Below the pieces are notes generated by a model. The model saw only the letters and a list, made by a program, of their open reading frames with translations. It was not told the DNA's origin and did not search any database. DNA of 64,000 bases. Source: Nemertoderma westbladi (Eukaryota > Animalia > Xenacoelomorpha). Below, piece after piece: positions 1-64,000 of this stretch (position 1 is its first letter; each line of letters starts with the position of its first letter). The position numbers and the translations under genes are program-made. The stretch covers positions 1 through 64,000 of the forward strand of contig JAUCBJ010006043.1 in assembly GCA_032718475.1 (NCBI GenBank), given 5' to 3'.

Positions 1-9
1 CTGTAGTGA

Positions 10-90
10 CTTAAGCGCCTTAGCGTACTGTTTAATTATTGTAAATTTGGCGCTATACAAATTTATTTTATTATTATTATTATTATTATT
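10..90 (+). mobile_element. 3' end of a SINE or L2-like non-LTR element with (TAT)n tail
   Basis: AAGCGCC...GGCGCTATACAAAT stem followed by a (TAT)n microsatellite tail, typical of L2-related 3' ends. Confidence 0.4.
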
Positions 91-385
91 ACTGGTACTG
101 CAGTACAGTCAACAGTCAGTCAGTCATTGACTTTAAGTAATAAATACTGCAGTCAGGCAGTATTATGCCAGTATGCTGGACTGCTGGATATTGAAGCTGT
201 ACTACAGTCTGACAGTACTTACTGACTTATAGTGTAAATAATTGTTCAGATTAAAATATGCACGAAATATAATACTTTATTAAAAAATTAACTTCGGCAA
301 TATTTTTACCGGAGCCGGAGCAGGAGCCGGAGGTGCCAAAATGGCCGGAGCCGGAGCCGGAGGCCGGAGCTCCGATCGAGCCCTA
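91..385. mobile_element. Partial hAT-type MITE (one end, reverse orientation relative to 740-3384)
   Basis: Ends in CTCCGATCGAGCCCTA TIR with (GGAGCC)n subterminal repeats; reverse complement of the left part of the 2190-2961 copy. Confidence 0.8.
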
Positions 386-731
386 GTTGCTACACAAGAC
401 TACTAAGGGCAGCCCTAAACATCAGCTGTCCCCGGAGACAACACATGACAAACGCCGAGCTTTATGGTACAATACCACCTGTATCAACCACCCTCCATGA
501 ACGCAGATTACGATTCAGTGGGCACTGCTGGTGAAGTAAAGGCGAGGTCACACCAGATCTACTTTTCTGGCAAACAACTCATGGAAAGCGTAGTTGTGGA
601 CGACCGGCCATAACATATATAGATCAACTTGAAAGGGATACTGAACTTGGGAGAAACGAAATTGCGACAACTATGGAGAATCGGGAAGCCTGGAAGGATC
701 TCATTTCCACTGTCCGAGTTCGCTCGACGTA
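386..731 (+). pseudogene. C-terminal fragment of an RTE-clade LINE ORF
   Basis: Hand translation CYTRLLRAALNIS..QHMTNAELYGTIPPVSTTLHERRLRFSGHCW*..LLFWQTTHGKRSCGRPAITYIDQLERDT matches the typical RTE C-terminus. It has a stop and frameshifts; an (AGT)n tail resumes after the MITE at ~3390. Confidence 0.75.
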
Positions 732-908
732 GTACATAGTAGGGCTCGATCGGAGCTCCGGCCTCCGGCTCCGGCTCCGGCCATTTTGGCACCTCCGGCT
801 CCGGCTCCGGTAAAAATATTGCCGGAGTTAATTTTTTAATAAAGTATTATATTTCGTGCATATTCTATATTCTAATCTGAACAATTATTTAACACTATAA
901 GTACTGTA

Positions 909-1932
909 CAGTTAGGTACAATGGCCAAATCTGGCAATGATTGTGATTGCCATATTTGGCAACCAAGCAAAATCTGGCAACATTTCTGATTGCCTGATTT
1001 GGCAACTATATAAAGCCGTTGTTGCCATATTTGGCAACTTAACTAACTCATTGAATATGGATTATATGGTTCTGCGTCATTAAGTCGACTTCTACTGTTC
1101 TATGGCAGTATGGTCATTCCTTAGATCCTGAAATGTTAATGTTAGGCATAGAAAAAAGGCAAAGGGAAGGGGTAGGGCCAGGTTACAGGTTATACGTTTA
1201 ACTTATACCAGTAGCTGAGTAGTGCAGTAGTGGCATATTCTAAGTTCTAACCAATCAGCCAATACAGCAATATATCCTAATACATGAGGTGAGAATGAGA
1301 GTCACCTAACACAAACACAGACTGACTGGTGATAGTTTTTTTTGCTTTTTTGACATTTTTGCCGAATCCCTTAACCTGTTAACACGCGTTTTCGTTTTCT
1401 CAGTCTTTCTAAATTTTGACACTATTTTTCTTCCATCACGCCGTTTCTCAAACTTTAATGCCCCCTTCTGCCCTTGCCTTCTTGCTGCCTTTTGGTGATG
1501 TTAACGTTCTGACGTTGTCAAATATAAATCATCACAACAGCACAACTCGACAAGGGTAGGCATTAAGCAAGCAGTAAGCAATTTTGAAGTAATTTACAAT
1601 GACAGGGTTACTGACAGGGCTGCACAATAATAATTGTTGCCAAAAATGGCAACCATTATTTTTCTTTAATTCTAATGGTTGCCAAAAATGGCAATAATTA
1701 TTTTAGGCACATTTCGGCCTATTGCTAAGAGAAATTCAGACGATGATTTTTTTTCTTATACGGTCAATTATATTTAAATTTCGCGCTCTTTTCACTTAAC
1801 TATTTACCAAAATGCGATTTTGCTTCTGGGCGTGCGAAAATTAGAAAAACCAAAAGTTGCCAGATTTGGCAATAAACATTGCCATATGTGGCAACTTTTG
1901 AGGTTGCCAGATTTGGCCATTGTACCTAACTG
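909..1932. mobile_element. Non-autonomous DNA transposon with 29-bp TIRs, nested in the hAT MITE
   Basis: CAGTTAGGTACAATGGCCAAATCTGGCAA ... TTGCCAGATTTGGCCATTGTACCTAACTG; internal TTGCCA-N-TGGCAA palindromes; flanks CTGTA/CTGTA; absent from the sister MITE copy. Confidence 0.85.
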
Positions 1933-2189
1933 CTGTAGTACAGCTTCAATATCAAGTATAGGCCTAATCTGATAATACTGCAGTATTTACTTAGTTAAAG
2001 TCAATGACTGACTGACTGTACTGCAGTACTGGTACTGGCCAGCTGGCTGACTAGCAGACTATTATAGATAGGCCCTACTTTAAAAAATTGTAAATGCTAT
2101 GATTGTACACTGTCAGACTGTACCACTGCAGCCATTTACTTCTGTCATGCCAGCATACTGCTGTACTGTACTGCAGTACTGGTACACGT

Positions 2190-2961
2190 TAGGGCTCGAT
2201 CGGAGCTCCGGCCATTTTGGCACCTCCGGCTCCTGCTCCGGCTCCGGTAAAAATATTGCCGGAGTTAATTTTTTTAATAAAGTATTATATTTCGTGCATA
2301 TTCTCATCTGAACAATTATTTACACTATAAGTACTGAAGTAAGTAAAGTACTGTAGTACAGCTTCAATATCAAGAATAATACCGGTACTGCAGTATTTAC
2401 TTAAAGTCAATGACTGACTGACTGTACTGCAGTACTGGTACTGGGTACTGGCCAGCTGGCTGACTAGCAGACTATTACAGATAGGCCCTACTGTAAAAAA
2501 TTGTAAATGCTATGAATGTACACTGTAGCTGTACCACTGCAGCCATTTACTGCTGTCATGCCATGCCAGCATACTGTACTGCAGTACTGGCTGACTGGTA
2601 CACAGTACACGTACGGTAGGCTACCTACAGTACACACCTCTACCGCAGTTAGTGAGTTAGGTACTGTAGGTAATTTTTAGCGTCAGCGTCAGGCCGTCTG
2701 TCCTTGATAAATTAATTACTTAAATTTTAAATTGAAAATTCGTAAATCTATAAATTATGAAATTAATTAGACCTACAGTATGATTGATTATGCTGTTATG
2801 AGCGATTGGCGTACGATAACCATACTTTATTTTTTTTTAAATAAATAATTAAATTTTTAAAATTTTTGAAAAACTCCGGCTCCTGCTCCGGCTCCGGCCA
2901 AATTGTCCAACTCCGGCTCCTGCTCCGGCTCCGGCCAAATCCCAACTCCGATCGAGCCCTA
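2190..2961. mobile_element. hAT-type MITE (772 bp) inserted into a copy of its own family
   Basis: Same 16-bp TIRs; 8-bp TSD GTACACGT (2182-2189, 2962-2969). Confidence 0.9.
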
Positions 2962-3689
2962 GTACACGTACGGTAGGCTACCTACAGTCATGACAGTACA
3001 GACCTCTACCACAGTTAGACAGTTAGCGAGTTAGGTACTGTAGGTAATTTTTAGCCGTCAGTGTCAGGCCGTCGCCGTCAGCATCAGGCCGTCGCCGTCA
3101 GCGTCAGGCCGTCTGTCCGTGCTGCCTTGATAAATTAATTACTTAAATTTTAAATTGAAAATTCGTAAATCTATAAATTATGAAATTAATTAGACCTACA
3201 GTATGATTGATTATGAGCGATTGGCGAATGATAACCATACAGCCATACTTTATTTTTTTTTAAATAAATAATTAAATTTTTAAAATTTTTGAAAAACTCC
3301 GGCTCCTGCTCCGGCTCCGGCCAAATTGTCCAACTCCGGCTCCTGCTCCGGCTCCGGCCAAATCCCAACTCCGATCGAGCCCTAGTACATAGTAGTAGTA
3401 GTACACCTGTACATATACCAATACTGGTGAACCGGTACAATAAATAACAGTTGACAGTCAGTCGGGCACTTTGTCAATATTATGATTTGAAAAGTAAGAA
3501 ATGTTTTTTTGTAAAGAGAATATCTATTTTAATTAAAATATTGTTGAATCCAACCAATCTATATTGTTGTTTGTAATAATTTTAATGATATGTTTTATTG
3601 CATGTCAATATTGACATCTAATATCAATATTGACATGAACGCTGGGTTCTTATGTATATTTCACCCCCACCAAATTTATTTAGAGGCCT

Positions 3690-5615
3690 TCAAGTAACAT
3701 CACAAATACTGAAAAGAGCTGTCAAAACGCTTCAGTTAGACAGTTAGAGGCATTCTTGCTGCATTGTAAATACTGAAAAGAGCTTTTGAAACTATTCAGG
3801 CCTTCGCGCAGCATGTTAAATACTGAAAAAGAGCTACTAAAACCGTTCAGAGTCCTTTGTGCAGCATGATAAATGCCGAAAAGTGCAGTTGAAATTGTTC
3901 AGAGGGTTTCATGTATCATGAGAAAAACTGAAAAGAACTGATAAAACTGCCCACGCCCAGGGGCCTTCACACAGTTTGAAAAATACATAAAAGATCTTTC
4001 AAAGCTGCTCAGAGACCTTTGTGCAGCATGATAAACGCCGAAAAGAGATGTTGAAACTATTCAGAGCTTTGTGCAGCATGATAAATGCTGAAAAGAGCTG
4101 TTGAAACTGTTCAGAGGTCTTCGAGCAGCTTGAGAAGGACTGAAAATAAGTTTTGAAACTTTCAGCCTTCGCACAGAATCTGAAATTCTGAAGAGTTGAT
4201 AAAACTGTTCAGAGTTCTTCATGCAGCATGATAAATGCTGAAAATAACATTTGAAGTTGTTCAGAGTGCTTTGTGCAATATGAGCATGCCGAAAATAGCT
4301 GTTGAAACTGTTGTGAGGCCTTCGTGCAGCATGATAAATGCTGAAAAGAGCTGATAAAACTGTTCAGAGTCCTTCATGCAGCATGATAAATGCTGAAAAT
4401 ATCATTTGAAGTTGTTCAGAGGGCTTTGTGCAATATGACAATGTCGAAAATAGCTGTTGAAACTGTTCAGATGCCTTCGTGAATCATGATAAATGCTGAA
4501 AAGGGCTTTTAAAACTGCTAAAAAGGCCTTCATGCAGGATGAGAAATACTGAAAAGAGCTGATGAAACTGTTCAGAGTCCTTCATGCAGCATGATAAATG
4601 CAGCATGATAAATGATAAATGCTGAAAATAACATTTGAAGTTATTCAGTTCAGAGGGCTTTGTGCAATATGAGAATGCCGAAAATAGCTGTTGAAACTGT
4701 TGCAGAAGCCTTCGTGCAGCATGATAAATGCTGAAAAGGGCTGTTAAAACTGCTAAAAGGCCTTCATGCAGCATGAGAAATATTGAAAAGAGCTGATAAA
4801 ACTGTTCAGAGTCCTTCATGCAGCATGATAAATGCTGAAAATAACATTTGAAGTTGTTCAGAGGGCTTTGTGCAATATGAGAATGCCGAAAATAGCTGTT
4901 GAAACTGTTCAGATGCCTTCATGCAGCATGATAAATGCTGAAAAGGGCTGTTAAAATTGCTAAAAAGGCATTCATGCAGCATGATAAATACTGAAAAGAG
5001 CTGATAAAACTGTTCAGAGTCCTCAAGGCAGCATGATAAATGCTGAAAATAACATTTGAAGTTGTTCAGAGGACTTCGTGCAGTATGAGAATGCCGAAAA
5101 TAGCTGTCGAATCTGTTTAGAGGCTTTCGTGCAGCATGGGAAATGCTGAAAAGAGCTGTTGAAACTGTTAAAAGCCCTCGTGCAGCATGATAAATATCGA
5201 GAAGAGCTCATAAAACTGTTCAGAATCCTTCATGCAGCATGATAAATGCTGAAAAGACCAGTTGACATTGTTCCTGAGGGCTTCGTGCAACATGAGAAAT
5301 GTTGAAAATAGCTGTTAGAACTGTTCAGAGACCTTCATGAGTTCATGCAGCATGATAAATGCTGAAATGAGCTGTTTAAATTGTTCAGAGGCCTTTGTGC
5401 TGTGCAGCTTGATAAATACTGAAATAGCTGCGAAATTATCCAGGCCTTTGCGCAGCATGTGAAATGCTTTGAAACTGTAAAAGGTTTTGAAACTGTTCTG
5501 AAGCCTTTGCGATCGTCGCAATTTTCCAACCATGCAGACACGAATTGTTGAAACAATTCAGAGGCCTTCGTGCAGCATGGGAAATACTGAAAAGGACTGT
5601 TGAAACGGTTGATAA
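3690..5615. repeat. ~52-bp tandem satellite with a ~208-bp (4-mer) higher-order period in the middle
   Basis: Consensus GCAGCATGATAAATGCTGAAAAGAGCTGTTGAAACTGTTCAGAGGCCTTCGT; the variant AATAACATTTGAAGTT recurs at ~4242, 4398, 4627, 4839 and 5048. Confidence 0.9.
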
Positions 5616-6580
5616 GGTAGGCCTATACTATGACAGATACTTAAACTGAATGCCAAATAATATAAATGATCAGACCACCCTGAAAACATACAGTAGCTGT
5701 TAACACTGTAACATGCCAAGCCAATCGCCAATACTGATAAACAACAACTATTATTTATTTATTTATTACTTCTTTAATAGCTGAATAGGGGGGGGGGGGG
5801 GGGGGGACTGGACGCAATACAAATTATTAGTTTCCAGTTACGAATTCGAGCAATCAGTGTCAGTTAACCTTTTATCATCAGCGTACCATATCGTAGTTGG
5901 TTCGGGGAGACAAAGTAGGCCTACCATATGTTAGAGACCCCCCCCCCCCCCCCCCCCACCCCCCGTCTCAAGGCAGCAAGCAGGCAAGGAACCAGAGATG
6001 CTAAATTTATTGTTACCAAATTATTAAAAGCTGTTACACAGTGTTAAGTGGATAAGACTGTAAGTGTAAGATATATTATAAAAACATTAAGCCTACATGT
6101 GATCCAGTAATCAGTCAGTATGTAGCTTTGTCAGGTATAAATTATAGTTCTGTAGTTATAGTACTGTAGTATAGTCTGTAGTGGGTAGTCTATAGGGTGG
6201 CGTGGCCTAACCCCACACTTCTGTTCTCATCATTACATGTCAATTTTGACATGTACGTCTATTTTAACATGAGAAAAACTTTAAGTATTTATATTAACTT
6301 AACGGCACGGTGAAAACAATTTCCGCACGGTCAAAAGTTTCTAATTTACTTATAAATTCGATTTTTATATTTAAAAAACACTTCTGGAAATATTTGAACA
6401 CATCACAGCATCAGGTAAAAAAATGTCAATATTGACATGTCCATGTCAATTTTGACATGCCCCATCCTGGAGAAACTAGCTCTACATGTCAATACTGCGT
6501 GTAATACTGCAGTTGTTAAAAATTCAGTGCCCCTGAAACCGGAAAGAACCGAAATACCGGTACGAGTATTAAACAATACA

Positions 6581-8570
6581 AGATAGATAGATTTTTATTT
6601 ATACATTATGTAAAAACAATAACAAATACACCAAACAATGTACCGGTATAAAGGTATTGTCCAACATAACATATAGGATTACCCCTAAAGCTTTGCAGCT
6701 TATTTCCAAGGGGGTCCTTTATGTTACTTGGTTACAAATACAATATTACACTACGCTAACCTAAAACCAATATAAAACGTAATTACACTATGTACATGTA
6801 CAACTTTACCGAGAGCGTGACAATGTCCGACTCAACGATAAAGATGTAATGTCTACAGAACAATTTATTATAAAACGTAATTACAGTATAAATAGTAAAT
6901 AATTAATAAACTAATAACTTACTGTAGGACTATTGTACCTATTTTTACATTGCACACGGAGATGAGATTTAACTGCAGATTTAAAAGAATGTTGATTATC
7001 TAGGTTTTTAATTTCATTTGGCAGAGCGTTCCAATTTTTTATGCCGTTAAAAAAGAAAGTATCAGATTCAAAGGATTTACAATTCGGGAGGTAGAAGTTT
7101 GAAGCACTAGCTCTGGTACTGTAAGAGTGTGTATCGCGTACTCTGTTGAATTTTTGTTTTAGGTAATTGGGACATTTACCATTATACACTTTATGCACAT
7201 GGTTAAGGCGTAGCTGCTTAACTCTACTATCTAAGTTAAGTAGTCCAGATTCAGAAAAGTCATCTGGAGTTAGGTGGTGCCTAGGTTTGTAGTCTTTAAT
7301 AAATCGTACTACTTTATTCTGAGCTACTTGTAATTTACATTTAAGCTGTTTGGTTAAGCCTTCATACCAAGAAGAGCACGCATAGTCCATGTGACACTGT
7401 ATTAAAGAAGAGCAAAGTAACTTGCGGGAGTCGGTGTTTAAACTATTTTTATTTCTGTATAGAAACCTAAGCCTACTGTTAACTTTCGAGAAAATATTTT
7501 TCACTATGCTTTCTCCTGATAAGCAGTTATCCAATGTGGCGCCTAAATATTTAACTTCCTTTTTATTTTCAATCTTATGTCCATTACTAGTGACTTCAAA
7601 CTTAGTTACCTTCTTTAACTTTCTTTTGGAACCAAACAAAATACTTTCAGTCTTACCGTAGTGAATGGATAGCTTATTATCAACCAACCACTCATTACAG
7701 GATTCTAGAACTGCACTTAACTTTTGGGAAATATGGATAGGATCTTTATGAGAGAAAATAAGAGCACTGTCGTCGGCATATAAAATGAGTTTAAAATCGG
7801 GATCTATACTACTTATCATATCATTTACATAGCAAACAAAAAGCAGAGGACCTAATATACTACCTTGCGGTACACCACAGGTAATCTCTTGTACAGTAGA
7901 CTGCGATTTGCTAATGACTACAGTTTGACCTCTGTCTGACAGGTAGGACTTGAACCAGTCTATAGAACCTACACCCATCAGGCCTAACTTACCAAGCAGA
8001 ATTTCGTGATCTACAGTATCGAAAGCCTTTTGTAGGTCCAACATTACCATACCAGTATATAAACCCTTTGCGTTATTACATCTAATTGTATCAGTTAAGT
8101 TAATAAGGCAGGTGTCTGTAGAATATGATTTACGAAAACCGGACTGAAGTTCATAGATCAGATTTAGCCTACTAAGATGTGCCTCCAGCTGTAGAAAAAC
8201 AGAACGTTCTAAAATTTTAGATACAATACTTAAGATACTAACAGGTCTGTAATTACAGGGTTCTACTTTACTATTCTTTTTATACAGAGGAACAACCTTA
8301 GCTAATTTCAGTTCGTTTGGTACTACATTATCTACGATAGAGTAATTAATGATAAAAGTAATAGGCACTTTAAGTACTTCAGCACCATCCTTAAGAAAAC
8401 GGGCAGGTATTAGGTCTAGACCGGTACTTTTTGAGGCTGATAGGCTAAGTAGATTTTTAAAAACGAAATCCACAGAAACGGGTTTTAAAAATAACTTTTC
8501 TGAATTTTGTAACTTTTCTAAATAAAAATTATTTAGAGTTTCGGACCCTATACTATATTTATTACTTGCA
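6581..8570 (-). mobile_element. 5'-truncated CR1-group (L2/Crack-like) LINE
   Basis: RT ORF, 3' UTR, AATAAA and (ATCT)n tail on the minus strand. Confidence 0.85.
6911..8473 (-). CDS. Non-LTR reverse transcriptase (5'-truncated ORF2)
   Basis: [40 protein letters not shown] motifs; C-terminal HSYSTR. Confidence 0.92.
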
Positions 8571-8946
8571 AATTAATTTCACCCTTTTTTGAGGGAAAGG
8601 AGCAGATTACATAGGCTAGGCAGGCTATTCTAACTGCCATTTTAGAGTGGAATTTTCAACTTAAAAGTTGAATTTAAAAAAAAAAGTTTTAAATTTCAAC
8701 TCAGTTGAAATTTGAACTTCTCCCGGACTGTTATATTGTGTATTGTAAGTCCTATTATGATTATACGAACAGTAGCCTACTAACTTTTACTGTATGCCAG
8801 TCAAAATCCTCATGAATCAAAGTTCTATCAGTCTATCAATCATTTCATACTTGACCTACTTGACTGGCTATTGACAATGTAGCGGCACATATTTCGGCGC
8901 AGTTGCATTTGCTTACAATTAATTATATTTGTATACAAGTGTAGTG

Positions 8947-10260
8947 TAGGGCAGGGCTCGATCTGTCGATCGGAGTTGGGATTTGGCCGGAGCCGGAGCC
9001 CCGGAGCAGGAGTTGGACAATTTGGCCGGAGCCGGAATGGAGCCGGAGTTTTTCAAAAATGTAAAAAATTTAATTGCCTAGGCCTAATTAAGCAAAAAAA
9101 TAAAGTATGGTTATCGTTCGCCAATCGCATGCTCCTAGGCAGCTAGGTCTAATTAATTTCATAATTTAGGTAGGCCTATAGATTTACGAATTTTCGATTT
9201 AAAATTTAAGTAGGCCTAATTAATTTATCACGGACAGGCGGCCTGACACTGACGGCTAAAAATTACCTACAGTACCTAACTCGTCTAACTGTGATACATA
9301 CAGAAATAGGTGTGTGTACTGTAGGTACCGTACGCGTACCAGCAGTACTGTATTGTATTGTATTGTATTTGCTCTCCATAACATAATTAAACTGCATAAA
9401 ATGGATAATGGACATTTCAAAATATTATACAGTAAATAAACAATATTATAGTTCATAGTTATGTTTTGAATAGGAGGGAGAAGACCGCCAAGGCATATAG
9501 CACTAATAGTTGTCCCAAGTGAAAGTAAAATATTATCATATATTTAAAATATACTCCAAAAATATAAAATAAAAATAAAATAGGGGAACGCACCGATCGC
9601 AGGCATGACATCAGTAAATGGCTGCAGTGGTACAGTGTACATGTACAAGCATTTACAAATTTTTACAGTCAGACAGTAGGGCCTACGCCTACCTACCTGT
9701 AATAGTGTCTGCTAGTCAGCAAGTACCAGTACTGCAGTACGGAGTATGATAACCATTACATTTATGGTGTAGGCCTATGTGTTGACAGGCCTATTACTGC
9801 TGTACAGGTACTGTATTAGGCTATTACATTGCAGCATTGTTAGGCTAGGGCAGTACGGTACTGTATTACCTACTAAACTGAAACATTTTACAGTTCACAT
9901 TGTCATACAGACTTGAAGTGCTGGAGTACCAGGCACAGCTGTTGGCAGTTGGACTAATAGTGTGTGACTCAGAGTCAGCCAGTCAGACAGTCAGTCAGTC
10001 AGTCATTGACTGTAAGTAAATACTGCAGTACCTATTCTGGTATTATGCTTGACTGCTTGATATTGAATCTGTAGTACAGTACTTATAGCTGTATAGTGTA
10101 AATAATTGTCCAGATTAGAATATGTACGAAATATAATACTTTATTAAAAAATTAACTCCTGCAATATTTTTACTGGAGCCGGAGCCGGAGCAGGAGCTGG
10201 AGGTGCCAAAATGGCCTGAGCCGGAGCCGGAGGCCGGAGCTCCGATCGAGCCGAGCCCTA
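8947..10260. mobile_element. Older, diverged copy of the hAT-type MITE (reverse orientation, with internal insertions)
   Basis: Degenerate TIRs (AGGGCTCGATC...CGATCGAGCCGAGCCCTA) and internal homology to 2190-2961; no clear TSD. Confidence 0.75.
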
Positions 10261-10534
10261 GCAGTGCATGTATTGTATAACTGTATAGTGTATAATACTG
10301 ATCCGTATGGAATCCATCCAAAAAGTGCGCCGGATACAGTCTGGGAAATTAGCCCGATAGGGAAACTTATTTATTTCCCTATAGGGAAATTTGTGTTTCC
10401 ATATAGGGAAATCACAGTTTTCCCTATATAGGGAAATTATGCAAATCTTGGTTTTTAATTAATTTTACATGATTTTTATTTATTTTAGACTATACATGTT
10501 CTGTTTTATTAATAATGAATAGGCCTCAATATTA

Positions 10535-11184
10535 AGTAACTGAAATTAGCTAAGCTAGGTTGTTCCTCTGTATAAAAAGAATAGTAAAGTAGAACCCTGT
10601 AATTACAGACCTGTTAGTATCTTAAATATGTATCTATAATTCTAGAACGTTCTGTTTTTCTACAGCTGGAGGAACATCTTAGTAGGCTAAATCTCATCTA
10701 TGAACTTCAGTCCGGCTTTCGTAAATCATATTCTACAGACACCTACCTGCCTTATTAACTTAACTGATACAATTAGATGTAATAACGCAAAGGGTTTATA
10801 TACTGGTATGGTAATGTTGGACCTACAAAAGGCTTTCGATACTGTAGATCACGAAATTCTGCTTGGTAAGTTAGGCCTGATGGGTGTAGGTTCTATAGAC
10901 TGGTTCAAGTCCTACCTGTCAGACAGAGGTCAAACTGTAGTCATTAGCAAATCGCTGTCTACTGTACAAGAGATTACCTGTGGTGTACCGCAAGGTAGTA
11001 TATTAGGTCCTCTGCTTTTTGTATGCTATGTAAATGATATGATAAGTAGTATAGATCCCGATTTTAAACTCATTTTATATGCCGACGACAGTGCTCTTAT
11101 TTTCTCTCATAAAGATCATATCCATATTTCCCAAAAGTTAAGTCCAGTTCTAGAATCCTGTAATGAGTGGTTGGTTGATAATAA
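10535..11184 (+). pseudogene. Second fragment of the same CR1-group LINE RT, cut by the LTR of element A
   Basis: Near-identical to the reverse complement of ~7673-8315; homology stops exactly at TGTTGCC (11185). Confidence 0.9.
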
Positions 11185-12612
11185 TGTTGCCGTTATCCCT
11201 ACACCAGGGGGGAAAAACGCCGATGCTGGAGACGTGACTTTACAGACCACCGAGCCCCGGCCAGTCACCGGATATTGATTGTGGAGAAGGAATGATTTCT
11301 GAGATGCAGGGTTGCGGTTGAGAAAAAGCTGCATTAGTTGGATATACTCTTTAATGTAACTGAACTCTGTTGAACCTTGTTGAACAATATTGAACCCTGT
11401 TGAACCCTGATTGAGAATAATTTTGGGCTTCCCCAAATCAATATACACCAAATATTCACAATAATTATACACGACAATATAAATCCCTACAGTATATTAT
11501 TTAATTACCCACTGTTCGCTCGGATTTTAGCCTAACTAATGTTCCCCAGATTTTCCCTCGGTCCTAGTCTTGATGCCGTAGTGTCGGTGTCGGTCGACCC
11601 TGTCGCGTGTCCGTTCCACCCCTCACGAACCCCGAAGGGAACGATCATCGAGAACCAGCACGGCTTGGCTAAGGGTCGGTCCAGTCGGTAGACTCTGTCG
11701 CGTGTCCGTTCCACCCCTCACGAACCCCGAAGGGTTCGATCATCGAGAACCAGAACGGCTTGGCTAGGGGTCCGTCGGTTCATCGCAGAAACCCAACCAC
11801 CTAGGCTTTCCGAGTCCCTTTCAGGCTCGTAGTCGCTTCGGCAGCCGAGAAACTGCTCCGAACAGTCGGTAGGCCAGTAGAGTCTAGTCCTTTGTCTTTC
11901 GACCCCGTCGCATGTCCGTCCCACCCCTCATGAACCCCGAAGGGAACGATCATCAAGAACCAGTACGACTTGGCTAAGGGGTCTGTCGTCGGTTCCCGTC
12001 GCAGATCCCCGGTACAAGCAGTTAGCGTTCCGAGTTCTTTTCAGTCTCGTAATAACTGCTGTTGACCAGAGACCGCTAAGGGCAGTCCTCGTCAAACCCT
12101 TCCTCTGTAAGTCGGTAGACCCTTTCGCGTGTCCGTCCCACCCCTCACGAACCCCGAAGGGAACGATCATCGAGAACCAGTACGGCTTGGCTAGGGGTCT
12201 GTCGTGTCGTTTCCCGTCGCAAATCCCTGACACAAGCAGTCAGCGTTCCGAGTTCTTTTCAGTCTCGTAATAACTGCTGTTGGCCAGGGACCGCTAAGGG
12301 CAGTCCTTGTCCTTTAGGCCTGGCGCGTTACCAAATCCACCTCTACAGGCAGCAGGAAGTTGGCCAGGGCCTAATAGTAATCAGGCTAACCTGAATACTG
12401 CTTGAATTTTCCATCCCCCCTGGCCCTTATAAACATGAAATTAGTCCCGTACCCTGTAAGTCGCCCCAAAGTTCGCCCATAAATCACCCCCAGTGTATAG
12501 AATGTGCCCAAAACCCATGGTCCCGCACCCAGTAGTAATATCGGAATAATCATTTTAAATAAATACAAAAAATATTCAACTCGCGTTATAAAAAGTTGAA
12601 ATACCGCGAACA
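11185..12612 (-). repeat. 3' LTR of element A (~1428 bp)
   Basis: Minus strand reads TGTTCGCGG...GGCAACA, preceded by the PPT GGGGGGGAC (12613-12621). It abuts the interrupted LINE. There is no second copy in the window to confirm the boundaries. Confidence 0.7.
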
Positions 12613-12786
12613 GTCCCCCCCAATGACCTTCGTGAAGTCCGTTGGTAGATTGAGTTTGCGTAGGTCATTCCCAATATAAAAAACCCAAATTTAATATTGC
12701 ATAGTTTTAATTAATTTGGCCTAGAGTTTATATATATATGTATAAAAATAAATGTTCGATAAATGTTCCTGGAATATCCCGATCCA

Positions 12787-15387
12787 CTATTTCTTTCTCT
12801 GATACGCCTTTCGTCTCTTCGCCCGTCGACTCTCATCGATCGCTATAGCTGGTAGAGGAGCGTCAACATCCATCGTGAGTAACGCTTCGGCTTGTCTCCT
12901 GGCGGCTCTTCCTTTCGATGGCATAGGGATCATGTTGGTTCGTCTTTCCAACTCAGACTTGCGTGCCTCTAGGAACCACTCTCCGTCACCGAACTCCTCT
13001 TTATACGAGTATAATCGTCTAATGACTTCAAATGGACCGAATAATCCGGCGCTCAGTAGCAGATCCACGTAATGGAAAGGTAGCATGGCCGACGTGTGGA
13101 GGCGTTCCGGGAAGGAGAAATACCCGCACGCCATCTCATGCGCGATATTCTGAGCGTTTCTCCGAACCTTGGTCTTTAAGTGGCTGTTTGCGTATGTTTC
13201 AAACATGACCATATTTCCCATAGCGGTTACGTCTTTGGTTGGACATTTGATATAGCAGCGGGGGCTAGAGGAATGTCCACGGAAACCGCACGTGGTGCAG
13301 AGGTTATATAGGATCGGACAGACGGAAACGTCGTGGCCCGATGTCGCGCAGTATGGGCAATAGAGTATCCCGATGAGCTGGAGGCACGAATCGGTAACCC
13401 GATTCCTTCTACCGCGTGGGCACTGCTCCGAACCGCAGTTGCCGCAAACCTCCAATTGCATCTCTCGACCGGGGAATATCGGAATCGGGAGGCCGACGTA
13501 ATATTCGAGTCGTCGGTCGCTCTTCGGAATATTCGCGGTGGCCGGTAGCCCGCGGAATGCTAGGCTTTTGCGTAGTAGGTTCTCGCTCCGATAACCTTCT
13601 TTGTGTCCCGTTGGTCTCAACTCAGACGACCGTTTCTGGCGGTGGATCCATTCAGTTTGCTCGGCGTACCAGCGGGTTAGTCGCATAGGGTCCTGAGGAA
13701 CGGAGGGTGTAGTAGCCACCGCTGGTCGGCGAAGAGGTGCTGGGGTTTTCGACGGAGGGATTCCGAGGAGATCGTCGGGAGTCGGCGCAGCGCTGGGGCC
13801 CTTCTCGACCAATATCGCTGAGCGGGTCCGTTGATTGCTGGTACTCGGAATCTCCGACGACCAGTCTTCGCCACCCGGGAAAGGATACGGGGATAACCTT
13901 TGGCACGTATCGCCGAAGTCGTTTAATGCGAAGGTAGTAACCAACTCCCTCGCAGGGCTACCGAAGCCGAGTGGTGAGGAAACGCCCGCTTCCGTCGTTG
14001 GTTCGGCGGAGGCAACCCGTTTGGCGGCCGGTTGGTAAGCGGCCTCCGGCTCGAGTTGTCGCTTCGGGGTGGAGAGTAGAACACCCTCGTTTAGCCATAT
14101 TTCTTCCCCTTCCGAAGAGATCAGAGGCTCCTCCGCACCGAGAAGTTCGGTAATCGTAGGGATGTCGTAAGGTCCGCTCTCGTCCCAGGAATCGATAACG
14201 GCGAGCGTTTTCGTCTCTCCCGGTGTAATGTTCTCGACCGCTTTGAACGCGTGGTTTATGACCTCGTTCCAGTCGTAGTCGACGAAGGAAAGGGGAACCG
14301 CCGTAATGAGGTTATCGAGAGTCTTACAGATAAACTTAGCGACAGTGTAACACTCCATAACGACGTAGATATAGCGCCGTCGATCGGGATTCTCCCACCT
14401 TTGGTGTATCGTCCACTTCTGATCAACGTCCTTCCATCGACCCTCTCGCTCACTCTTTATTTCTAATCCTGGGTATCCACCATATATTTTATTATAGTCC
14501 CGGAATTTCTGGGGTTTGAAGTCGATGCCGCCGTTTAGCACAGCGAGGTAGCCGATCCTGGATTTCTTCGGTCTCACCTCTTGGAATCCTCGCATGAACT
14601 CGGCGAATCGTAACCAGGCTAGTAGCGTTTGAGTGTCGATGCAATGGCTAAGGGCATTGAGGTCGTCTCGTCGGTTTCTTCCTGAAGGAGCGTTCGCGTA
14701 GTCGTTCCGGACGTTCGCCTTGATATCTGACCCGATTTTAATGACGTCGAAGTCGAAGAGGATCTTCTGGATTTCCGGAGGTAGCAACCAGATTGCTCCG
14801 GCTGCCTGCACTTCCTGTCTGGGTGTCGGAAATATTCGACACACCAATACCAAACCGTCCAGGGTTCCGAGGACGACGACCAAGGATCGACCGTATTCTT
14901 TCGCCCCGTACTTTTCTTGGTAGTCGTCGCGATTCTGGATGGTCGATATACGTTCCTCTCGAAGCGTTGCCGTACACTCCGACAGGTTTCCCCAGTGGGC
15001 GAGGTACGTACTCTTGTCGTCGACGAAACTTTGACATCTCGCCAACGTAATCGCTTTCGAGGTGGGCATTGCGTTTCCCTCATTGTCGTAGATCAAACAT
15101 CGGGATCTGTAGACGCTCTGCCGGAACGTTTCCCAAAACGACGAATCGTCCCCTCCGGTTGCCTTTGCATTCCGAGTTCTTTTCAGTCTCGTACTAGCAT
15201 CAGCTAACCGGAGGGCTCGTAGATTCTTGGAATCCGGTCCCTCTCGCCCGGTGAATTTAACGACTCGCACGTTCTCATTTAGCAGGGTGCTCCAATTTGT
15301 ATCAAAGTCAGGGGATCCAGGTTGCGAATATTCCAGTAGATCTATCGTGTTACGTAATTCGCCGATAATTTGGCGATTTGGATCCAT
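12787..15387 (-). CDS. Accessory ORF (866 aa): DEDDy/WRN-EXD-like 3'-5' exonuclease-fold domain, disordered linker, triple zinc-knuckle module and basic C-terminus
   Basis: ATG-initiated intact ORF. Motifs: IYDNEG (ExoI-like DxE), LLPPEIQKILFDFDVIKIGSDIKAN, CIDTQTL, YVVME (ExoIII-like); CGNC, CPYCx4Hx4C, CTTCGFRGH; C-terminal RRAKRRKAYQRKK. Confidence 0.75.
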   Translation of the reverse strand: MDPNRQIIGELRNTIDLLEYSQPGSPDFDTNWSTLLNENVRVVKFTGREGPDSKNLRALRLADASTRLKRTRNAKATGGDDSSFWETFRQSVYRSRCLIYDNEGNAMPTSKAITLARCQSFVDDKSTYLAHWGNLSECTATLREERISTIQNRDDYQEKYGAKEYGRSLVVVLGTLDGLVLVCRIFPTPRQEVQAAGAIWLLPPEIQKILFDFDVIKIGSDIKANVRNDYANAPSGRNRRDDLNALSHCIDTQTLLAWLRFAEFMRGFQEVRPKKSRIGYLAVLNGGIDFKPQKFRDYNKIYGGYPGLEIKSEREGRWKDVDQKWTIHQRWENPDRRRYIYVVMECYTVAKFICKTLDNLITAVPLSFVDYDWNEVINHAFKAVENITPGETKTLAVIDSWDESGPYDIPTITELLGAEEPLISSEGEEIWLNEGVLLSTPKRQLEPEAAYQPAAKRVASAEPTTEAGVSSPLGFGSPARELVTTFALNDFGDTCQRLSPYPFPGGEDWSSEIPSTSNQRTRSAILVEKGPSAAPTPDDLLGIPPSKTPAPLRRPAVATTPSVPQDPMRLTRWYAEQTEWIHRQKRSSELRPTGHKEGYRSENLLRKSLAFRGLPATANIPKSDRRLEYYVGLPIPIFPGREMQLEVCGNCGSEQCPRGRRNRVTDSCLQLIGILYCPYCATSGHDVSVCPILYNLCTTCGFRGHSSSPRCYIKCPTKDVTAMGNMVMFETYANSHLKTKVRRNAQNIAHEMACGYFSFPERLHTSAMLPFHYVDLLLSAGLFGPFEVIRRLYSYKEEFGDGEWFLEARKSELERRTNMIPMPSKGRAARRQAEALLTMDVDAPLPAIAIDESRRAKRRKAYQRKK

Positions 15388-15934
15388 ATTTACGATTATA
15401 TCCGTTACAAATTAGATCAGTTAATTATAAGTCCAGAAAGTCTGAAACTATAGCGATAGCAGAATAATTCAGTTTTTTATTTAATTCAGTTTATTAAATA
15501 ACATTGCTATATAGACATCTATCATCTTATTGCTAATACATTCAGCATTTACAGTTACTATAGCTATACATTAATATCCAACCAGTTTTTTATGACTTTT
15601 TTGTCCTTTTCTTTTTTCCAATTCTTTTCTTTAGACTTTTTTATACCTTTTTTTGTCTTTTTTCATTTCATTATTATTTCATCTCATTTTATTTATTTCC
15701 ACATATATTTCATCACATTTATTTCCACCATTTATTTCACATTTGTTTATTTCCACATCATCATTGGGGTTATAGCCCCCCGGCTATCATCATTTGTTAT
15801 AAGCGCAACACCAGGGTGCGCATCATTACATTTTCATCATCATACGCGTCACCATTCAGGTTTATAGTAGAGTTGTCTGATCCTTTTCATCATTTCCAAC
15901 TACATTCAATCATCTTCTTTGGTTAATCTTTGTC

Positions 15935-16360
15935 GTGGAAGGGGTGTTACGCGGCAATCTGGGATCTACAGCTGGACTCGTTACACCGCCTACGCCCCAA
16001 ACTGCGCACGTAACGGACAATGAAGACGCTGGGAGTGAAGTCACGTGGAGTGCACCAGGGACCCACCAGAATAACATTCCCAACAACATAAAGCTCAGTC
16101 GACGAAGTCATGTGGGATGGGGTTACGCAACATTCTGGGATCTACAGCTGGACTCGTTACACCGCCTACGCCCCAAAATCCACGCAACGGTCCCACCAGA
16201 ATAACGCGACTGAGAAACATAAAACCCTCTATCGTCGAAGTCATGTGGATGCACCATGGACCCACCAGAATAACGGGATAGAGGGGGTGTTGCGCGGCAA
16301 TCCGGGATCTACAGCTGGACTCGTTACACCGCCTACGCCCCGAACTGCGCACGCAACGGA
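15935..16360. repeat. Three imperfect ~170-bp repeats with an invariant 38-nt core, between pol end and accessory ORF
   Basis: GGGATCTACAGCTGGACTCGTTACACCGCCTACGCCCC ending at 15998, 16174 and 16341. Confidence 0.85.
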
Positions 16361-16635
16361 CAACATAACATACTGCGATGAATATAATGAATTCCACTTC
16401 AAATCTTTACCATTTCCAATAATCCAATATCGTTGGTCCCGATGACCAAAATCAGGGTAAACAATACATAAACGACCCTGCGTCAGTCGAAACATCTGCA
16501 GGGTGACGCTGGACTCCACATAACACACGAGGAAACACAAATACCATTGCATGGTTACAGTTGGTTTAAGGGGGTCCATTTTCATTGTCGATAAATCACA
16601 GTTTTATAAGAGTTTGTCAACATGATGAGAAGGGT

Positions 16636-17754
16636 CTAAACGCATTTGTAATTGTCACCAATGTCCGCAGCAGGATCTTGAGTAGGGAACTTATCACCTC
16701 TCGTAGAGTCACCGCTATCATTGCCTTCGAGAAGGCACAGCCTCTGGATAGGGCGTTGGTAGTGGCCCTTTTTATAATTGTCACCAATGTCCGCAGCAGG
16801 ATCTTGAGTAGGGAACTTGTCACCTCTCGTAGAGTCACCGCTGTCATTGCCTTCAAGAAGGCACAGCCTCTGGATAGGGCGTTGGTAGTGGCCCTTTGCC
16901 GTTCGTATCGTCACAGTCCTCGCAAGTCCGTCTTTGCTTGGGTGTATGGTCACGACCCGCGCCACAGGCCAGTGAACGCGGTCTTTGAGATCTTCTTTTA
17001 CTAGTACCATGTCGCCAACTGCGACGTTCCGGTATGTGTTGTTCCATTTCCTCCTGGTCCGGAGGGTTATGAGATACTCCTGGGCCCAGATTCTCCACCA
17101 ATGCGCTGCCAATGCTTGGGCCTTCTTCCAATTTGTATGTCTCGCGAACTCGCTGGGATCTGGGAACATGGTCTCTGGGAGAACATGAGTTTTGGGTCTC
17201 CCCAGTAGGTGATTAGGAGTAAGGGACTCAACTGAGGCGTTTGCCATCCAGGTATTACGGCAGATTAGTCCGTGCTCTCCCGTTAATGGTGTCAATGTTA
17301 TCAACGTCATTATTATCATCAACAACCTTATTAGCCACCAAAGCATGGGCAAGCGCCAATGTCCGTCTTTGGACGTTGCCTGATCAAAAATGTCGGTACA
17401 ATATTGATCTTCCTCGGACGGATTCTCGTCCTTCTCGGCAAACTCTCGGGTCTCCACATTAAAGCATCCGGTCATCTCCCGCTGGGTTCTCTCAGTCTCA
17501 AGGAAAAAATCATCGTCCAGGTCTGTAGCTGAGCAATAACCCACGGAGGTTACATTTTCTTTAATCTGACATTTAGGAAGGTATGTATAGGTGTCAGTAG
17601 TCTCTTCCTTGATGCCACAGAGGGTCCATCCCATTATTGTTCGTTCAGCGTAAAAGCCGTCATCCTTCTTTATGGATCGGGCGACATCTCCGGTTGGTAT
17701 GTGTAATTCCGGTGTATCAAGTCCGATCAGTAGGGTGATGCGGTTTACGTCCAA
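16636..17754 (-). pseudogene. Deleted BEL pol of A: post-protease region fused to integrase C-terminus (with a 126-bp tandem duplication)
   Basis: TLLIGLD..RTIMGWTLCG..WRLPMLW joined to LTPNHLLG..WWRIWAQEYL..VGDMVLV..WPVARV..DGLARTV..RPIQRLCLLE; no YVDD or catalytic D,D35E core. Confidence 0.85.
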
Positions 17755-17781
17755 CTGCGGACACCTCAGGTCTACATCGTC

Positions 17782-19357
17782 TCAGTCCAATTGTATGAGG
17801 GGGGCGTACTCGGCTGATTGTTGGAACCGCACTCGGAGGTCTGTGTGTACCAAGGCGTTCTTGATGGTTAACTTAACCGTTTCGTAGCCCTTAATCACTC
17901 CTTCCATCTGGAGTTGCACCTCCCCGGACTCTACCTCTCTGTTATCGGTGATGGTTTGTATGGGCCGTTTACAAGGTTCATATTCTAGGCCGAGTTGCTC
18001 GAGGAAATCCCGGTCGATGATGGTTCCGTCGGACCCATTATCAAGGAACGCGAGCGTCGTCAAGGATTTGCCGACTCCTTGAATCCTTACTGGGATTACC
18101 TTTGCGAAGACCATGTAGCGGCGATTTATAAGATTAATCGTGGCCGAAATATTTGTTACTTGTGATGCGTTAGTGGAGGTTTTGAACGGGTTGGTTTCTC
18201 TCCGTTGGGTTGTCCGGGTTCCTTTAGAAACGTGGTTCGTTTCTCCTCTTCGCTTGGCTTCGATCCGAAAGGGGAGGGTAGTGAAGTCGAAGTTCGCGGG
18301 GATGTGGAGGAGCGTGTGATGACGTAGGTCGTTACAAACCGCACAACACGACCTTTGGTGGCAATCCCGAACGTAGTGACCTGTTCCAAGACACCGGAAG
18401 CATCCTCGGTGTTTCGTAATCGCCTCGAAGCGTGGGACGAGTTCAGCAAACTGGAACTTTCCGCAGAATTCTAACTTATGTTTCTCTCCGCAGAAGAGAC
18501 ATATAGGGGAGGCTGTGGTGCCTTCCCTTTCGGGTGCCCAATTCGCTAGGTAGCATGCCCATTCTTCTGCTAAGGTCGGTTCCTCGTAATCCTCGTCATC
18601 CGAGTCCTCAGCCATACTGACGGCCATCGCACTCACAGGAGTAGGGTGGAAACTTGGGTTTGGAGTGGGTGCCCTGCTCTGGTAATTGCTCTCCATTGCG
18701 TCCAACTTGGCGAGACTCTGTTTCGAGAACATCGAGTCATTCATGGCTTCGGAGATATCGTCCAGGAATGCCGACATTTCGAGGAAGCTGGGATCTTGAT
18801 CTGGATGTCTGCGCCGGAGATGTACGCATTTATAGGCCCACTTACTTTGCAGCCATCCGGGGAACTTCCGGGCGATCTGTCGGAGGTTTAGAATGTTGTT
18901 CACCTGGTCCTCCTTATTTAAGGGTTTCAGAGTGTAGTAGGCATCCTTCATGGAATCTGAGAATTCCTGGAGGTTCTGTGGGTCCCCTAGTGATCCCGCG
19001 TCTTGTATCAGTTTCTCTAGAGTTTTATTAATTATAGTCCCGGTATTTCCGTATCTTTTGTCTAGAGTTTTCCATGCGTCATAGTATGCTTCATGAGAAC
19101 CTCCCTCAAAACAAGCGATGATTCGGCGTGGTTTGTCACCCAGGTATTGCGATAAATATACCAGTTTCTGTGCGTCGGCTATGTCCGTTGATCCAATCTG
19201 CACAAAGAACCGTTTCTTGAATCTGAGGTAATCGACGGGATCTCCTTCGAAGGTGCGGATCTCCATCTTAGGCATGGCAAGGTGGTTCTCCAACGCCCGG
19301 ATAATACTGATGTCGTCTGAACTGGAGTGACTCAGAGGGTTATAGTTATTGGCACTC
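17782..19357 (-). CDS. BEL/Pao Gag-protease of A (N-terminus lost)
   Basis: MPKMEIRTFEGDP (DUF1759-type region), three Cys/His knuckles (CLFC..HKLEFC, CFRCLGTGHYVRDC, CAVC..HHTLLH), protease FLDNGS. Confidence 0.85.
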
Positions 19358-20050
19358 ACATTTGTCGTGGTTAAAAAGAAGTTGCCACAATTTGCTCCAG
19401 CGGTCCAGGACATCCAAATCACTTTGTAGTAGGGCAATAGATGTGATGTTCCTGGGGTCGAATATAGCGCTTTGAGGTCATTGGTGAAAAGATGAATGAG
19501 TAGAGTTGGAACATCATTCACATATCCAAGTAATAGGAAAACTCCAGCAACACTTCCCTGAGGAACACCATTGTCAAAATGTAGCCACAGTGATGCTTTC
19601 CCACTGATGACCACGGGTTGGTATCTACAAGATAGAAAGACCTGAAACCAATTTAATAACTTGCCAGTTATTCCAAGGGCCTGCAAATTGACAATCAGTC
19701 TCTGGTGTGGCACTGAATCAAAGGCTTTCTCTAAGTCCAAGTACACATCGATGCACATGCGATCATCTAGTACTTTGAACCAATGGAAGATACAATCAAG
19801 TAGTTGCAGAGGGCATGATCGCCATTTCTGCTTTTCTGGAAACAGTATTGGTCATAGGGTATATATAAGGTTATTTCCCTTCATGTTGCTGTATGTTTCA
19901 TTGACAATATTTCGTTCCATAAGTTTGCAGACCACTAATGTTAGACTGATAGATGTTAAGTTTTCACACAAATATTTACTACCATTCTTAAATTGTGGGG
20001 AAATGTTGGCGAGCTTCCAAACAACTGTCTGGTAGCGGTCCTTCATTCAT
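19358..20050 (-). pseudogene. Decayed CR1-type LINE RT fragment
   Basis: ISLTLVVCKLMERNI; DVYLDLEKAFDSVPH; GVPQGSV; frameshifted. Confidence 0.8.
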
Positions 20051-21252
20051 TGACTTATTAAATAATGAAGCCAGGGGTAAGCCTTTATCTCGTTATTGGC
20101 CCCGATAAAGTTGGTACCTTTATCTGATCGCATGGTGTTGCTAGTCCCAAAGCGAGCGATTTGTCGGCGTAGGCTGAGTATGAAACTATTAGTAGATAAA
20201 TCATTCACCATGTCCAGATGAATCGCTCTTACAAAGTCATAAAGTCTTACGAAGTCTTACAAACAAATATAACGCACCATCGCTTGACTATAGTTCGAGC
20301 GCGGTACACTTCAATAGGGCCAAATAAATCCACACCAGTGTTAGTAAAGGGTGGTTCATAACAGCTTACTCTTTCCCTAGGTAATTCTGCCTCTCGCTGG
20401 GTTAAAGGCCTAATGCTTTCCTACAGGGTATGCAGTTCCTAAGAACTTGGTTTAGTGCTTTACGTGGCTTATAAAAATAATAGCGCATTCTAACTTCGCT
20501 AAGAAGTCGTTCCCTACTTGCATGATAAAGATTACTATGGACATCTACAATCATCTTGATTTGTATTTCAAGATTTTTGATGATGATGGGGTACTTAGTG
20601 TCAAAGGAAAGTGGTACATTAGTTAATCTCCCTCCAACACGTATGAGTCTGTCAAACATCATACTGGACAAAGAATCCTTTAAGTGCATCTGCGGATTTT
20701 TCATCAGCAGGAAATGCTTCTCAGGATCATCATGGCACTGTAGAAGCCTCAGTAGTTGCTTATTGGTATTGTCATGCTCCTGATGCGTGATCTTGTCCGT
20801 TAAAAACTGTGAATTTCTTTAGTCTTGGAATAATGGTGGTGGAAAAGCCGTTTCAAATACGTGATTGCTTTACAATGTCTATTCCAAGCTCTCTTCACTA
20901 GTGGTGAGAGTCCTTTAGAGACATCAGGTATCCCAGTCTTCCAATCTTGGTTCTGAAAATAGGCCACAGTCCCGTTCGGGGTTCGTGGTGTGGCATCATT
21001 GTTGTCATCGGCAGCGTGTAGAATCGATAGATCGAGCATCGGTTTAAACAGCTTGGATTTACTCGTCCGCATCTTTGGCTTAACAGTTTCCGCTCCCTTG
21101 GCTTGTCTGATCTCGGCAGTGGTGAGATGGGGGGGGGGGGGGCATTCCTCTTCTCCTTTACTCAGGAAGTCGGGGCCACCTAGGCAATCTGGTGTCTCAG
21201 TTAGTTCCTTGGGTGTAGCTCCTCTGGAGGCTATGACAGCAGGATTAATAGT
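19358..21252 (-). repeat. Left arm of a ~1.9-kb inverted duplication (partner 29671-31587)
   Basis: Near-identical reverse complement; paired ORFs (e.g. 20402-20704 and 30231-30533) differ at only a few residues. Confidence 0.95.
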
Positions 21253-23305
21253 CCCAGGGCAATGTCTACACGGTTAGTTACAAAGACGCTGGACTGGCAG
21301 ACTTCATTAGTCAAATATTCTAGAACGAGTAATGCATCCATCCAATAAACAGTTTTCTCCAATGGGTAGTCTACCTGTTTGGTGATATTCCTACCAATGG
21401 TGAAAGCGTACAGTGCTGTTTTTAATTCTGCTCTGGGTACCCATAGCTTGTTGATTAGAGCCTTTGAGGCGGCTAAGAAGACCTTAATTCTGTCTGGTGT
21501 TTCGACTCTCAGATAGACTACTATACCTATTCCAATATTGCTGGCGTCTCCAAAGACGTGTAGTTGATAGGAATAGGTGGGGAGAACATGACCAAAATAT
21601 GCGCGAGAAATCTTAAAGTCCTCTATAGATGGTAAAGAGTTTTCCCACTTCATCCATTTCTTCAATAGTTCACCCTTTAGCGGGTCATCCCAAGAATGGT
21701 TTTCAAGCCACATTTGCTGGACTAGATTCTGAGCAACTAGGATTACTGGACTAATGAATCCTAACGGATCGAAATACATGCTAAGAATACTCACGCAGAT
21801 CCTTTTAGTCCGAACAGGGTCCTCTTGTTGTTTTAATTGGAAGAACAAAATATCTCTCTCCGTATCCCACTTTAGTCCGATGGTTTTGGTCTCTGGGAGG
21901 TCGTCTTTAATAAGGTCGAGATCTTTCGCACCTCGTTCTTTCTCTGGGATCGCCTCCAGAAACTCACGGGAGTTGCTGGTGAATTTAGTTAACCGAAATC
22001 CACCGCGCTGAAAACACTCTACCGTTCCCTTGGCAACCTCTACAGCTTCTTCCACCATAGGTAGAGACTTGAGGTTGTCGTCCATGTAGATGTCCTATTT
22101 AATATTATCGATGACCGTTTTGGGGAATGCGTCTCGATTCTCATCTGCAGTAGTATGTACTATTGAGCAGGCATTGGATGGACTAGATATAATGCCGAAG
22201 GCTTGGATAGTCATCCAATACTCCACAGGTTCCTTACCAAAGTCACCATCAGGCCACCATAAGAACTGTAAACTATCTCGGTCTCGTTGTAACGCCTTTA
22301 CTTGAAGAAACATTCCCCTCGATATTGGAGGCAAAGACGATAGAATACTGCCGGAGTCGCAGTAGTATTCCCAACAATGATTGCAGTTGGTTGGGTCCCG
22401 GCAATAACTCAGAGTTGAGGGATTGTCCCTTATATAACGCAGATCCGTCGAACACCACCCGGACTTCATTGGGCTTTCTGGGTTTGGGAACATAGTGGTG
22501 TGTTAGATAGTACGTTCTCTCTGTCACACGTGTGTCGATGGGAACTCGCTCTGCGTATCCCTTGTCGATGAACTTTTTCAACTGGGTCTTATACATTTCT
22601 TTAGCCTTGTCATTCCTTGACAAGCATCGATGTAGCTGTTTGATTCTCTTGATGGCCAACGGTCGATTGTTTATGAAGCTGGGTTCTCTCTTCCGGAAAG
22701 GTAAGCCAATCTCGTATCGACCCTCCTCCTTTAAGTAACGAGTAGTCGTCGCTTGGATCTGTTTAGTTCTTTCTTCCTCTACTGATAGGGCTCTATCATA
22801 CGAGTTGGGTTCCACAGCTTCTTGCATGAAGAATCGAACGGTGAGTTCATCTCTCAATTGAGCCTTGTATCGCTCCACTACCTCATTGAGCTCGTCATCC
22901 TCGTAAGCCAACAGCTCGTTATTAGGCTGTATTAAGTTACAGAGTTCGATTTGATTGAACCAAGTCTGAGTTTCGGTGAGGGGTTTGATAACATTCTCCT
23001 CATCGTATATTGTTTGTATATCATCGTTATCTGATGAGTATGGAGTTTCCTTGGCTGTTAGAGTTTCATCCATCACAGCCTCTACGATGTTGCACACTTG
23101 ATGGACATGTTCATCCTCTCCCCTTTCTCGGGGGGTCCGTCCAGAGGGTCCTGTGATGTACCAACCCACTCTGGTTCTTCCCGCGTATGTTTGTAAAGGT
23201 CGCGGTCGTGCGGGTCGTTTTTCGATGGTCTCGAGCGCTTCATGCGCATTTTGGCCGATGAGCATCTGAACTCCCGTATAATCGGGTTTGAATCTGGGAA
23301 CTTGG
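20090..23305 (-). pseudogene. BEL/Pao pol remnant F (RT-RNaseH-IN, frameshifted), close relative of element E
   Basis: YYLTHHYV..VRVVFDGS..GPNQL, YMDD, FDPLG, LHVFGDAS, VGGRL..KYPII, TGVDLFGP; shares QMLIGQNAHEALET..YAGRTRVGWY..TPYSSDNDDI with ORF 56487-59654. Confidence 0.88.
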
Positions 23306-23824
23306 TGTGACAAATTAGGTTGAGATTTCTTAAACATTCATTAAATTACTCTCAATATCTATAATATGATAACGGTCTTTATTTTAATGGAATCAATTAA
23401 ATTATATGATGAGACATCTGTTATCAATCCTTAGTGCTTAATTAGTTACTGTTAATATTGTATTGGTGAAGGTGTATCCAATAGCACTTATTTTACATTA
23501 TTAGTACAGTATGTCGAATAACTATTAAGCTGTAACTAATGCTAGCTAATTTATTTGTATTGGGTAATTTGATTTAGTTGATACATAGTTCAATTAGTTG
23601 AAATTATTTTTAAGACCCTTTCAATATGTTCAAGAGAACTCAGTGTTTACAGTGTGTGTAATTCATTTCAATTTTCTATTCAGTTTCTGTGTTTAAATGC
23701 TTTATTAAATAATTTTAATGTTGATTCGTAAATAATATTAAATGTCAGAGATTTAATTATAAGAAAACGTATTTTAAATTATTCTTATTTACAATTTCTT
23801 AAGATACAATAATTATTCACTACA
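23306..23824 (+). repeat. 5' LTR of BEL element B (~519 bp, AT-rich)
   Basis: TGT...ACA, interrupts pol remnant F, followed 6 nt later by a PBS-like TGG motif; single copy. Confidence 0.65.
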
Positions 23825-23830
23825 TAAAAA

Positions 23831-23848
23831 TGGTGCCTGGACCCGGAT
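23831..23848 (+). promoter_or_regulatory. Primer-binding site of element B
   Basis: TGGTGCCTGGACCCGGAT resembles the complement of a tRNA 3' end (His-like TGGTGCCGTGACTCGGAT). Confidence 0.65.
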
Positions 23849-24027
23849 CTAATCAACCGCTATATTTTTTTTATATTCTTTAATCCAGGCCTAGGCCCAT
23901 AAAATATTTAGTTATGGCAAAGAAAAAAGACAAAACGGGTACCGGTACGTAAAATAAACAAAATACAGTTTTATGTAATAGCACAGCAGAACAAAAGAAT
24001 ATATCTTCGCTTAAGTACAATATTTAA

Positions 24028-26874
24028 TCATGCACAAAAAATTCTAGAATCCTGATGACATTCTTTATGGATTGTACGCAAAATACTATTCTCCGTACAG
24101 TTTAGACGTTTGGTAAGGCTACAAAGGCTGTTGTACGTTATATGAATCAACATAGGTATATTTAATTCTCCACATGTTAATGACATACTCGTTGGTATGT
24201 CATCAGTAACTCTAGATATCCGAAAAAACAAACGAATTGCATTATTGTACGCTACTTTCAGTTTTCTATAAACACAATCAGAGTAGTTCATTCTAGCCCA
24301 TAAACTATTACAGTAAATCGGCGTACAAAAAGTTCTAAATAGGCATATTTTTACTGCACGGGAACAATTTCCAAACTTTCTCATTAACATATTGGCTCTT
24401 GCATATAAGGAACACATTTGGGCCTTGATATCGATGTCATCATCTGTACTAGAATGTAGAATATGGCCTAAATATGAAAATTGCTCAACAATTTCAACTG
24501 GTTTATCATACAAGAAAACATTTGTAATTGAAGTTATCCTATTAGATCTCGGAAAGTAATATATACATTTACTTTTCTTCACATTAAAAACAATTGAATT
24601 CCTATTGGCATAAGATACCGCCGAATCGATCAGTATTTGTAGCCCTACAATTGAATTGGAAATCAAGCACATATCGTCTGCATATAACAAATTATTTACT
24701 CTAATATTGTCAATAAAACACCCTACTCCCGTATTAGTCAGTTCAGTACTTAAATCGTCAATATATATTATAAATAGCACGGGAGAAAATATACCGCCTT
24801 GTTTTGTCGAGTTTGTAACTTTGAACTTTGAAGATAAAATGCCGTCCCATTTAACACACATAGATTGATTTCTATACCAAAATAACAATACCCTAACCAA
24901 ATACCGTGGAACACCTCTATCTAATAATTTCCTAAATAACTTATAGTGGTTTACCCTGTCGAACGCCTTAGAGGCATCGAGCATACAGACATACACCGGA
25001 GAGTCATGAGTTAGATAATGATTTATTAATTCCTTATAAGCATATATACACGTCTCCGTACCTAAGTTACACTTGAAACCAAACTGGTTATCAACCGTCC
25101 TTAATTTACCCCTACAAATATTAAGCATTACGGATTCTAGAATTCTACTAAGCACAGTAGAGAGACAAATACCCCGATAATTATCCTTTGACGTAATATC
25201 ACCGGTTCTATCCTTAACTAACGGTATAATAATGCAATCCATCATCCTTACTGGTAGATACCCATGTACAAATATAGCATTAATTAGTACACGTAATTTC
25301 TTTAATAGGCCAGGACCACATCCGAAAATAAAATGCTCACCCGATACCCCATCTGAACCACATGCTTTACCTAGATTTAAGCTATGTAGAGCGTCAAATA
25401 TATCATTTAAAAATTAACATTAATATCACTGAAAATAATATCATTTAACTTTGGATCTACAAAGATGGCATCAGAATCATCATTAACACAGTTATAGATT
25501 TTTTCAAAATGCGCACCCCACATTTCGCTTATCTCTTCTGGTCCACAGGCGTCACCAACCTTATTAGGGGCTGTGGAGCGCACTGAGCAACGATTGTGTA
25601 CCTGTGACCAAAACTTACCAATTCCAAATTTTCCAGAACTCGCTGTAATAAAGGATTCTGCAAGCCTGTCATCTCTATTTTTATTTTCATTGCGTTTGCA
25701 ATCCCGTAAAACCTGCTTAAAATTTGCTTTGGTTCGCAGGTACTGCTCGTGTAAATAGCCTTGTTGGTGAGATCCCGACAATCGCCAGGATAAAAATGCC
25801 TCCCTTGACTTTTGGTATTCCTGCTTAACATAATCGTTCCATCCTGGAACATGTTTTATCTTAGGGCCTCCATTAACTTTGTTTTTAAAAACCGTTTTAC
25901 TAGCTAATTTTATGCCATCAATAATAGAATCATATAATGAATCAATTTGCACCCTACAATTTGTACACGATGTATTAGCACAATTAATTAAATAATCCTC
26001 ACTGAGAAGGGATTCACTAAATATATCATTGACCACTTTGTTATACTCACTCAACTGGTCCTTACTTATAGTCTCCCAGTGCGGACAATCTACAGCAGAT
26101 TTAGCACCAACTGGAGGAGTATACTCGGTTATTATCGGAGTAAGACTGAAACTACAGCCAATCGGGATATGGTCATCAATTGCGTACTGGTACCCAACTG
26201 ATAACTGTGATATATATGAGTCTAATATGGTAGAACACTGAACAAATTATGTGGTCCAGCCATGAAGTAGTGCTATGCGCTGCACTTATAAATGTACATG
26301 TCGAAGCAGGTAGCCTATCAACATCGCTAATAATTATGTGATTCAAATTGCACCACATTTTTAGTTCACGGAAATAAGCACGCTTAACATCGGCATTAAA
26401 GTCACCTATTATACATAAGTGAGTAAATGAACAAGACTCATATATACTTTTAATATTACCTAAACATGACGAAAATAATTCATCATTTTCAGGGCTCTCA
26501 TATGGTAGATAAACGTTTAGAATGAATAAACTCTGTTTATTTTCAAGCTTTACAGTTAATCCTAGCATTCTATCATCGCCACAGGGCACACACTCCAACG
26601 CCTTCGCTAACTTTTTATGCCACAAGAAACCCAGTCCTCCATAAGGCCTACCCGTAAGTAGACCGTGCGAGTAATTAACAGGCGATATACCAAATTTTAG
26701 GTAGTCGCCATCTATGGTATCGAGAAACCCTAATTCTTGACAGGGCAACATGTGCTCCTGTAGAGCGACGATATTAATACCACTAGTACATATATCGGTT
26801 ACGGTCTTTAATGCAACCGGTCTACGTATAGAGTTACAGTTGTAGGACACCAGATTAATGTTTGTATCAGCCAT
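24028..26874 (-). pseudogene. LINE ORF2 (APE endonuclease plus RT), frameshifted into three pieces
   Basis: SYNCN, ALQEH, GRPYGG, IGDFNA, WLDH (EN); PGWN linker; NYRGI, QFGF, LDASKAFD, KQGG, YADD, YLG (RT). Confidence 0.9.
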
Positions 26875-26970
26875 AATTATTTAGTGATTAATTACAAAAC
26901 CTATATATATATAAAATTTATATAAAAAATATAATTGATACAAAAATGAAAAATATATATTAAACCCCTC

Positions 26971-28563
26971 TTACTCCTTGTCACAGTCCACTTGCACACT
27001 CCTGTTACTCCCGTCATCACCCGGACTTGCTGGCTCGATACCCAGACTTCGAGAGACTGGATTACGCTCTAAACCTCCAAGTGTACCTGCGGCCCGTGTA
27101 CTCCCAAAGTTAGCTCTCCCATAATACGGTCTTATCTGCGTGTTCATAGGCCAAAATTCACCAACCATCAATTCCATACGTTCCTCCTCCTTACATGTTA
27201 TAAGGAATGATCTAGACCAAGACCCCGACTGTGAGATAAGTTCACATTTAACGTCATACCCCTTCCCAACCTTTATGTAATCAATGATTGTTGCAGGTAC
27301 AACATCAGCTCCACACCCAGTAAGAAATAGCCTCGCAAAAGGTCGCGAACTCGGAAAGGCCACCACACTAGATTTACCTTTAACAACTTCAGACCGCCTG
27401 TCACGCCACAACTGTCTCTCAGGCTTGTAGGAGGCTCTTCCAACCTGCCGTTGATCACGACCTGGTTTTACAGGTTTACCCTTTACTCCCATTCTTGTAT
27501 ACCCAACATCCACCGAGTCAACCTCACTCTCCGATATGTCACGATGTCGAACTCTAACTATATCGTCATCAGTTCCCTCTAGAACCTGGTATCTGTTGCG
27601 GTTACGGTTCTCTCCACCCATACGTTGTTGTCGGAATTGCTGTTGACCTTGACGGTGTTCTGAGACCAGCACCTCTGAATAACTCTGCCGCGAGCGGGTG
27701 CGATTGAGGTCATTGCCGATAGCGGTCCCACCGCGTTGAGAACTACTGCTGCCATTTCCAGACCCGTTAACAGCTGATGCACACACGCCACCCGGAGGAA
27801 CTGGCAATTCTCTTGTCATCATAGACCTATCCCTGTCACCAGAGTCTGGGATACCGATTACTTCAGTTGATCTCTTTAGCGCCAACCCAACTGATTCAAC
27901 CAGCTCAGCACCTGGGGTCAATTTACTTGGCTCCTGTTCCAGACCTAATTGGTTCAAGCAAAAAGGTAGACATATTGCCTCGAGAACCGCCAAGCGGTCC
28001 TGTAGAAAGCTAGTTCTCTGTAATAATACTGCAGTATCTGACTGAGACAATGAATACGGAGGTAGAATAGTAAGATCAAAAGGAATAAAAATCGATCGAT
28101 TCTCTCTGACATTATTACCAGCTATGAACGGCTGATAATCAAATATATCTAATATGTCCCCAATCAGGTTGCGACGTAATGACTCACCAGATTGTCTACT
28201 TTTAGCAAATGATTGCTTCTGTTTTTCCTTATCTGTCGAGGGTATTAAGCCTAATATAACCTGTTTGGCTTCCTTCAACATGAGATCCGTAAACTTTGGC
28301 CACACTGACGCTATTGAGACAATACTGTCCCTATGATATCCTTTAAGGTGACCCAACCATAGATATGCTAGAATATCGTTTAGCACATGAACTCCGCACG
28401 GACCGCTATGTGGGCGCGGTGGCAGTACACCATCGGGATTCATTATTGCGTTCCCTTTCCTCAAGCTTATGCCGTTGCCAGTTGCAGGCCTCCGCCTACT
28501 ATTAAAGTATTGCACTAGCTGATATACCGGTACCAACAATATAAGTCCAGAAGTAGTCAGCAT
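26971..28563 (-). CDS. LINE ORF1 (530 aa)
   Basis: Directly upstream of ORF2; N-terminal LNDILAYL..EAK..IGDILDIF..FIPFDLTILP; C-terminal RRM-like LFLTG..SFLI..FWP..IRPY. Confidence 0.8.
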   Translation of the reverse strand: MLTTSGLILLVPVYQLVQYFNSRRRPATGNGISLRKGNAIMNPDGVLPPRPHSGPCGVHVLNDILAYLWLGHLKGYHRDSIVSIASVWPKFTDLMLKEAKQVILGLIPSTDKEKQKQSFAKSRQSGESLRRNLIGDILDIFDYQPFIAGNNVRENRSIFIPFDLTILPPYSLSQSDTAVLLQRTSFLQDRLAVLEAICLPFCLNQLGLEQEPSKLTPGAELVESVGLALKRSTEVIGIPDSGDRDRSMMTRELPVPPGGVCASAVNGSGNGSSSSQRGGTAIGNDLNRTRSRQSYSEVLVSEHRQGQQQFRQQRMGGENRNRNRYQVLEGTDDDIVRVRHRDISESEVDSVDVGYTRMGVKGKPVKPGRDQRQVGRASYKPERQLWRDRRSEVVKGKSSVVAFPSSRPFARLFLTGCGADVVPATIIDYIKVGKGYDVKCELISQSGSWSRSFLITCKEEERMELMVGEFWPMNTQIRPYYGRANFGSTRAAGTLGGLERNPVSRSLGIEPASPGDDGSNRSVQVDCDKE

Positions 28564-28594
28564 GTATTCAGTCAGTCAGTAGTACAGTTCTATA

Positions 28595-29670
28595 ATGTCT
28601 ACACTTCAAAAATCACGATCTGGGTTAAAGAGCGTTATAACAAGAACATTCAAGGATGTCAATGAGTGGCTACTGACAACCTCAATACCCGAATTACGAG
28701 CACGTTTAGTGTCCATTGAGAAAACTTACGCGAAGTTTCAAAAGGTTAGTGAAGAATTACTACCAGAAATCAATGAAACTGATACTGACAGATATTTTTA
28801 CGATAATTCTGAATATGAATCACAATGTGAACTTATTATTGAGTATTTAAAACACAGAATCAAAGAATTGGAGCCTCCAGACCTCCCTTCTACACCTCCG
28901 GCTCCCCTTACTTCTAATCTTACTGGTTCGTTACACATTAAATTAGAAAACTTACAATAGCAGATTCATTTGATGGAAATCCTTTGAAATACCATCATTT
29001 TGGGACAGATTTGAAGCTAGATATCATTTAAATCCTAATTTATCAGACATAGATAGGTTCGATTATCTTCTTCAATCTTTAACTGGCACTGCAAAAAGTG
29101 CCATTTCCGGATTGAAACCCACACAAAATAATTACACTAATGCTATTGCTATAATACACAGGCGATTCGGAAAACGAATGCCAAGATTAAACGCACATGT
29201 TATGGCTTTATTCGACCTTCCAAAAGGAGGACAGGCCTTGAACTATCAAAATACGCAAGAGGATATTCCTTAAATTCTAATCATGGTTCATCCTCATTCA
29301 AGGCATTTGAACAAAAGGCTAAAACGGATTATAAACATAAAAATAAAGTGACGACCTTACACACCTCCATAAAACCTACTAACCAGATCAATACCACAGA
29401 AAAATCACAAGGATTTTCCCTACAGTCCGGTTATCAAAATGGTAATAGAAACTTAAATCCTAAACATCCATGTCCATTCTGTAATACAGACCTTTATCCA
29501 GGGAAATGTTCTGTAGGTCTTACTCTAAACTCAAATGAAGTCATCAATAAACTCAAATCTGGGCATCTGGGCTTTGTTGTCTAAATCATGGACATTATTC
29601 AAACCATTGCAAATTCAAACCTATCTGTTCTCTCTGTAGAGGAGGACACTTATTAATTCCTTATTAATAC
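28595..29670 (+). pseudogene. Decayed BEL/Pao gag of element B
   Basis: MSTLQKSRSGLKS coiled coil, IKLE..FDGNP (DUF1759-like, frameshifted), CPFC knuckle remnants. Confidence 0.75.
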
Positions 29671-31587
29671 ACTATTAATCCTGCTGTCATAGCCTCCAGA
29701 GGAGCTACACCCAAGGAACTAACTGAGACACCAGATTGCCTAGGTGGCCCCGACTTCCTGAGTAAAGAAGAAGAGGAATGCCCCCCCCCCCCCCCCCCCG
29801 CCCCCATCTCACCACTGCCGAGATCAGACAAGCCAAGGGAGCGGAAACTGTTAAGCCAAAGATGCGGACGAGTAAATCCAAGCTGTTTAAACCGATGCTC
29901 GATCTATCGATTCTACACGCTGCCGATGACAACAATGATGCCACACCAACCGGGATGAACCGGGACTGTGGCCTATATTCAGAACCAAGATTGGAAGACT
30001 GGGATACCTGATGTCTCTAAAGGACTCTCACCACTAGTGAAGAGAGCTTGGAATAGACATTGTAAAGCAATCACGTATTTGAAACGGCTTTTCCACCACC
30101 ATTATTCCAAGACTAAAGAAATTCACAGTTTTTAACGGACAAGATCACGCATCAGGAGCATGACAATACCAATAAGCAACTACTGAGGCTTCTACAGTGC
30201 CATGATGATCCTGAGAAGCATTTCCTGCTGATGAAAAATCCGCAGATGCACTTAAAGGATTCTTTGTCCAGTATGATGTTTGACAGACTCATACGTGTTG
30301 GAGGGAGATTAACTAATGCACCACTTTCCTTTGACACTAAGTACCCCATCATCATCAAAAATCTTGAAATACAAATCAAGATGATTGTAGATGTCCATAG
30401 TAATCTTTATCATGCAAGTAGGGAACGAGTTCTTAGCGAAGTTAGAATGCGCTATTATTTTTATAAGCCACATAAAGCACTAAACCAAGTTCTTAGGAAC
30501 TGCATACCCTGTAGGAAAGCATTAGGCCTTTAACCCAGCGAGAGGCAGAATTACCTAGGGAAAGAGTAAGCTGTTATGAACCACCCTTTACTAACACTGG
30601 TGTGGATTTATTTGGCCCTATTGAAGTGTACCGCGCTCGAACTATAGTCAAGCGATGGTGCGTTATATTTGTTTGTAAGACTTCGTAAGACTTTATGACT
30701 TTGTAAGAGCGATTCATCTGGACATGGTGAATGATTTATCTACTAATAGTTTCATACTCAGCCTACGCCGACAAATCGCTCACTTTGGGACTAGCAACAC
30801 CATGTGATCAGATAAAGGTACCAACTTTATCGGGGCCAATAACGAGATAAAGGCTTACCCCTGGCTTCCCCTGGCTTCATTTTTTAATAAGTCAATGAAT
30901 GAAGGAGCGCTACCAGACAGTTGTTTGGAAGCTCGCCAACATTTCCCCACAATTTAAGAATGGTGGTAAATATTTGTGTGAAAACTTAACATCTATCAGT
31001 CTAACATTAGTGGTCTGCAAACTTATGGAACGAAATATTGTCAATGAAACATACAGCAACATGAAGGGAAATAACCTTATATATACCCTATGACCAATAC
31101 TGTTTCCAGAAAAGCAGAAATGGCGATCATGCCCTCTGCAACTACGTGATTGTATCTTCCATTGGTTCAAAGTACTAGATGATCGCATGTGCATCGATGT
31201 GTACTTGGACTTAGAGAAAGCCTTTGATTCAGTGCCACACCAGAGACTGATTGTCAATTTGCAGGCCCTTGGAATAACTGGCAAGTTATTAAATTGGTTT
31301 CAGGTCTTTCTATCTTGTAGATACCAACCCGTGGTCATCAGTGGGAAAGCATCACCGTGGCTACATTTTGACAATGGTGTTCCTCAGGGAAGTGTTGCTG
31401 GAGTTTTCCTATTCCTTGGATACGTGAATGATGTTCCAACTCTACTCATTCATCTTTTCACCAATGACATCAAAGCGCTATATTCGACCCCAGGAACATC
31501 ACATCTATTGCCCTACTACAAAGTAATTTGGATGTCCTGGACCGCTGGAGCAAATTGTGGCAACTTCTTTTTAACCACGACAAATGT
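29671..31587 (+). repeat. Right arm of the inverted duplication (BEL RNaseH/IN remnant plus CR1 RT fragment)
   Basis: Reverse complement of 19358-21252; here the CR1 fragment continues past 31587. Confidence 0.95.
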
Positions 31588-31862
31588 AAGGTAATGCTCG
31601 ACCACTCACTAACAGACTAAAGTCCACAGATTTACAAAAATACTTGGGAGTCCTGTAGAGAACATGACATTGGTGATTGGTTTGTCAACACATTAATTCA
31701 ACACATTACCCTTTCTGTCTTTGAGACTATTATCATGTAATCTTTAGTCAATCAATGTGCAATGCAATGCAATGTGCAATGCAAAGTGTGTGCAAGGGAA
31801 TTGCCATAAAGGGTGAAGGAATATTGTAAGGGGATGGTGATGTTTTAGATGGAAATAAACAA

Positions 31863-32391
31863 TGTTAGCTTATTCAATCCCGCTAACACCCCATAAAGTT
31901 AAGCCGATAAGCAATATTGGGGGCCACGAGATTGGGTAATCACCAACTCGTGTCACCCCAACAAAATGGGAAGGAGAAACACAATAAGGGTAAGGGGCCA
32001 AACCCCTAACAGAGAGAGAACAGGTGGAGTGAACGGGAACACTCCAAAGGGTGCCAACAAGGGTATCAACCAATCAGAGGGGGGAAAGGCATCGATTAGG
32101 TAGAGTAACAAGGCCAACCCATGCAATATAGCCAGTTGGCAGTAATCATTTTACTCAGTTATCTCAGTATCATATTGGTGCTAGTTAGGTTAGTTAGTTT
32201 AGCTAGGGAAGGACCGGGACTTTAATTACCGTATCCCACCTTCCGTGTACGACATCATATATCTATATCTGTATCTTATACCTGAACATTATACGTGACA
32301 AACAACGTAAACCCTTTCACTCTTCACACACGGCGGGGACGCGTGAATTAACAAACCGGATAAACCGGGATTCTCCCTGGATCCCGTCACA
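31863..32391 (+). repeat. 5' LTR of C
   Basis: TGTTAGC...GTCACA; about 8 substitutions versus the 3' LTR by eye. Confidence 0.95.
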
Positions 32392-32666
32392 GTAATTAAA
32401 CCCGTCGGTGGCACAGTAATTAAATCCGAGCTGCCACCCCAGCTAGCTACCAGTGACTACCAACCTCCAATCTAAAGTTAAAGGAGATGAGTCAGTCGGG
32501 AGAGACAACACCGACGCGGACCCCGGATGAAGAACTAACGATCCGCGAGGCCGCGACCAGGCGGTATACACCCACGACGCCGGACCCATCGGTAACGGGC
32601 GATCCGGAAGTTCAGGATGAGGGGGGCCGTCTGGAGTCAGAGGTCGAGTCGAGAAGATAGGGCGAG

Positions 32667-35600
32667 TTGGAGGGAGAAGGAGACGAGTCGACACGGAATG
32701 AGGGTCGACGCACCGATGTCGCCAGCCAGCCACAGGCCGAGGGTGACGAACGGCCCACCGAAACGGCGACGGTGGGCCCGACGGTACGACATCGGACCCA
32801 GAGAGATGGAGGAGATGTCGGTACCGATGTCGCCGGCCAGCCACAGGCCGAGGGCGTCGAACAGCCCACCGGAACGGCGACGGTGGGGCCGCCGGTACGA
32901 CGTCGGACCCGGAGGGACGGAGGAGAGGTCGGCGACGAGGACGTCGGGGTTTCTGAGCGACTTCGACGGGCCTACATCACGACCCGGAGACTATTAGAGG
33001 AGGCCAGAGGAGGGGCGACGATATACGAGGTAAAACTAAAGAAAGGACTAGGTGAGTCGAATAGACATTTTAACTATTTAATGCGATTCGGACAGAGAGA
33101 AATGGCCGAAGAGAGAGCGAGAGGGGTTGCCAAGGAACTGTGTGACCTATGGCGGTGTAGGGATATGGGGCCTGGTGCAGTGTACATAGGGCCATACTTA
33201 GTCGGTGCCCAGGGTATAAAATTAGTGGGTTGGAAGAGACCTGAGGAGGGCGAATCCGAGGTTGACCCTGAGGATTCGGTCTCGTCGGTCGGAGGGAGTT
33301 CCGGGAGGAGGGGGAAAGTTAGTAGATCAGGAAGGCGGAGGGAATCCGTCACAACTGATAAGTCTGCTACATCCTCCGTGAAAGAAAGACGGGTGAGAGA
33401 GATAAATGCTACATACCAGCTCGGTCTAATAGCACAAGGCCATAGAGAAGTAGATAGACGGCTAGAGGAGGGGAGGGTGTTGCTAGAAAGGGAAATGGTG
33501 CTGATTAGAGAGACAAGAGAGAGGGCCGAAAGGGCCGCGAGAAGCCTTGGGGAGTGTGAGGAAATAGAGAGGAAGGAACAAGAGGGGCGTGTGGCGGAAC
33601 ATAAGGAGCGTGAGGCGAGAGAAGAAAAGGAACGCAAAGAGCGTGAGGCGAGAGGAGAAAAGGAACACAAAGAGCGTGAGGCGGAACGTAAGGAACGTGA
33701 GGCGAGAGAGGAAAAGGAACGCAAGGAGCGTGAGGCGAGGCGAAGGGAGAGAGCTAGGAGAGTGGCAGAGTTGGCCGACCAGGACGCGCGGGAGTGTGAG
33801 GAGAGAATGGCAAGAGCAGAGCGAGAGCAAAAGGAATTGGAGAAACAACAAATTGGGTTTATAGAGTACAAAGCTAGACACACGCGCGAACTGGAACTGG
33901 CGCAGATAGGGGCGTCTGGGAGCGAGGCTGGCTCGAATACTTTCGAGGGGCCAAGGGCCGTGGATACGTTTATTAATACCCCACTAACAGGGACCGCACG
34001 ACAGACCCAAAACTGGTGTGACCGTACGGGCGGGGGGGGGGGGGGTAATAACAATAATGCTACAGTAGACGTTGTTAATATTAATAGTACCGTATTGGAT
34101 AACTCTAACCAAACCTTTATTGCAGGAAATACTTTGCCTAGTGGTAGTAATTTAAACTTAAATCAGAACGATTCTAATGTTAACGTAGGAAATAATCCGA
34201 ACAATGTAGTTACGCAATATAATCCAAATAATTTAAATAACGATCCAAACCAGAATTTACTAAATAATTCAAATAACGTAGTTACGCAAAATAATCCAAA
34301 TAATTTAAATAATGATCCAAACCAGAATTTACAAAATAATTCAAATAACGTAGTTACGCAAAATAATCCAAATAATTTAAATAATGATCCAAGCCCGAAT
34401 TTACAAAATAATTCAGATAGTGTAGTCGCGCAAAATAATTCAAATGATTTTATTTCGAACGAACAAAATAATTCCGTTTCCAATATGGGTGCTATTAACG
34501 TGAACACGTCGGGCGTGTATGGCCAGGCAGATGGGGGCCTAGTAGGCCACGTAGTTGGTAGGCAGGGAGTGGCTGGGTTGGGTAGACCCAGCGAGGGCCT
34601 GGTAGGCCACGTAGTTGGTAGGAAGGGAGTGGCTGGGTTGGGTAAACCCAGCGAGGGCCTGGTAGGCCACGTAGCTGGTAGGCAGGTAGTGGCTGGGTTG
34701 GGTAGACCCAGCGAGGGCCTGGTAGGCCACGTAGTTGATAGGCAGGGAGTAGAGGGCCTGGTAGGCCACGCAATAGCGGAGGGAGAGGTGGGGGTGAATG
34801 GGCCCGACCGCGGTAGGGTTGATGTGTCGACTAGAGGGGGATATAGCAGCGGGATGAGAGATAGCGAGGTTAGATGTGGCGAGTGGGGGGGGGGGGGCTA
34901 CAGGGGCCCCACAACAGCGAGTTAGCGGCGAAAGGGGGGGGGGGGCAGAGAGTGCCCCACAGGCGTCAACGGATAATGCGCGGGCCGAAGTAGGTAAACC
35001 GCAACACCCGGCGACGGAGAGTAATAGGGGGATTGCGAGTATCCCCAGCGGCGTGCGACCGAGCAGAGAGAGACAGGTTGACGTCGTGAGAGGGCGGACG
35101 AAGCGTCGAGCCCGATCAGAAGAGGGAAGAAGAGTAGTGGAATTTAACCGGGAGGTCAACGAGAGATCTCACGAGCGGGAATACTCCACTGAAAGGAGAA
35201 GAAGAGAAGCCAGTAGTAGAAGTATCGCCGCGAACTATAGAAGAGCGAGGACGGATAGCGAGCCGTCGGTAGTCGAGATGAGAACAGAGAGTCAGTGGGG
35301 TCGAACTCCGGGAGATTGCCATCGCCCCGGAGAGATGCGACCTGGCGAGGCGCATTACGCGCCGATGGAGGGGTACGCGATGTACCGGTACGAAGATGAG
35401 AACAGTAGAGAGGGGGGTCGAAGAGAAACTTTCCGACGGAATATACCTACCGATCGAGAGTACGGTAGCCACGGGGAGGACTATTCGAGAAGAATAAACT
35501 TCGATCCTGAGCGACACATGCAGACTGTAGGACATACTGTAGGCCTTACTGCACATACCATAGGCCATGCTGACAGAGGCAATGTAGGCGATAGGATAGC

Positions 35601-37525
35601 GCGGACAACGGGATTAAACCCGGAAGTCGCGGAATACATACCGGCGGGTAGGCCAGAAGCTGATAGGCCTATACCGGTACCAGTACAGCAGTATGACTAC
35701 AGCATGCAGGGACATAACATATACCCAGGGGAGGGGGGAATTATTGCGGATAGGTGTATGGGCCCCAATATATTAACATCAACCCCAGTACCAAACATAC
35801 CGGTGGGGGGGGGGGGGGACAGGGTGACATTCCCCCATCACAATATCAACAATATACCCCGATAGGAGCAAGAACAACGAGACCCTTGGATGAAAATAGG
35901 TCGTGCGACACGGAAATATGGAGGGGGCCGCTACCCCCGATGACATATCCAAGTCAAAGAAAGTCAAGAAATAGGACGGACGGACCGCATCAGACAGGAG
36001 AAACCATACAGCATCCATCGAACCCATTGGAAGCGCAGGCGATGGGGATGGCCACGTTAATCGATGCGTTGAAAACGAGGATCGAGTTACCACCCGTGGA
36101 ACCATTCAAATTCGATGGGAGTAGGCCGGAAGAATATCTACAGTTTCGGCGCATGTATAGTAACGAAATACTAACAAAGAATTTGACGCAGGCGGAGTGC
36201 CTAAAGTATCTGCAAGTATACACGGGAGGCCCAGCATACGATATCGTGAGGCAATATCAAGGCATAAAGGGCGGCTTCACGACAGCATGGCGGGCACTGG
36301 ACAGGGAATACGGGCACCCGGCCAAGATCATCAGACAGACACTGAGAGGCATAACATCGGGTGGCCTACAGGATAATCCCGTTAGCATTAAGACGTTCGC
36401 TAACAAAGTCGAAAAGGTGCTAATCGTGCTGAAGACGCTAGACGCGCCATACGAGCTCAACGCGTCCAATAACATCACCACGATAGCGCAGGCACTACCG
36501 AACTGGCTGCGCAACAAGTGGAGGAAGATCGCTTTCTCCACTCGAGACAAGAAGGGTGTGGAACCGGGTTTAGAAGAAATGTCAAGTTTCTTAAACTACG
36601 AAGCTGAACTAATAACCGACCCAGTCTATAGCGAAGATAGCCTGGGAAAGGGACCGAAGACGGACTACCATAGACCGAAACCAGAGCACAACACATCAAA
36701 CGCACTACCGAGGCTCAGGCAATCATTGCCATATGCAGCGACGCAGGGGACTGCAAGTCCACAGATAGCCGAAAGTGAGACCACACCATGGAACGGACAG
36801 GGGAATAATAACAACACAAATAAATATAACCCCAATACGTCCAGTAGGCCGAATCCAAACAATAAGAATAGTAGGGACTTTGGCACAAACGCAGCTGCGA
36901 TACGCGATGCACTGTATAAGGAGGGCTACGACCCAAAGAGCAAATGCCAGCTACACGCAAATGCGCTTCATCAAACCATGAACTGCAGATACTGGCAAGC
37001 GCTACCTAGGCAAGATCAGATAGATTATGCGTCGAGCAATAAGATCTGCTCGCGATGTGTGATGAGTGGACATAAAGCTAGGGAATGCAAGGAGAAGCCG
37101 GTCAAGTTTGGTCAAAGGAGAGGCCAAACGATGGCAACGAGCACAGTAGGGGCGAAGAAGAGAGGAACGGTGTTGCTTGGAGTAGTACCCGTGCGAGTGA
37201 TTGGAGAAGGCAATCGATCAGTAACAACACTAATGCTGGTTGATAGTGGAGCTGCCTTCACATTAGTCGAGGAATGGGTGGCCGAAGAGATAGGATTGAG
37301 AACGAGGCCAAGCAGAATGGCGGTAACAACCATCTCTAGCAAAGATGAGATCCTGGAGATGAGAACCGGACGGTGCGCAATTGCAGCAGTGGCACCGGGA
37401 TGCGACTATGGGGCAACCATCGACCCCATCCAAGTGATAGAGTCAATTAATATCAATGCCAGGCGGCCAACCAACATCGAGGTCGAGCAATATAAATTCC
37501 TGGACGACATTGACTTCTCAATCCC
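32667..37525 (+). CDS. Very long Gag-protease of C (frames shift at poly-G runs; interrupted by D at 37526)
   Basis: ORFs 32667-34925, 34876-35865 and 35754-37547 overlap at G homopolymers; ELPPVEPFKFDG (DUF1759-type), CQLH..HQTMNC, CSRCVMSGHKAREC, protease LVDSGA. Confidence 0.85.
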
Positions 37526-37788
37526 TATAGCGTACTCATGGTTTTAGAGAATACTATAGTGATTCAATGTATTAAAGATTCCACTAGGTGGTGTTAGCGA
37601 TGTAAAAGTTTGATTCTTTGCCAAGTTGTGTAGTAGTTATTCAATGGTATATTGTTTTTTCTATTGTTGTTGTGGAGTTAACCTATTGCAAGTATTCAAT
37701 ATGTAAGTTAATTAAATTGTTTTCAAGCTAATAAATTTATCATTTTATTTTATACATAATTTGTGATCAAAGAGATAAGATCACTAAA

Positions 37789-37798
37789 TGGCGCCCGA
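37789..37798 (+). promoter_or_regulatory. PBS of D (tRNA-Lys-like)
   Basis: TGGCGCCCGA matches the first 10 nt of the canonical tRNA-Lys(UUU) PBS TGGCGCCCGAACAGGGAC. Confidence 0.75.
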
Positions 37799-38010
37799 TA
37801 TAAATTTAAATAACTGTATTCAATATTTTAATTAACTGAGATATTATAATTGAATTATTTTAATGGAAAATAATTAACTATAATGGATCTGTAATGGAAC
37901 AGAGGAGATTTGACTCTGACAAACATGAGAAACGGGAACTGACGTCAATCAAGAGTGTTAAGCATAAGGTGAGTCACAAATAGAGTGTTACATGTGTCAA
38001 CATCGATTCA

Positions 38011-41000
38011 ATGGCAACTAAATTACGCAATAAGCGTGCTGGAATCAAAAGTTACTTGAAACAGTTGATGGCAAAAAAGTATGAGGAATTGTCTAGCATC
38101 GATGTTGAAGCAGCGTTAGAGTCAACTCAAAAACGGTTACAAATAATTTTAGACCTAGATGATGAGATATTGAGTGAAATAGATGAAGATCTAGTAGAAG
38201 AGGAAACTTTAAAAAATTCAAACTATGTACTGAATGTTGAGTATTTCATTGTCTATCTAAAAAATATTCTAGGTATTGGTTTAAAATCCAAACCATTCAC
38301 AAGTAGTCCCGCCATTATTGGTGGAGATTCTGAAGTCAATACAACGAAACGTGTTACTAAGTTACCAAAGTTAGAGTTAAAGAAATTCAATGGAAAAATT
38401 ACCGAATGGCAAGGCTTTATAGAGAGTTTTGATTCTGCAATTGGTACAAATAATTCTTTAAATGGAGTGGATAAATTCAATTATTTAAAAACTCTTTTAG
38501 AAGGCCCAGCTTTATCGGCAATCCAAGGATTATCTTTATCAGAAGATAATTATCACGTTGCACTAACCACTCTTAGAAATCGCTATGGTCAAACAGAAGT
38601 AATAGTGAATGCACATTTGGAATTAATTGTTAATTACCCAAGATTTTTCAATTGTGATGACGCAAAGAAATTTCGTGCGTTTTATGATTTTTTAAATATG
38701 CATGTTTTACAACTTGAATCATTAGGAATTTCGTGCGAAAACTATGAATTGGTAATTTTTCAAAAGATCATGACAAAATTACCAGACGACATTAAATTAA
38801 AAATGGGTCGAGATTTAGAATCAAAGACAGATATCAATTTACTTTTAAAACATTTAGAACAAGAGGTAATATTAAGAGAGAGATTGAGTGCATATGCAGA
38901 AATGTCGAGAACTGGATCAACTACAAAAGACAAGGAAACGAGTAAAACTTCAATCCACACAAATAACACTGCTGGCACTTACCACAATGAGTCAATTAAT
39001 CAAATTTCAACAATAGCAGCAACAATGAGACCCCCCCAGCATCAAAGTTTTTATCCGAGTTCCAAGTATTCCAAATCAAATTTGTGTTGTGTATTGTCAC
39101 GGGAGTCATTATGCTGATTTATGTGATGTATTTACAAATGTAGAATCGCGTACAGTACATCTACGTAAAGAAGGTCGGTGCTTTAATTGTTTAAGAAAGG
39201 ACCACGATGCTACAAATTGTATTTCTAAAAAGTGCTGTTACTTTTGCAAGAAACATCACCATTCGTCATTGTGCTATAAACATTTTAGAACACAAAAACC
39301 AGCTGAGAGTAGCATGTGTAATAGAGATCAAATTCAAAAACCCAAATTGGAAGCAGGTAAGAAAGCTGAGAATAAAATAAATTCAGGAAATACAACGTCA
39401 CAGCTGCTAATTCCTAATGCAAGCAACTCAAACTCAAATGCGATGTCAATTATTCTACAATTAGCTCGAGGTAATATATCGAATGACGATGATATCTCTA
39501 ATGTTCAAAAAGTAAATAGATTTTTTGACAAAGGCAGCCAACGAAGTTTTATATCAACGAAATTGGCCAATAATTTATCCTGTACTGTAATTGGTAAAGA
39601 AAATATTGAAGTTAATTCATTTGGAGATAAAATAGTTGAAATATCATGTCCTATTGTTGAACTTTATTTATTTGGAAAAAATGGTGAAAAGCTACATTTA
39701 AGTGCATTAGTATATGACAAAATATGTGGTTCTATCCATGCTGATGAAGTTGAAATAAACAGATATAACCATTTACGAGATTTAGATGTTGCATACCCTA
39801 TTGAAGGAGGTGTGTTCAATGTTGATATATTAGTAGGACTCGATCACTATTGGAAAATCGTACAGGATGACATTTTAAAGGGAGATGGAGGTCCTATAGC
39901 AATGAGTAGCATAATAGGTTGGTTAATATCAGGTCCAAAATCAACCGAACCAATATTAAATATAGAAGAGAATGAGTTCAATGAGACAAGTTCAACTCAC
40001 AACTTGTTGTGTTCCATTGATTCAACTGAGTCACAAATTCAAATTATTGGTTCAAACTTAAATGTGGAAGAGAAATCAAATTCAATGGTGGATGAGTTCC
40101 AACAATTTTGGGAGACCAGCATCAATAAAGATTCTGAATCAGATTCTAGTATTATAATTCAAGAGTTAACAAATTCAGCAAAATATGACGAGACAAATAA
40201 ACGATGGACTGTTGCAATACCATGGAAAGATAATATTCATAAGCTTTTAGATAATTATGGATTAGCAAAGAAAAGACTCATAACATTACTCAAAAAGTTA
40301 AATACCGATCCAAAGTTATTCAAAATGTATAAGGATACATTAGAAGAACATATACGGCTAAATATGATTGAGGTCATTCCACATAATGAGATCTATTCAA
40401 CCAAAAATATCGTATATTACATACCTCACTTTGGAGTCCTTGACGAAACGCGTTTAACAACAAAACTCCGTGTTGTTATGAATGCATCACAGAATGATAA
40501 GAATGGTCTTTCATTAAATAAGTGTATTTATAATGGGCCAAATCTCTTACCACTTATTATAGATATGCTTCTGAGATTAAGATCCTACAAAATAGCAATT
40601 GTAGCGGATATTGCAAAAGCCTTTTTGCAAGTAGCAGTGAATAAAGAACAATGTGACACCTTGCGTATACTTTGGATTGATGACTCGGGAAATATTATAC
40701 ATCTTCGCTACGTGAGGTTGGTGATGGGAGTCGGATCAAGTTCATTCTGTTTGAATGCCATTATTAAGATTCACATTGAGAAATTCAAACACCTTGCACC
40801 TGATTTCATTAAAAAATTGCTTCGTGACATCTATGTTGATGACTTAACAACAGGGGAGAACACAGTGGAATCAGCAATTCAATTATATAATCAATCAAAA
40901 CAAATAATGTCAGAGGGTAATTTTGAACTGAGAAAATGGAAGAGTAATGACCCTGCTGTTATGGCACATATAAATAATGTAGAACAATTTGAGCCACAAC

Positions 41001-43503
41001 CACGAGAGGATTTCAATGATAGTTATGCAAAAGCAACATTGGGACCATCTGCAAGCTCTGAAATTAACAACACCACGAAAGTTCTTGGATTAACATGGAA
41101 ATATGATGTAGATAAATTCATGTTTCATATTTCAAACCTACCGCACCAACTAGATGCAACCAAGAGGAACTTACTCAAATTTTCGGCACACATATATGAT
41201 CCCTTGGGAATATTGAGCCCATTTACTATTCAGATCAAAATACTATTTCAAGAACTATGTATTTCTAAAATAGATTGGGATGTTCAATTGGAAGGTCAAC
41301 ATTTCAATAAATATAAGAAATTCTACTCCGACTTAAGATTTTTAAAAAAATGATGAATTCTTATTTCCCCGATATTGTCTAAGCCCTCACCATAATGACA
41401 GTATATCTCAAGTAACTTTGCATATATTTGGGGATGCTTCAGCGAAAGCATTTGCAACAGCAGTTTACATTAGAACAGAAACTAATAACGAGGTTGAAGT
41501 CAATTTATTGGCTGCTAAAAGTAAAGTTGCCCCTATACAGAAAACAAAAAACAACTTCACCTGCACTCCACGTCTTGAGCTGCTCGCAGCAGTTCTTTGT
41601 ATAGATATCCATAATATTATTATCAATGCATATAATAACGTATTAAAAATTTTCAAAGTCTACTTCTGGTCCGACAATCGGACAGTTTTATGTTGGATAA
41701 AGAATGATACTGACTATGTGGCTTTTGTTCAAAATCGAGTTTCCAAGATCAGACATTTCTCAAACCCATCACAATGGAACCACTGTCCTGGATGTGAGAA
41801 TCCGGCTGATCCCCCATCAAGAGGTACTTGCGCCAAAGAGTTACTTTCACATCCCATTTGGCTTAATGGTCCAAAATGGTTAGCTTCACCAGAAAAGTTC
41901 TGGCCACATTCAAATGAGGAGGGAATGCTAACCGAAGATTATTATAAAGAGGTAAAAAAGAAAACAAACTTTCCAGTTTGTATAGTATCAGTATCAAACA
42001 AACAACCAATTTTTGATGTAACAAGATACTCAACATTAAACAAAGTGATTCGTATTACACATATTATATTTAAATTCCTACAAAATGTGAGTTCATCCAA
42101 GTGTTGTCCAACATTAACATCAATAAGTCTCTCTCCAGAACAATATTGGATTAAAATTATACAAGAAGAACATTTCCCCCACGAATTGGAATATCTCCAT
42201 TCTAAAAGTGGATCGTGTCCGCAGAAGGTACATCAATTGGGTTTAGAACTAGATTCCCATGGAATAATAACTTGCAAAACGAGATTAGAGAGTGCCGACT
42301 TACCTTATGCCATGAAACATCCAATATTGTTACCTAGAGCAAAAGATTCTTATTTTACTAAACTACTAATTGAACAAATACATGTAGATGTATTACATGC
42401 TGGGACATCTGGAACGTTAAGCCATACTAGAGAACAATTCTGGATTCTCGAGGGTAGACGAAGTGTGAGGAGCTCAATATCAAATTGCAAGCATTGCAAA
42501 AAAATAGTTGGAAAATCATACCCCACTCCACTTCTTCCTCCACTTCCAATCGAGAGGATATCTGAATGTTTACCTTTTATATGTACTGGTGTTGATTTTG
42601 CTGGTCCCTTAAATGTCAAGCGAACCAGCAACAGGGGAGAAAATGGAGTTATAGAAAAATATAAAGCATGGATTTCGATATTCACCTGCGCAAGTACACG
42701 TGCAGTTCACCTTGAAGTTGCTGAGGATCTAACTGGAGAAGGATTTTTAAGTTGTTTTCGTCGATTTGTTGCTCGAAGGTCTTGGCCAGAACAAATGTGG
42801 TCAGACAATGGATCAAATTTCAAAAGTAACACTGTCAAGAAATTTATGGAAAAACACAACATTAGATTCGAGCACATTGTCGAGAAAGCCCCTTGGTGGG
42901 GTGGACTGTGGGAACGAATAGTAAAGATGATAAAAGAGAATTTACAAAAAGTGTTGGGACGCTCATTACTAACATTGATTGAGTTAATAACAGTTTTATC
43001 AGAAATTGAAAGTATACTGAATGATAGACCACTTACATATGTTGATTCCGATCTACATAGTCCAACAATATTAACCCCATCTCATATTTTAGTTGGAAAA
43101 AGGAATTTCACTAAACCTATCGTTGTGTCTACTACTGAAAGCATACCTGATAGTACCCAGAAACAAGTACAACAACGCTGGGAGTACATATCTAAATTGC
43201 GTAGAAACTTCCAGAAGAATTTCCGAATGACATATTTAACTAGCCTGAGAGAACGTTTTTGGCCACGATATCAACTGTCGGGTCCAAAGATCGCCAAAGA
43301 TGATGTTGTACTTATAGAGAATGAAGATGTATCAAACAGAGCGTTGGCGTTTGGGAATTATAGACGACCTAATAGAAAGCCGTGATAAAGTGGTTAGAGC
43401 GGCAAATGTAAGAACTATTACTCAAGGAAAGTTGCCTAAACCGATATATATAAAGCGGCCGATTCAAGCCCTATATCCATTGGAGATTAACTGTAATGAT
43501 TAG
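38011..43503 (+). CDS. Gag-Pol of D (three frameshifts: ~39090, ~41350, ~43340)
   Basis: KLPKLELKKFNG (DUF1759), three knuckles, FFDKGSQRS protease, YVDD RT, HIFGDAS RNaseH, HHCC and GVDFAGP/SDNG/WERI integrase. Confidence 0.92.
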
Positions 43504-44160
43504 ATTTATTAAATTGTCTAATTAGAAATGTTAATTATTGAACTAAGTGTAAAATTAACTATTTGTGGGATTCGTAATATTCATACTATATCATATGGTT
43601 TTGTTCTAAGTTTTATAATTAAAACAAGGTTTAATTAAGAATTTTAACTTGAGATTTATAGTGAAGTGAAGTTTAAGATCTCAAACTGCACTACATAATA
43701 CGTAAGTTACATTAATTGTATTAACATTTGCGTTAAATTGAAGCTATTCGTATCATTTATGTGAGCATGTAAATATTGTATATTATTATTTTTTAGTATT
43801 TTGGTGACAGTTATCAATATAGTGATACGAATTGATTTTACATATTGTGTTTCAAAAGTAAATAAACTTACATAATACAGTTTACAGGGGAGTATAGCGT
43901 ACTCATGGTTTTAGAGAATACTATAGTGATTCAATGTATTAAAGATTCCACTAGGTGGTGTTAGCGATGTAAAAGTTTGATTCTTTGCCAAGTTGTGTAG
44001 TATTTATTCAATGGTATATTGTTTTTTCTATTGTTGTTGTGGAGTTAACCTATTGCAAGTATTCAATATGTAAGTTAATTAAATTGTTTTCAAGCTAATA
44101 AATTTATCATTTTATTTTATACATAATTTGTGATCAAAGAGATAAGATCACTAAAATCCC

Positions 44161-47100
44161 AGATGTGGACGTTAGGAAGGTATCCATCATAGTAGGAATG
44201 GACTGCCCAACGGCCCACGAAAGAATGCAAACGGTCTTCGGCGAAGACAAGCAGTGTGACCCGGTGGCGATATTAACACCATTCGGGTGGACGATGAGTG
44301 GCCCAATCAAGAGCAAGATACCGTTTAGGATGTCGGAGACATCAGGATGCATGTTCGCGGGAACAATGCAGGAAATGAGTGATGAGAGAGCAGAAGAGCA
44401 ACTTAAAAGACTGCTCAGACAGGATTTTGAAGGATTAAAGGAGACCGGGGTCGGGACCTCGGTAGAAGACAAGCAGGCTTTACAAAGTGTGGAGGAATCG
44501 ATGACATGCGATGAGGGGCGGTACACCATAGGAATGGTGTGGAAACTACCGAAGTTACCACTGCCCGATAATAGAGGGATGGTACTCACGAGACTCCGCA
44601 AGCTGAAACAAACACTAAAACGGAGCCCCGAGAAGAATGAGTACATCCACAGAACAATTAAGAAGTACGTCGAGAAAGGATGGGCCGTGGAGTTACCGGT
44701 CGACGAGCCGAACACGGACAGGACATATTACCTGCCACTCCACGTGGCTTTAGACCCAAAGAAAGGTAAACTGCGGGTGGTAGTTGACGCATCGGCAAAG
44801 ACCAACGGAAAATGCTTAAACGACTATCTGTTAGAAGGTCCAAACATATATAACTCGGGCATAGAGGTCCTACTTAGATTTAGGAATGGGAAACACGCCT
44901 TCACGTGTGACATAGAAGGCATGTTCAACCAAGTCCGTGTAACGGAGGAAGATAGCGACAGTCAACGCTTCTTATGGTATAACAGCGAGGAAGAACCGTC
45001 GATAATACCGGCATATAAGATGGTAGTACAAAACATGGGAGCCAAGTCGTCTTCATTTACGACGACTATGGCAGTGAGAGATACAGTGAAGGGGAAGGAA
45101 GATAGATACAGCACTAGGGCCGTCGATATGATTCGACGCGGCTTCTACGTAGACGACGGAATGGAGTCTGGAAATACGGTTAAAGAGATACTGGACACAG
45201 GGCGCGAGGTTCGCGACATCCTAAAAGGATCCGGCTTTAACCTGACCAAATTCCAATCCAGTTCGGAAGAATTTATCAAGGCGATAGAGGACAAGAGACC
45301 AGAATCGACCATGGATAATCCCACAACAGCCAAAGGGCAGGACATGGCGAACAAGAGAACAGAATCTCAACAGAAGGCATTGGGAATCGTGTGGAACAGG
45401 GAGACAGACGAACTGAAGTATCAGCTGAGCCAGGAGGGCGCAGACATCCACACGAAGAGGGGCTATGTATCGTATATAGCAAGGATATACGATCCCCTAG
45501 GCCTAGCATCCCCATTATTAGTCACGGGGAAACAGATACTCAAGAGAGTATACAAATTGAAGGATGAGTGGGACGTAGAGGTACCAGAGGAAATCAAGAA
45601 ACAGTGGAGTAAGTGGACAGGAGACTTGGAGAAGATGGGAACATACAACATGCCACGAGTGTATTTCCCGGATGGGAACATGACGAATCTGGACCTACAC
45701 ATGTTCTCCGATGCGTCGTTGGAGGCGTACGGAGCGGCACTCTATTTAGTACAACGAGAGGGGGCTCATAAGCCCAGACTGGCCTTTAGCAAAGCAAAGT
45801 CAACGCCGCCAGATTCAGCATCAGTTCCCAAGTTAGAATTGACAGCTGCGAGACTAGGAGTTAGAGCCACAGCCTACCTAGTGGATACTATTCCCAACAT
45901 AGTGGAGACACACTACTGGACGGACTCCATGGTAGTGCTTGGTTGGCTACATAACGAAAGGACGAGATACCCAATATTCGTCGCGAATAGAGTGGACGAA
46001 ATAAGGGTGACGACAGAGCTAGGAAGGTGGCACTACTGCCCTACGGACGAGAACCCAGCGGACTTGTTATCGAGGGGCATGGCACGCCACACTTTCTTGA
46101 AGAAGGAAGTATTGTGGCAACACGGGCCACAATTTCTGAGCGATAAGGAGGCCTGGCCGCCGATGAGAAAGGTGGACCCGGGCTCAGAAGTAGTGTCAGA
46201 AGGAGAAGAGGCAGATTCAGAGGGAGAAGAGATATACTCCCAGATGGTGAGGGAGATAAGGGACGTGCAACCTAGACCAGAAGAACTGTGCGATAACCCG
46301 ACGGATAAACTCCTCAGCTACAGCTCTAGTTGGTATAAGACCAAGAAATTAGTGGCGTACTGGAGAGCCTTCGGGAATTTCCTCGCGGGAGTCGGCAAAG
46401 ACAAGAAGATCAGGACATCCATAGTTCTGGAAGGAGCGGCCAAGGCAGTCATCCGCTATGAACAACGGAAGAACTATGGCGACGAGGTGGAACGCGTCGG
46501 TAAGCAACAGCATCTTCGACGGGACAGCGAGCTGATCACGCTGTCACCACAACTTAATGATGACGGGATTCTAGTAATGAACTCTAGTGTGGGATACAAC
46601 AATAGCATCGTGGTACCACCGAAGCCCATCATCATCCCTACAGGATCGCCGATAGTCCACCAGATTATCTGGGACTCCCATAAGTCAATATTGCACGGAG
46701 GCACCAACCGAACCCTCACGGAGATAAGGAGGACCTTTTGGGTCAAACAGTTGAGGAAGAAGGTAAAAGCGGTAGTGGGGCAGTGCCAGACCTGCCGACA
46801 AGCGAAGAAGGAGAGAGCCATACAAGAGATGGCACCACTACCAGCGAGTAGAGTAAGACAGCACGACCCGCCATTTACGCATTGCGGTGTGGACATGTTC
46901 GGGCCGATAAAGATCAAAGTGATGCGACACACGGAGAAACGCTATGGCATTATCTTCGTATGCAACAACACACGGGCAGTAGGGATAGAACTCACCCAAG
47001 ATGCAACCGCATCAGCATTCATTAATGCTTTAGAAAGGTTTAGAGACCGCAAAGGTGGGACGATCGCAGTGATATACAGCGACAATGGCACCAATTTTGT

Positions 47101-47788
47101 GGGGGCAGAGAACGAGATGGCAGAGGCCTTGGATATCCTGGAAGGAGAAGAAGTCAGGGCAGCCATGAGGCGACGACAAGTAAAGTGGGAGAGAAGGACG
47201 CCGTATGCACCACATACACTAGGGTGCGTCGAGAGACTGGTGGGCAGTTCGAAGCGTCTTATGACGAAATTAATGAACACCCATATGGTCACAGAGGACG
47301 TCTTGAGAACAGTATTAGCGAAGTGTGAGGATATCATTAATAGCAGACCACTATATCCGGAGAATGATGACCCTGAGTCACTAGACGTGCTGACGCCTAG
47401 CCATTTTCTAATGGAAAGACCAGCGACCATCGATATGCGGGGTGTAGATCCAGACGACATACACTCCCGCCAAAGTTGGAAAGTCGCTAAAGCAATAAGC
47501 GCAGAGTATTGGAGGAGGTGGGTAGAAGAATACCTACCCACGCTCCATAAAAGAAGCAAGTGGAGGAAGCCGAATAGGGAGTTAAGAGTAGGAGATCTCG
47601 TAATCGTTACGGATGATACTATCATCAACAACCAGTGGCGGTTGGCGAGAGTTGTAGGCACTTACTCCGATGAGGACGGAAGAGTCCGATCGGTAGAAGT
47701 GCGGATAGGTGGTAAGATAGGTGCGAAGGACAGAAAAACCTACAGGAGAGCTGTAGGGAAATGCTGTCTGTTAGAAGGGGCACCTTAG
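44161..47788 (+). CDS. Pol of C (RT-RNaseH-integrase), uninterrupted
   Basis: YYLPLH, LRVVVDAS, CDIEGMF, YVDD, YDPLG, FSDAS, NPADLLSRG, HHCC, GVDMFGP, SDNGTNF, VERLV. Confidence 0.95.
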
Positions 47789-47904
47789 TGGAGTTAGAGA
47801 AGAGTTTAGTCGTCCAAGCTTTGGACTGAGGGGGGTGGGATTGAGGGCGAGACGCCCTTCCCACACAAAAAAAAAATAGAAAATAAAAATAAAATAATAG
47901 TACA

Positions 47905-48405
47905 TAGTAGGTACGCAGTTAGTAGGCAGAAGTTAGTCAGTAAGAAGGTACGTAGTACCTAGAGTACGTAGTTAAGAGGTACGTAGTACCTAGAGTTAGT
48001 TAGTTAGTTAGGAGGTACGTAGTACCGTTAGTTAGGAGAGAGTTAAAGGGTACGTAGTACCGCTAGTTAGGAGAGAGTTAGAAGGTACATAGTACCGTGA
48101 GTTAGAGGGTACGTAGTACCGTTAGTTAGAGAGTTAGAGGGTACGTAGTACCGCTAGTTAGAGAGTTAGAGGGTACGTAGTACCGCTAGTTAGAGAGTTA
48201 GAGGGTACGTAGTACCGTTAGTTAGAGAGTTAGAGGGTACGTAGTACCGTTAGTTAGAGAGTTAGAGGGTACGTAGTACCGTTAGTTAGAGAGCAGTGAG
48301 AGGGTACGTAGTACCGTTAGTTAGAGAAGAGTTAGAGGGTACGTAGTACCATTAGTTAGTTAAAGAGAGCAAGAGTTAGTTAGAAAGTACGTAGTACTAG
48401 TTAGT
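47905..48405. repeat. 32-bp tandem repeat in the post-pol region of C
   Basis: GAGTTAGAGGGTACGTAGTACCGTTAGTTAGA units, each with a GGTAC-GTA-GTACC hairpin. Confidence 0.9.
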
Positions 48406-48783
48406 GAGAGATAGAGATAGAGGTAGTAGGGTATATAAAAGATATAGATATTAGTTAGCAGTTAGTAGCGAGAGGGGGGCATATGAGTACAGCTGGGTAA
48501 ATCGTGTGGCCACGCGACGCATACTGCTGTACTGCACAGGCCCACAGAGTAGGCCAGAATGTGGATTAGGAGATAGAATAATCCATAGGCAGTAGCAAGT
48601 AATAGGAAACAGTAAGGTAGTAGGATTAAAATCAGATCAAAACAAATAGGATAGATAGGGCTAAGAAGGGGAACAAATTATGGTAACAGTAATAAGAAAA
48701 TATAGGCTATTTAACTCAGAAATTCAGAAAGAGATAGGCCATCGAACTGAACTTAAACCACCTAAACCCATCACTCATCACGT

Positions 48784-49731
48784 TTGCGCCTTGGCAAGGC
48801 ACCACCTACTGGTGAGCGATCGGGCAGAGTTCGAGATGGCAGGCAAACTAGATGGGAGAGGAGAGAAGCAGAAGAGAGGGAGGAGGAAGCTAGGGCGCAG
48901 AGCTACGGCTTTGAGGAACAAACGACCTTAGACGAACTTCGTTGGGCTTCGTCAGGGAGTTCGGGGGAGTCTCTAGGGAAAGAACTGGGGTGGACGGTGG
49001 GATCACTGAGACAGTCGACGTCGGGATTGCAAGCGATGCCCATACCAGCGGGCGCCGAGGGCGATCAACCGCAAAGGAAGCTAGGGGAGCTTGAGGAATG
49101 GAGAGTTACGGGCAAGAACCAAGGTGGGAAGGGACATAGTGGGTCCACCGAGATACCGGGGTTGGGACCACTGCGAGAGGAGGACGAGGACGACGACGAG
49201 TTCGGAGAGATGCCGCCCATCGAGAGGATAGGCCACTCGGACACGGACTGGGTTGGCGGGAGGGTGGTGACGGCCAGTGGGGCGAGAGCCTTCTGGGACA
49301 AACCCGGCAAGCGGGCCTGGGTGCACGAGGGGCCGGCGATGGATTTCGCCGGGAGCACTATCAGGTTGGGCAAGCAACCGGGGACGGCACCACGGGTAGT
49401 ATTCGGAGAGACGATGCCCGGGAGGGGCGAGGAGATCGACGTAGACAGGGACGCTAACGTCCAGAAGTTCGCCTATCAGCGACTCCACAGACCGCGGAGA
49501 TCGCTTGGGATGAAAGACGACGTGGGGCGGGAGACATTGGTACTCGGTTGCGACTACTGTGGGAGACAGACCCACCAGGAAAGGAGCTGTTTGTACCGGT
49601 TCCAGAAAGGGACCAGCTGTCTCTACTGCCACGAGACGAGCCACAGGATGGGAGCGTGTCCACGGTTGCAGAACCGATGTCCGAAGTGCAACTTTCGGGG
49701 ACACCACGGACGCCAAGGAGGGATGGACTGA
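48784..49731 (+). CDS. Accessory ORF of C (~315 aa) with triple zinc-knuckle module homologous to A's accessory protein
   Basis: GRETLVLGCDYCG..H..SCL..CLYCx4Hx4CPRLQNRCPKCNFRGH; true start uncertain (no early in-frame ATG). Confidence 0.7.
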   Translation: MRLGKAPPTGERSGRVRDGRQTRWERREAEEREEEARAQSYGFEEQTTLDELRWASSGSSGESLGKELGWTVGSLRQSTSGLQAMPIPAGAEGDQPQRKLGELEEWRVTGKNQGGKGHSGSTEIPGLGPLREEDEDDDEFGEMPPIERIGHSDTDWVGGRVVTASGARAFWDKPGKRAWVHEGPAMDFAGSTIRLGKQPGTAPRVVFGETMPGRGEEIDVDRDANVQKFAYQRLHRPRRSLGMKDDVGRETLVLGCDYCGRQTHQERSCLYRFQKGTSCLYCHETSHRMGACPRLQNRCPKCNFRGHHGRQGGMD

Positions 49732-50420
49732 GGCTTTGATGTAGTGCGCCTGGAAGGCGCCACGCGAGACGTGCGAACTATGTACAAATTTAATTAATGT
49801 AAATAATCATATAAGTACAATTTGTATGTACGTACGTAGTAATCAGTAATCTACAAATATATACGTTCGGAGTAAGTACTATAGTCATACAACCTTTCTC
49901 AATTAGCTACTGGGACTGGGGGGTAAACTGACTATGGCACTATGGACGAGACACCAGACGATCTCACACTTCTTGAGTGCGACGGCATGGGAAGGGGGGT
50001 GAGATTCGTCAGAAGGGATGAGGTAGTCAAAGTGGGGTTGAGGGATGGAGTAATAGTGCGGAGTGCGGAGAGAGTGCGGATGCAATTCTAGTGTGGGGGG
50101 GAGGAATAAGAGGCTGAGTGAGGGACAAGGAAGTCCGAGAGTTAGAGCGGGAGAGAGGAGAGTCCATATGAGAGAAGAGTAGAGTCAGGGCGAAAGTGTT
50201 GGGGAAACAAAATCGTGTGAGAGGTGAGCACGGTCGGCCCGACATGGGACGCCAGGCGTACAGGGTAGCATTATCATACCCATAGGGAGCGGCCTGGAAA
50301 GCCGGCTCCGAGAGAAAAGAATTCCACCCCACACCCGATACTAGATCGGGATCCAGCGGGATTGTAGCGCACTTTGAGGTGGATGCTATCTTCTCACCAG
50401 GAAGATAGCATGGGGGGGAG

Positions 50421-50949
50421 TGTTAGCTTATTCAATCCCGCTAACACCCCATAAAGTTAAGCCGATAAGCAATATTGGGGGCCACGAGATTGGGTGATCA
50501 CCAACTCATGTCACCCCAACAAAATGGGAAGGAGAAACACAATAAGGGTCAGGGGCCAAACCCCTAACAGAGAGAGAACAGGTGGAGTGAACGGGAACAC
50601 TCCAAAGGGCGCCAACAAGGGTATCAACCAATCAGAGGGGGGAAAGGCATCGATTAGGTAGAGTAACAAGGCCAACCCGTGCAATATAGCCAGTTGGCAG
50701 TAATCATTTTACTCAGTTATCTCAGTATCATATTGGTGCTAGTTAGGTTAGTTAGTTTAGCTAGGGAAGGACCGGGACTTTAATTACCGTATCCCGCCTT
50801 CCGTGTACGACATCATATATCTATATCTGTATCTTATACCTGAACATTATACGCGACAAACAACGTAAACCCTTTCACTCTTCACACACGGCGGGGACGC
50901 GTGAATTAACAAACCGGATAAACCGGGATCCTCCCTGGATCCCGTCACA
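50421..50949 (+). repeat. 3' LTR of C
   Basis: Direct repeat of 31863-32391, preceded by PPT and followed by TSD. Confidence 0.95.
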
Positions 50950-51025
50950 AACAACCTCTGATTAAAAGTAAATGACTGTCGTGTAGGTAGTGTACCAATA
51001 TTCAGTATTCTTAATCATAGAACTT

Positions 51026-51122
51026 AGATAGATAGATAGATAGATTTATTTATACATTATGTAAAAACAATAACAAATACACCAAACAATGTACCGGTAT
51101 AAAGGTATTGTCCAACATAACA
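51026..51122 (-). mobile_element. Extreme 3' stub of the CR1-group LINE seen at 6581-8570
   Basis: (AGAT)n followed by TTTATTTATACATTATGTAAAAACAATAACAAATACACC...CCAACATAAC, matching 6581-6670. Confidence 0.9.
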
Positions 51123-51552
51123 CATAGACTATGCCTCAGTGAGGCATAGTCTAAGCCTCAGTGAGTCATAGTCTATGCCTCAGTGAGGCATAGTCTATGC
51201 CTCAGTGAGTCATAGTCTATGCCTCAGTGCCCCAGTGAGGCATAGTCTATGCCTCAGTGAGGCATAGTCTATGCCTCAGTGAGTCATAGTCTATGCCTCA
51301 GTGCCTCAGTGAGGCATAGTCTATGCCTCAGTGCCTCAGTGAAGCATAGTCTATGCCTCAGTGAGTCATAGTCTATGCCTCAGTGCCTCAGTGAGGCAGA
51401 GTCTATGCCTCAGTGAGGCATAGTCTATGCCTCAGTGCCTCAATGAGGCATAGTCTATGCCTCAGTGAGGCATAGTCTATGCCTCAGTGCCTCAATGAGG
51501 CATAGTCTATGCCTCAGTGAGTCATAGTCTATGCCTCAGTGAGGCATAGTCT
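51123..51552. repeat. 22/30-bp quasi-palindromic minisatellite
   Basis: (CATAGTCTATGCCTCAGTGAGG)n with variants carrying an extra 8 bp (GCCTCAGT). Confidence 0.92.
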
Positions 51553-51614
51553 GTGTCAGGTCTTAAATGAGAGTCTTACAAATTCGAACGTCAACGAACA
51601 AATTCGATGGTTAC

Positions 51615-51690
51615 TGTTACACTTTGGTGTAGTGGTTGCATTAAATTCACATCTCCCGTATGTCATGGGTTCGATCCCTGCATGAACCAG
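51615..51690 (+). mobile_element. tRNA-derived SINE head or tRNA pseudogene
   Basis: A-box-like TGGTGTAGTGG (51625-51635) and B-box GGTTCGATCCC (51668-51678); no complete cloverleaf. Confidence 0.45.
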
Positions 51691-51953
51691 GGCAGTTTTC
51701 GTTCGGTCAGCAATAGGCCTAACGTTGCAAAATGTAGTATTATTGCCTAGTAACCAATTCATGGCTACCATATGGTTTTCACTTTGAGACATTTCGCCCT
51801 CTAGCGGCAGACTGGGGAACTTCAGACTACTCTGTGACTCCGCAAAAAATATAGCCCATATTGTAATAGATACCGATTGAGGGGTCAAAATTAAGTAATA
51901 ATATATCTAAATAAGTCTCAAACATCTTGCCTCATGGCTCGCCCCTTAGAACT

Positions 51954-53083
51954 TGTTCGCGCTTTTAGACCTAATTTAGGTGTCTTTTAGTTTGTAAATC
52001 GACTTTAGCCTACGACGAGTATTTGATACACTACATTAGCCGAAGCCAGCCTATGCGCGATCATTCACCCGCTGGATATACCCGGGAGACTGGATTCGGG
52101 GGCTCTGACCTTATTGCGGTGTAGGCCTATTGTATTATTCGATTGATCGTTAATATATAATCTCTGACAAATATTATTCACTTTTGGGAAATATTAACAG
52201 TTCCCTTTGGACGTGGCGCTCTAAATATATAAACAGAGCTATGACTTACACTAAACACAACGGGATGGCTAATGATTCACGTATAAGGCGCATTCTTTAG
52301 GAGATGCTTTGTTATCTGTCACAGTCATGCACACTACCGGTACCGCACAATACTGCACACTGATCTGCCGACCTTCACTAATTTTAGTCACATATAAAGA
52401 GAACAGCAATTGACCCATGTAGTAACTATGAAATAGCATTAGATTCACTCCAAAACCAATATCATATAAGTCGCAATTGCTATATGTAACCGGTCTCTTA
52501 CCTTCAGTATATCAAGAAGATGGGGTTTTATGATTATTTCTTGATATTATCCAAATATAACAATTTTCCATCAACAGATACAATTAATAACCGACAGTAA
52601 ATAGCAGTAAAATAATGCGGTGAAAGATATGTATAGCATTTGACAGGCAGGATAACAGTTATACGTTCCGGTAATCAAAGCCGTTCTAATGTTTTGGCTA
52701 AAGTCTGAAACAGAATAATTCCATAGCCGATGTTCATGGCATCAGGAAAACCAACACACTGAAACCTGTGGGCTGTTGTAGGCAGCTTTCAACACAAAGA
52801 GAAATAGCTCTCATTGGCAGAACTCCAGATTCTATAGGTTCCACGAACGTCTAAATGCCAAACCTCCCTAGCCTTTGCAGCCCATAGCCAACACAAGGCT
52901 AAATCGCTCTGATTGGTCGATCATTGTTCTGATTGGTTAATCGAACAGAACAAACAGCAAATCGGCCAATCAGCCAGCAGAATGCATCACTCGAGCAAGG
53001 CAGTTTTAGAGTATTTGAGCGCATTGAGGGAAAACTGGATTGCGGAGAAAAAGGGCCAGTTACATCCTGCAAAAGCTTTTACA
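51954..53083 (-). repeat. 3' LTR of E
   Basis: Direct repeat of 61932-63093 with two short indels and scattered substitutions. Confidence 0.93.
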
Positions 53084-53302
53084 CCGCTCCCAGAAAATGG
53101 GATTTAATTCTATAAAATATAAAAAATCACAGTTTCTAAAATATAAAAATACTCTAAACAGTCAGTCTCTCCCGCGCGGACGGCGTTTACGCAGTTTTTT
53201 GAGGCTAGCGAGAGTCCTTTTCTCTTTGGGGCGAGCCACTTTACTAGGAGGGCTATAACTCCTGGGCGAAGGGTGCAATACCATTGCATCAGAAGGTTAG
53301 GG

Positions 53303-54488
53303 TTACGGTCTGTGTCTCGTCCATTTCGATATGCTTCTCCTCGAGCTGATTTTCCTCCGCTTGTCGTTGGATGTGTCCGTCCAAAAATTCTCGCGGAGAA
53401 TAGGGTCGTCCAAGTTCGATAACTTCTTAGAGATTCTGGTCACTCTGGTGACAGGTTGTATCGGTGTTAAACCGGGACGATGGCAAGGGTCAAACGGCGA
53501 CATTAAATGTCCGCATCCCAATCCGGCTAGGTAGGATGGGCTAATATCTAGGAAGACCACAACCGGGGTGCCACCGACTAACTCTTCAGGTAACACTAGA
53601 TCTTTGAACAGTGAGTACAGCTCGGGAGGATCCGTCATACTAATAGGATCAAGAGTCTGAGGTCTCACTAGGGAATGAGGAGGTCTGATCGAGTATTCCG
53701 GAACTCTGATCATTGGTTTATTTAAGGATCGTCTGAGTCGAACGAGCGTAGGTGATACGTCAAACAAATTTCGCTCGAAACTCCCGTAAGTATAGCGAGT
53801 AAAACCGTGTTTAGTGCAACGTCTCCGCGGATGTTTAGGTCTTTCCGTTTGTTGGTTGGGTCTAGGGCACCATCGCAATAATACCAAAGATGCACGTCTT
53901 GTAGGGGAAACGCGAGTGATCTCTCTCCAGTTCACAACACTCCCCCATCTGCTCGAAGCCATCTGGTACAACAGGTAGCGGTCGATCGGCGGTAAGATAC
54001 ATCATAGTGGAACAGAGCCGCTTGAGTTCCACCATGCGGTCATGATGTATACCTTGAGGATATCGAGTTTCTAGATTCTGTTGACTGGTAATATTGAGAT
54101 ATGTTTCTCTCAAGAATTCCAGATATTTGTTGAAGTCGCTGCGTTTATCCGGCTCTTCAACATCTTCACTTTCGAGTCGGTTTCGAATAGAATTTTCGTG
54201 TTCGAGTCTCAGTTTATCGTTCCGCTTCCGCTGGGTATGATATTTAAATAAAACCATTTCCCTTTCGGTGTCTATATCGTCCGTATCGTGTAGGTCGATA
54301 GGATGACCAGTAGTTAAGAAGTCCATATACGTACCATTACGATGCGTATAGCGAGCGGTGAATTTTCTATAGTCCAACTCACGCGTGAGCTGCTCTTGGG
54401 ACATTGGTGGTTCAATATAACGACCATCGTCCTCCGCAGCAGTTGGACCAGCATCGCCGCGTATTAAGCTATCAACAAACGCCTGCAA
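53303..54488 (-). other. Possible accessory coding region of E (two overlapping ORFs, 208 and 222 aa), function unknown
   Basis: GC-richer, sense-strand ORFs between pol remnant and PPT; no recognisable motif, no upstream in-frame ATG. Confidence 0.4.
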
Positions 54489-56183
54489 CGGTAGAGTATA
54501 TCTCCCCTGACACCAAGATCATCTTCTATCAACTCAGTCATATCTGCTATATGAGTTTATTAATATTATAATGAGTTTATATTTAGGCTAGCGGGCGTCG
54601 CTGCCTACCCCTCTCTGCCCCCGGACAGTGCAAGATCCTCAGCGCTGGTGTACTTTCGCCGATGTGCCTATCGCCAACGTCGTAGCTGCACAACGACCAC
54701 AACAACCAGCACGAGTCACTCCACCGTCCGTCCCAAAGGCTTAGATATACTTCAGGTTCTTACTGGAGTTAGGGCTACTTTCACAATTGCGACTCGCTAC
54801 TGTAAACACACTTTAGTAGTAACATTCACCTATAAACGCACAAATTCCACACAACTGTCACAAACCGCACATATTCGGGCCATTTGTCCTTTAGTCAGTG
54901 CCTTCCAGAATGCCACGTTATTATTGGGTATCCTGGGATACTAGCAATGTGCTATTTATTCCTTATGCTATTCAATGGGCAAGCTTTATTGTTCTTTTAA
55001 CTCACTTCTAATTCTAGTGTGGTTGTTGCCATGGTGACATTATGGAAAGCTAGCGGTAGAATTAGGGTAATTCTCATACATACAGATCTGGGATGCTATT
55101 TAATAGTAATTATTTAATTCTCAATATTTCTCTTTATACATGATTTTATGAATTTTATCGGCTATTGACTATATATTGGAGATTCTCGCACACTAATATA
55201 CTTAATAGGGTGAATCTCCACTCCCATGATCTATTAATTGGAATCTATTAATTTATGGAATTTTGGGAATGTTATAAATTGTATAAAAATGACAATTTAT
55301 CAAATTCATTAAAATATGAATTTAAATTTATTCCCGTAAATTTTATTATTTAATATTAAATAGACACAATTTTATTCCAGAACATGTCTGGGGACTAGGA
55401 TCCTTGATTCTAGGAAATTGGTCTTTTTAAGAATATCGGTAAGTGCTACGATATCTTAATAGACTAGAATTTTAAAGGATCTAAAATTTGACAGATTTTG
55501 TAAATATTAATAATTAATATTTAGGATGGGCACCAGTTTATTCCAGAACTTGTCTGGGGACGTTAACCACTGATTCTAGAATTTTGTCTTTCAAGTATAT
55601 CGGTGGGTGCCGCGATATCTTAATCGACTAGAATTGCAGATGGTCAAAGGGTTTAACAGATTTATTTGCGTTGTATGCTACTGTTAAAGGGACATCACGC
55701 TACTATATGTATTATTTAATATACGGTATGAGAGCAATATCGCACGAAGCAATGTCAGTGAGAAGAGGCAAGTCGTTTCCAAGGTCTACCCAGAGATTGG
55801 TTTAGCCGAGACACGAGGATCTGAACTTTGCATTCCAAATACTCTGCTTACCAATAATACTTGAATATAGTAGGAGCTTTATTGTACTTTAATAAGTACG
55901 GATATTTATCTTACTGTAGTCACGTATTTATAATGTAATACGGACAGTAAGGAAAGAGAAAAAGAATTATTTCTCGCCGTCGCACTAAATATAATATACA
56001 GGTAATTAAGTAATAAACGCTAATATATATTGCACTAATCTACTAAATAATCGCTAAAATAACATTCTACTAAATAAAATTAAAGAAAACGATTATAATA
56101 AAATTACATAATAATACATACATAATATAAAATAATAAAAATAAATATAAAATAATATAGTCACACACCCACTCCGTATGTTG

Positions 56184-56486
56184 TTACGTTATGGAGTCCC
56201 TAGATATTTGTTGGATTAGGGAGGTGGTCGTGGGAAGAGTATCTTTCCTTCCATAGTTTCCGGACAGTTTTCGGTCTCTTTCCAGTAAACATAAACGACC
56301 AGCTGGGCGATTGAGTGGTTGTGTTACTTTCTCCGCTCCCTTGGCCTGTCTAATCTTCGCCGGGGTAAGATGAGGAGGCCATTCATCTTCTTTACTTAGG
56401 AAGTCGGGTCCACCTAACCGGTCTGGAGCATCTGTCAGTTCTTGAGGAGTTGCTCCTCTGGAAGCGATGTCGGCTAGATTAATCGT
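56184..56486 (-). pseudogene. Fused RNaseH C-terminus and integrase C-terminus remnant of E
   Basis: Same frame after the TAG: TINLADIASRG..GGPDFLSKEDEWP..AKGAEKV joined to RPAGRLCLLE. Confidence 0.8.
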
Positions 56487-59400
56487 CTAGGGGCAATGTC
56501 TCCATTGATCTACATTGGAGTTAATATCGTCATTATCTGAGGAGTATGGTGTTCCCTCAGTTGGGTCGTCAACTTCACTGCTCTCCACTTCCCATTCACT
56601 TAATTGATATACCTGTTCTTTTGGTAATCTTTCCATTAGAGTTCTACGGGAAGGGCCAGTAAAGTACCAACCTACTCTAGTTCTTCCCGCATAGACTTGT
56701 AATGGTTGCGGTTGAGCAGGCCGTTTCTCCAATGTCTCAAGCGCTTCATGCCCATTTTGGCCGATGAGTATTTGCACTCCAGGGTAATCTGTGTTGAATC
56801 TAGGTATATTAAGCTGCTGGGTGGAATCGTCCTCATCCCAGTTATAAGGTTCTACTTGGCTGGTAGCGAAGTTCTTTATCGCCACCATTTTTACTGACCT
56901 TATACTATGTTCTCCTAGTTCATCCTGGGGGGTGGACAACGCACCTACATAATAATCCGCTATTACTGTAGATTTCCAAACCTGCATAATTCCTGACATG
57001 TTTAACTTAGTTCGGAACTTGGGTTGTCCAGCAAAGATGTCTTCGGCTAGTTCTTTGTCGATGAATGTTCCTGTGCTACCGGAGTCAAGGAGGGCGTTCA
57101 CTATATAACTCCTTTTAGGTCCGTGGACCCTTAATTGCACTACAGGAAATTCACGGATTCCTACATTGGAAGTTGGCGCTTTCCAAGATGGTTGTCGATC
57201 AGATGTAGTTAGGGTGAGGTCGCAGTCTGTGTCTTTTTCATACGTAAGTGCTCGATACACTGCGGTATTTATCAGGTAACAGGATTCGTTTTCGTTGGAG
57301 AATTCGTCCGTATAGAATCCTTCCATCTCAGAACATTGGTCAGTGTCGTTCACATCACTGAATTGGACATGTAGTTCGGACTCACTTACCTGACTCGGGC
57401 TGTTTCGTTCGAATTCCGTGTGCAACAAGATATGATGTTTTGCGCCGCACTTTGCACACCTTGCGTCGGAGTAACAGGTTCGCCGTTGGTGTCCTCGTCT
57501 GAGGCAATTATAACACAACCGCTTATCCCACATGACTTCACGTCTGTCCTTTAGTGATTTCCTCAGGAATTCATCACACGCACTTAAACGGTGGGGCCCG
57601 TCGCACAGCACACATTTTGGTTTGATGTTACTTACCTTACTTTGAGTAACGTTGTGCACACTCGTTCTTTCTTCGGGCTTTCTTACATGAATTTTCTTAG
57701 GAGACGTAGGAGGAGTTTTTCTTACCTGTTCTCTCCTGTCATTGGTTCGAGACTTGAATTTACTTACGTCCTTAGGCGCTGTGTTGTCATAGTAAGATCT
57801 TTCAGTGTCTTTCCCGCTGTCTTCCTCTTGAGAAGCCTGGCTTTCGCCATCGTCTGTATAACACACTGGTATTACCTTTCTCCTAGAAACGGGTTTCTCA
57901 CTTACCTTATTTTCCGGTGTCTTCTCTCTGGACTGTTTTAGAAGCTGTAATTTTACCTCTCCATCTAAGAATGACATGAGATCAGGCATGGTAGGGTCTC
58001 TTCGTTGTTGTTCCATCATATATAACACTTTCTTGTCCCAGCGTGTACCTACTCCACCCTTGGGCAAAGTAGATGCTAAGGCTCCTACAACCATAGAATT
58101 CTGGTATTCATGAGACTTACCTAACCAATCTAGTTGTCTACAGATCTCTTGAATCTCATCGGAAAACTCTATAATCCCGCTGCTAAGAAACTTTCGGGGC
58201 GCCATTAATTTCGCATATAAATACCTAGCTATGTTATTCCTATTACCATACCTGATGTTTAGGGTATCCCAAACTTGTCTTAATCCATCGGGATGTCCAA
58301 TAAACTTTAACGCCATTAACTTGGGAGATCCTTCCAAGCACTCGATGAGGAATCTAAGTTTCTCTCCGTTAGATAGCACAGAGTTCTGTATGTTATCTTT
58401 GTAATATTCATTAAAAGGTAACCATTTCATCTCATCTCCATTGAACTTGACGATCTCTCCCACCTTTACCGCTTGACGGGCTTCGGTTCTAGCCATTTGA
58501 CGCGTAAAACTTTCTTGGGCCATCGTATTATTTAATATCGAGTTATCGGTATATAAATTTCTCGGATTATTATCAAGTCTATATGGAATATCACTGTCAA
58601 CAGGTTTATAATTACCCTTAATAGGGTTTACTATAGGAGTTTCTACTTCACTAGCAGTATAGATGCATGTAGGCTCCACACCTTGCGCATGAAATACTTC
58701 AGACCTAACAGGTTGACACATTGTTACAGGGGGTGGTGGTATACCCTTTTGTGTATTTACTAATTTATCGAGTTCTAACGCGATACTTTGCTGCACTTCT
58801 TGCAACGCTAACCTACCCTCTCTTACTGCTCCCTTTAACTGCTGAACAGTCCCTTCCAACTCCCGGACCTGCTGGGAGGAACATTTACAATGTTCCCTCA
58901 GCTGCCCGAGCAGGAGACCCATCTCCCGTCGTCCCTCAGCTACCCACTCGACCGCCGAAGAGGGAGTCGCCAACATAGTAGCGGGCAAGCGAGAGACGAC
59001 GGGCGATAAATTCTTGATATCTCGCTCGGCGTCCAGGATGGGTTCGGACTCGGGAACAGTCCTACTGGGCACAGGTAGTTTTGTGCTGTGCAAAGGGAAT
59101 TTAGAGGTAGGTTCTGGGAGTACAGGTGTCTCTATCACCGAAGGGGTGGCTTCGAGAACAGGCCTAATTATTTCAGGCTCATCTACTATAGTAGGGAGTC
59201 TTTCTACTGTAATAATTTGGTCTGTGGGTTCTGTACCACAGCGAGTTCTGTAATACACTGGATAGTCTACACTATCCAGTTGCATTCTCACCTCAGGAGG
59301 TACCGTCCGCTTGAGCATCCGTCTACGTCCGCTTGAACGAGATTTATTACCTCTACCTTCGGGATCTCTTATATCACCTTCATCGGAGGAGGCAAATCCC

Positions 59401-59654
59401 TGTCTTCTGGTTTGTTTCTTCAAGTAATCTTGTTTCGCCTGAAGGTTTTCCAGCTCTAGTTGGGTAGTCGCTTCAGACGCCTTCCGTTCTGCTTCTGCCA
59501 CTGCCTCTGCCGCTTTTCTTTCCGCTTCTGCCGCTGCTACTTTTCTTTCCGCTTCTTTTCTGTCTTCTATCCTTTCAAGACACTGTCCAAGTCGAAGACT
59601 CATTCTAACACCTTTCAAAAGACTATCTGACAGTGCCCGTTTTGTGTCAGACAT
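56487..59654 (-). CDS. Gag-protease of E (1055 aa, intact)
   Basis: Coiled coil, IVKFNGD..EKLRFL (DUF1759-type), CVLC..HRLSAC, CYNCLRRGHQRRTC, CAKC..HHILLH, protease LLDSGS; ends fused to RNaseH remnant DQWRHCP. Confidence 0.9.
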   Translation of the reverse strand: MSDTKRALSDSLLKGVRMSLRLGQCLERIEDRKEAERKVAAAEAERKAAEAVAEAERKASEATTQLELENLQAKQDYLKKQTRRQGFASSDEGDIRDPEGRGNKSRSSGRRRMLKRTVPPEVRMQLDSVDYPVYYRTRCGTEPTDQIITVERLPTIVDEPEIIRPVLEATPSVIETPVLPEPTSKFPLHSTKLPVPSRTVPESEPILDAERDIKNLSPVVSRLPATMLATPSSAVEWVAEGRREMGLLLGQLREHCKCSSQQVRELEGTVQQLKGAVREGRLALQEVQQSIALELDKLVNTQKGIPPPPVTMCQPVRSEVFHAQGVEPTCIYTASEVETPIVNPIKGNYKPVDSDIPYRLDNNPRNLYTDNSILNNTMAQESFTRQMARTEARQAVKVGEIVKFNGDEMKWLPFNEYYKDNIQNSVLSNGEKLRFLIECLEGSPKLMALKFIGHPDGLRQVWDTLNIRYGNRNNIARYLYAKLMAPRKFLSSGIIEFSDEIQEICRQLDWLGKSHEYQNSMVVGALASTLPKGGVGTRWDKKVLYMMEQQRRDPTMPDLMSFLDGEVKLQLLKQSREKTPENKVSEKPVSRRKVIPVCYTDDGESQASQEEDSGKDTERSYYDNTAPKDVSKFKSRTNDRREQVRKTPPTSPKKIHVRKPEERTSVHNVTQSKVSNIKPKCVLCDGPHRLSACDEFLRKSLKDRREVMWDKRLCYNCLRRGHQRRTCYSDARCAKCGAKHHILLHTEFERNSPSQVSESELHVQFSDVNDTDQCSEMEGFYTDEFSNENESCYLINTAVYRALTYEKDTDCDLTLTTSDRQPSWKAPTSNVGIREFPVVQLRVHGPKRSYIVNALLDSGSTGTFIDKELAEDIFAGQPKFRTKLNMSGIMQVWKSTVIADYYVGALSTPQDELGEHSIRSVKMVAIKNFATSQVEPYNWDEDDSTQQLNIPRFNTDYPGVQILIGQNGHEALETLEKRPAQPQPLQVYAGRTRVGWYFTGPSRRTLMERLPKEQVYQLSEWEVESSEVDDPTEGTPYSSDNDDINSNVDQWRHCP

Positions 59655-61009
59655 ATTTGATTTGTACAGTTGAATGCCTACTGCTATATTACAGTTAAAG
59701 CAAATCTAGTAATTCAGTATCAATTGTTAGCCTAGTGATTAATTACCGATATCGTTACTCTATGTAACGTGTTATATATACAATATATTAGAATACCGGT
59801 ATGCTTATAGTATATATAAGTATTATTACAGACTAGGTTTGTCATAGGATACCGGTATGTAATTTCAGCACAAATATATATAAATATATAATAGGCCTAT
59901 CGTGAATACCGGTATACAGCTTACACTTATAGTATATATATAAGTATAATTACAGACTAGAATTGATTACAGAATACCGGTATGATTTCAGCCTAAATTT
60001 ATAGAAATAAATATAATAAGCCTATGGTAAATACCGGTATGTCAATTATTTTGGAATAATTTAATTTCTGAATTTTAGGGGTTACTTGGTTACTTTAACT
60101 TACTTTATTACCGTTATTTAAGCAGTAGTCCAACTGATATTAAGACCTAATTGTTGTATGGCAGGCCTACTATTTTATAAATCGGTTTGAGTTGATTTAT
60201 AATATATATACCCGTTTTAATGGGTTTTTGTCAATATTTGAAATAAATGTTATTATTTCTGGGAAAGAGTCACCTCACAGAAGCTGTGCGCTCTCAGTGA
60301 AGTGCTACTTGTTGGACACTAAAACAAATAATTATAATTTACCTAAGTTACTTAATACTACAAATTACATACAATTCGGGGTGAGATTACAATCTCTAAA
60401 TAAACACAAAAATTACACGTACGAATTTTTAGGCTAATTTTACAAGAAGTCTACAAACCAGCCTAACAAAGGGTTAGATTATCTGGTTATTACAACGGAC
60501 AGAGTACTACGGTATTTGAAAATAACTAAGCAGTAGTAAATATACTGCGTTGTCCAGATAGGAAAATACCACCGTCTGACGACTTATAGCCGTATCGCTA
60601 TAAGTACTACGTTATGTATCACGGAGTGTTCCTACCTACAGACCTAGAAGTTAATTACCGCAGTCTACCAGAACCAACGTGCCTATTAACCACTTTACAA
60701 CACAAATATACTGCCTATACACTAATTACCTTCGGGAAGCACTGTACACTAAACCCTAAATTAGGTACAAGTACTTATACAACAAATAATCAGTAGTTAA
60801 AATACTTGAACAGCTAAAAGAACCACGGTATCTGCTGGAGTGACCGGGGCACAAAATCACCAGTCTTTACCTACGCCAAGCAGCCCTGATGTAGTACCGG
60901 GGTTAATTTAACTATAACGGTATATATAACAAGCACAATTACTGTAGGAATAAACTTGGGGGTATGAATGTTGCGAATAATCGCATAAACTCTGAATAAT
61001 AAATATTAC

Positions 61010-61595
61010 GCTACCCGTACAAACTACTCAAACAAAATACAAACCAAACGCTGGCAGACTACTATCAAGCCTAAATAAACTACAGTATGTGCAGACTCCG
61101 AAATGGTTAGTTAGTATGCGTTCTAACCGAGTAGTACGACTTATTCTTTCGGGGGGGGGGGGGGATTTACCTTACAGTACTGGATGCCCCTACTTTCCTA
61201 ACCGGCACTTTATCGGACATACACTCCACACACACTACAATCTCTTCAGACCTAACAACAGCCAGACAACAATCTAGCCTATAAATTATCTGAATAAGAA
61301 ATATTACGGTACCTGTACAGACTACACAAACAAAATACAGACTAAACGCTGGCAGACTACTATCAAGTCTAAATAAATTACAGTACATGCAGACTCCGAA
61401 ATGGTTAGTTAGTATGCGTTCTAACCTAGTAGTACGACTTATTCTTTCGGGGGGGGGGATTTACCTTACAGTACTGGATGCCCCTACTTTCCTAACCGGC
61501 ACTTTATCGGACATACACTCTACATGCACTGCAATCCGTTCAGACCTATCAACAGTCAGACAACAGTCCAGCCTACAAATTATCTGTACGATCTG
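61010..61595. repeat. ~300-bp tandem duplication in the 5' UTR of E
   Basis: GCAGACTCCGAAATGGTTAGTTAGTATGCG... at ~61091 and ~61389. Confidence 0.85.
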
Positions 61596-61931
61596 AGCAG
61601 GCTTACACGTCTTCTGCTCAATATTAGCCTACAGATGAATAAAACTGACAGAAATAAGTAAACCATACAAAGGAATAAGGGGTGATCAATCCCTAATCCC
61701 CTAACAGCCTACAATATACAATATATCACAATCGAAATATACTAGTACCTTTACTGCTGTAAGTACCGGTTCCGGTGGTTAGGTAGTTAGGCCTACAGGT
61801 TACCGGTCGACCGGTACTTTTCAACTTTATTGCTTACTGCAATAAAGAAGCAATAACTGTTACTGTTCTTACCAGAACAATAGTAAACTGTATTTATTGC
61901 CTACACTGCAATCAGAGTTTATAACTGTTAT

Positions 61932-63093
61932 TGTTCGCGCTTTTAGACCTTAGGCAGTTTAACCCGCCTAATTTAGGTGTCTTTTAGTTTGTAAATCGAC
62001 TTTAGCCTACGACGAGTATTTGATACACAACATTAGCCGAAGCCAGCCTATGCGCGATCATTCACCCGCTGGATATACCCGGGAGACTGGATTCGGGGGC
62101 TCTGACCTTATTGCGGTGTAGGCCTACTGTATTATTCGATTGATCATTAATATATAATCTCTGACAAATATTATTCACTTTCGGGAAATATTAACAGTTC
62201 CCTTTGGACATGGCGCTCTAAATATATAAACAGAGCTATGACTTACACTAAACACAACGGGATGGCTAATGATTCACGTATAAGGCGCATTCTTTAGGAG
62301 ATGCTTTGTTATCTGTCACAGTCATGCACACTACCGGTACCGCACAAAACTGCACACTGATCTGCCGACCTTCACTAATTTTAGTCACATATAAAGAGAA
62401 CAGCAATTGACCCATGTAGTACCTATGAAATAGCATTAGATTCACTCCAAAACCAATATCATATAAGTCGCAATTGCTATATGTAACCGGTCTCTTACCT
62501 TCAGTATATCAAGAAGATGGGGTTTTATGATTATTTCTCGATATTATCCAAATATAACAATTTTCCATCAATAGATACAATTAATAACCGACAGTAAATA
62601 GCAGTAAAATAATGCGGTGAAAGATATGTATTGCATTTGACAGGCAGGATAACAGTTATACGTTCCGGTAATCAAAGCCGTTCTAATGTTTTGGCTAAAG
62701 TCTGAAACAGAATAATTCCATAGCCGATGTTCATGGCATCAGGAAAACCAACACACTGAAACCTGTGGGCTGTTGTAGGCAGCTTTCAACACAAAGAGAA
62801 ATAGCTCTCATTGGCAGAACTCCAGATTCTATAGGTTCCACGAACGTCTAAATGCCAAACCTCCCTAGCCTTTGCAGCCCATAGCCAACACAAGGCTAAA
62901 TCGCTCTGATTGGTCGATCATTGTTCTGATTGGTTAATCGAACAGAACAAAGAGGCCATACGTACAGCAAATCGGCCAATCAGCCAGCAGAATGCATCAC
63001 TCGAGCAAGGCAGTTTTAGAGTATTTGAGCGCATTGAGGGAAAACTGGATTGCGGAGAAAAAGGGCCAGTTACATCCCGCAAAAGCTTTTACA
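61932..63093 (-). repeat. 5' LTR of E
   Basis: Direct repeat of 51954-53083; flanked by TSD. Confidence 0.93.
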
Positions 63094-63350
63094 GAACTCT
63101 TAAGCAATATAACTTCATAGTTTTGCGGATTGTAAATAACAAAGCTAGAGAAGATGTTAATTTTCAAATAATACGCCCTCTAGCGGCAGACAGGGGAACT
63201 TCAGACTACTCTATGACTCCGCAAAAGATATGGCCTATGCCGTAGCAGATGCCGATTGGGGGGGGGGGGGGGGTCAAAATTAAGTAATAATATATCTAAA
63301 TAAGCCTCAAACATCTTAGAACTCTTAAGCAATATAACTTCATAGTTTTT
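63093..63350. repeat. ~225-bp tandem repeat into which E inserted (also 51795-51930)
   Basis: GCCCTCTAGCGGCAGA..GGGGAACTTCAGACTACTCT at ~51796 and ~63176; AGAACTCTTAAGCAATATAACTTCATAG at 63093 and 63318. Confidence 0.75.
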
Positions 63351-63394
63351 AAGTAAAACTGGTAAATGAGATGTGTTAATTACGCATACCTCGC

Positions 63395-64000
63395 TGTTCG
63401 CGCTTTCGAAGACCTTTAGCAGTTTAACCTGCCAAAATTTATATGTCTTTTAGTTAATTAAAACCACTTTAGCATACGACAATAATTTATGCTAATACGC
63501 AAAACATTAGCCGAAGTCAGCCCATGCGCGATCATTCACCCGATGGATCTACACCCGGGAGACTGAATTCGGATGCTTGAATTGTATTATTACAGTGTAA
63601 GGTTGCAGTGTATACCTAATGTATTATTCGATAGATAGTTAATGATTAATCTCTGACAGGTATTATTGGCTTTCGGGAAATATTAACAGTTCCTTTAGGA
63701 CGTGGCGCTTTATCTATTTAAACAGAACTAGGACTTATACTAAACGCAACGATACTGCTTGGGATTGAAGTATAAAGCGTATTCTTTAGGAAATACTTTG
63801 TTACCAATCACAATCATACACACTATTCTGCCGACAGTCAGTACATTTGATCACACATAAAGAGAGCAGTAATTGACTCACGTAGGGTCTGCTAAATAAC
63901 ATTGGATTCAATACACACCACATTAATATAAATCGCAATTGTTATATATAGCCGGTCTCTCTAACCTGTAGTGTTATCAAGAAAATTGGGAATTGGGTGA
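63395..64000 (-). repeat. Diverged LTR of an E-related family (runs off the window)
   Basis: Starts TGTTCGCGCTTT and is colinear with 61932-62520, with many substitutions. Confidence 0.85.

Follow-up and report, generated by a model that had tools for sequence, protein, structure and literature searches.

The question raised by this locus is why the long terminal repeat (LTR) of a retroelement should contain a series of small, repeated RNA modules, and what these modules might do for the element. The window analysed, i.e. the whole stretch of 64,000 nucleotides, contains on its minus strand a decayed copy of a Bel/Pao element (element A), in whose LTR the initial annotation had recognized an array of structured RNA cassettes. 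The presence of this array within the LTR, on the sense strand of the element, was confirmed by our analysis: four cassettes of 82-83 nt (A) were found exactly where they had been placed, and the three GAAA-capped hairpins (B) described as interleaved with them were also present. The features relevant to this study are listed below.

11185..12612, minus strand: 3' LTR of Bel/Pao element A, 1,428 bp, with TGTT...AACA ends
11350..11363, minus strand: candidate start TCAGTT (11363) of a short-R model with ATTAAA (11355) just behind it, which would place the array in U3
11500..11505, minus strand: candidate poly(A) signal of a long-R model, ATTAAA followed by a GT/T-rich stretch
11596..11677, minus strand: cassette A1, k-turn-pattern hairpin with UUCG cap
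11691..11772, minus strand: cassette A2, k-turn-pattern hairpin ending in GAGUC
11785..11856, minus strand: hairpin B1, loop-E pattern ACUA/GAA, GAAA tetraloop
11901..11983, minus strand: cassette A3, decayed, with no match in the k-turn scan
12001..12076, minus strand: hairpin B2, loop-E pattern AUUA/GAA
12118..12199, minus strand: cassette A4, k-turn-pattern hairpin
12219..12294, minus strand: hairpin B3, loop-E pattern AUUA/GAA
12399..12431, minus strand: candidate promoter of the long-R model, TATAA (12431) and initiator-like GCAGT (12401), a consensus match only
12613..12621, minus strand: polypurine tract, directly before the element A LTR
12787..15387, minus strand: ORF3, 866 aa, with a degenerate DEDDy-like exonuclease region, Cys/His knuckles at residues ~648-705 and basic NLS-like motifs
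15151..15215, minus strand: fourth B hairpin, within the ORF3 coding sequence (codons ~58-79), canonical loop-E pattern AGUA/GAA
15946..16014, 16122..16188 and 16289..16357, minus strand: three copies of cassette C, between pol and ORF3
16636..19851, minus strand: gag/protease (DUF1759, aspartyl protease) and integrase C-terminus (DUF5641) of element A

Element A and its LTR array

Element A presented the Bel/Pao domain set DUF1759, aspartyl protease and DUF5641 in line, followed in the sense direction by the C cassettes, ORF3, the polypurine tract and the LTR. A Peptidase_A17 domain was found in a fragment neighbouring the element, and a search for the integrase C-terminus gave 70 pattern matches, none of which was confirmed. 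A polypurine tract followed by an LTR with TG...CA ends is characteristic of Bel/Pao elements, as are two matching LTRs together with a PBS; the former was found in element A, the latter were not found in this copy, and BLAST of the LTR against the 64-kb window revealed no partner LTR. The copy is truncated and nested: its 5' end has been replaced by other DNA, it is internally deleted, and it carries an in-frame stop (TGA at 17782-17784) that may be private to this decayed copy. The LTR was inserted into a LINE reverse transcriptase fragment, with the LINE homology stopping at 11184. A 1.9-kb inverted duplication (97.5%) was also observed in the window (19355-21252 and 29671-31590), in which LINE and Pao pol fragments flank a LINE element; one of its arms replaces the element A 5' end. 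The element A family has many members, as 4,416 contigs from run X1 were placed on 1.9 kb. A contig of run X6, possibly an RNA run, covers the entire LTR and is therefore uninformative as to transcription or transcript ends. The length of this LTR exceeds the 0.2-1.2 kb range given for Belpaoviridae LTRs in the ICTV profile (PMC8742986).

In the sense direction, the modules of the array follow the order B3-A4-B2-A3-B1-A2-A1. The length of the array varies, with shorter versions in contigs of other copies, down to a minimum of one B and one A; this shortest form was carried by one contig of organism B, 886 nt long, with at least 255 letters flanking it on each side. A B-A-A array was seen in X1, and tandem A-A joints in X1, X3 and X4, with the caveat that contig joints within repeats may be assembly chimeras. 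Folding of the whole array gave a z value of -3.0 (20 shuffles). When the LTR was compared with Rfam, considering E values up to 10, the array had no match, and the only match in the LTR was an unrelated, sub-threshold one outside the array. No report of k-turn or loop-E arrays in LTRs was found in the literature covered by our search, which lies mostly outside subscription journals. We would place the array with the structured RNA elements already known to act in cis in LTR retroelements, and we consider it very probable that the A and B modules are selected RNA structures.

The initial annotation had proposed that the array lies in a very long R region, bracketed by TATAA upstream and ATTAAA downstream. 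Both motifs are present (at 12431 and 11505, respectively). An initiator-like motif exists as well, but GCAGT at 12401, located 32 nt from the TATA, is better spaced than the TCAG originally indicated at ~12393 (39 nt). The long-R model is possible, with an R of 917 nt containing seven ATGs; however, the second start/poly(A) pair would give a short R. Since both U3 and R of a 3' LTR are transcribed, the array would stand at the 3' end of the element RNA in either model, and from this arrangement we infer that it is transcribed as part of element A RNA. Five GTTCA-containing 10-nt repeats were observed just upstream of the TCAGTT motif (11361-11410, minus strand), in a part of the LTR that is gapped in the X4 and X6 contigs.

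Structure and variation of the A and B modules

On the sense strand, cassette A begins with two stems, the outer one separated from the second by an internal loop, and continues with a GAU-GA/GA core and a 7-bp stem capped by UUCG. The core motif occurred four times in the 64 kb, versus 0.00 occurrences expected, and in none of 100 shuffles; the exact core pattern was found at no locus in the metagenome contigs. The closure of each cassette by GACCC..GGGUC, as initially described, holds in general, but A2 terminates in GAGUC and A3 is decayed. Folding of the A copies was not significantly better than that of shuffled sequences (z values from -0.1 to -1.5).

The kink-turn (k-turn) that had been recognized in cassette A was recovered as a pattern in three of the four copies, whereas A3 did not match and a shifted fold competes with the k-turn. 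The scan was asymmetric between strands, with matches in 3/4 A copies on the minus strand and 0/4 on the plus strand, and 50 of the 3000 shuffled versions of A4 also showed the pattern. The competing, register-shifted fold has a 5-nt bulge and was 3.9-5.0 kcal/mol better than the k-turn register in ViennaRNA, whose energy model does not score k-turns; across the A copies, the shifted fold and the k-turn fitted equally well (88.8% vs 88.0% paired). Given the lower energy and equal fit of this alternative, the k-turn in A is unproven. No compensatory (double) changes among the A copies were found in 27 pairs. In X1 and X3, the 3b base was variable in ~28% of the contig depth and the 3n base in 5-10%, indicating that the U-U pair of A is not invariant. 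On balance, we regard the formation of a k-turn by cassette A as reasonably likely.

Box C/D k-turns are described as being bound by 15.5K/L7Ae proteins, and the U48 box C/D test duplex used in the same work (PMC5579392) has the same bulge and the same 1b-3b and 1n-3n positions as cassette A. Both share a C-G pair at -1, a 3-nt bulge ending in U, tandem G-A/A-G pairs and U-U at 3b-3n, the sole difference in the core being the inverted 4b-4n pair, which is C-G in A rather than G-C. In contrast to the box C/D k-turn of that study, cassette A lacks a guide region and has a competing non-kinked fold.

Regarding hairpin B, loop-E strands A-N-U-A opposite G-A-A between helices were found in all four copies of the window, i.e. 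the three of the LTR and the one in ORF3. The bulged base of the loop is the only one that differs among these copies, being G in ORF3, C in B1 and U in B2 and B3. This pattern was obtained by chance in 0/3000 shuffles of B3 and in 1/3000 of the ORF3 hairpin, and folding of the LTR B regions gave z values of -2.2 to -2.6. The extrahelical base of the loop E/sarcin-ricin motif is reported to be G in the standard form and C in PSTVd (PMC6633198), where a C-to-U change at this base is described as isosteric and viable (PMC5823408). Hairpin B is therefore like PSTVd loop E, as presented in these sources, in having A-N-U-A/G-A-A between helices and a variable extrahelical base; it differs in being set in a GAAA-capped hairpin, in occurring both in a coding frame and in an LTR, and in that its loop E is a predicted one. 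A third element also shows an AGUA/GAA hairpin pattern within its gag ORF (59038-59071, minus strand); this pattern is probably due to chance, since its outer stem is unpaired.

The variation of these structures was considered both among the copies of the window and among family members in contigs. B2 and B3 differ at five of 26 pairs, all five of which remain paired, one of them through a double change. Slid controls were 27-48% paired, and the B2/B3 pair counts were not above the shuffle control of the tool (254/500). For the family, variants listed on 12108-12305 amounted to 30, and the 13 that reached at least 4% in X1 or X3 and lay in modelled cassettes were scored. Those left out were eight junction variants (12194-12199) for which 4% was attained solely in individual contigs of X4 or X6, six linker variants, and three that reached 4% in one X4 contig only, one of which (12232) would break a pair. 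None of the 13 scored variants broke a canonical pair, neither in A (0/7; P 0.015 with equal weights and 0.042 with transitions weighted threefold) nor in B (0/6; P 0.010 and 0.030, respectively). Furthermore, four of the seven A variants gained a pair (P below 0.001), and two B variants, taken together, replace an A-A by a C-G pair. The A-A position of the loop E is altered by a family variant at 12246, present at 5-21% in the runs of organism A and in the contig of X6. These P values lean to the optimistic side, because the sequences scored had also served to draw the structures, and because the variants mirror the paralogous copies to a large extent. The helix-preserving variation of the family is thus to be read as support for the predicted structures rather than as proof.

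ORF3 and its copy of hairpin B

When the LTR was compared with the window by BLAST, hairpin B reappeared at 15164-15196, inside ORF3, with 30 of 33 nt identical (E 1e-6). The complete hairpin comprises 65 nt and folded with a z value of -4.69, none of 200 shuffles being as good. The initial annotation had overlooked this copy and had not recognized the UA/GA flanks of the B hairpins as loop E. The LTR and ORF3 versions of B seem to share variants, since a B1-like contig of X6 continues into the ORF3 sequence beside the hairpin. Mismatches to the ORF3 copy fell at third codon positions in 12 of 23 cases for B1 and in 10 of 22 for each of B2 and B3, and there is a weak hint that the LTR copies may derive from the ORF3 coding sequence. 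Two other ORF3 stretches (14935-15054 and 13285-13404, minus strand) gave z values of -2.6 and -2.4 against 15 mononucleotide shuffles.

ORF3 had no Pfam family, and word-based protein searches gave no match. A HMMER search against 1.84 billion proteins identified seven relatives, all sharing a C-terminal, CCHC-like Cys/His cluster that resembles those of Lin28, nucleocapsid and a CCHC-domain protein; the Atlas match for the Cys domain was below 0.9. Four of the seven also align across the N-terminal region, which resembles 3'-5' exonucleases (Atlas 0.92 for ORF3; PF01612 at E 0.2 for homolog P0001). The acidic ExoI motif is present in homologs P0001 and P0004 and missing in ORF3. Structure models of ORF3 were of low confidence (pLDDT 34 and 40) and had no Foldseek match at E 0.001. 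The protein also contains basic motifs, namely PAAKRV and a C-terminal Arg/Lys tail, which we take to be NLS-like. A match of residues 590-648 to eL30, a member of a k-turn-binding family (PDB, E 1.3), was discarded as likely due to chance in an unconserved linker. In homolog P0002, the Cys/His domain is present in two copies.

The same Cys/His domain (E 7e-6) was observed in an extra ORF (48766-49728, plus strand) of a neighbouring Bel/Pao element, element B, whose LTRs lie at 31863-32391 and 50421-50949; a 32-nt tandem repeat (47931-48416) precedes this ORF. Neither the A nor the B pattern was found in the element B LTR, indicating that the Cys domain does not require the array.

Possible roles of the array

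The anatomy of element A suggests a function that we put forward tentatively, as a possible reading: the repeats of the B-A module may offer proteins several docking sites, as a multivalent array at the 3' end of the element RNA. The predicted k-turn of A would recruit a host L7Ae-family protein (15.5K/Snu13), and the loop-E motif of B would bind the ORF3 protein of the element itself. Once loaded, the array would allow the unspliced genomic RNA to leave the nucleus or to be stabilised, in a Rex-like manner, and the B copy in the coding sequence would act as an ORF3 feedback site on its own mRNA. Were this so, the locus would offer a small RNA-protein pair open to test, with a hairpin common to an accessory gene and an LTR, and perhaps an example from nature of k-turns by which a mobile element recruits a core snoRNP protein. 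A more far-reaching version can be formulated, which we consider improbable as a whole. According to it, a Bel/Pao lineage would have built complex-retrovirus-style control from scratch, by copying a loop-E hairpin from its accessory gene, pairing it with a snoRNP-mimicking k-turn and amplifying the pair in the LTR; an ORF3 protein derived from an exonuclease and bearing knuckles would assemble with host 15.5K on the array, so that the genomic RNA is exported or protected. The length of the array could then be tuned like a dial, and the hairpin in the coding sequence would provide feedback.

A precedent for an element protein acting on an LTR response element is provided by Rex of HTLV-1, whose Rex-responsive element (RxRE) is located in U3/R according to PMC3504254. 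The locus studied here differs in presenting a variable-number array of two small modules, one of them duplicated in the accessory gene. ORF3, in addition, is a protein unrelated to Rex, exonuclease-like and with knuckles, for which anatomy and precedent would suggest binding and export. In the Cer1 element of C. elegans, the accessory protein CERV, which contains a Cys-rich loop, is reported to be needed for export of unspliced RNA (PMC10309623). Cer1 is a different element, and it resembles element A in being an invertebrate LTR retrotransposon with an accessory protein; the main text of that paper names no RNA response element. The Juno and Vesta LTR elements of bdelloid rotifers also carry an extra ORF3 of exonuclease type (DEDDy), described as of unknown function and in some cases containing a Cys-His-Cys motif (PMC5408684). 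In these rotifer proteins the catalytic residues are kept, in contrast to element A ORF3, which lacks the acidic ExoI motif; the main text of the same paper mentions neither "ribozyme" nor "UTR". As presented in these two sources, the export of unspliced RNA by invertebrate LTR retrotransposons and the role of captured exonuclease-type ORF3s are open questions (PMC10309623, PMC5408684).

Other explanations of the array were weighed against the docking of 15.5K and ORF3. Both modules might bind host proteins alone, in a CTE-like manner, for export, localisation or stability of the RNA, and the B copy in ORF3 would then be an extra host-factor site on the ORF3 mRNA. We consider this unlikely, even though k-turns and loop-E motifs are typically sites of host proteins (PMC5579392, PMC6633198), GA motifs serve as transport codes in retroposon-derived RNAs (PMC4033767), and element B carries the Cys domain with no array: it does not account for the position of the one B copy that lies elsewhere in the window, within the gene of a candidate RNA-binding protein. 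The array could also serve Gag/nucleocapsid or the ORF3 knuckles as a signal for packaging, dimerisation or strand transfer, with more copies giving better packaging. Its GNRA- and UUCG-capped hairpins, the resemblance of the ORF3 knuckles to nucleocapsid and the long-R model, which would place the array at both RNA ends, are in line with such a signal. Packaging signals, however, usually mark the genomic RNA only, and an array at the LTR end would be on every transcript; moreover, its hairpin loops are not self-complementary, and this role appears distinctly unlikely. The location of B near the ORF3 5' end would fit a translational or autoregulatory device in which the B of the ORF3 mRNA is an operator for ORF3, and a short LTR transcript (from TATA at 12431 to ATTAAA at 11505, ~0.9 kb, produced also from solo LTRs) acts as a decoy titrating ORF3 or host proteins. 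The TATA/initiator spacing and the poly(A) signal that bracket the array, and the seven ATGs of the putative R, point in the same direction, but the second start/poly(A) pair (11363-11350) yields a conventional short R, and we see only a small chance for this device.

Three further readings were weighed as well. A neutral, DNA-level tandem expansion would have duplicated a captured hairpin by template switching, its motifs being inherited or fortuitous. This would agree with the stability of A, no greater than that of shuffles, with the decay of A3, with the frequency of tandem repeats in the elements of the window and with the recent origin of the copies, which are 81-92% similar to the reference. 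Against it stand the k-turn pattern, which is asymmetric between strands, the shortest variant, which retains both modules, and the variation in A and B, which preserves the helices; its probability is slight. The initial annotation had also considered a ribozyme array or a small-RNA precursor, and neither found support in Rfam or in the core-pattern scans. A new class of self-cleaving ribozyme processing the LTR RNA would be favoured by the AUUA/GAA loop-E strands of B2 and B3, which we take to be the same as those of hairpin-ribozyme loop B. Repeated, compact structured RNAs in retroelement terminal repeats are, in addition, a known ribozyme setting, as in the hammerheads reported for retrozymes and Penelope-like elements (PMC4918200, PMC4209133), from which the element A array differs in lacking a hammerhead core. 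No Rfam ribozyme match was found at E up to 10, and scans of both LTR strands with patterns of known ribozymes revealed no hammerhead, twister, pistol, hatchet, HDV-like or hairpin core; cleavage within the LTR RNA of an autonomous element would presumably be costly as well, so that this class is very improbable. Equally remote is a SECIS-like recoding element or a small-RNA/snoRNA precursor. The AUGA/GA quartet in the A core and the in-frame TGA at 17782-17784 recall a SECIS, but the upper stem of A has 7 bp, instead of the long helix II of a SECIS, and a UUCG loop, with no apical AA, and the SECIS pattern was not found on the LTR sense strand. As for a box C/D snoRNA, the LTR contains no full box C of the form RUGAUGA, cassette A has no CUGA or terminal box D, and no Rfam snoRNA matched the array.

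Element A carries a further repeated module outside its LTR. Cassette C, present in three copies, has an invariant 38-nt core with a symmetric GUA/GUA loop and folded with z values of -2.0 to -3.0. Two double (compensatory) stem changes distinguish C1 from C3, and C2 shows a G-U intermediate at one of them. An Rfam search of 15000-16700 gave five sub-threshold matches, none of them to cassette C. Elsewhere in the window, a 52-nt satellite array was observed at 3650-5620, and a 22/30-nt, partly palindromic tandem array at 51058-51577.

What the first reader, a model, noticed from the sequence alone, without database searches (positions are those of the whole stretch)
12787..15387. BEL/Pao retrotransposon carrying an intact 3'-5' exonuclease-fold plus zinc-knuckle accessory gene in the env position
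Seen: an 866-aa ATG-initiated ORF between the integrase end and the PPT, intact although RT and IN of the same copy are deleted, with no signal peptide or transmembrane segment evident. Residues ~95-350 (~15105-14340) show CLIYDNEG, a beta-strand VVVLGTLDGLVLVCRI, LPPEIQKILFDFDVIKIGSDIKAN, CIDTQTL, SRIGYLA and YVVME. Known: this order matches the DNA_pol_A_exo1/DEDDy family (WRN-exo, EXD1/2, Mut-7/Nibbler, Egalitarian), several of which act in piRNA/siRNA trimming or RNA transport; the extra BEL ORFs I know of are env-like. The ExoII Asp appears as Asn and the ExoIII Asp as Glu, so it may be a pseudo-nuclease RNA binder. Inference: a captured small-RNA-pathway-like nuclease acting as an anti-silencing, RNA-transport or RT-proofreading factor.
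Basis: partly seen in the sequence, partly recalled or inferred. Interest (0 to 1): 0.9.

Follow-up and report, generated by a model that had tools for sequence, protein, structure and literature searches.

The report
BEL/Pao retrotransposon carrying RNA-trimming exonuclease gene
A many-copy jumping gene of the BEL/Pao group carries, where an envelope gene would sit, an intact and conserved extra gene whose protein likely joins an RNA-trimming exonuclease fold to three RNA-gripping zinc knuckles, a kind of cargo I found described only in rotifer elements of other groups, and which may help the element blunt host small-RNA silencing.

Summary
The 866-aa ORF is real and lies between the integrase tail and the PPT/3' LTR of a 5'-truncated BEL/Pao copy that lacks RT, RNase H and the integrase core. 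Other copies differ mostly at silent sites (12 of 18 listed differences, 5.5 expected). The only database relative, P0001 (648 aa, context unknown), has the same layout: exonuclease-like domain, linker, three knuckles. P0001 scores clearly as DnaQ-like/DEDDy, and ESM Atlas links ORF3 to PF01612. ORF3 alone hits no Pfam family, and both folds failed. ExoIII is Glu in both proteins, and the ExoI placement is likely but unproven. DEDDy ORF3s are published for rotifer Juno/Vesta elements (PMC5408684). I found none for BEL/Pao. The closest architecture is trypanosome RNase D. Verdict: new variant of a known kind, function untested.

The parts
12787..15387 (-). ORF3, 866 aa, intact accessory gene in the env position
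   Evidence: 12 of 18 listed differences to other copies are synonymous
14308..15135 (-). DnaQ-like/DEDDy-derived exonuclease-like domain, about residues 85-360
   Evidence: ESM Atlas PF01612 set, 24 of 30 hits at 0.92; 28% over 138 aa to P0001, which scores 17.8 bits on a bacterial DEDDy profile, 0 of 1000 shuffles as high
15079..15087 (-). likely ExoI acids D101 and E103, followed by an insertion of about 57 residues
   Evidence: best ungapped placement of the P0001 ExoI segment (score 16, next 3), but 445 of 5000 shuffles reach it: likely, not shown
14713..14736 (-). ExoII motif, residues 218-225; Asn225 in this copy, Asp in nearly all other contigs and in P0001
   Evidence: bacterial ExoII profile places here, 74 of 5000 shuffles as high
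14353..14367 (-). ExoIII-like YxxxE (Y341, E345); Glu where canonical DEDDy has Asp
   Evidence: aligned with Y229/E233 of P0001; 192 of 5000 shuffles as high
13588..14100 (-). Pro/Ser/Thr-rich linker, about residues 430-600, probably disordered
   Evidence: composition; no significant match to P0001
13255..13446 (-). three tandem Cys/His knuckles, residues 648-711 (first one irregular), followed by a tail conserved in P0001
   Evidence: the P0001 counterpart matches HIV nucleocapsid (E 1e-4) and Air2 (E 0.064) in the PDB; Atlas CCHC-type hits at 0.88 or less
15388..15930 (-). AT-rich leader (29% GC) with candidate splice acceptor TTTCAG at 15447-15442
   Evidence: splicing not shown
15935..16363 (-). 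three 83-nt direct repeats between pol end and ORF3 leader
   Evidence: family D17
16636..17781 (-). post-protease remnant joined across a deletion of RT, RNase H and integrase core to the integrase C-terminus (DUF5641 at about 17133-16855; 127-nt tandem duplication at the end)
17782..19354 (-). BEL/Pao gag (DUF1759, knuckles) and aspartic protease, 5'-truncated by a LINE fragment
12614..12621 (-). polypurine tract
11185..12612 (-). 3' LTR (TGTT...AACA, about 1.43 kb, with internal 99-nt repeats), abutting a LINE RT fragment
   Evidence: no 5' partner in the window
48766..49731 (+). related knuckle-bearing frame in the same slot of a second, complete BEL/Pao element (31863-50949); no exonuclease domain detected
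   Evidence: 36% over 67 aa, pairwise E 5e-8

Best explanation
ORF3 is an intact, selectively kept accessory gene of a many-copy BEL/Pao family, and its protein is likely a 3'-5' RNA exonuclease that grips single-stranded RNA with three zinc knuckles and would trim host small RNAs, blunting silencing of the element. Steps. Shown: position in the env slot, open frame, excess of silent change, two-domain layout shared with a 28%-identical relative. Strongly inferred (about 0.85): DnaQ-like/DEDDy fold. Inferred (about 0.55): the family's acids D101, E103, D225 and E345 bind two metals and cut; this particular copy has Asn at 225 and may be impaired. Inferred by analogy to trypanosome RNase D: the knuckles hold RNA a few bases upstream of the 3' end. 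Inferred: expression from its own spliced message, and action in trans. Least certain: that the substrate is piRNA/siRNA rather than the element's own RNA.
For: Open frame and synteny. 12 of 18 listed differences synonymous against 5.46 expected, P = 0.0013, crude omega 0.22; none of the 9 listed indels inside the element falls in ORF3 (P about 0.03). P0001 keeps both modules (E 1e-14 and 4e-11 pairwise; top bit scores 62.8 and 50.4 against at most 26.2 for 1000 shuffled copies). P0001 on bacterial DEDDy profiles: 17.8 bits, 0 of 1000 shuffles; ExoI 1 of 5000, ExoII 0 of 5000; its only two Pfam hits at E up to 10 are zf-CCHC (0.046) and PF01612 (0.2). Atlas: 24 of 30 hits in the PF01612 set. 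Asp at ExoII in X1 23368 of 23376 depth (26 contigs), X3 29627 of 29636 (19 contigs), X4 2 contigs, X5 1 contig. Exo plus C-terminal CCHC fingers is the layout of TbRND, whose fingers bind RNA at positions R5-R9 from the 3' end (PMC7797062, passages). ORF3 is a separate frame, intact in a copy that has lost RT and integrase, which fits a trans-acting product better than an RT subdomain.
Against: ORF3 itself hits no Pfam, NCBIfam or PDB exonuclease and scores -2.4 bits on the bacterial profile, with 347 of 1000 shuffles as high. hhalign gave probability 2.8% and 28%. ExoI placement is not significant (445 of 5000), and MAFFT instead aligns ExoI to residues 146-152, which have no acids. ExoIII is Glu, not Asp, in both proteins, and the bacterial ExoIII profile is not significant for either (3306 and 1315 of 5000). 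The Atlas PF01612 row shares 160 features, under the 170 typical of true family hits, and the family covers only 50% of that cluster. The 18 differences are the best-supported 40 of 1768 places, not a random sample. Nothing here bears directly on the substrate. The second element keeps the knuckles without an exonuclease domain, so the nuclease is dispensable in at least one relative.
Confidence: 0.35

Rival explanations
1. ORF3 is a pseudo-nuclease RNA adaptor: the exonuclease fold and knuckles bind the element's RNA for transport, packaging or shielding, without cutting, as with catalytically inactive EXD1 and Maelstrom.
For: ExoIII Glu in both proteins; ExoI placement uncertain, with an acid-free alternative strand at residues 146-152; a 57-residue insertion next to the active site; knuckles resemble nucleocapsid and persist alone in the second element. 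Inactive EXD1 and Maelstrom are noted in PMC5408684.
Against: The ExoII Asp is kept in the family. Acids sit at all four positions in two proteins that are only 27-28% identical, which is not expected if catalysis was lost long ago.
Confidence: 0.3
2. ORF3 is an active nuclease that serves the element's own replication: it trims the 3' end or tail of the genomic RNA or primer, polishes cDNA ends, or proofreads RT inside the particle.
For: Nucleocapsid-like knuckles could bring it into particles. PMC5408684 proposes 3'-end processing of element RNA for rotifer ORF3s, and PMC3706591 proposes end processing for the DEDDy domain of Dada transposons.
Against: It is a separate frame, not fused to pol. 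It stays intact in a copy without RT or integrase. Most BEL/Pao elements replicate without such a gene (PMC3118150 passages mention only env as an extra gene).
Confidence: 0.22
3. The domain is not an exonuclease fold, or ORF3 is a neutral passenger or an unrelated neighbour gene that is open only because the family is young.
For: No direct family or structure hit for ORF3. The genomic context of P0001 is unknown. No listed contig spans ORF3 together with both integrase and LTR (listing cut).
Against: Silent-site excess; copies up to about 18% divergent still align over the domain (X4 record 17: 122 differences and 3 gap letters over 674 bases); collinear motifs with Pol I and RNase D through P0001; the same slot and knuckles in a second, LTR-bounded BEL element.
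Confidence: 0.13

Closest known systems
DEDDy ORF3 of bdelloid rotifer LTR elements Juno and Vesta, shared with Athena/Terminons (PMC5408684; text parts 1-3 of 5 and figure legends read)
   Same: Separate third ORF downstream of pol, no TM or coiled-coil env features, RNase D-like DEDDy domain, function untested.
   Different: Host element is BEL/Pao rather than Juno/Vesta (Ty3/gypsy-like, from recall); motif reads D-E-D-E here against DEED there; the read text reports no knuckle array in those ORF3s; relationship by descent not tested.
Trypanosoma brucei RNase D, TbRND (PDB 7c42/7c45; PMC7797062, passages)
   Same: DEDD exonuclease domain followed by tandem C-terminal CCHC fingers, no HRDC.
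   Different: Cellular enzyme with canonical D80/E82/D145/D230, four fingers and a linker of about 28 residues; ORF3 has three knuckles, about 290 residues between the domains and Glu at ExoIII. Orthology not tested.
DEDDy domain inside Dada transposases (PMC3706591, passages)
   Same: A mobile element that carries a DnaQ-like exonuclease.
   Different: DNA transposon, domain inserted in the transposase, canonical DEDD.
env-bearing BEL/Pao elements: roo, mosquito chuvirus-like gB elements (PMC13524379, passages)
   Same: Same genomic slot after the integrase.
   Different: ORF3 has no recognised fusion-protein family and has nucleic-acid-binding modules instead.
P0001 (unnamed ENA protein, 648 aa, one contig of 9449 nt)
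   Same: Same domain order, D-E-D-E acids, three knuckles, conserved tail, basic C-terminus.
   Different: No insertion after ExoI; 27% identity overall; whether it lies in an LTR element is unknown.

Membership tests
BEL/Pao LTR retrotransposon | BEL-type gag (DUF1759), protease and integrase C-terminus (DUF5641) in order | tested here: met
   DUF1759 E 1.6e-14, Asp_protease_2 E 2.9e-5, DUF5641 E 2.9e-31
BEL/Pao LTR retrotransposon | RT/RNase H phylogeny inside BEL/Pao | not testable with these tools
   RT and RNase H are deleted in this copy; no genome is held
BEL/Pao LTR retrotransposon | paired TG...CA LTRs, PPT and target-site duplication | tested here: inconclusive
   PPT and one TG...CA unit present; 5' LTR absent from the window
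canonical DEDDy exonuclease (PF01612) | ExoI DxE at the end of the first core strand | tested here: inconclusive
   clear in P0001 (1 of 5000 shuffles); D101/E103 best but not significant in ORF3 (445 of 5000)
canonical DEDDy exonuclease (PF01612) | ExoII Asp | tested here: met
   Asp in nearly all other contigs and in P0001; Asn in this copy only
canonical DEDDy exonuclease (PF01612) | ExoIII YxxxD | tested here: not met
   YxxxE in ORF3 and P0001; filed as DEDDy-derived, not canonical
canonical DEDDy exonuclease (PF01612) | score over the Pfam cut-off (23.6 bits) | tested here: not met
   ORF3 no hit; P0001 11.9 bits
canonical DEDDy exonuclease (PF01612) | RNase H-like fold | tested here: inconclusive
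   AlphaFold models at pLDDT 33 and 38; fold searches uninformative
canonical DEDDy exonuclease (PF01612) | two-metal 3'-5' exonuclease activity | not testable with these tools
   needs a bench assay
rotifer Juno/Vesta/Athena DEDDy ORF3 group | separate ORF3 between pol and 3' LTR | tested here: met
rotifer Juno/Vesta/Athena DEDDy ORF3 group | DEED motif | tested here: not met
   D-E-D-E here against DEED as worded in PMC5408684; the figure itself was not seen
rotifer Juno/Vesta/Athena DEDDy ORF3 group | clade membership in a DEDDy tree | not tested
   no rotifer sequences were returned by any search
TbRND-type RNase D | exonuclease domain plus C-terminal tandem CCHC fingers | tested here: met
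   architecture only
TbRND-type RNase D | sequence orthology | tested here: inconclusive
   TbRND was not among PDB hits of ORF3, P0001 or their profile
env fusion glycoprotein | known fusogen family, signal peptide and C-terminal membrane anchor | tested here: not met
   no Pfam hit; the six most hydrophobic windows all start at residues 165-171

The most novel reading that the evidence does not exclude
BEL/Pao elements carry their own family of counter-silencing RNases: a D-E-D-E exonuclease fused to Air2/nucleocapsid-like knuckles, in effect an exonuclease and its RNA-targeting cofactor in one chain, which chews piRNA or siRNA 3' ends in trans and is kept even by copies that have lost RT and integrase.
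Probability: 0.2. Interest if true: 0.85.

Novelty: new variant of a known kind. Interest (0 to 1): 0.5.

Why it matters
What the exonuclease ORF3s of LTR elements do has been open since 2017: the rotifer paper found no catalytic proof and no departure from neutrality in the ORF3s it sampled (env and GDSL types). This case extends the cargo to BEL/Pao, shows purifying selection on it, and adds a knuckle array that points to RNA as substrate. It gives two natural proteins for a direct nuclease assay. An animal retrotransposon enzyme that attacks host small RNAs would be a clear counter-defence mechanism. If the protein only binds RNA, it is a modest extension of a known theme.

Tried and rejected
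Homolog searches: the search for homologous proteins found nothing for the whole ORF (7994 candidates, 476-1516 aa) or the domain (596 candidates, 149-476 aa), and only P0001 itself for P0001 residues 40-260 (907 candidates). The search for related loci found no relative in metagenome contigs, viral contigs or genome contigs. So linkage to BEL pol and LTR in other species and a tree against EXD/Mut-7/WRN could not be done. No genome is held. Structure: AlphaFold failed on ORF3 1-399 alone (pLDDT 33) and on the two-row alignment A2 (pLDDT 38); Foldseek had no match at E 0.001 or better and VIA-align only helical matches at Z 5.3 or less; these say nothing either way. I did not pad the fold alignment with RNase D rows, because that would be circular. 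Expression: no RNA holder listed. One contig of run X5 (RNA is only a guess; organism B) covers 15158-15545 without a gap across the candidate acceptor, which neither shows nor excludes splicing; a strict polypyrimidine pattern did not pick that acceptor. Depth dips near 17150 (about 1,700-3,000 against 10,000-30,000 in ORF3), hinting that many copies lack pol, but the tool says contig depth cannot rank parts, so it is not used. A finer per-site view of the domain across copies was not obtained, so variation at D101, E103 and E345 is known only as 'not among the 40 listed places'. The decayed pol block at 20078-23337 lies upstream of gag and resembles the element at 56487-59705, so it was rejected as this copy's pol. 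A search for data on Glu at ExoIII (D501E) found 0 papers. Literature searches for a BEL/Pao exonuclease ORF showed none in their listings; PMC3118150 has 0 occurrences of 'exonuclease' in its main text. Repbase reports, subscription journals and supplements were not seen and may hold such elements.

Full report
Observation. The frame 12787-15387 on the minus strand is open for 866 codons from an ATG, far beyond chance (longest run 271 in 200 shuffles), and holds every motif quoted. Reading down the minus strand: a LINE RT fragment ending near 19355, BEL gag (DUF1759) with knuckles and protease, a deletion that removes RT, RNase H and the integrase core, the integrase C-terminus (DUF5641), three 83-nt repeats, an AT-rich leader, ORF3, a purine tract at 12614-12621 and a 1.43-kb unit with TGTT...AACA ends. 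The window has no 5' LTR for this copy. The animal host and the BEL assignment rest on these domains; no genome is held.

Many copies, under selection. Of 7 runs listed, 4 of organism A hold 21-49% of the ORF's words, from 3 studies, and one of organism B holds 7%. Laying four runs placed 15,466, 6,725, 289 and 50 contigs on 10500-24500, with identities spread from above 99% to below 90%. That is a repeat family, though depth gives no copy number. Of the 40 places listed (of 1768), 18 fall in ORF3: 12 silent and 6 replacing, where 5.46 silent are expected from the same change types (P = 0.0013, crude omega 0.22). Of 12 indels listed (of 150), 9 lie in the element and none in ORF3 (P about 0.03). 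These are best-supported rows, not a random sample. The Asn is a trait of this copy.

What the protein is. ORF3 has no Pfam, NCBIfam or PDB hit of use. ESM Atlas features for residues 80-400 gave 6 of 30 hits to unnamed, mostly fungal clusters (0.93-0.94) and 24 of 30 to the PF01612 set (0.92; 160 shared features; 50% of members). phmmer over 1.84 billion representatives returned one protein, P0001 (E 7.5e-5), a singleton from a 9449-nt ENA contig. It matches ORF3 in two collinear blocks, residues 168-303 and 645-783; the second block was not in the query that found it, so it is independent support for homology. P0001 is the bridge. On a profile of 13 bacterial RNase D and Pol I exonuclease domains it scores 17.8 bits with 0 of 1000 shuffles as high, while ORF3 scores -2.4 (347 of 1000). 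Motif profiles place ExoI at P0001 D62/E64 (1 of 5000 shuffles) and ExoII at D130 (0 of 5000); ExoIII falls best on Y229/E233 but not significantly (1315 of 5000). In ORF3, ExoII maps to 218-225 (74 of 5000) and ExoIII to Y341/E345 (192 of 5000, through P0001). ExoI maps best to D101/E103 (445 of 5000), which needs an insertion of about 57 residues; MAFFT prefers an acid-free strand at 146-152. The acids therefore read D-E-D-E, with the first two likely but unproven. Both AlphaFold jobs failed for lack of depth, and the fold searches are uninformative. The C-terminal module has three Cys/His knuckles. In P0001 they match HIV nucleocapsid and, weakly, Air2, and Atlas gives CCHC-type leads below 0.9. 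Both proteins end in a basic stretch, possibly a nuclear signal (inference).

A second witness in the window. A complete BEL element at 31863-50949 (LTRs 98.5% alike, duplication AACAA) has in the same slot a frame at 48766-49731 with the homologous knuckles and no detectable exonuclease part. A third element at 63093-51970 keeps gag-protease, lacks pol and has a frameshifted, unrelated frame in that slot. Non-env third frames thus recur among BEL families of this genome, and the knuckle module is tied to that slot in two of them.

Mechanism. The nearest solved layout is TbRND, a DEDD exonuclease whose C-terminal CCHC fingers hold RNA upstream of the 3' end being trimmed (PMC7797062, passages). 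I take ORF3 to work the same way (inferred). It is a separate frame behind an AT-rich leader, and third ORFs are typically made from spliced messages (PMC5408684); splicing is not shown here. It stays intact where RT and integrase are gone, which suits a trans-acting factor better than RT proofreading. I commit to trimming of host silencing RNAs (0.35), against a non-cutting RNA adaptor (0.30), processing of the element's own RNA or cDNA (0.22) and no exonuclease or no function (0.13). No result here identifies the substrate.

Comparison and novelty. DEDDy ORF3s are published for rotifer Juno and Vesta and for Athena/Terminons (PMC5408684: parts 1-3 of 5 and legends read; cited again in passages of PMC6431247, PMC5718144 and PMC6338049), and a DEDDy domain occurs in Dada transposases (PMC3706591, passages). 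For BEL/Pao the passages I read name only env-type extras (PMC13524379; PMC3118150), and seven searches listed no BEL exonuclease; Repbase, closed journals and supplements were not seen. Unchecked notes of this scan report Rrp6-like exonuclease-HRDC-CCHC third genes in LTR elements of other invertebrates, which suggests a wider theme but is no support. ORF3 works like a DEDDy/TbRND protein but fails canonical membership (Glu at ExoIII, below the Pfam cut-off) and differs from the rotifer DEED motif. Verdict: a real, selected accessory gene and a new variant of a known kind; interest 0.5.

Noticed in passing
window 31863-50949 (+): Complete BEL/Pao element, 529-nt LTRs 98.5% alike, duplication AACAA. 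The 9 bases after its 5' LTR (32392-32400) are complementary to its own LTR at position 359 and do not start with TGG, like the self-priming signature in earlier notes. Nine bases is short and was not tested against chance.
   Followed up: partly
window 37526-44155 (+): Nested BEL element with identical 263-nt LTRs, duplication ATCCC, non-canonical ends (TATAG...CTAAA) and a TGG-starting primer site.
   Followed up: partly
window 51970-63093 (-): Third BEL element, LTRs 97.9% alike, gag-protease at 59705-56487, pol absent but for its last residues, AT-rich linker, then a frameshifted frame 54518-53303 with Cys/His residues and no useful Pfam or NCBIfam hit. Same gag-protease plus third-frame pattern as the focal copy.
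   Followed up: partly
window 19355-21252 and 29671-31590: 1.9-kb inverted duplication (97.5%) of a LINE fragment joined to decayed BEL integrase sequence, flanking a full LINE at about 24028-28575.
   Followed up: no
window 11589-12311: Four 99-nt repeats inside the LTR, each with a short palindrome around a TTCG loop; possible RNA hairpins.
   Followed up: no
window 32661-35865 (+): Long low-complexity frames (754 and 335 aa, no Pfam hit) ahead of the gag of the second element.
   Followed up: no
window 3654-5621, 47960-48400, 51058-51577: Tandem repeat arrays with units of about 52, 32 and 22 nt.
   Followed up: no
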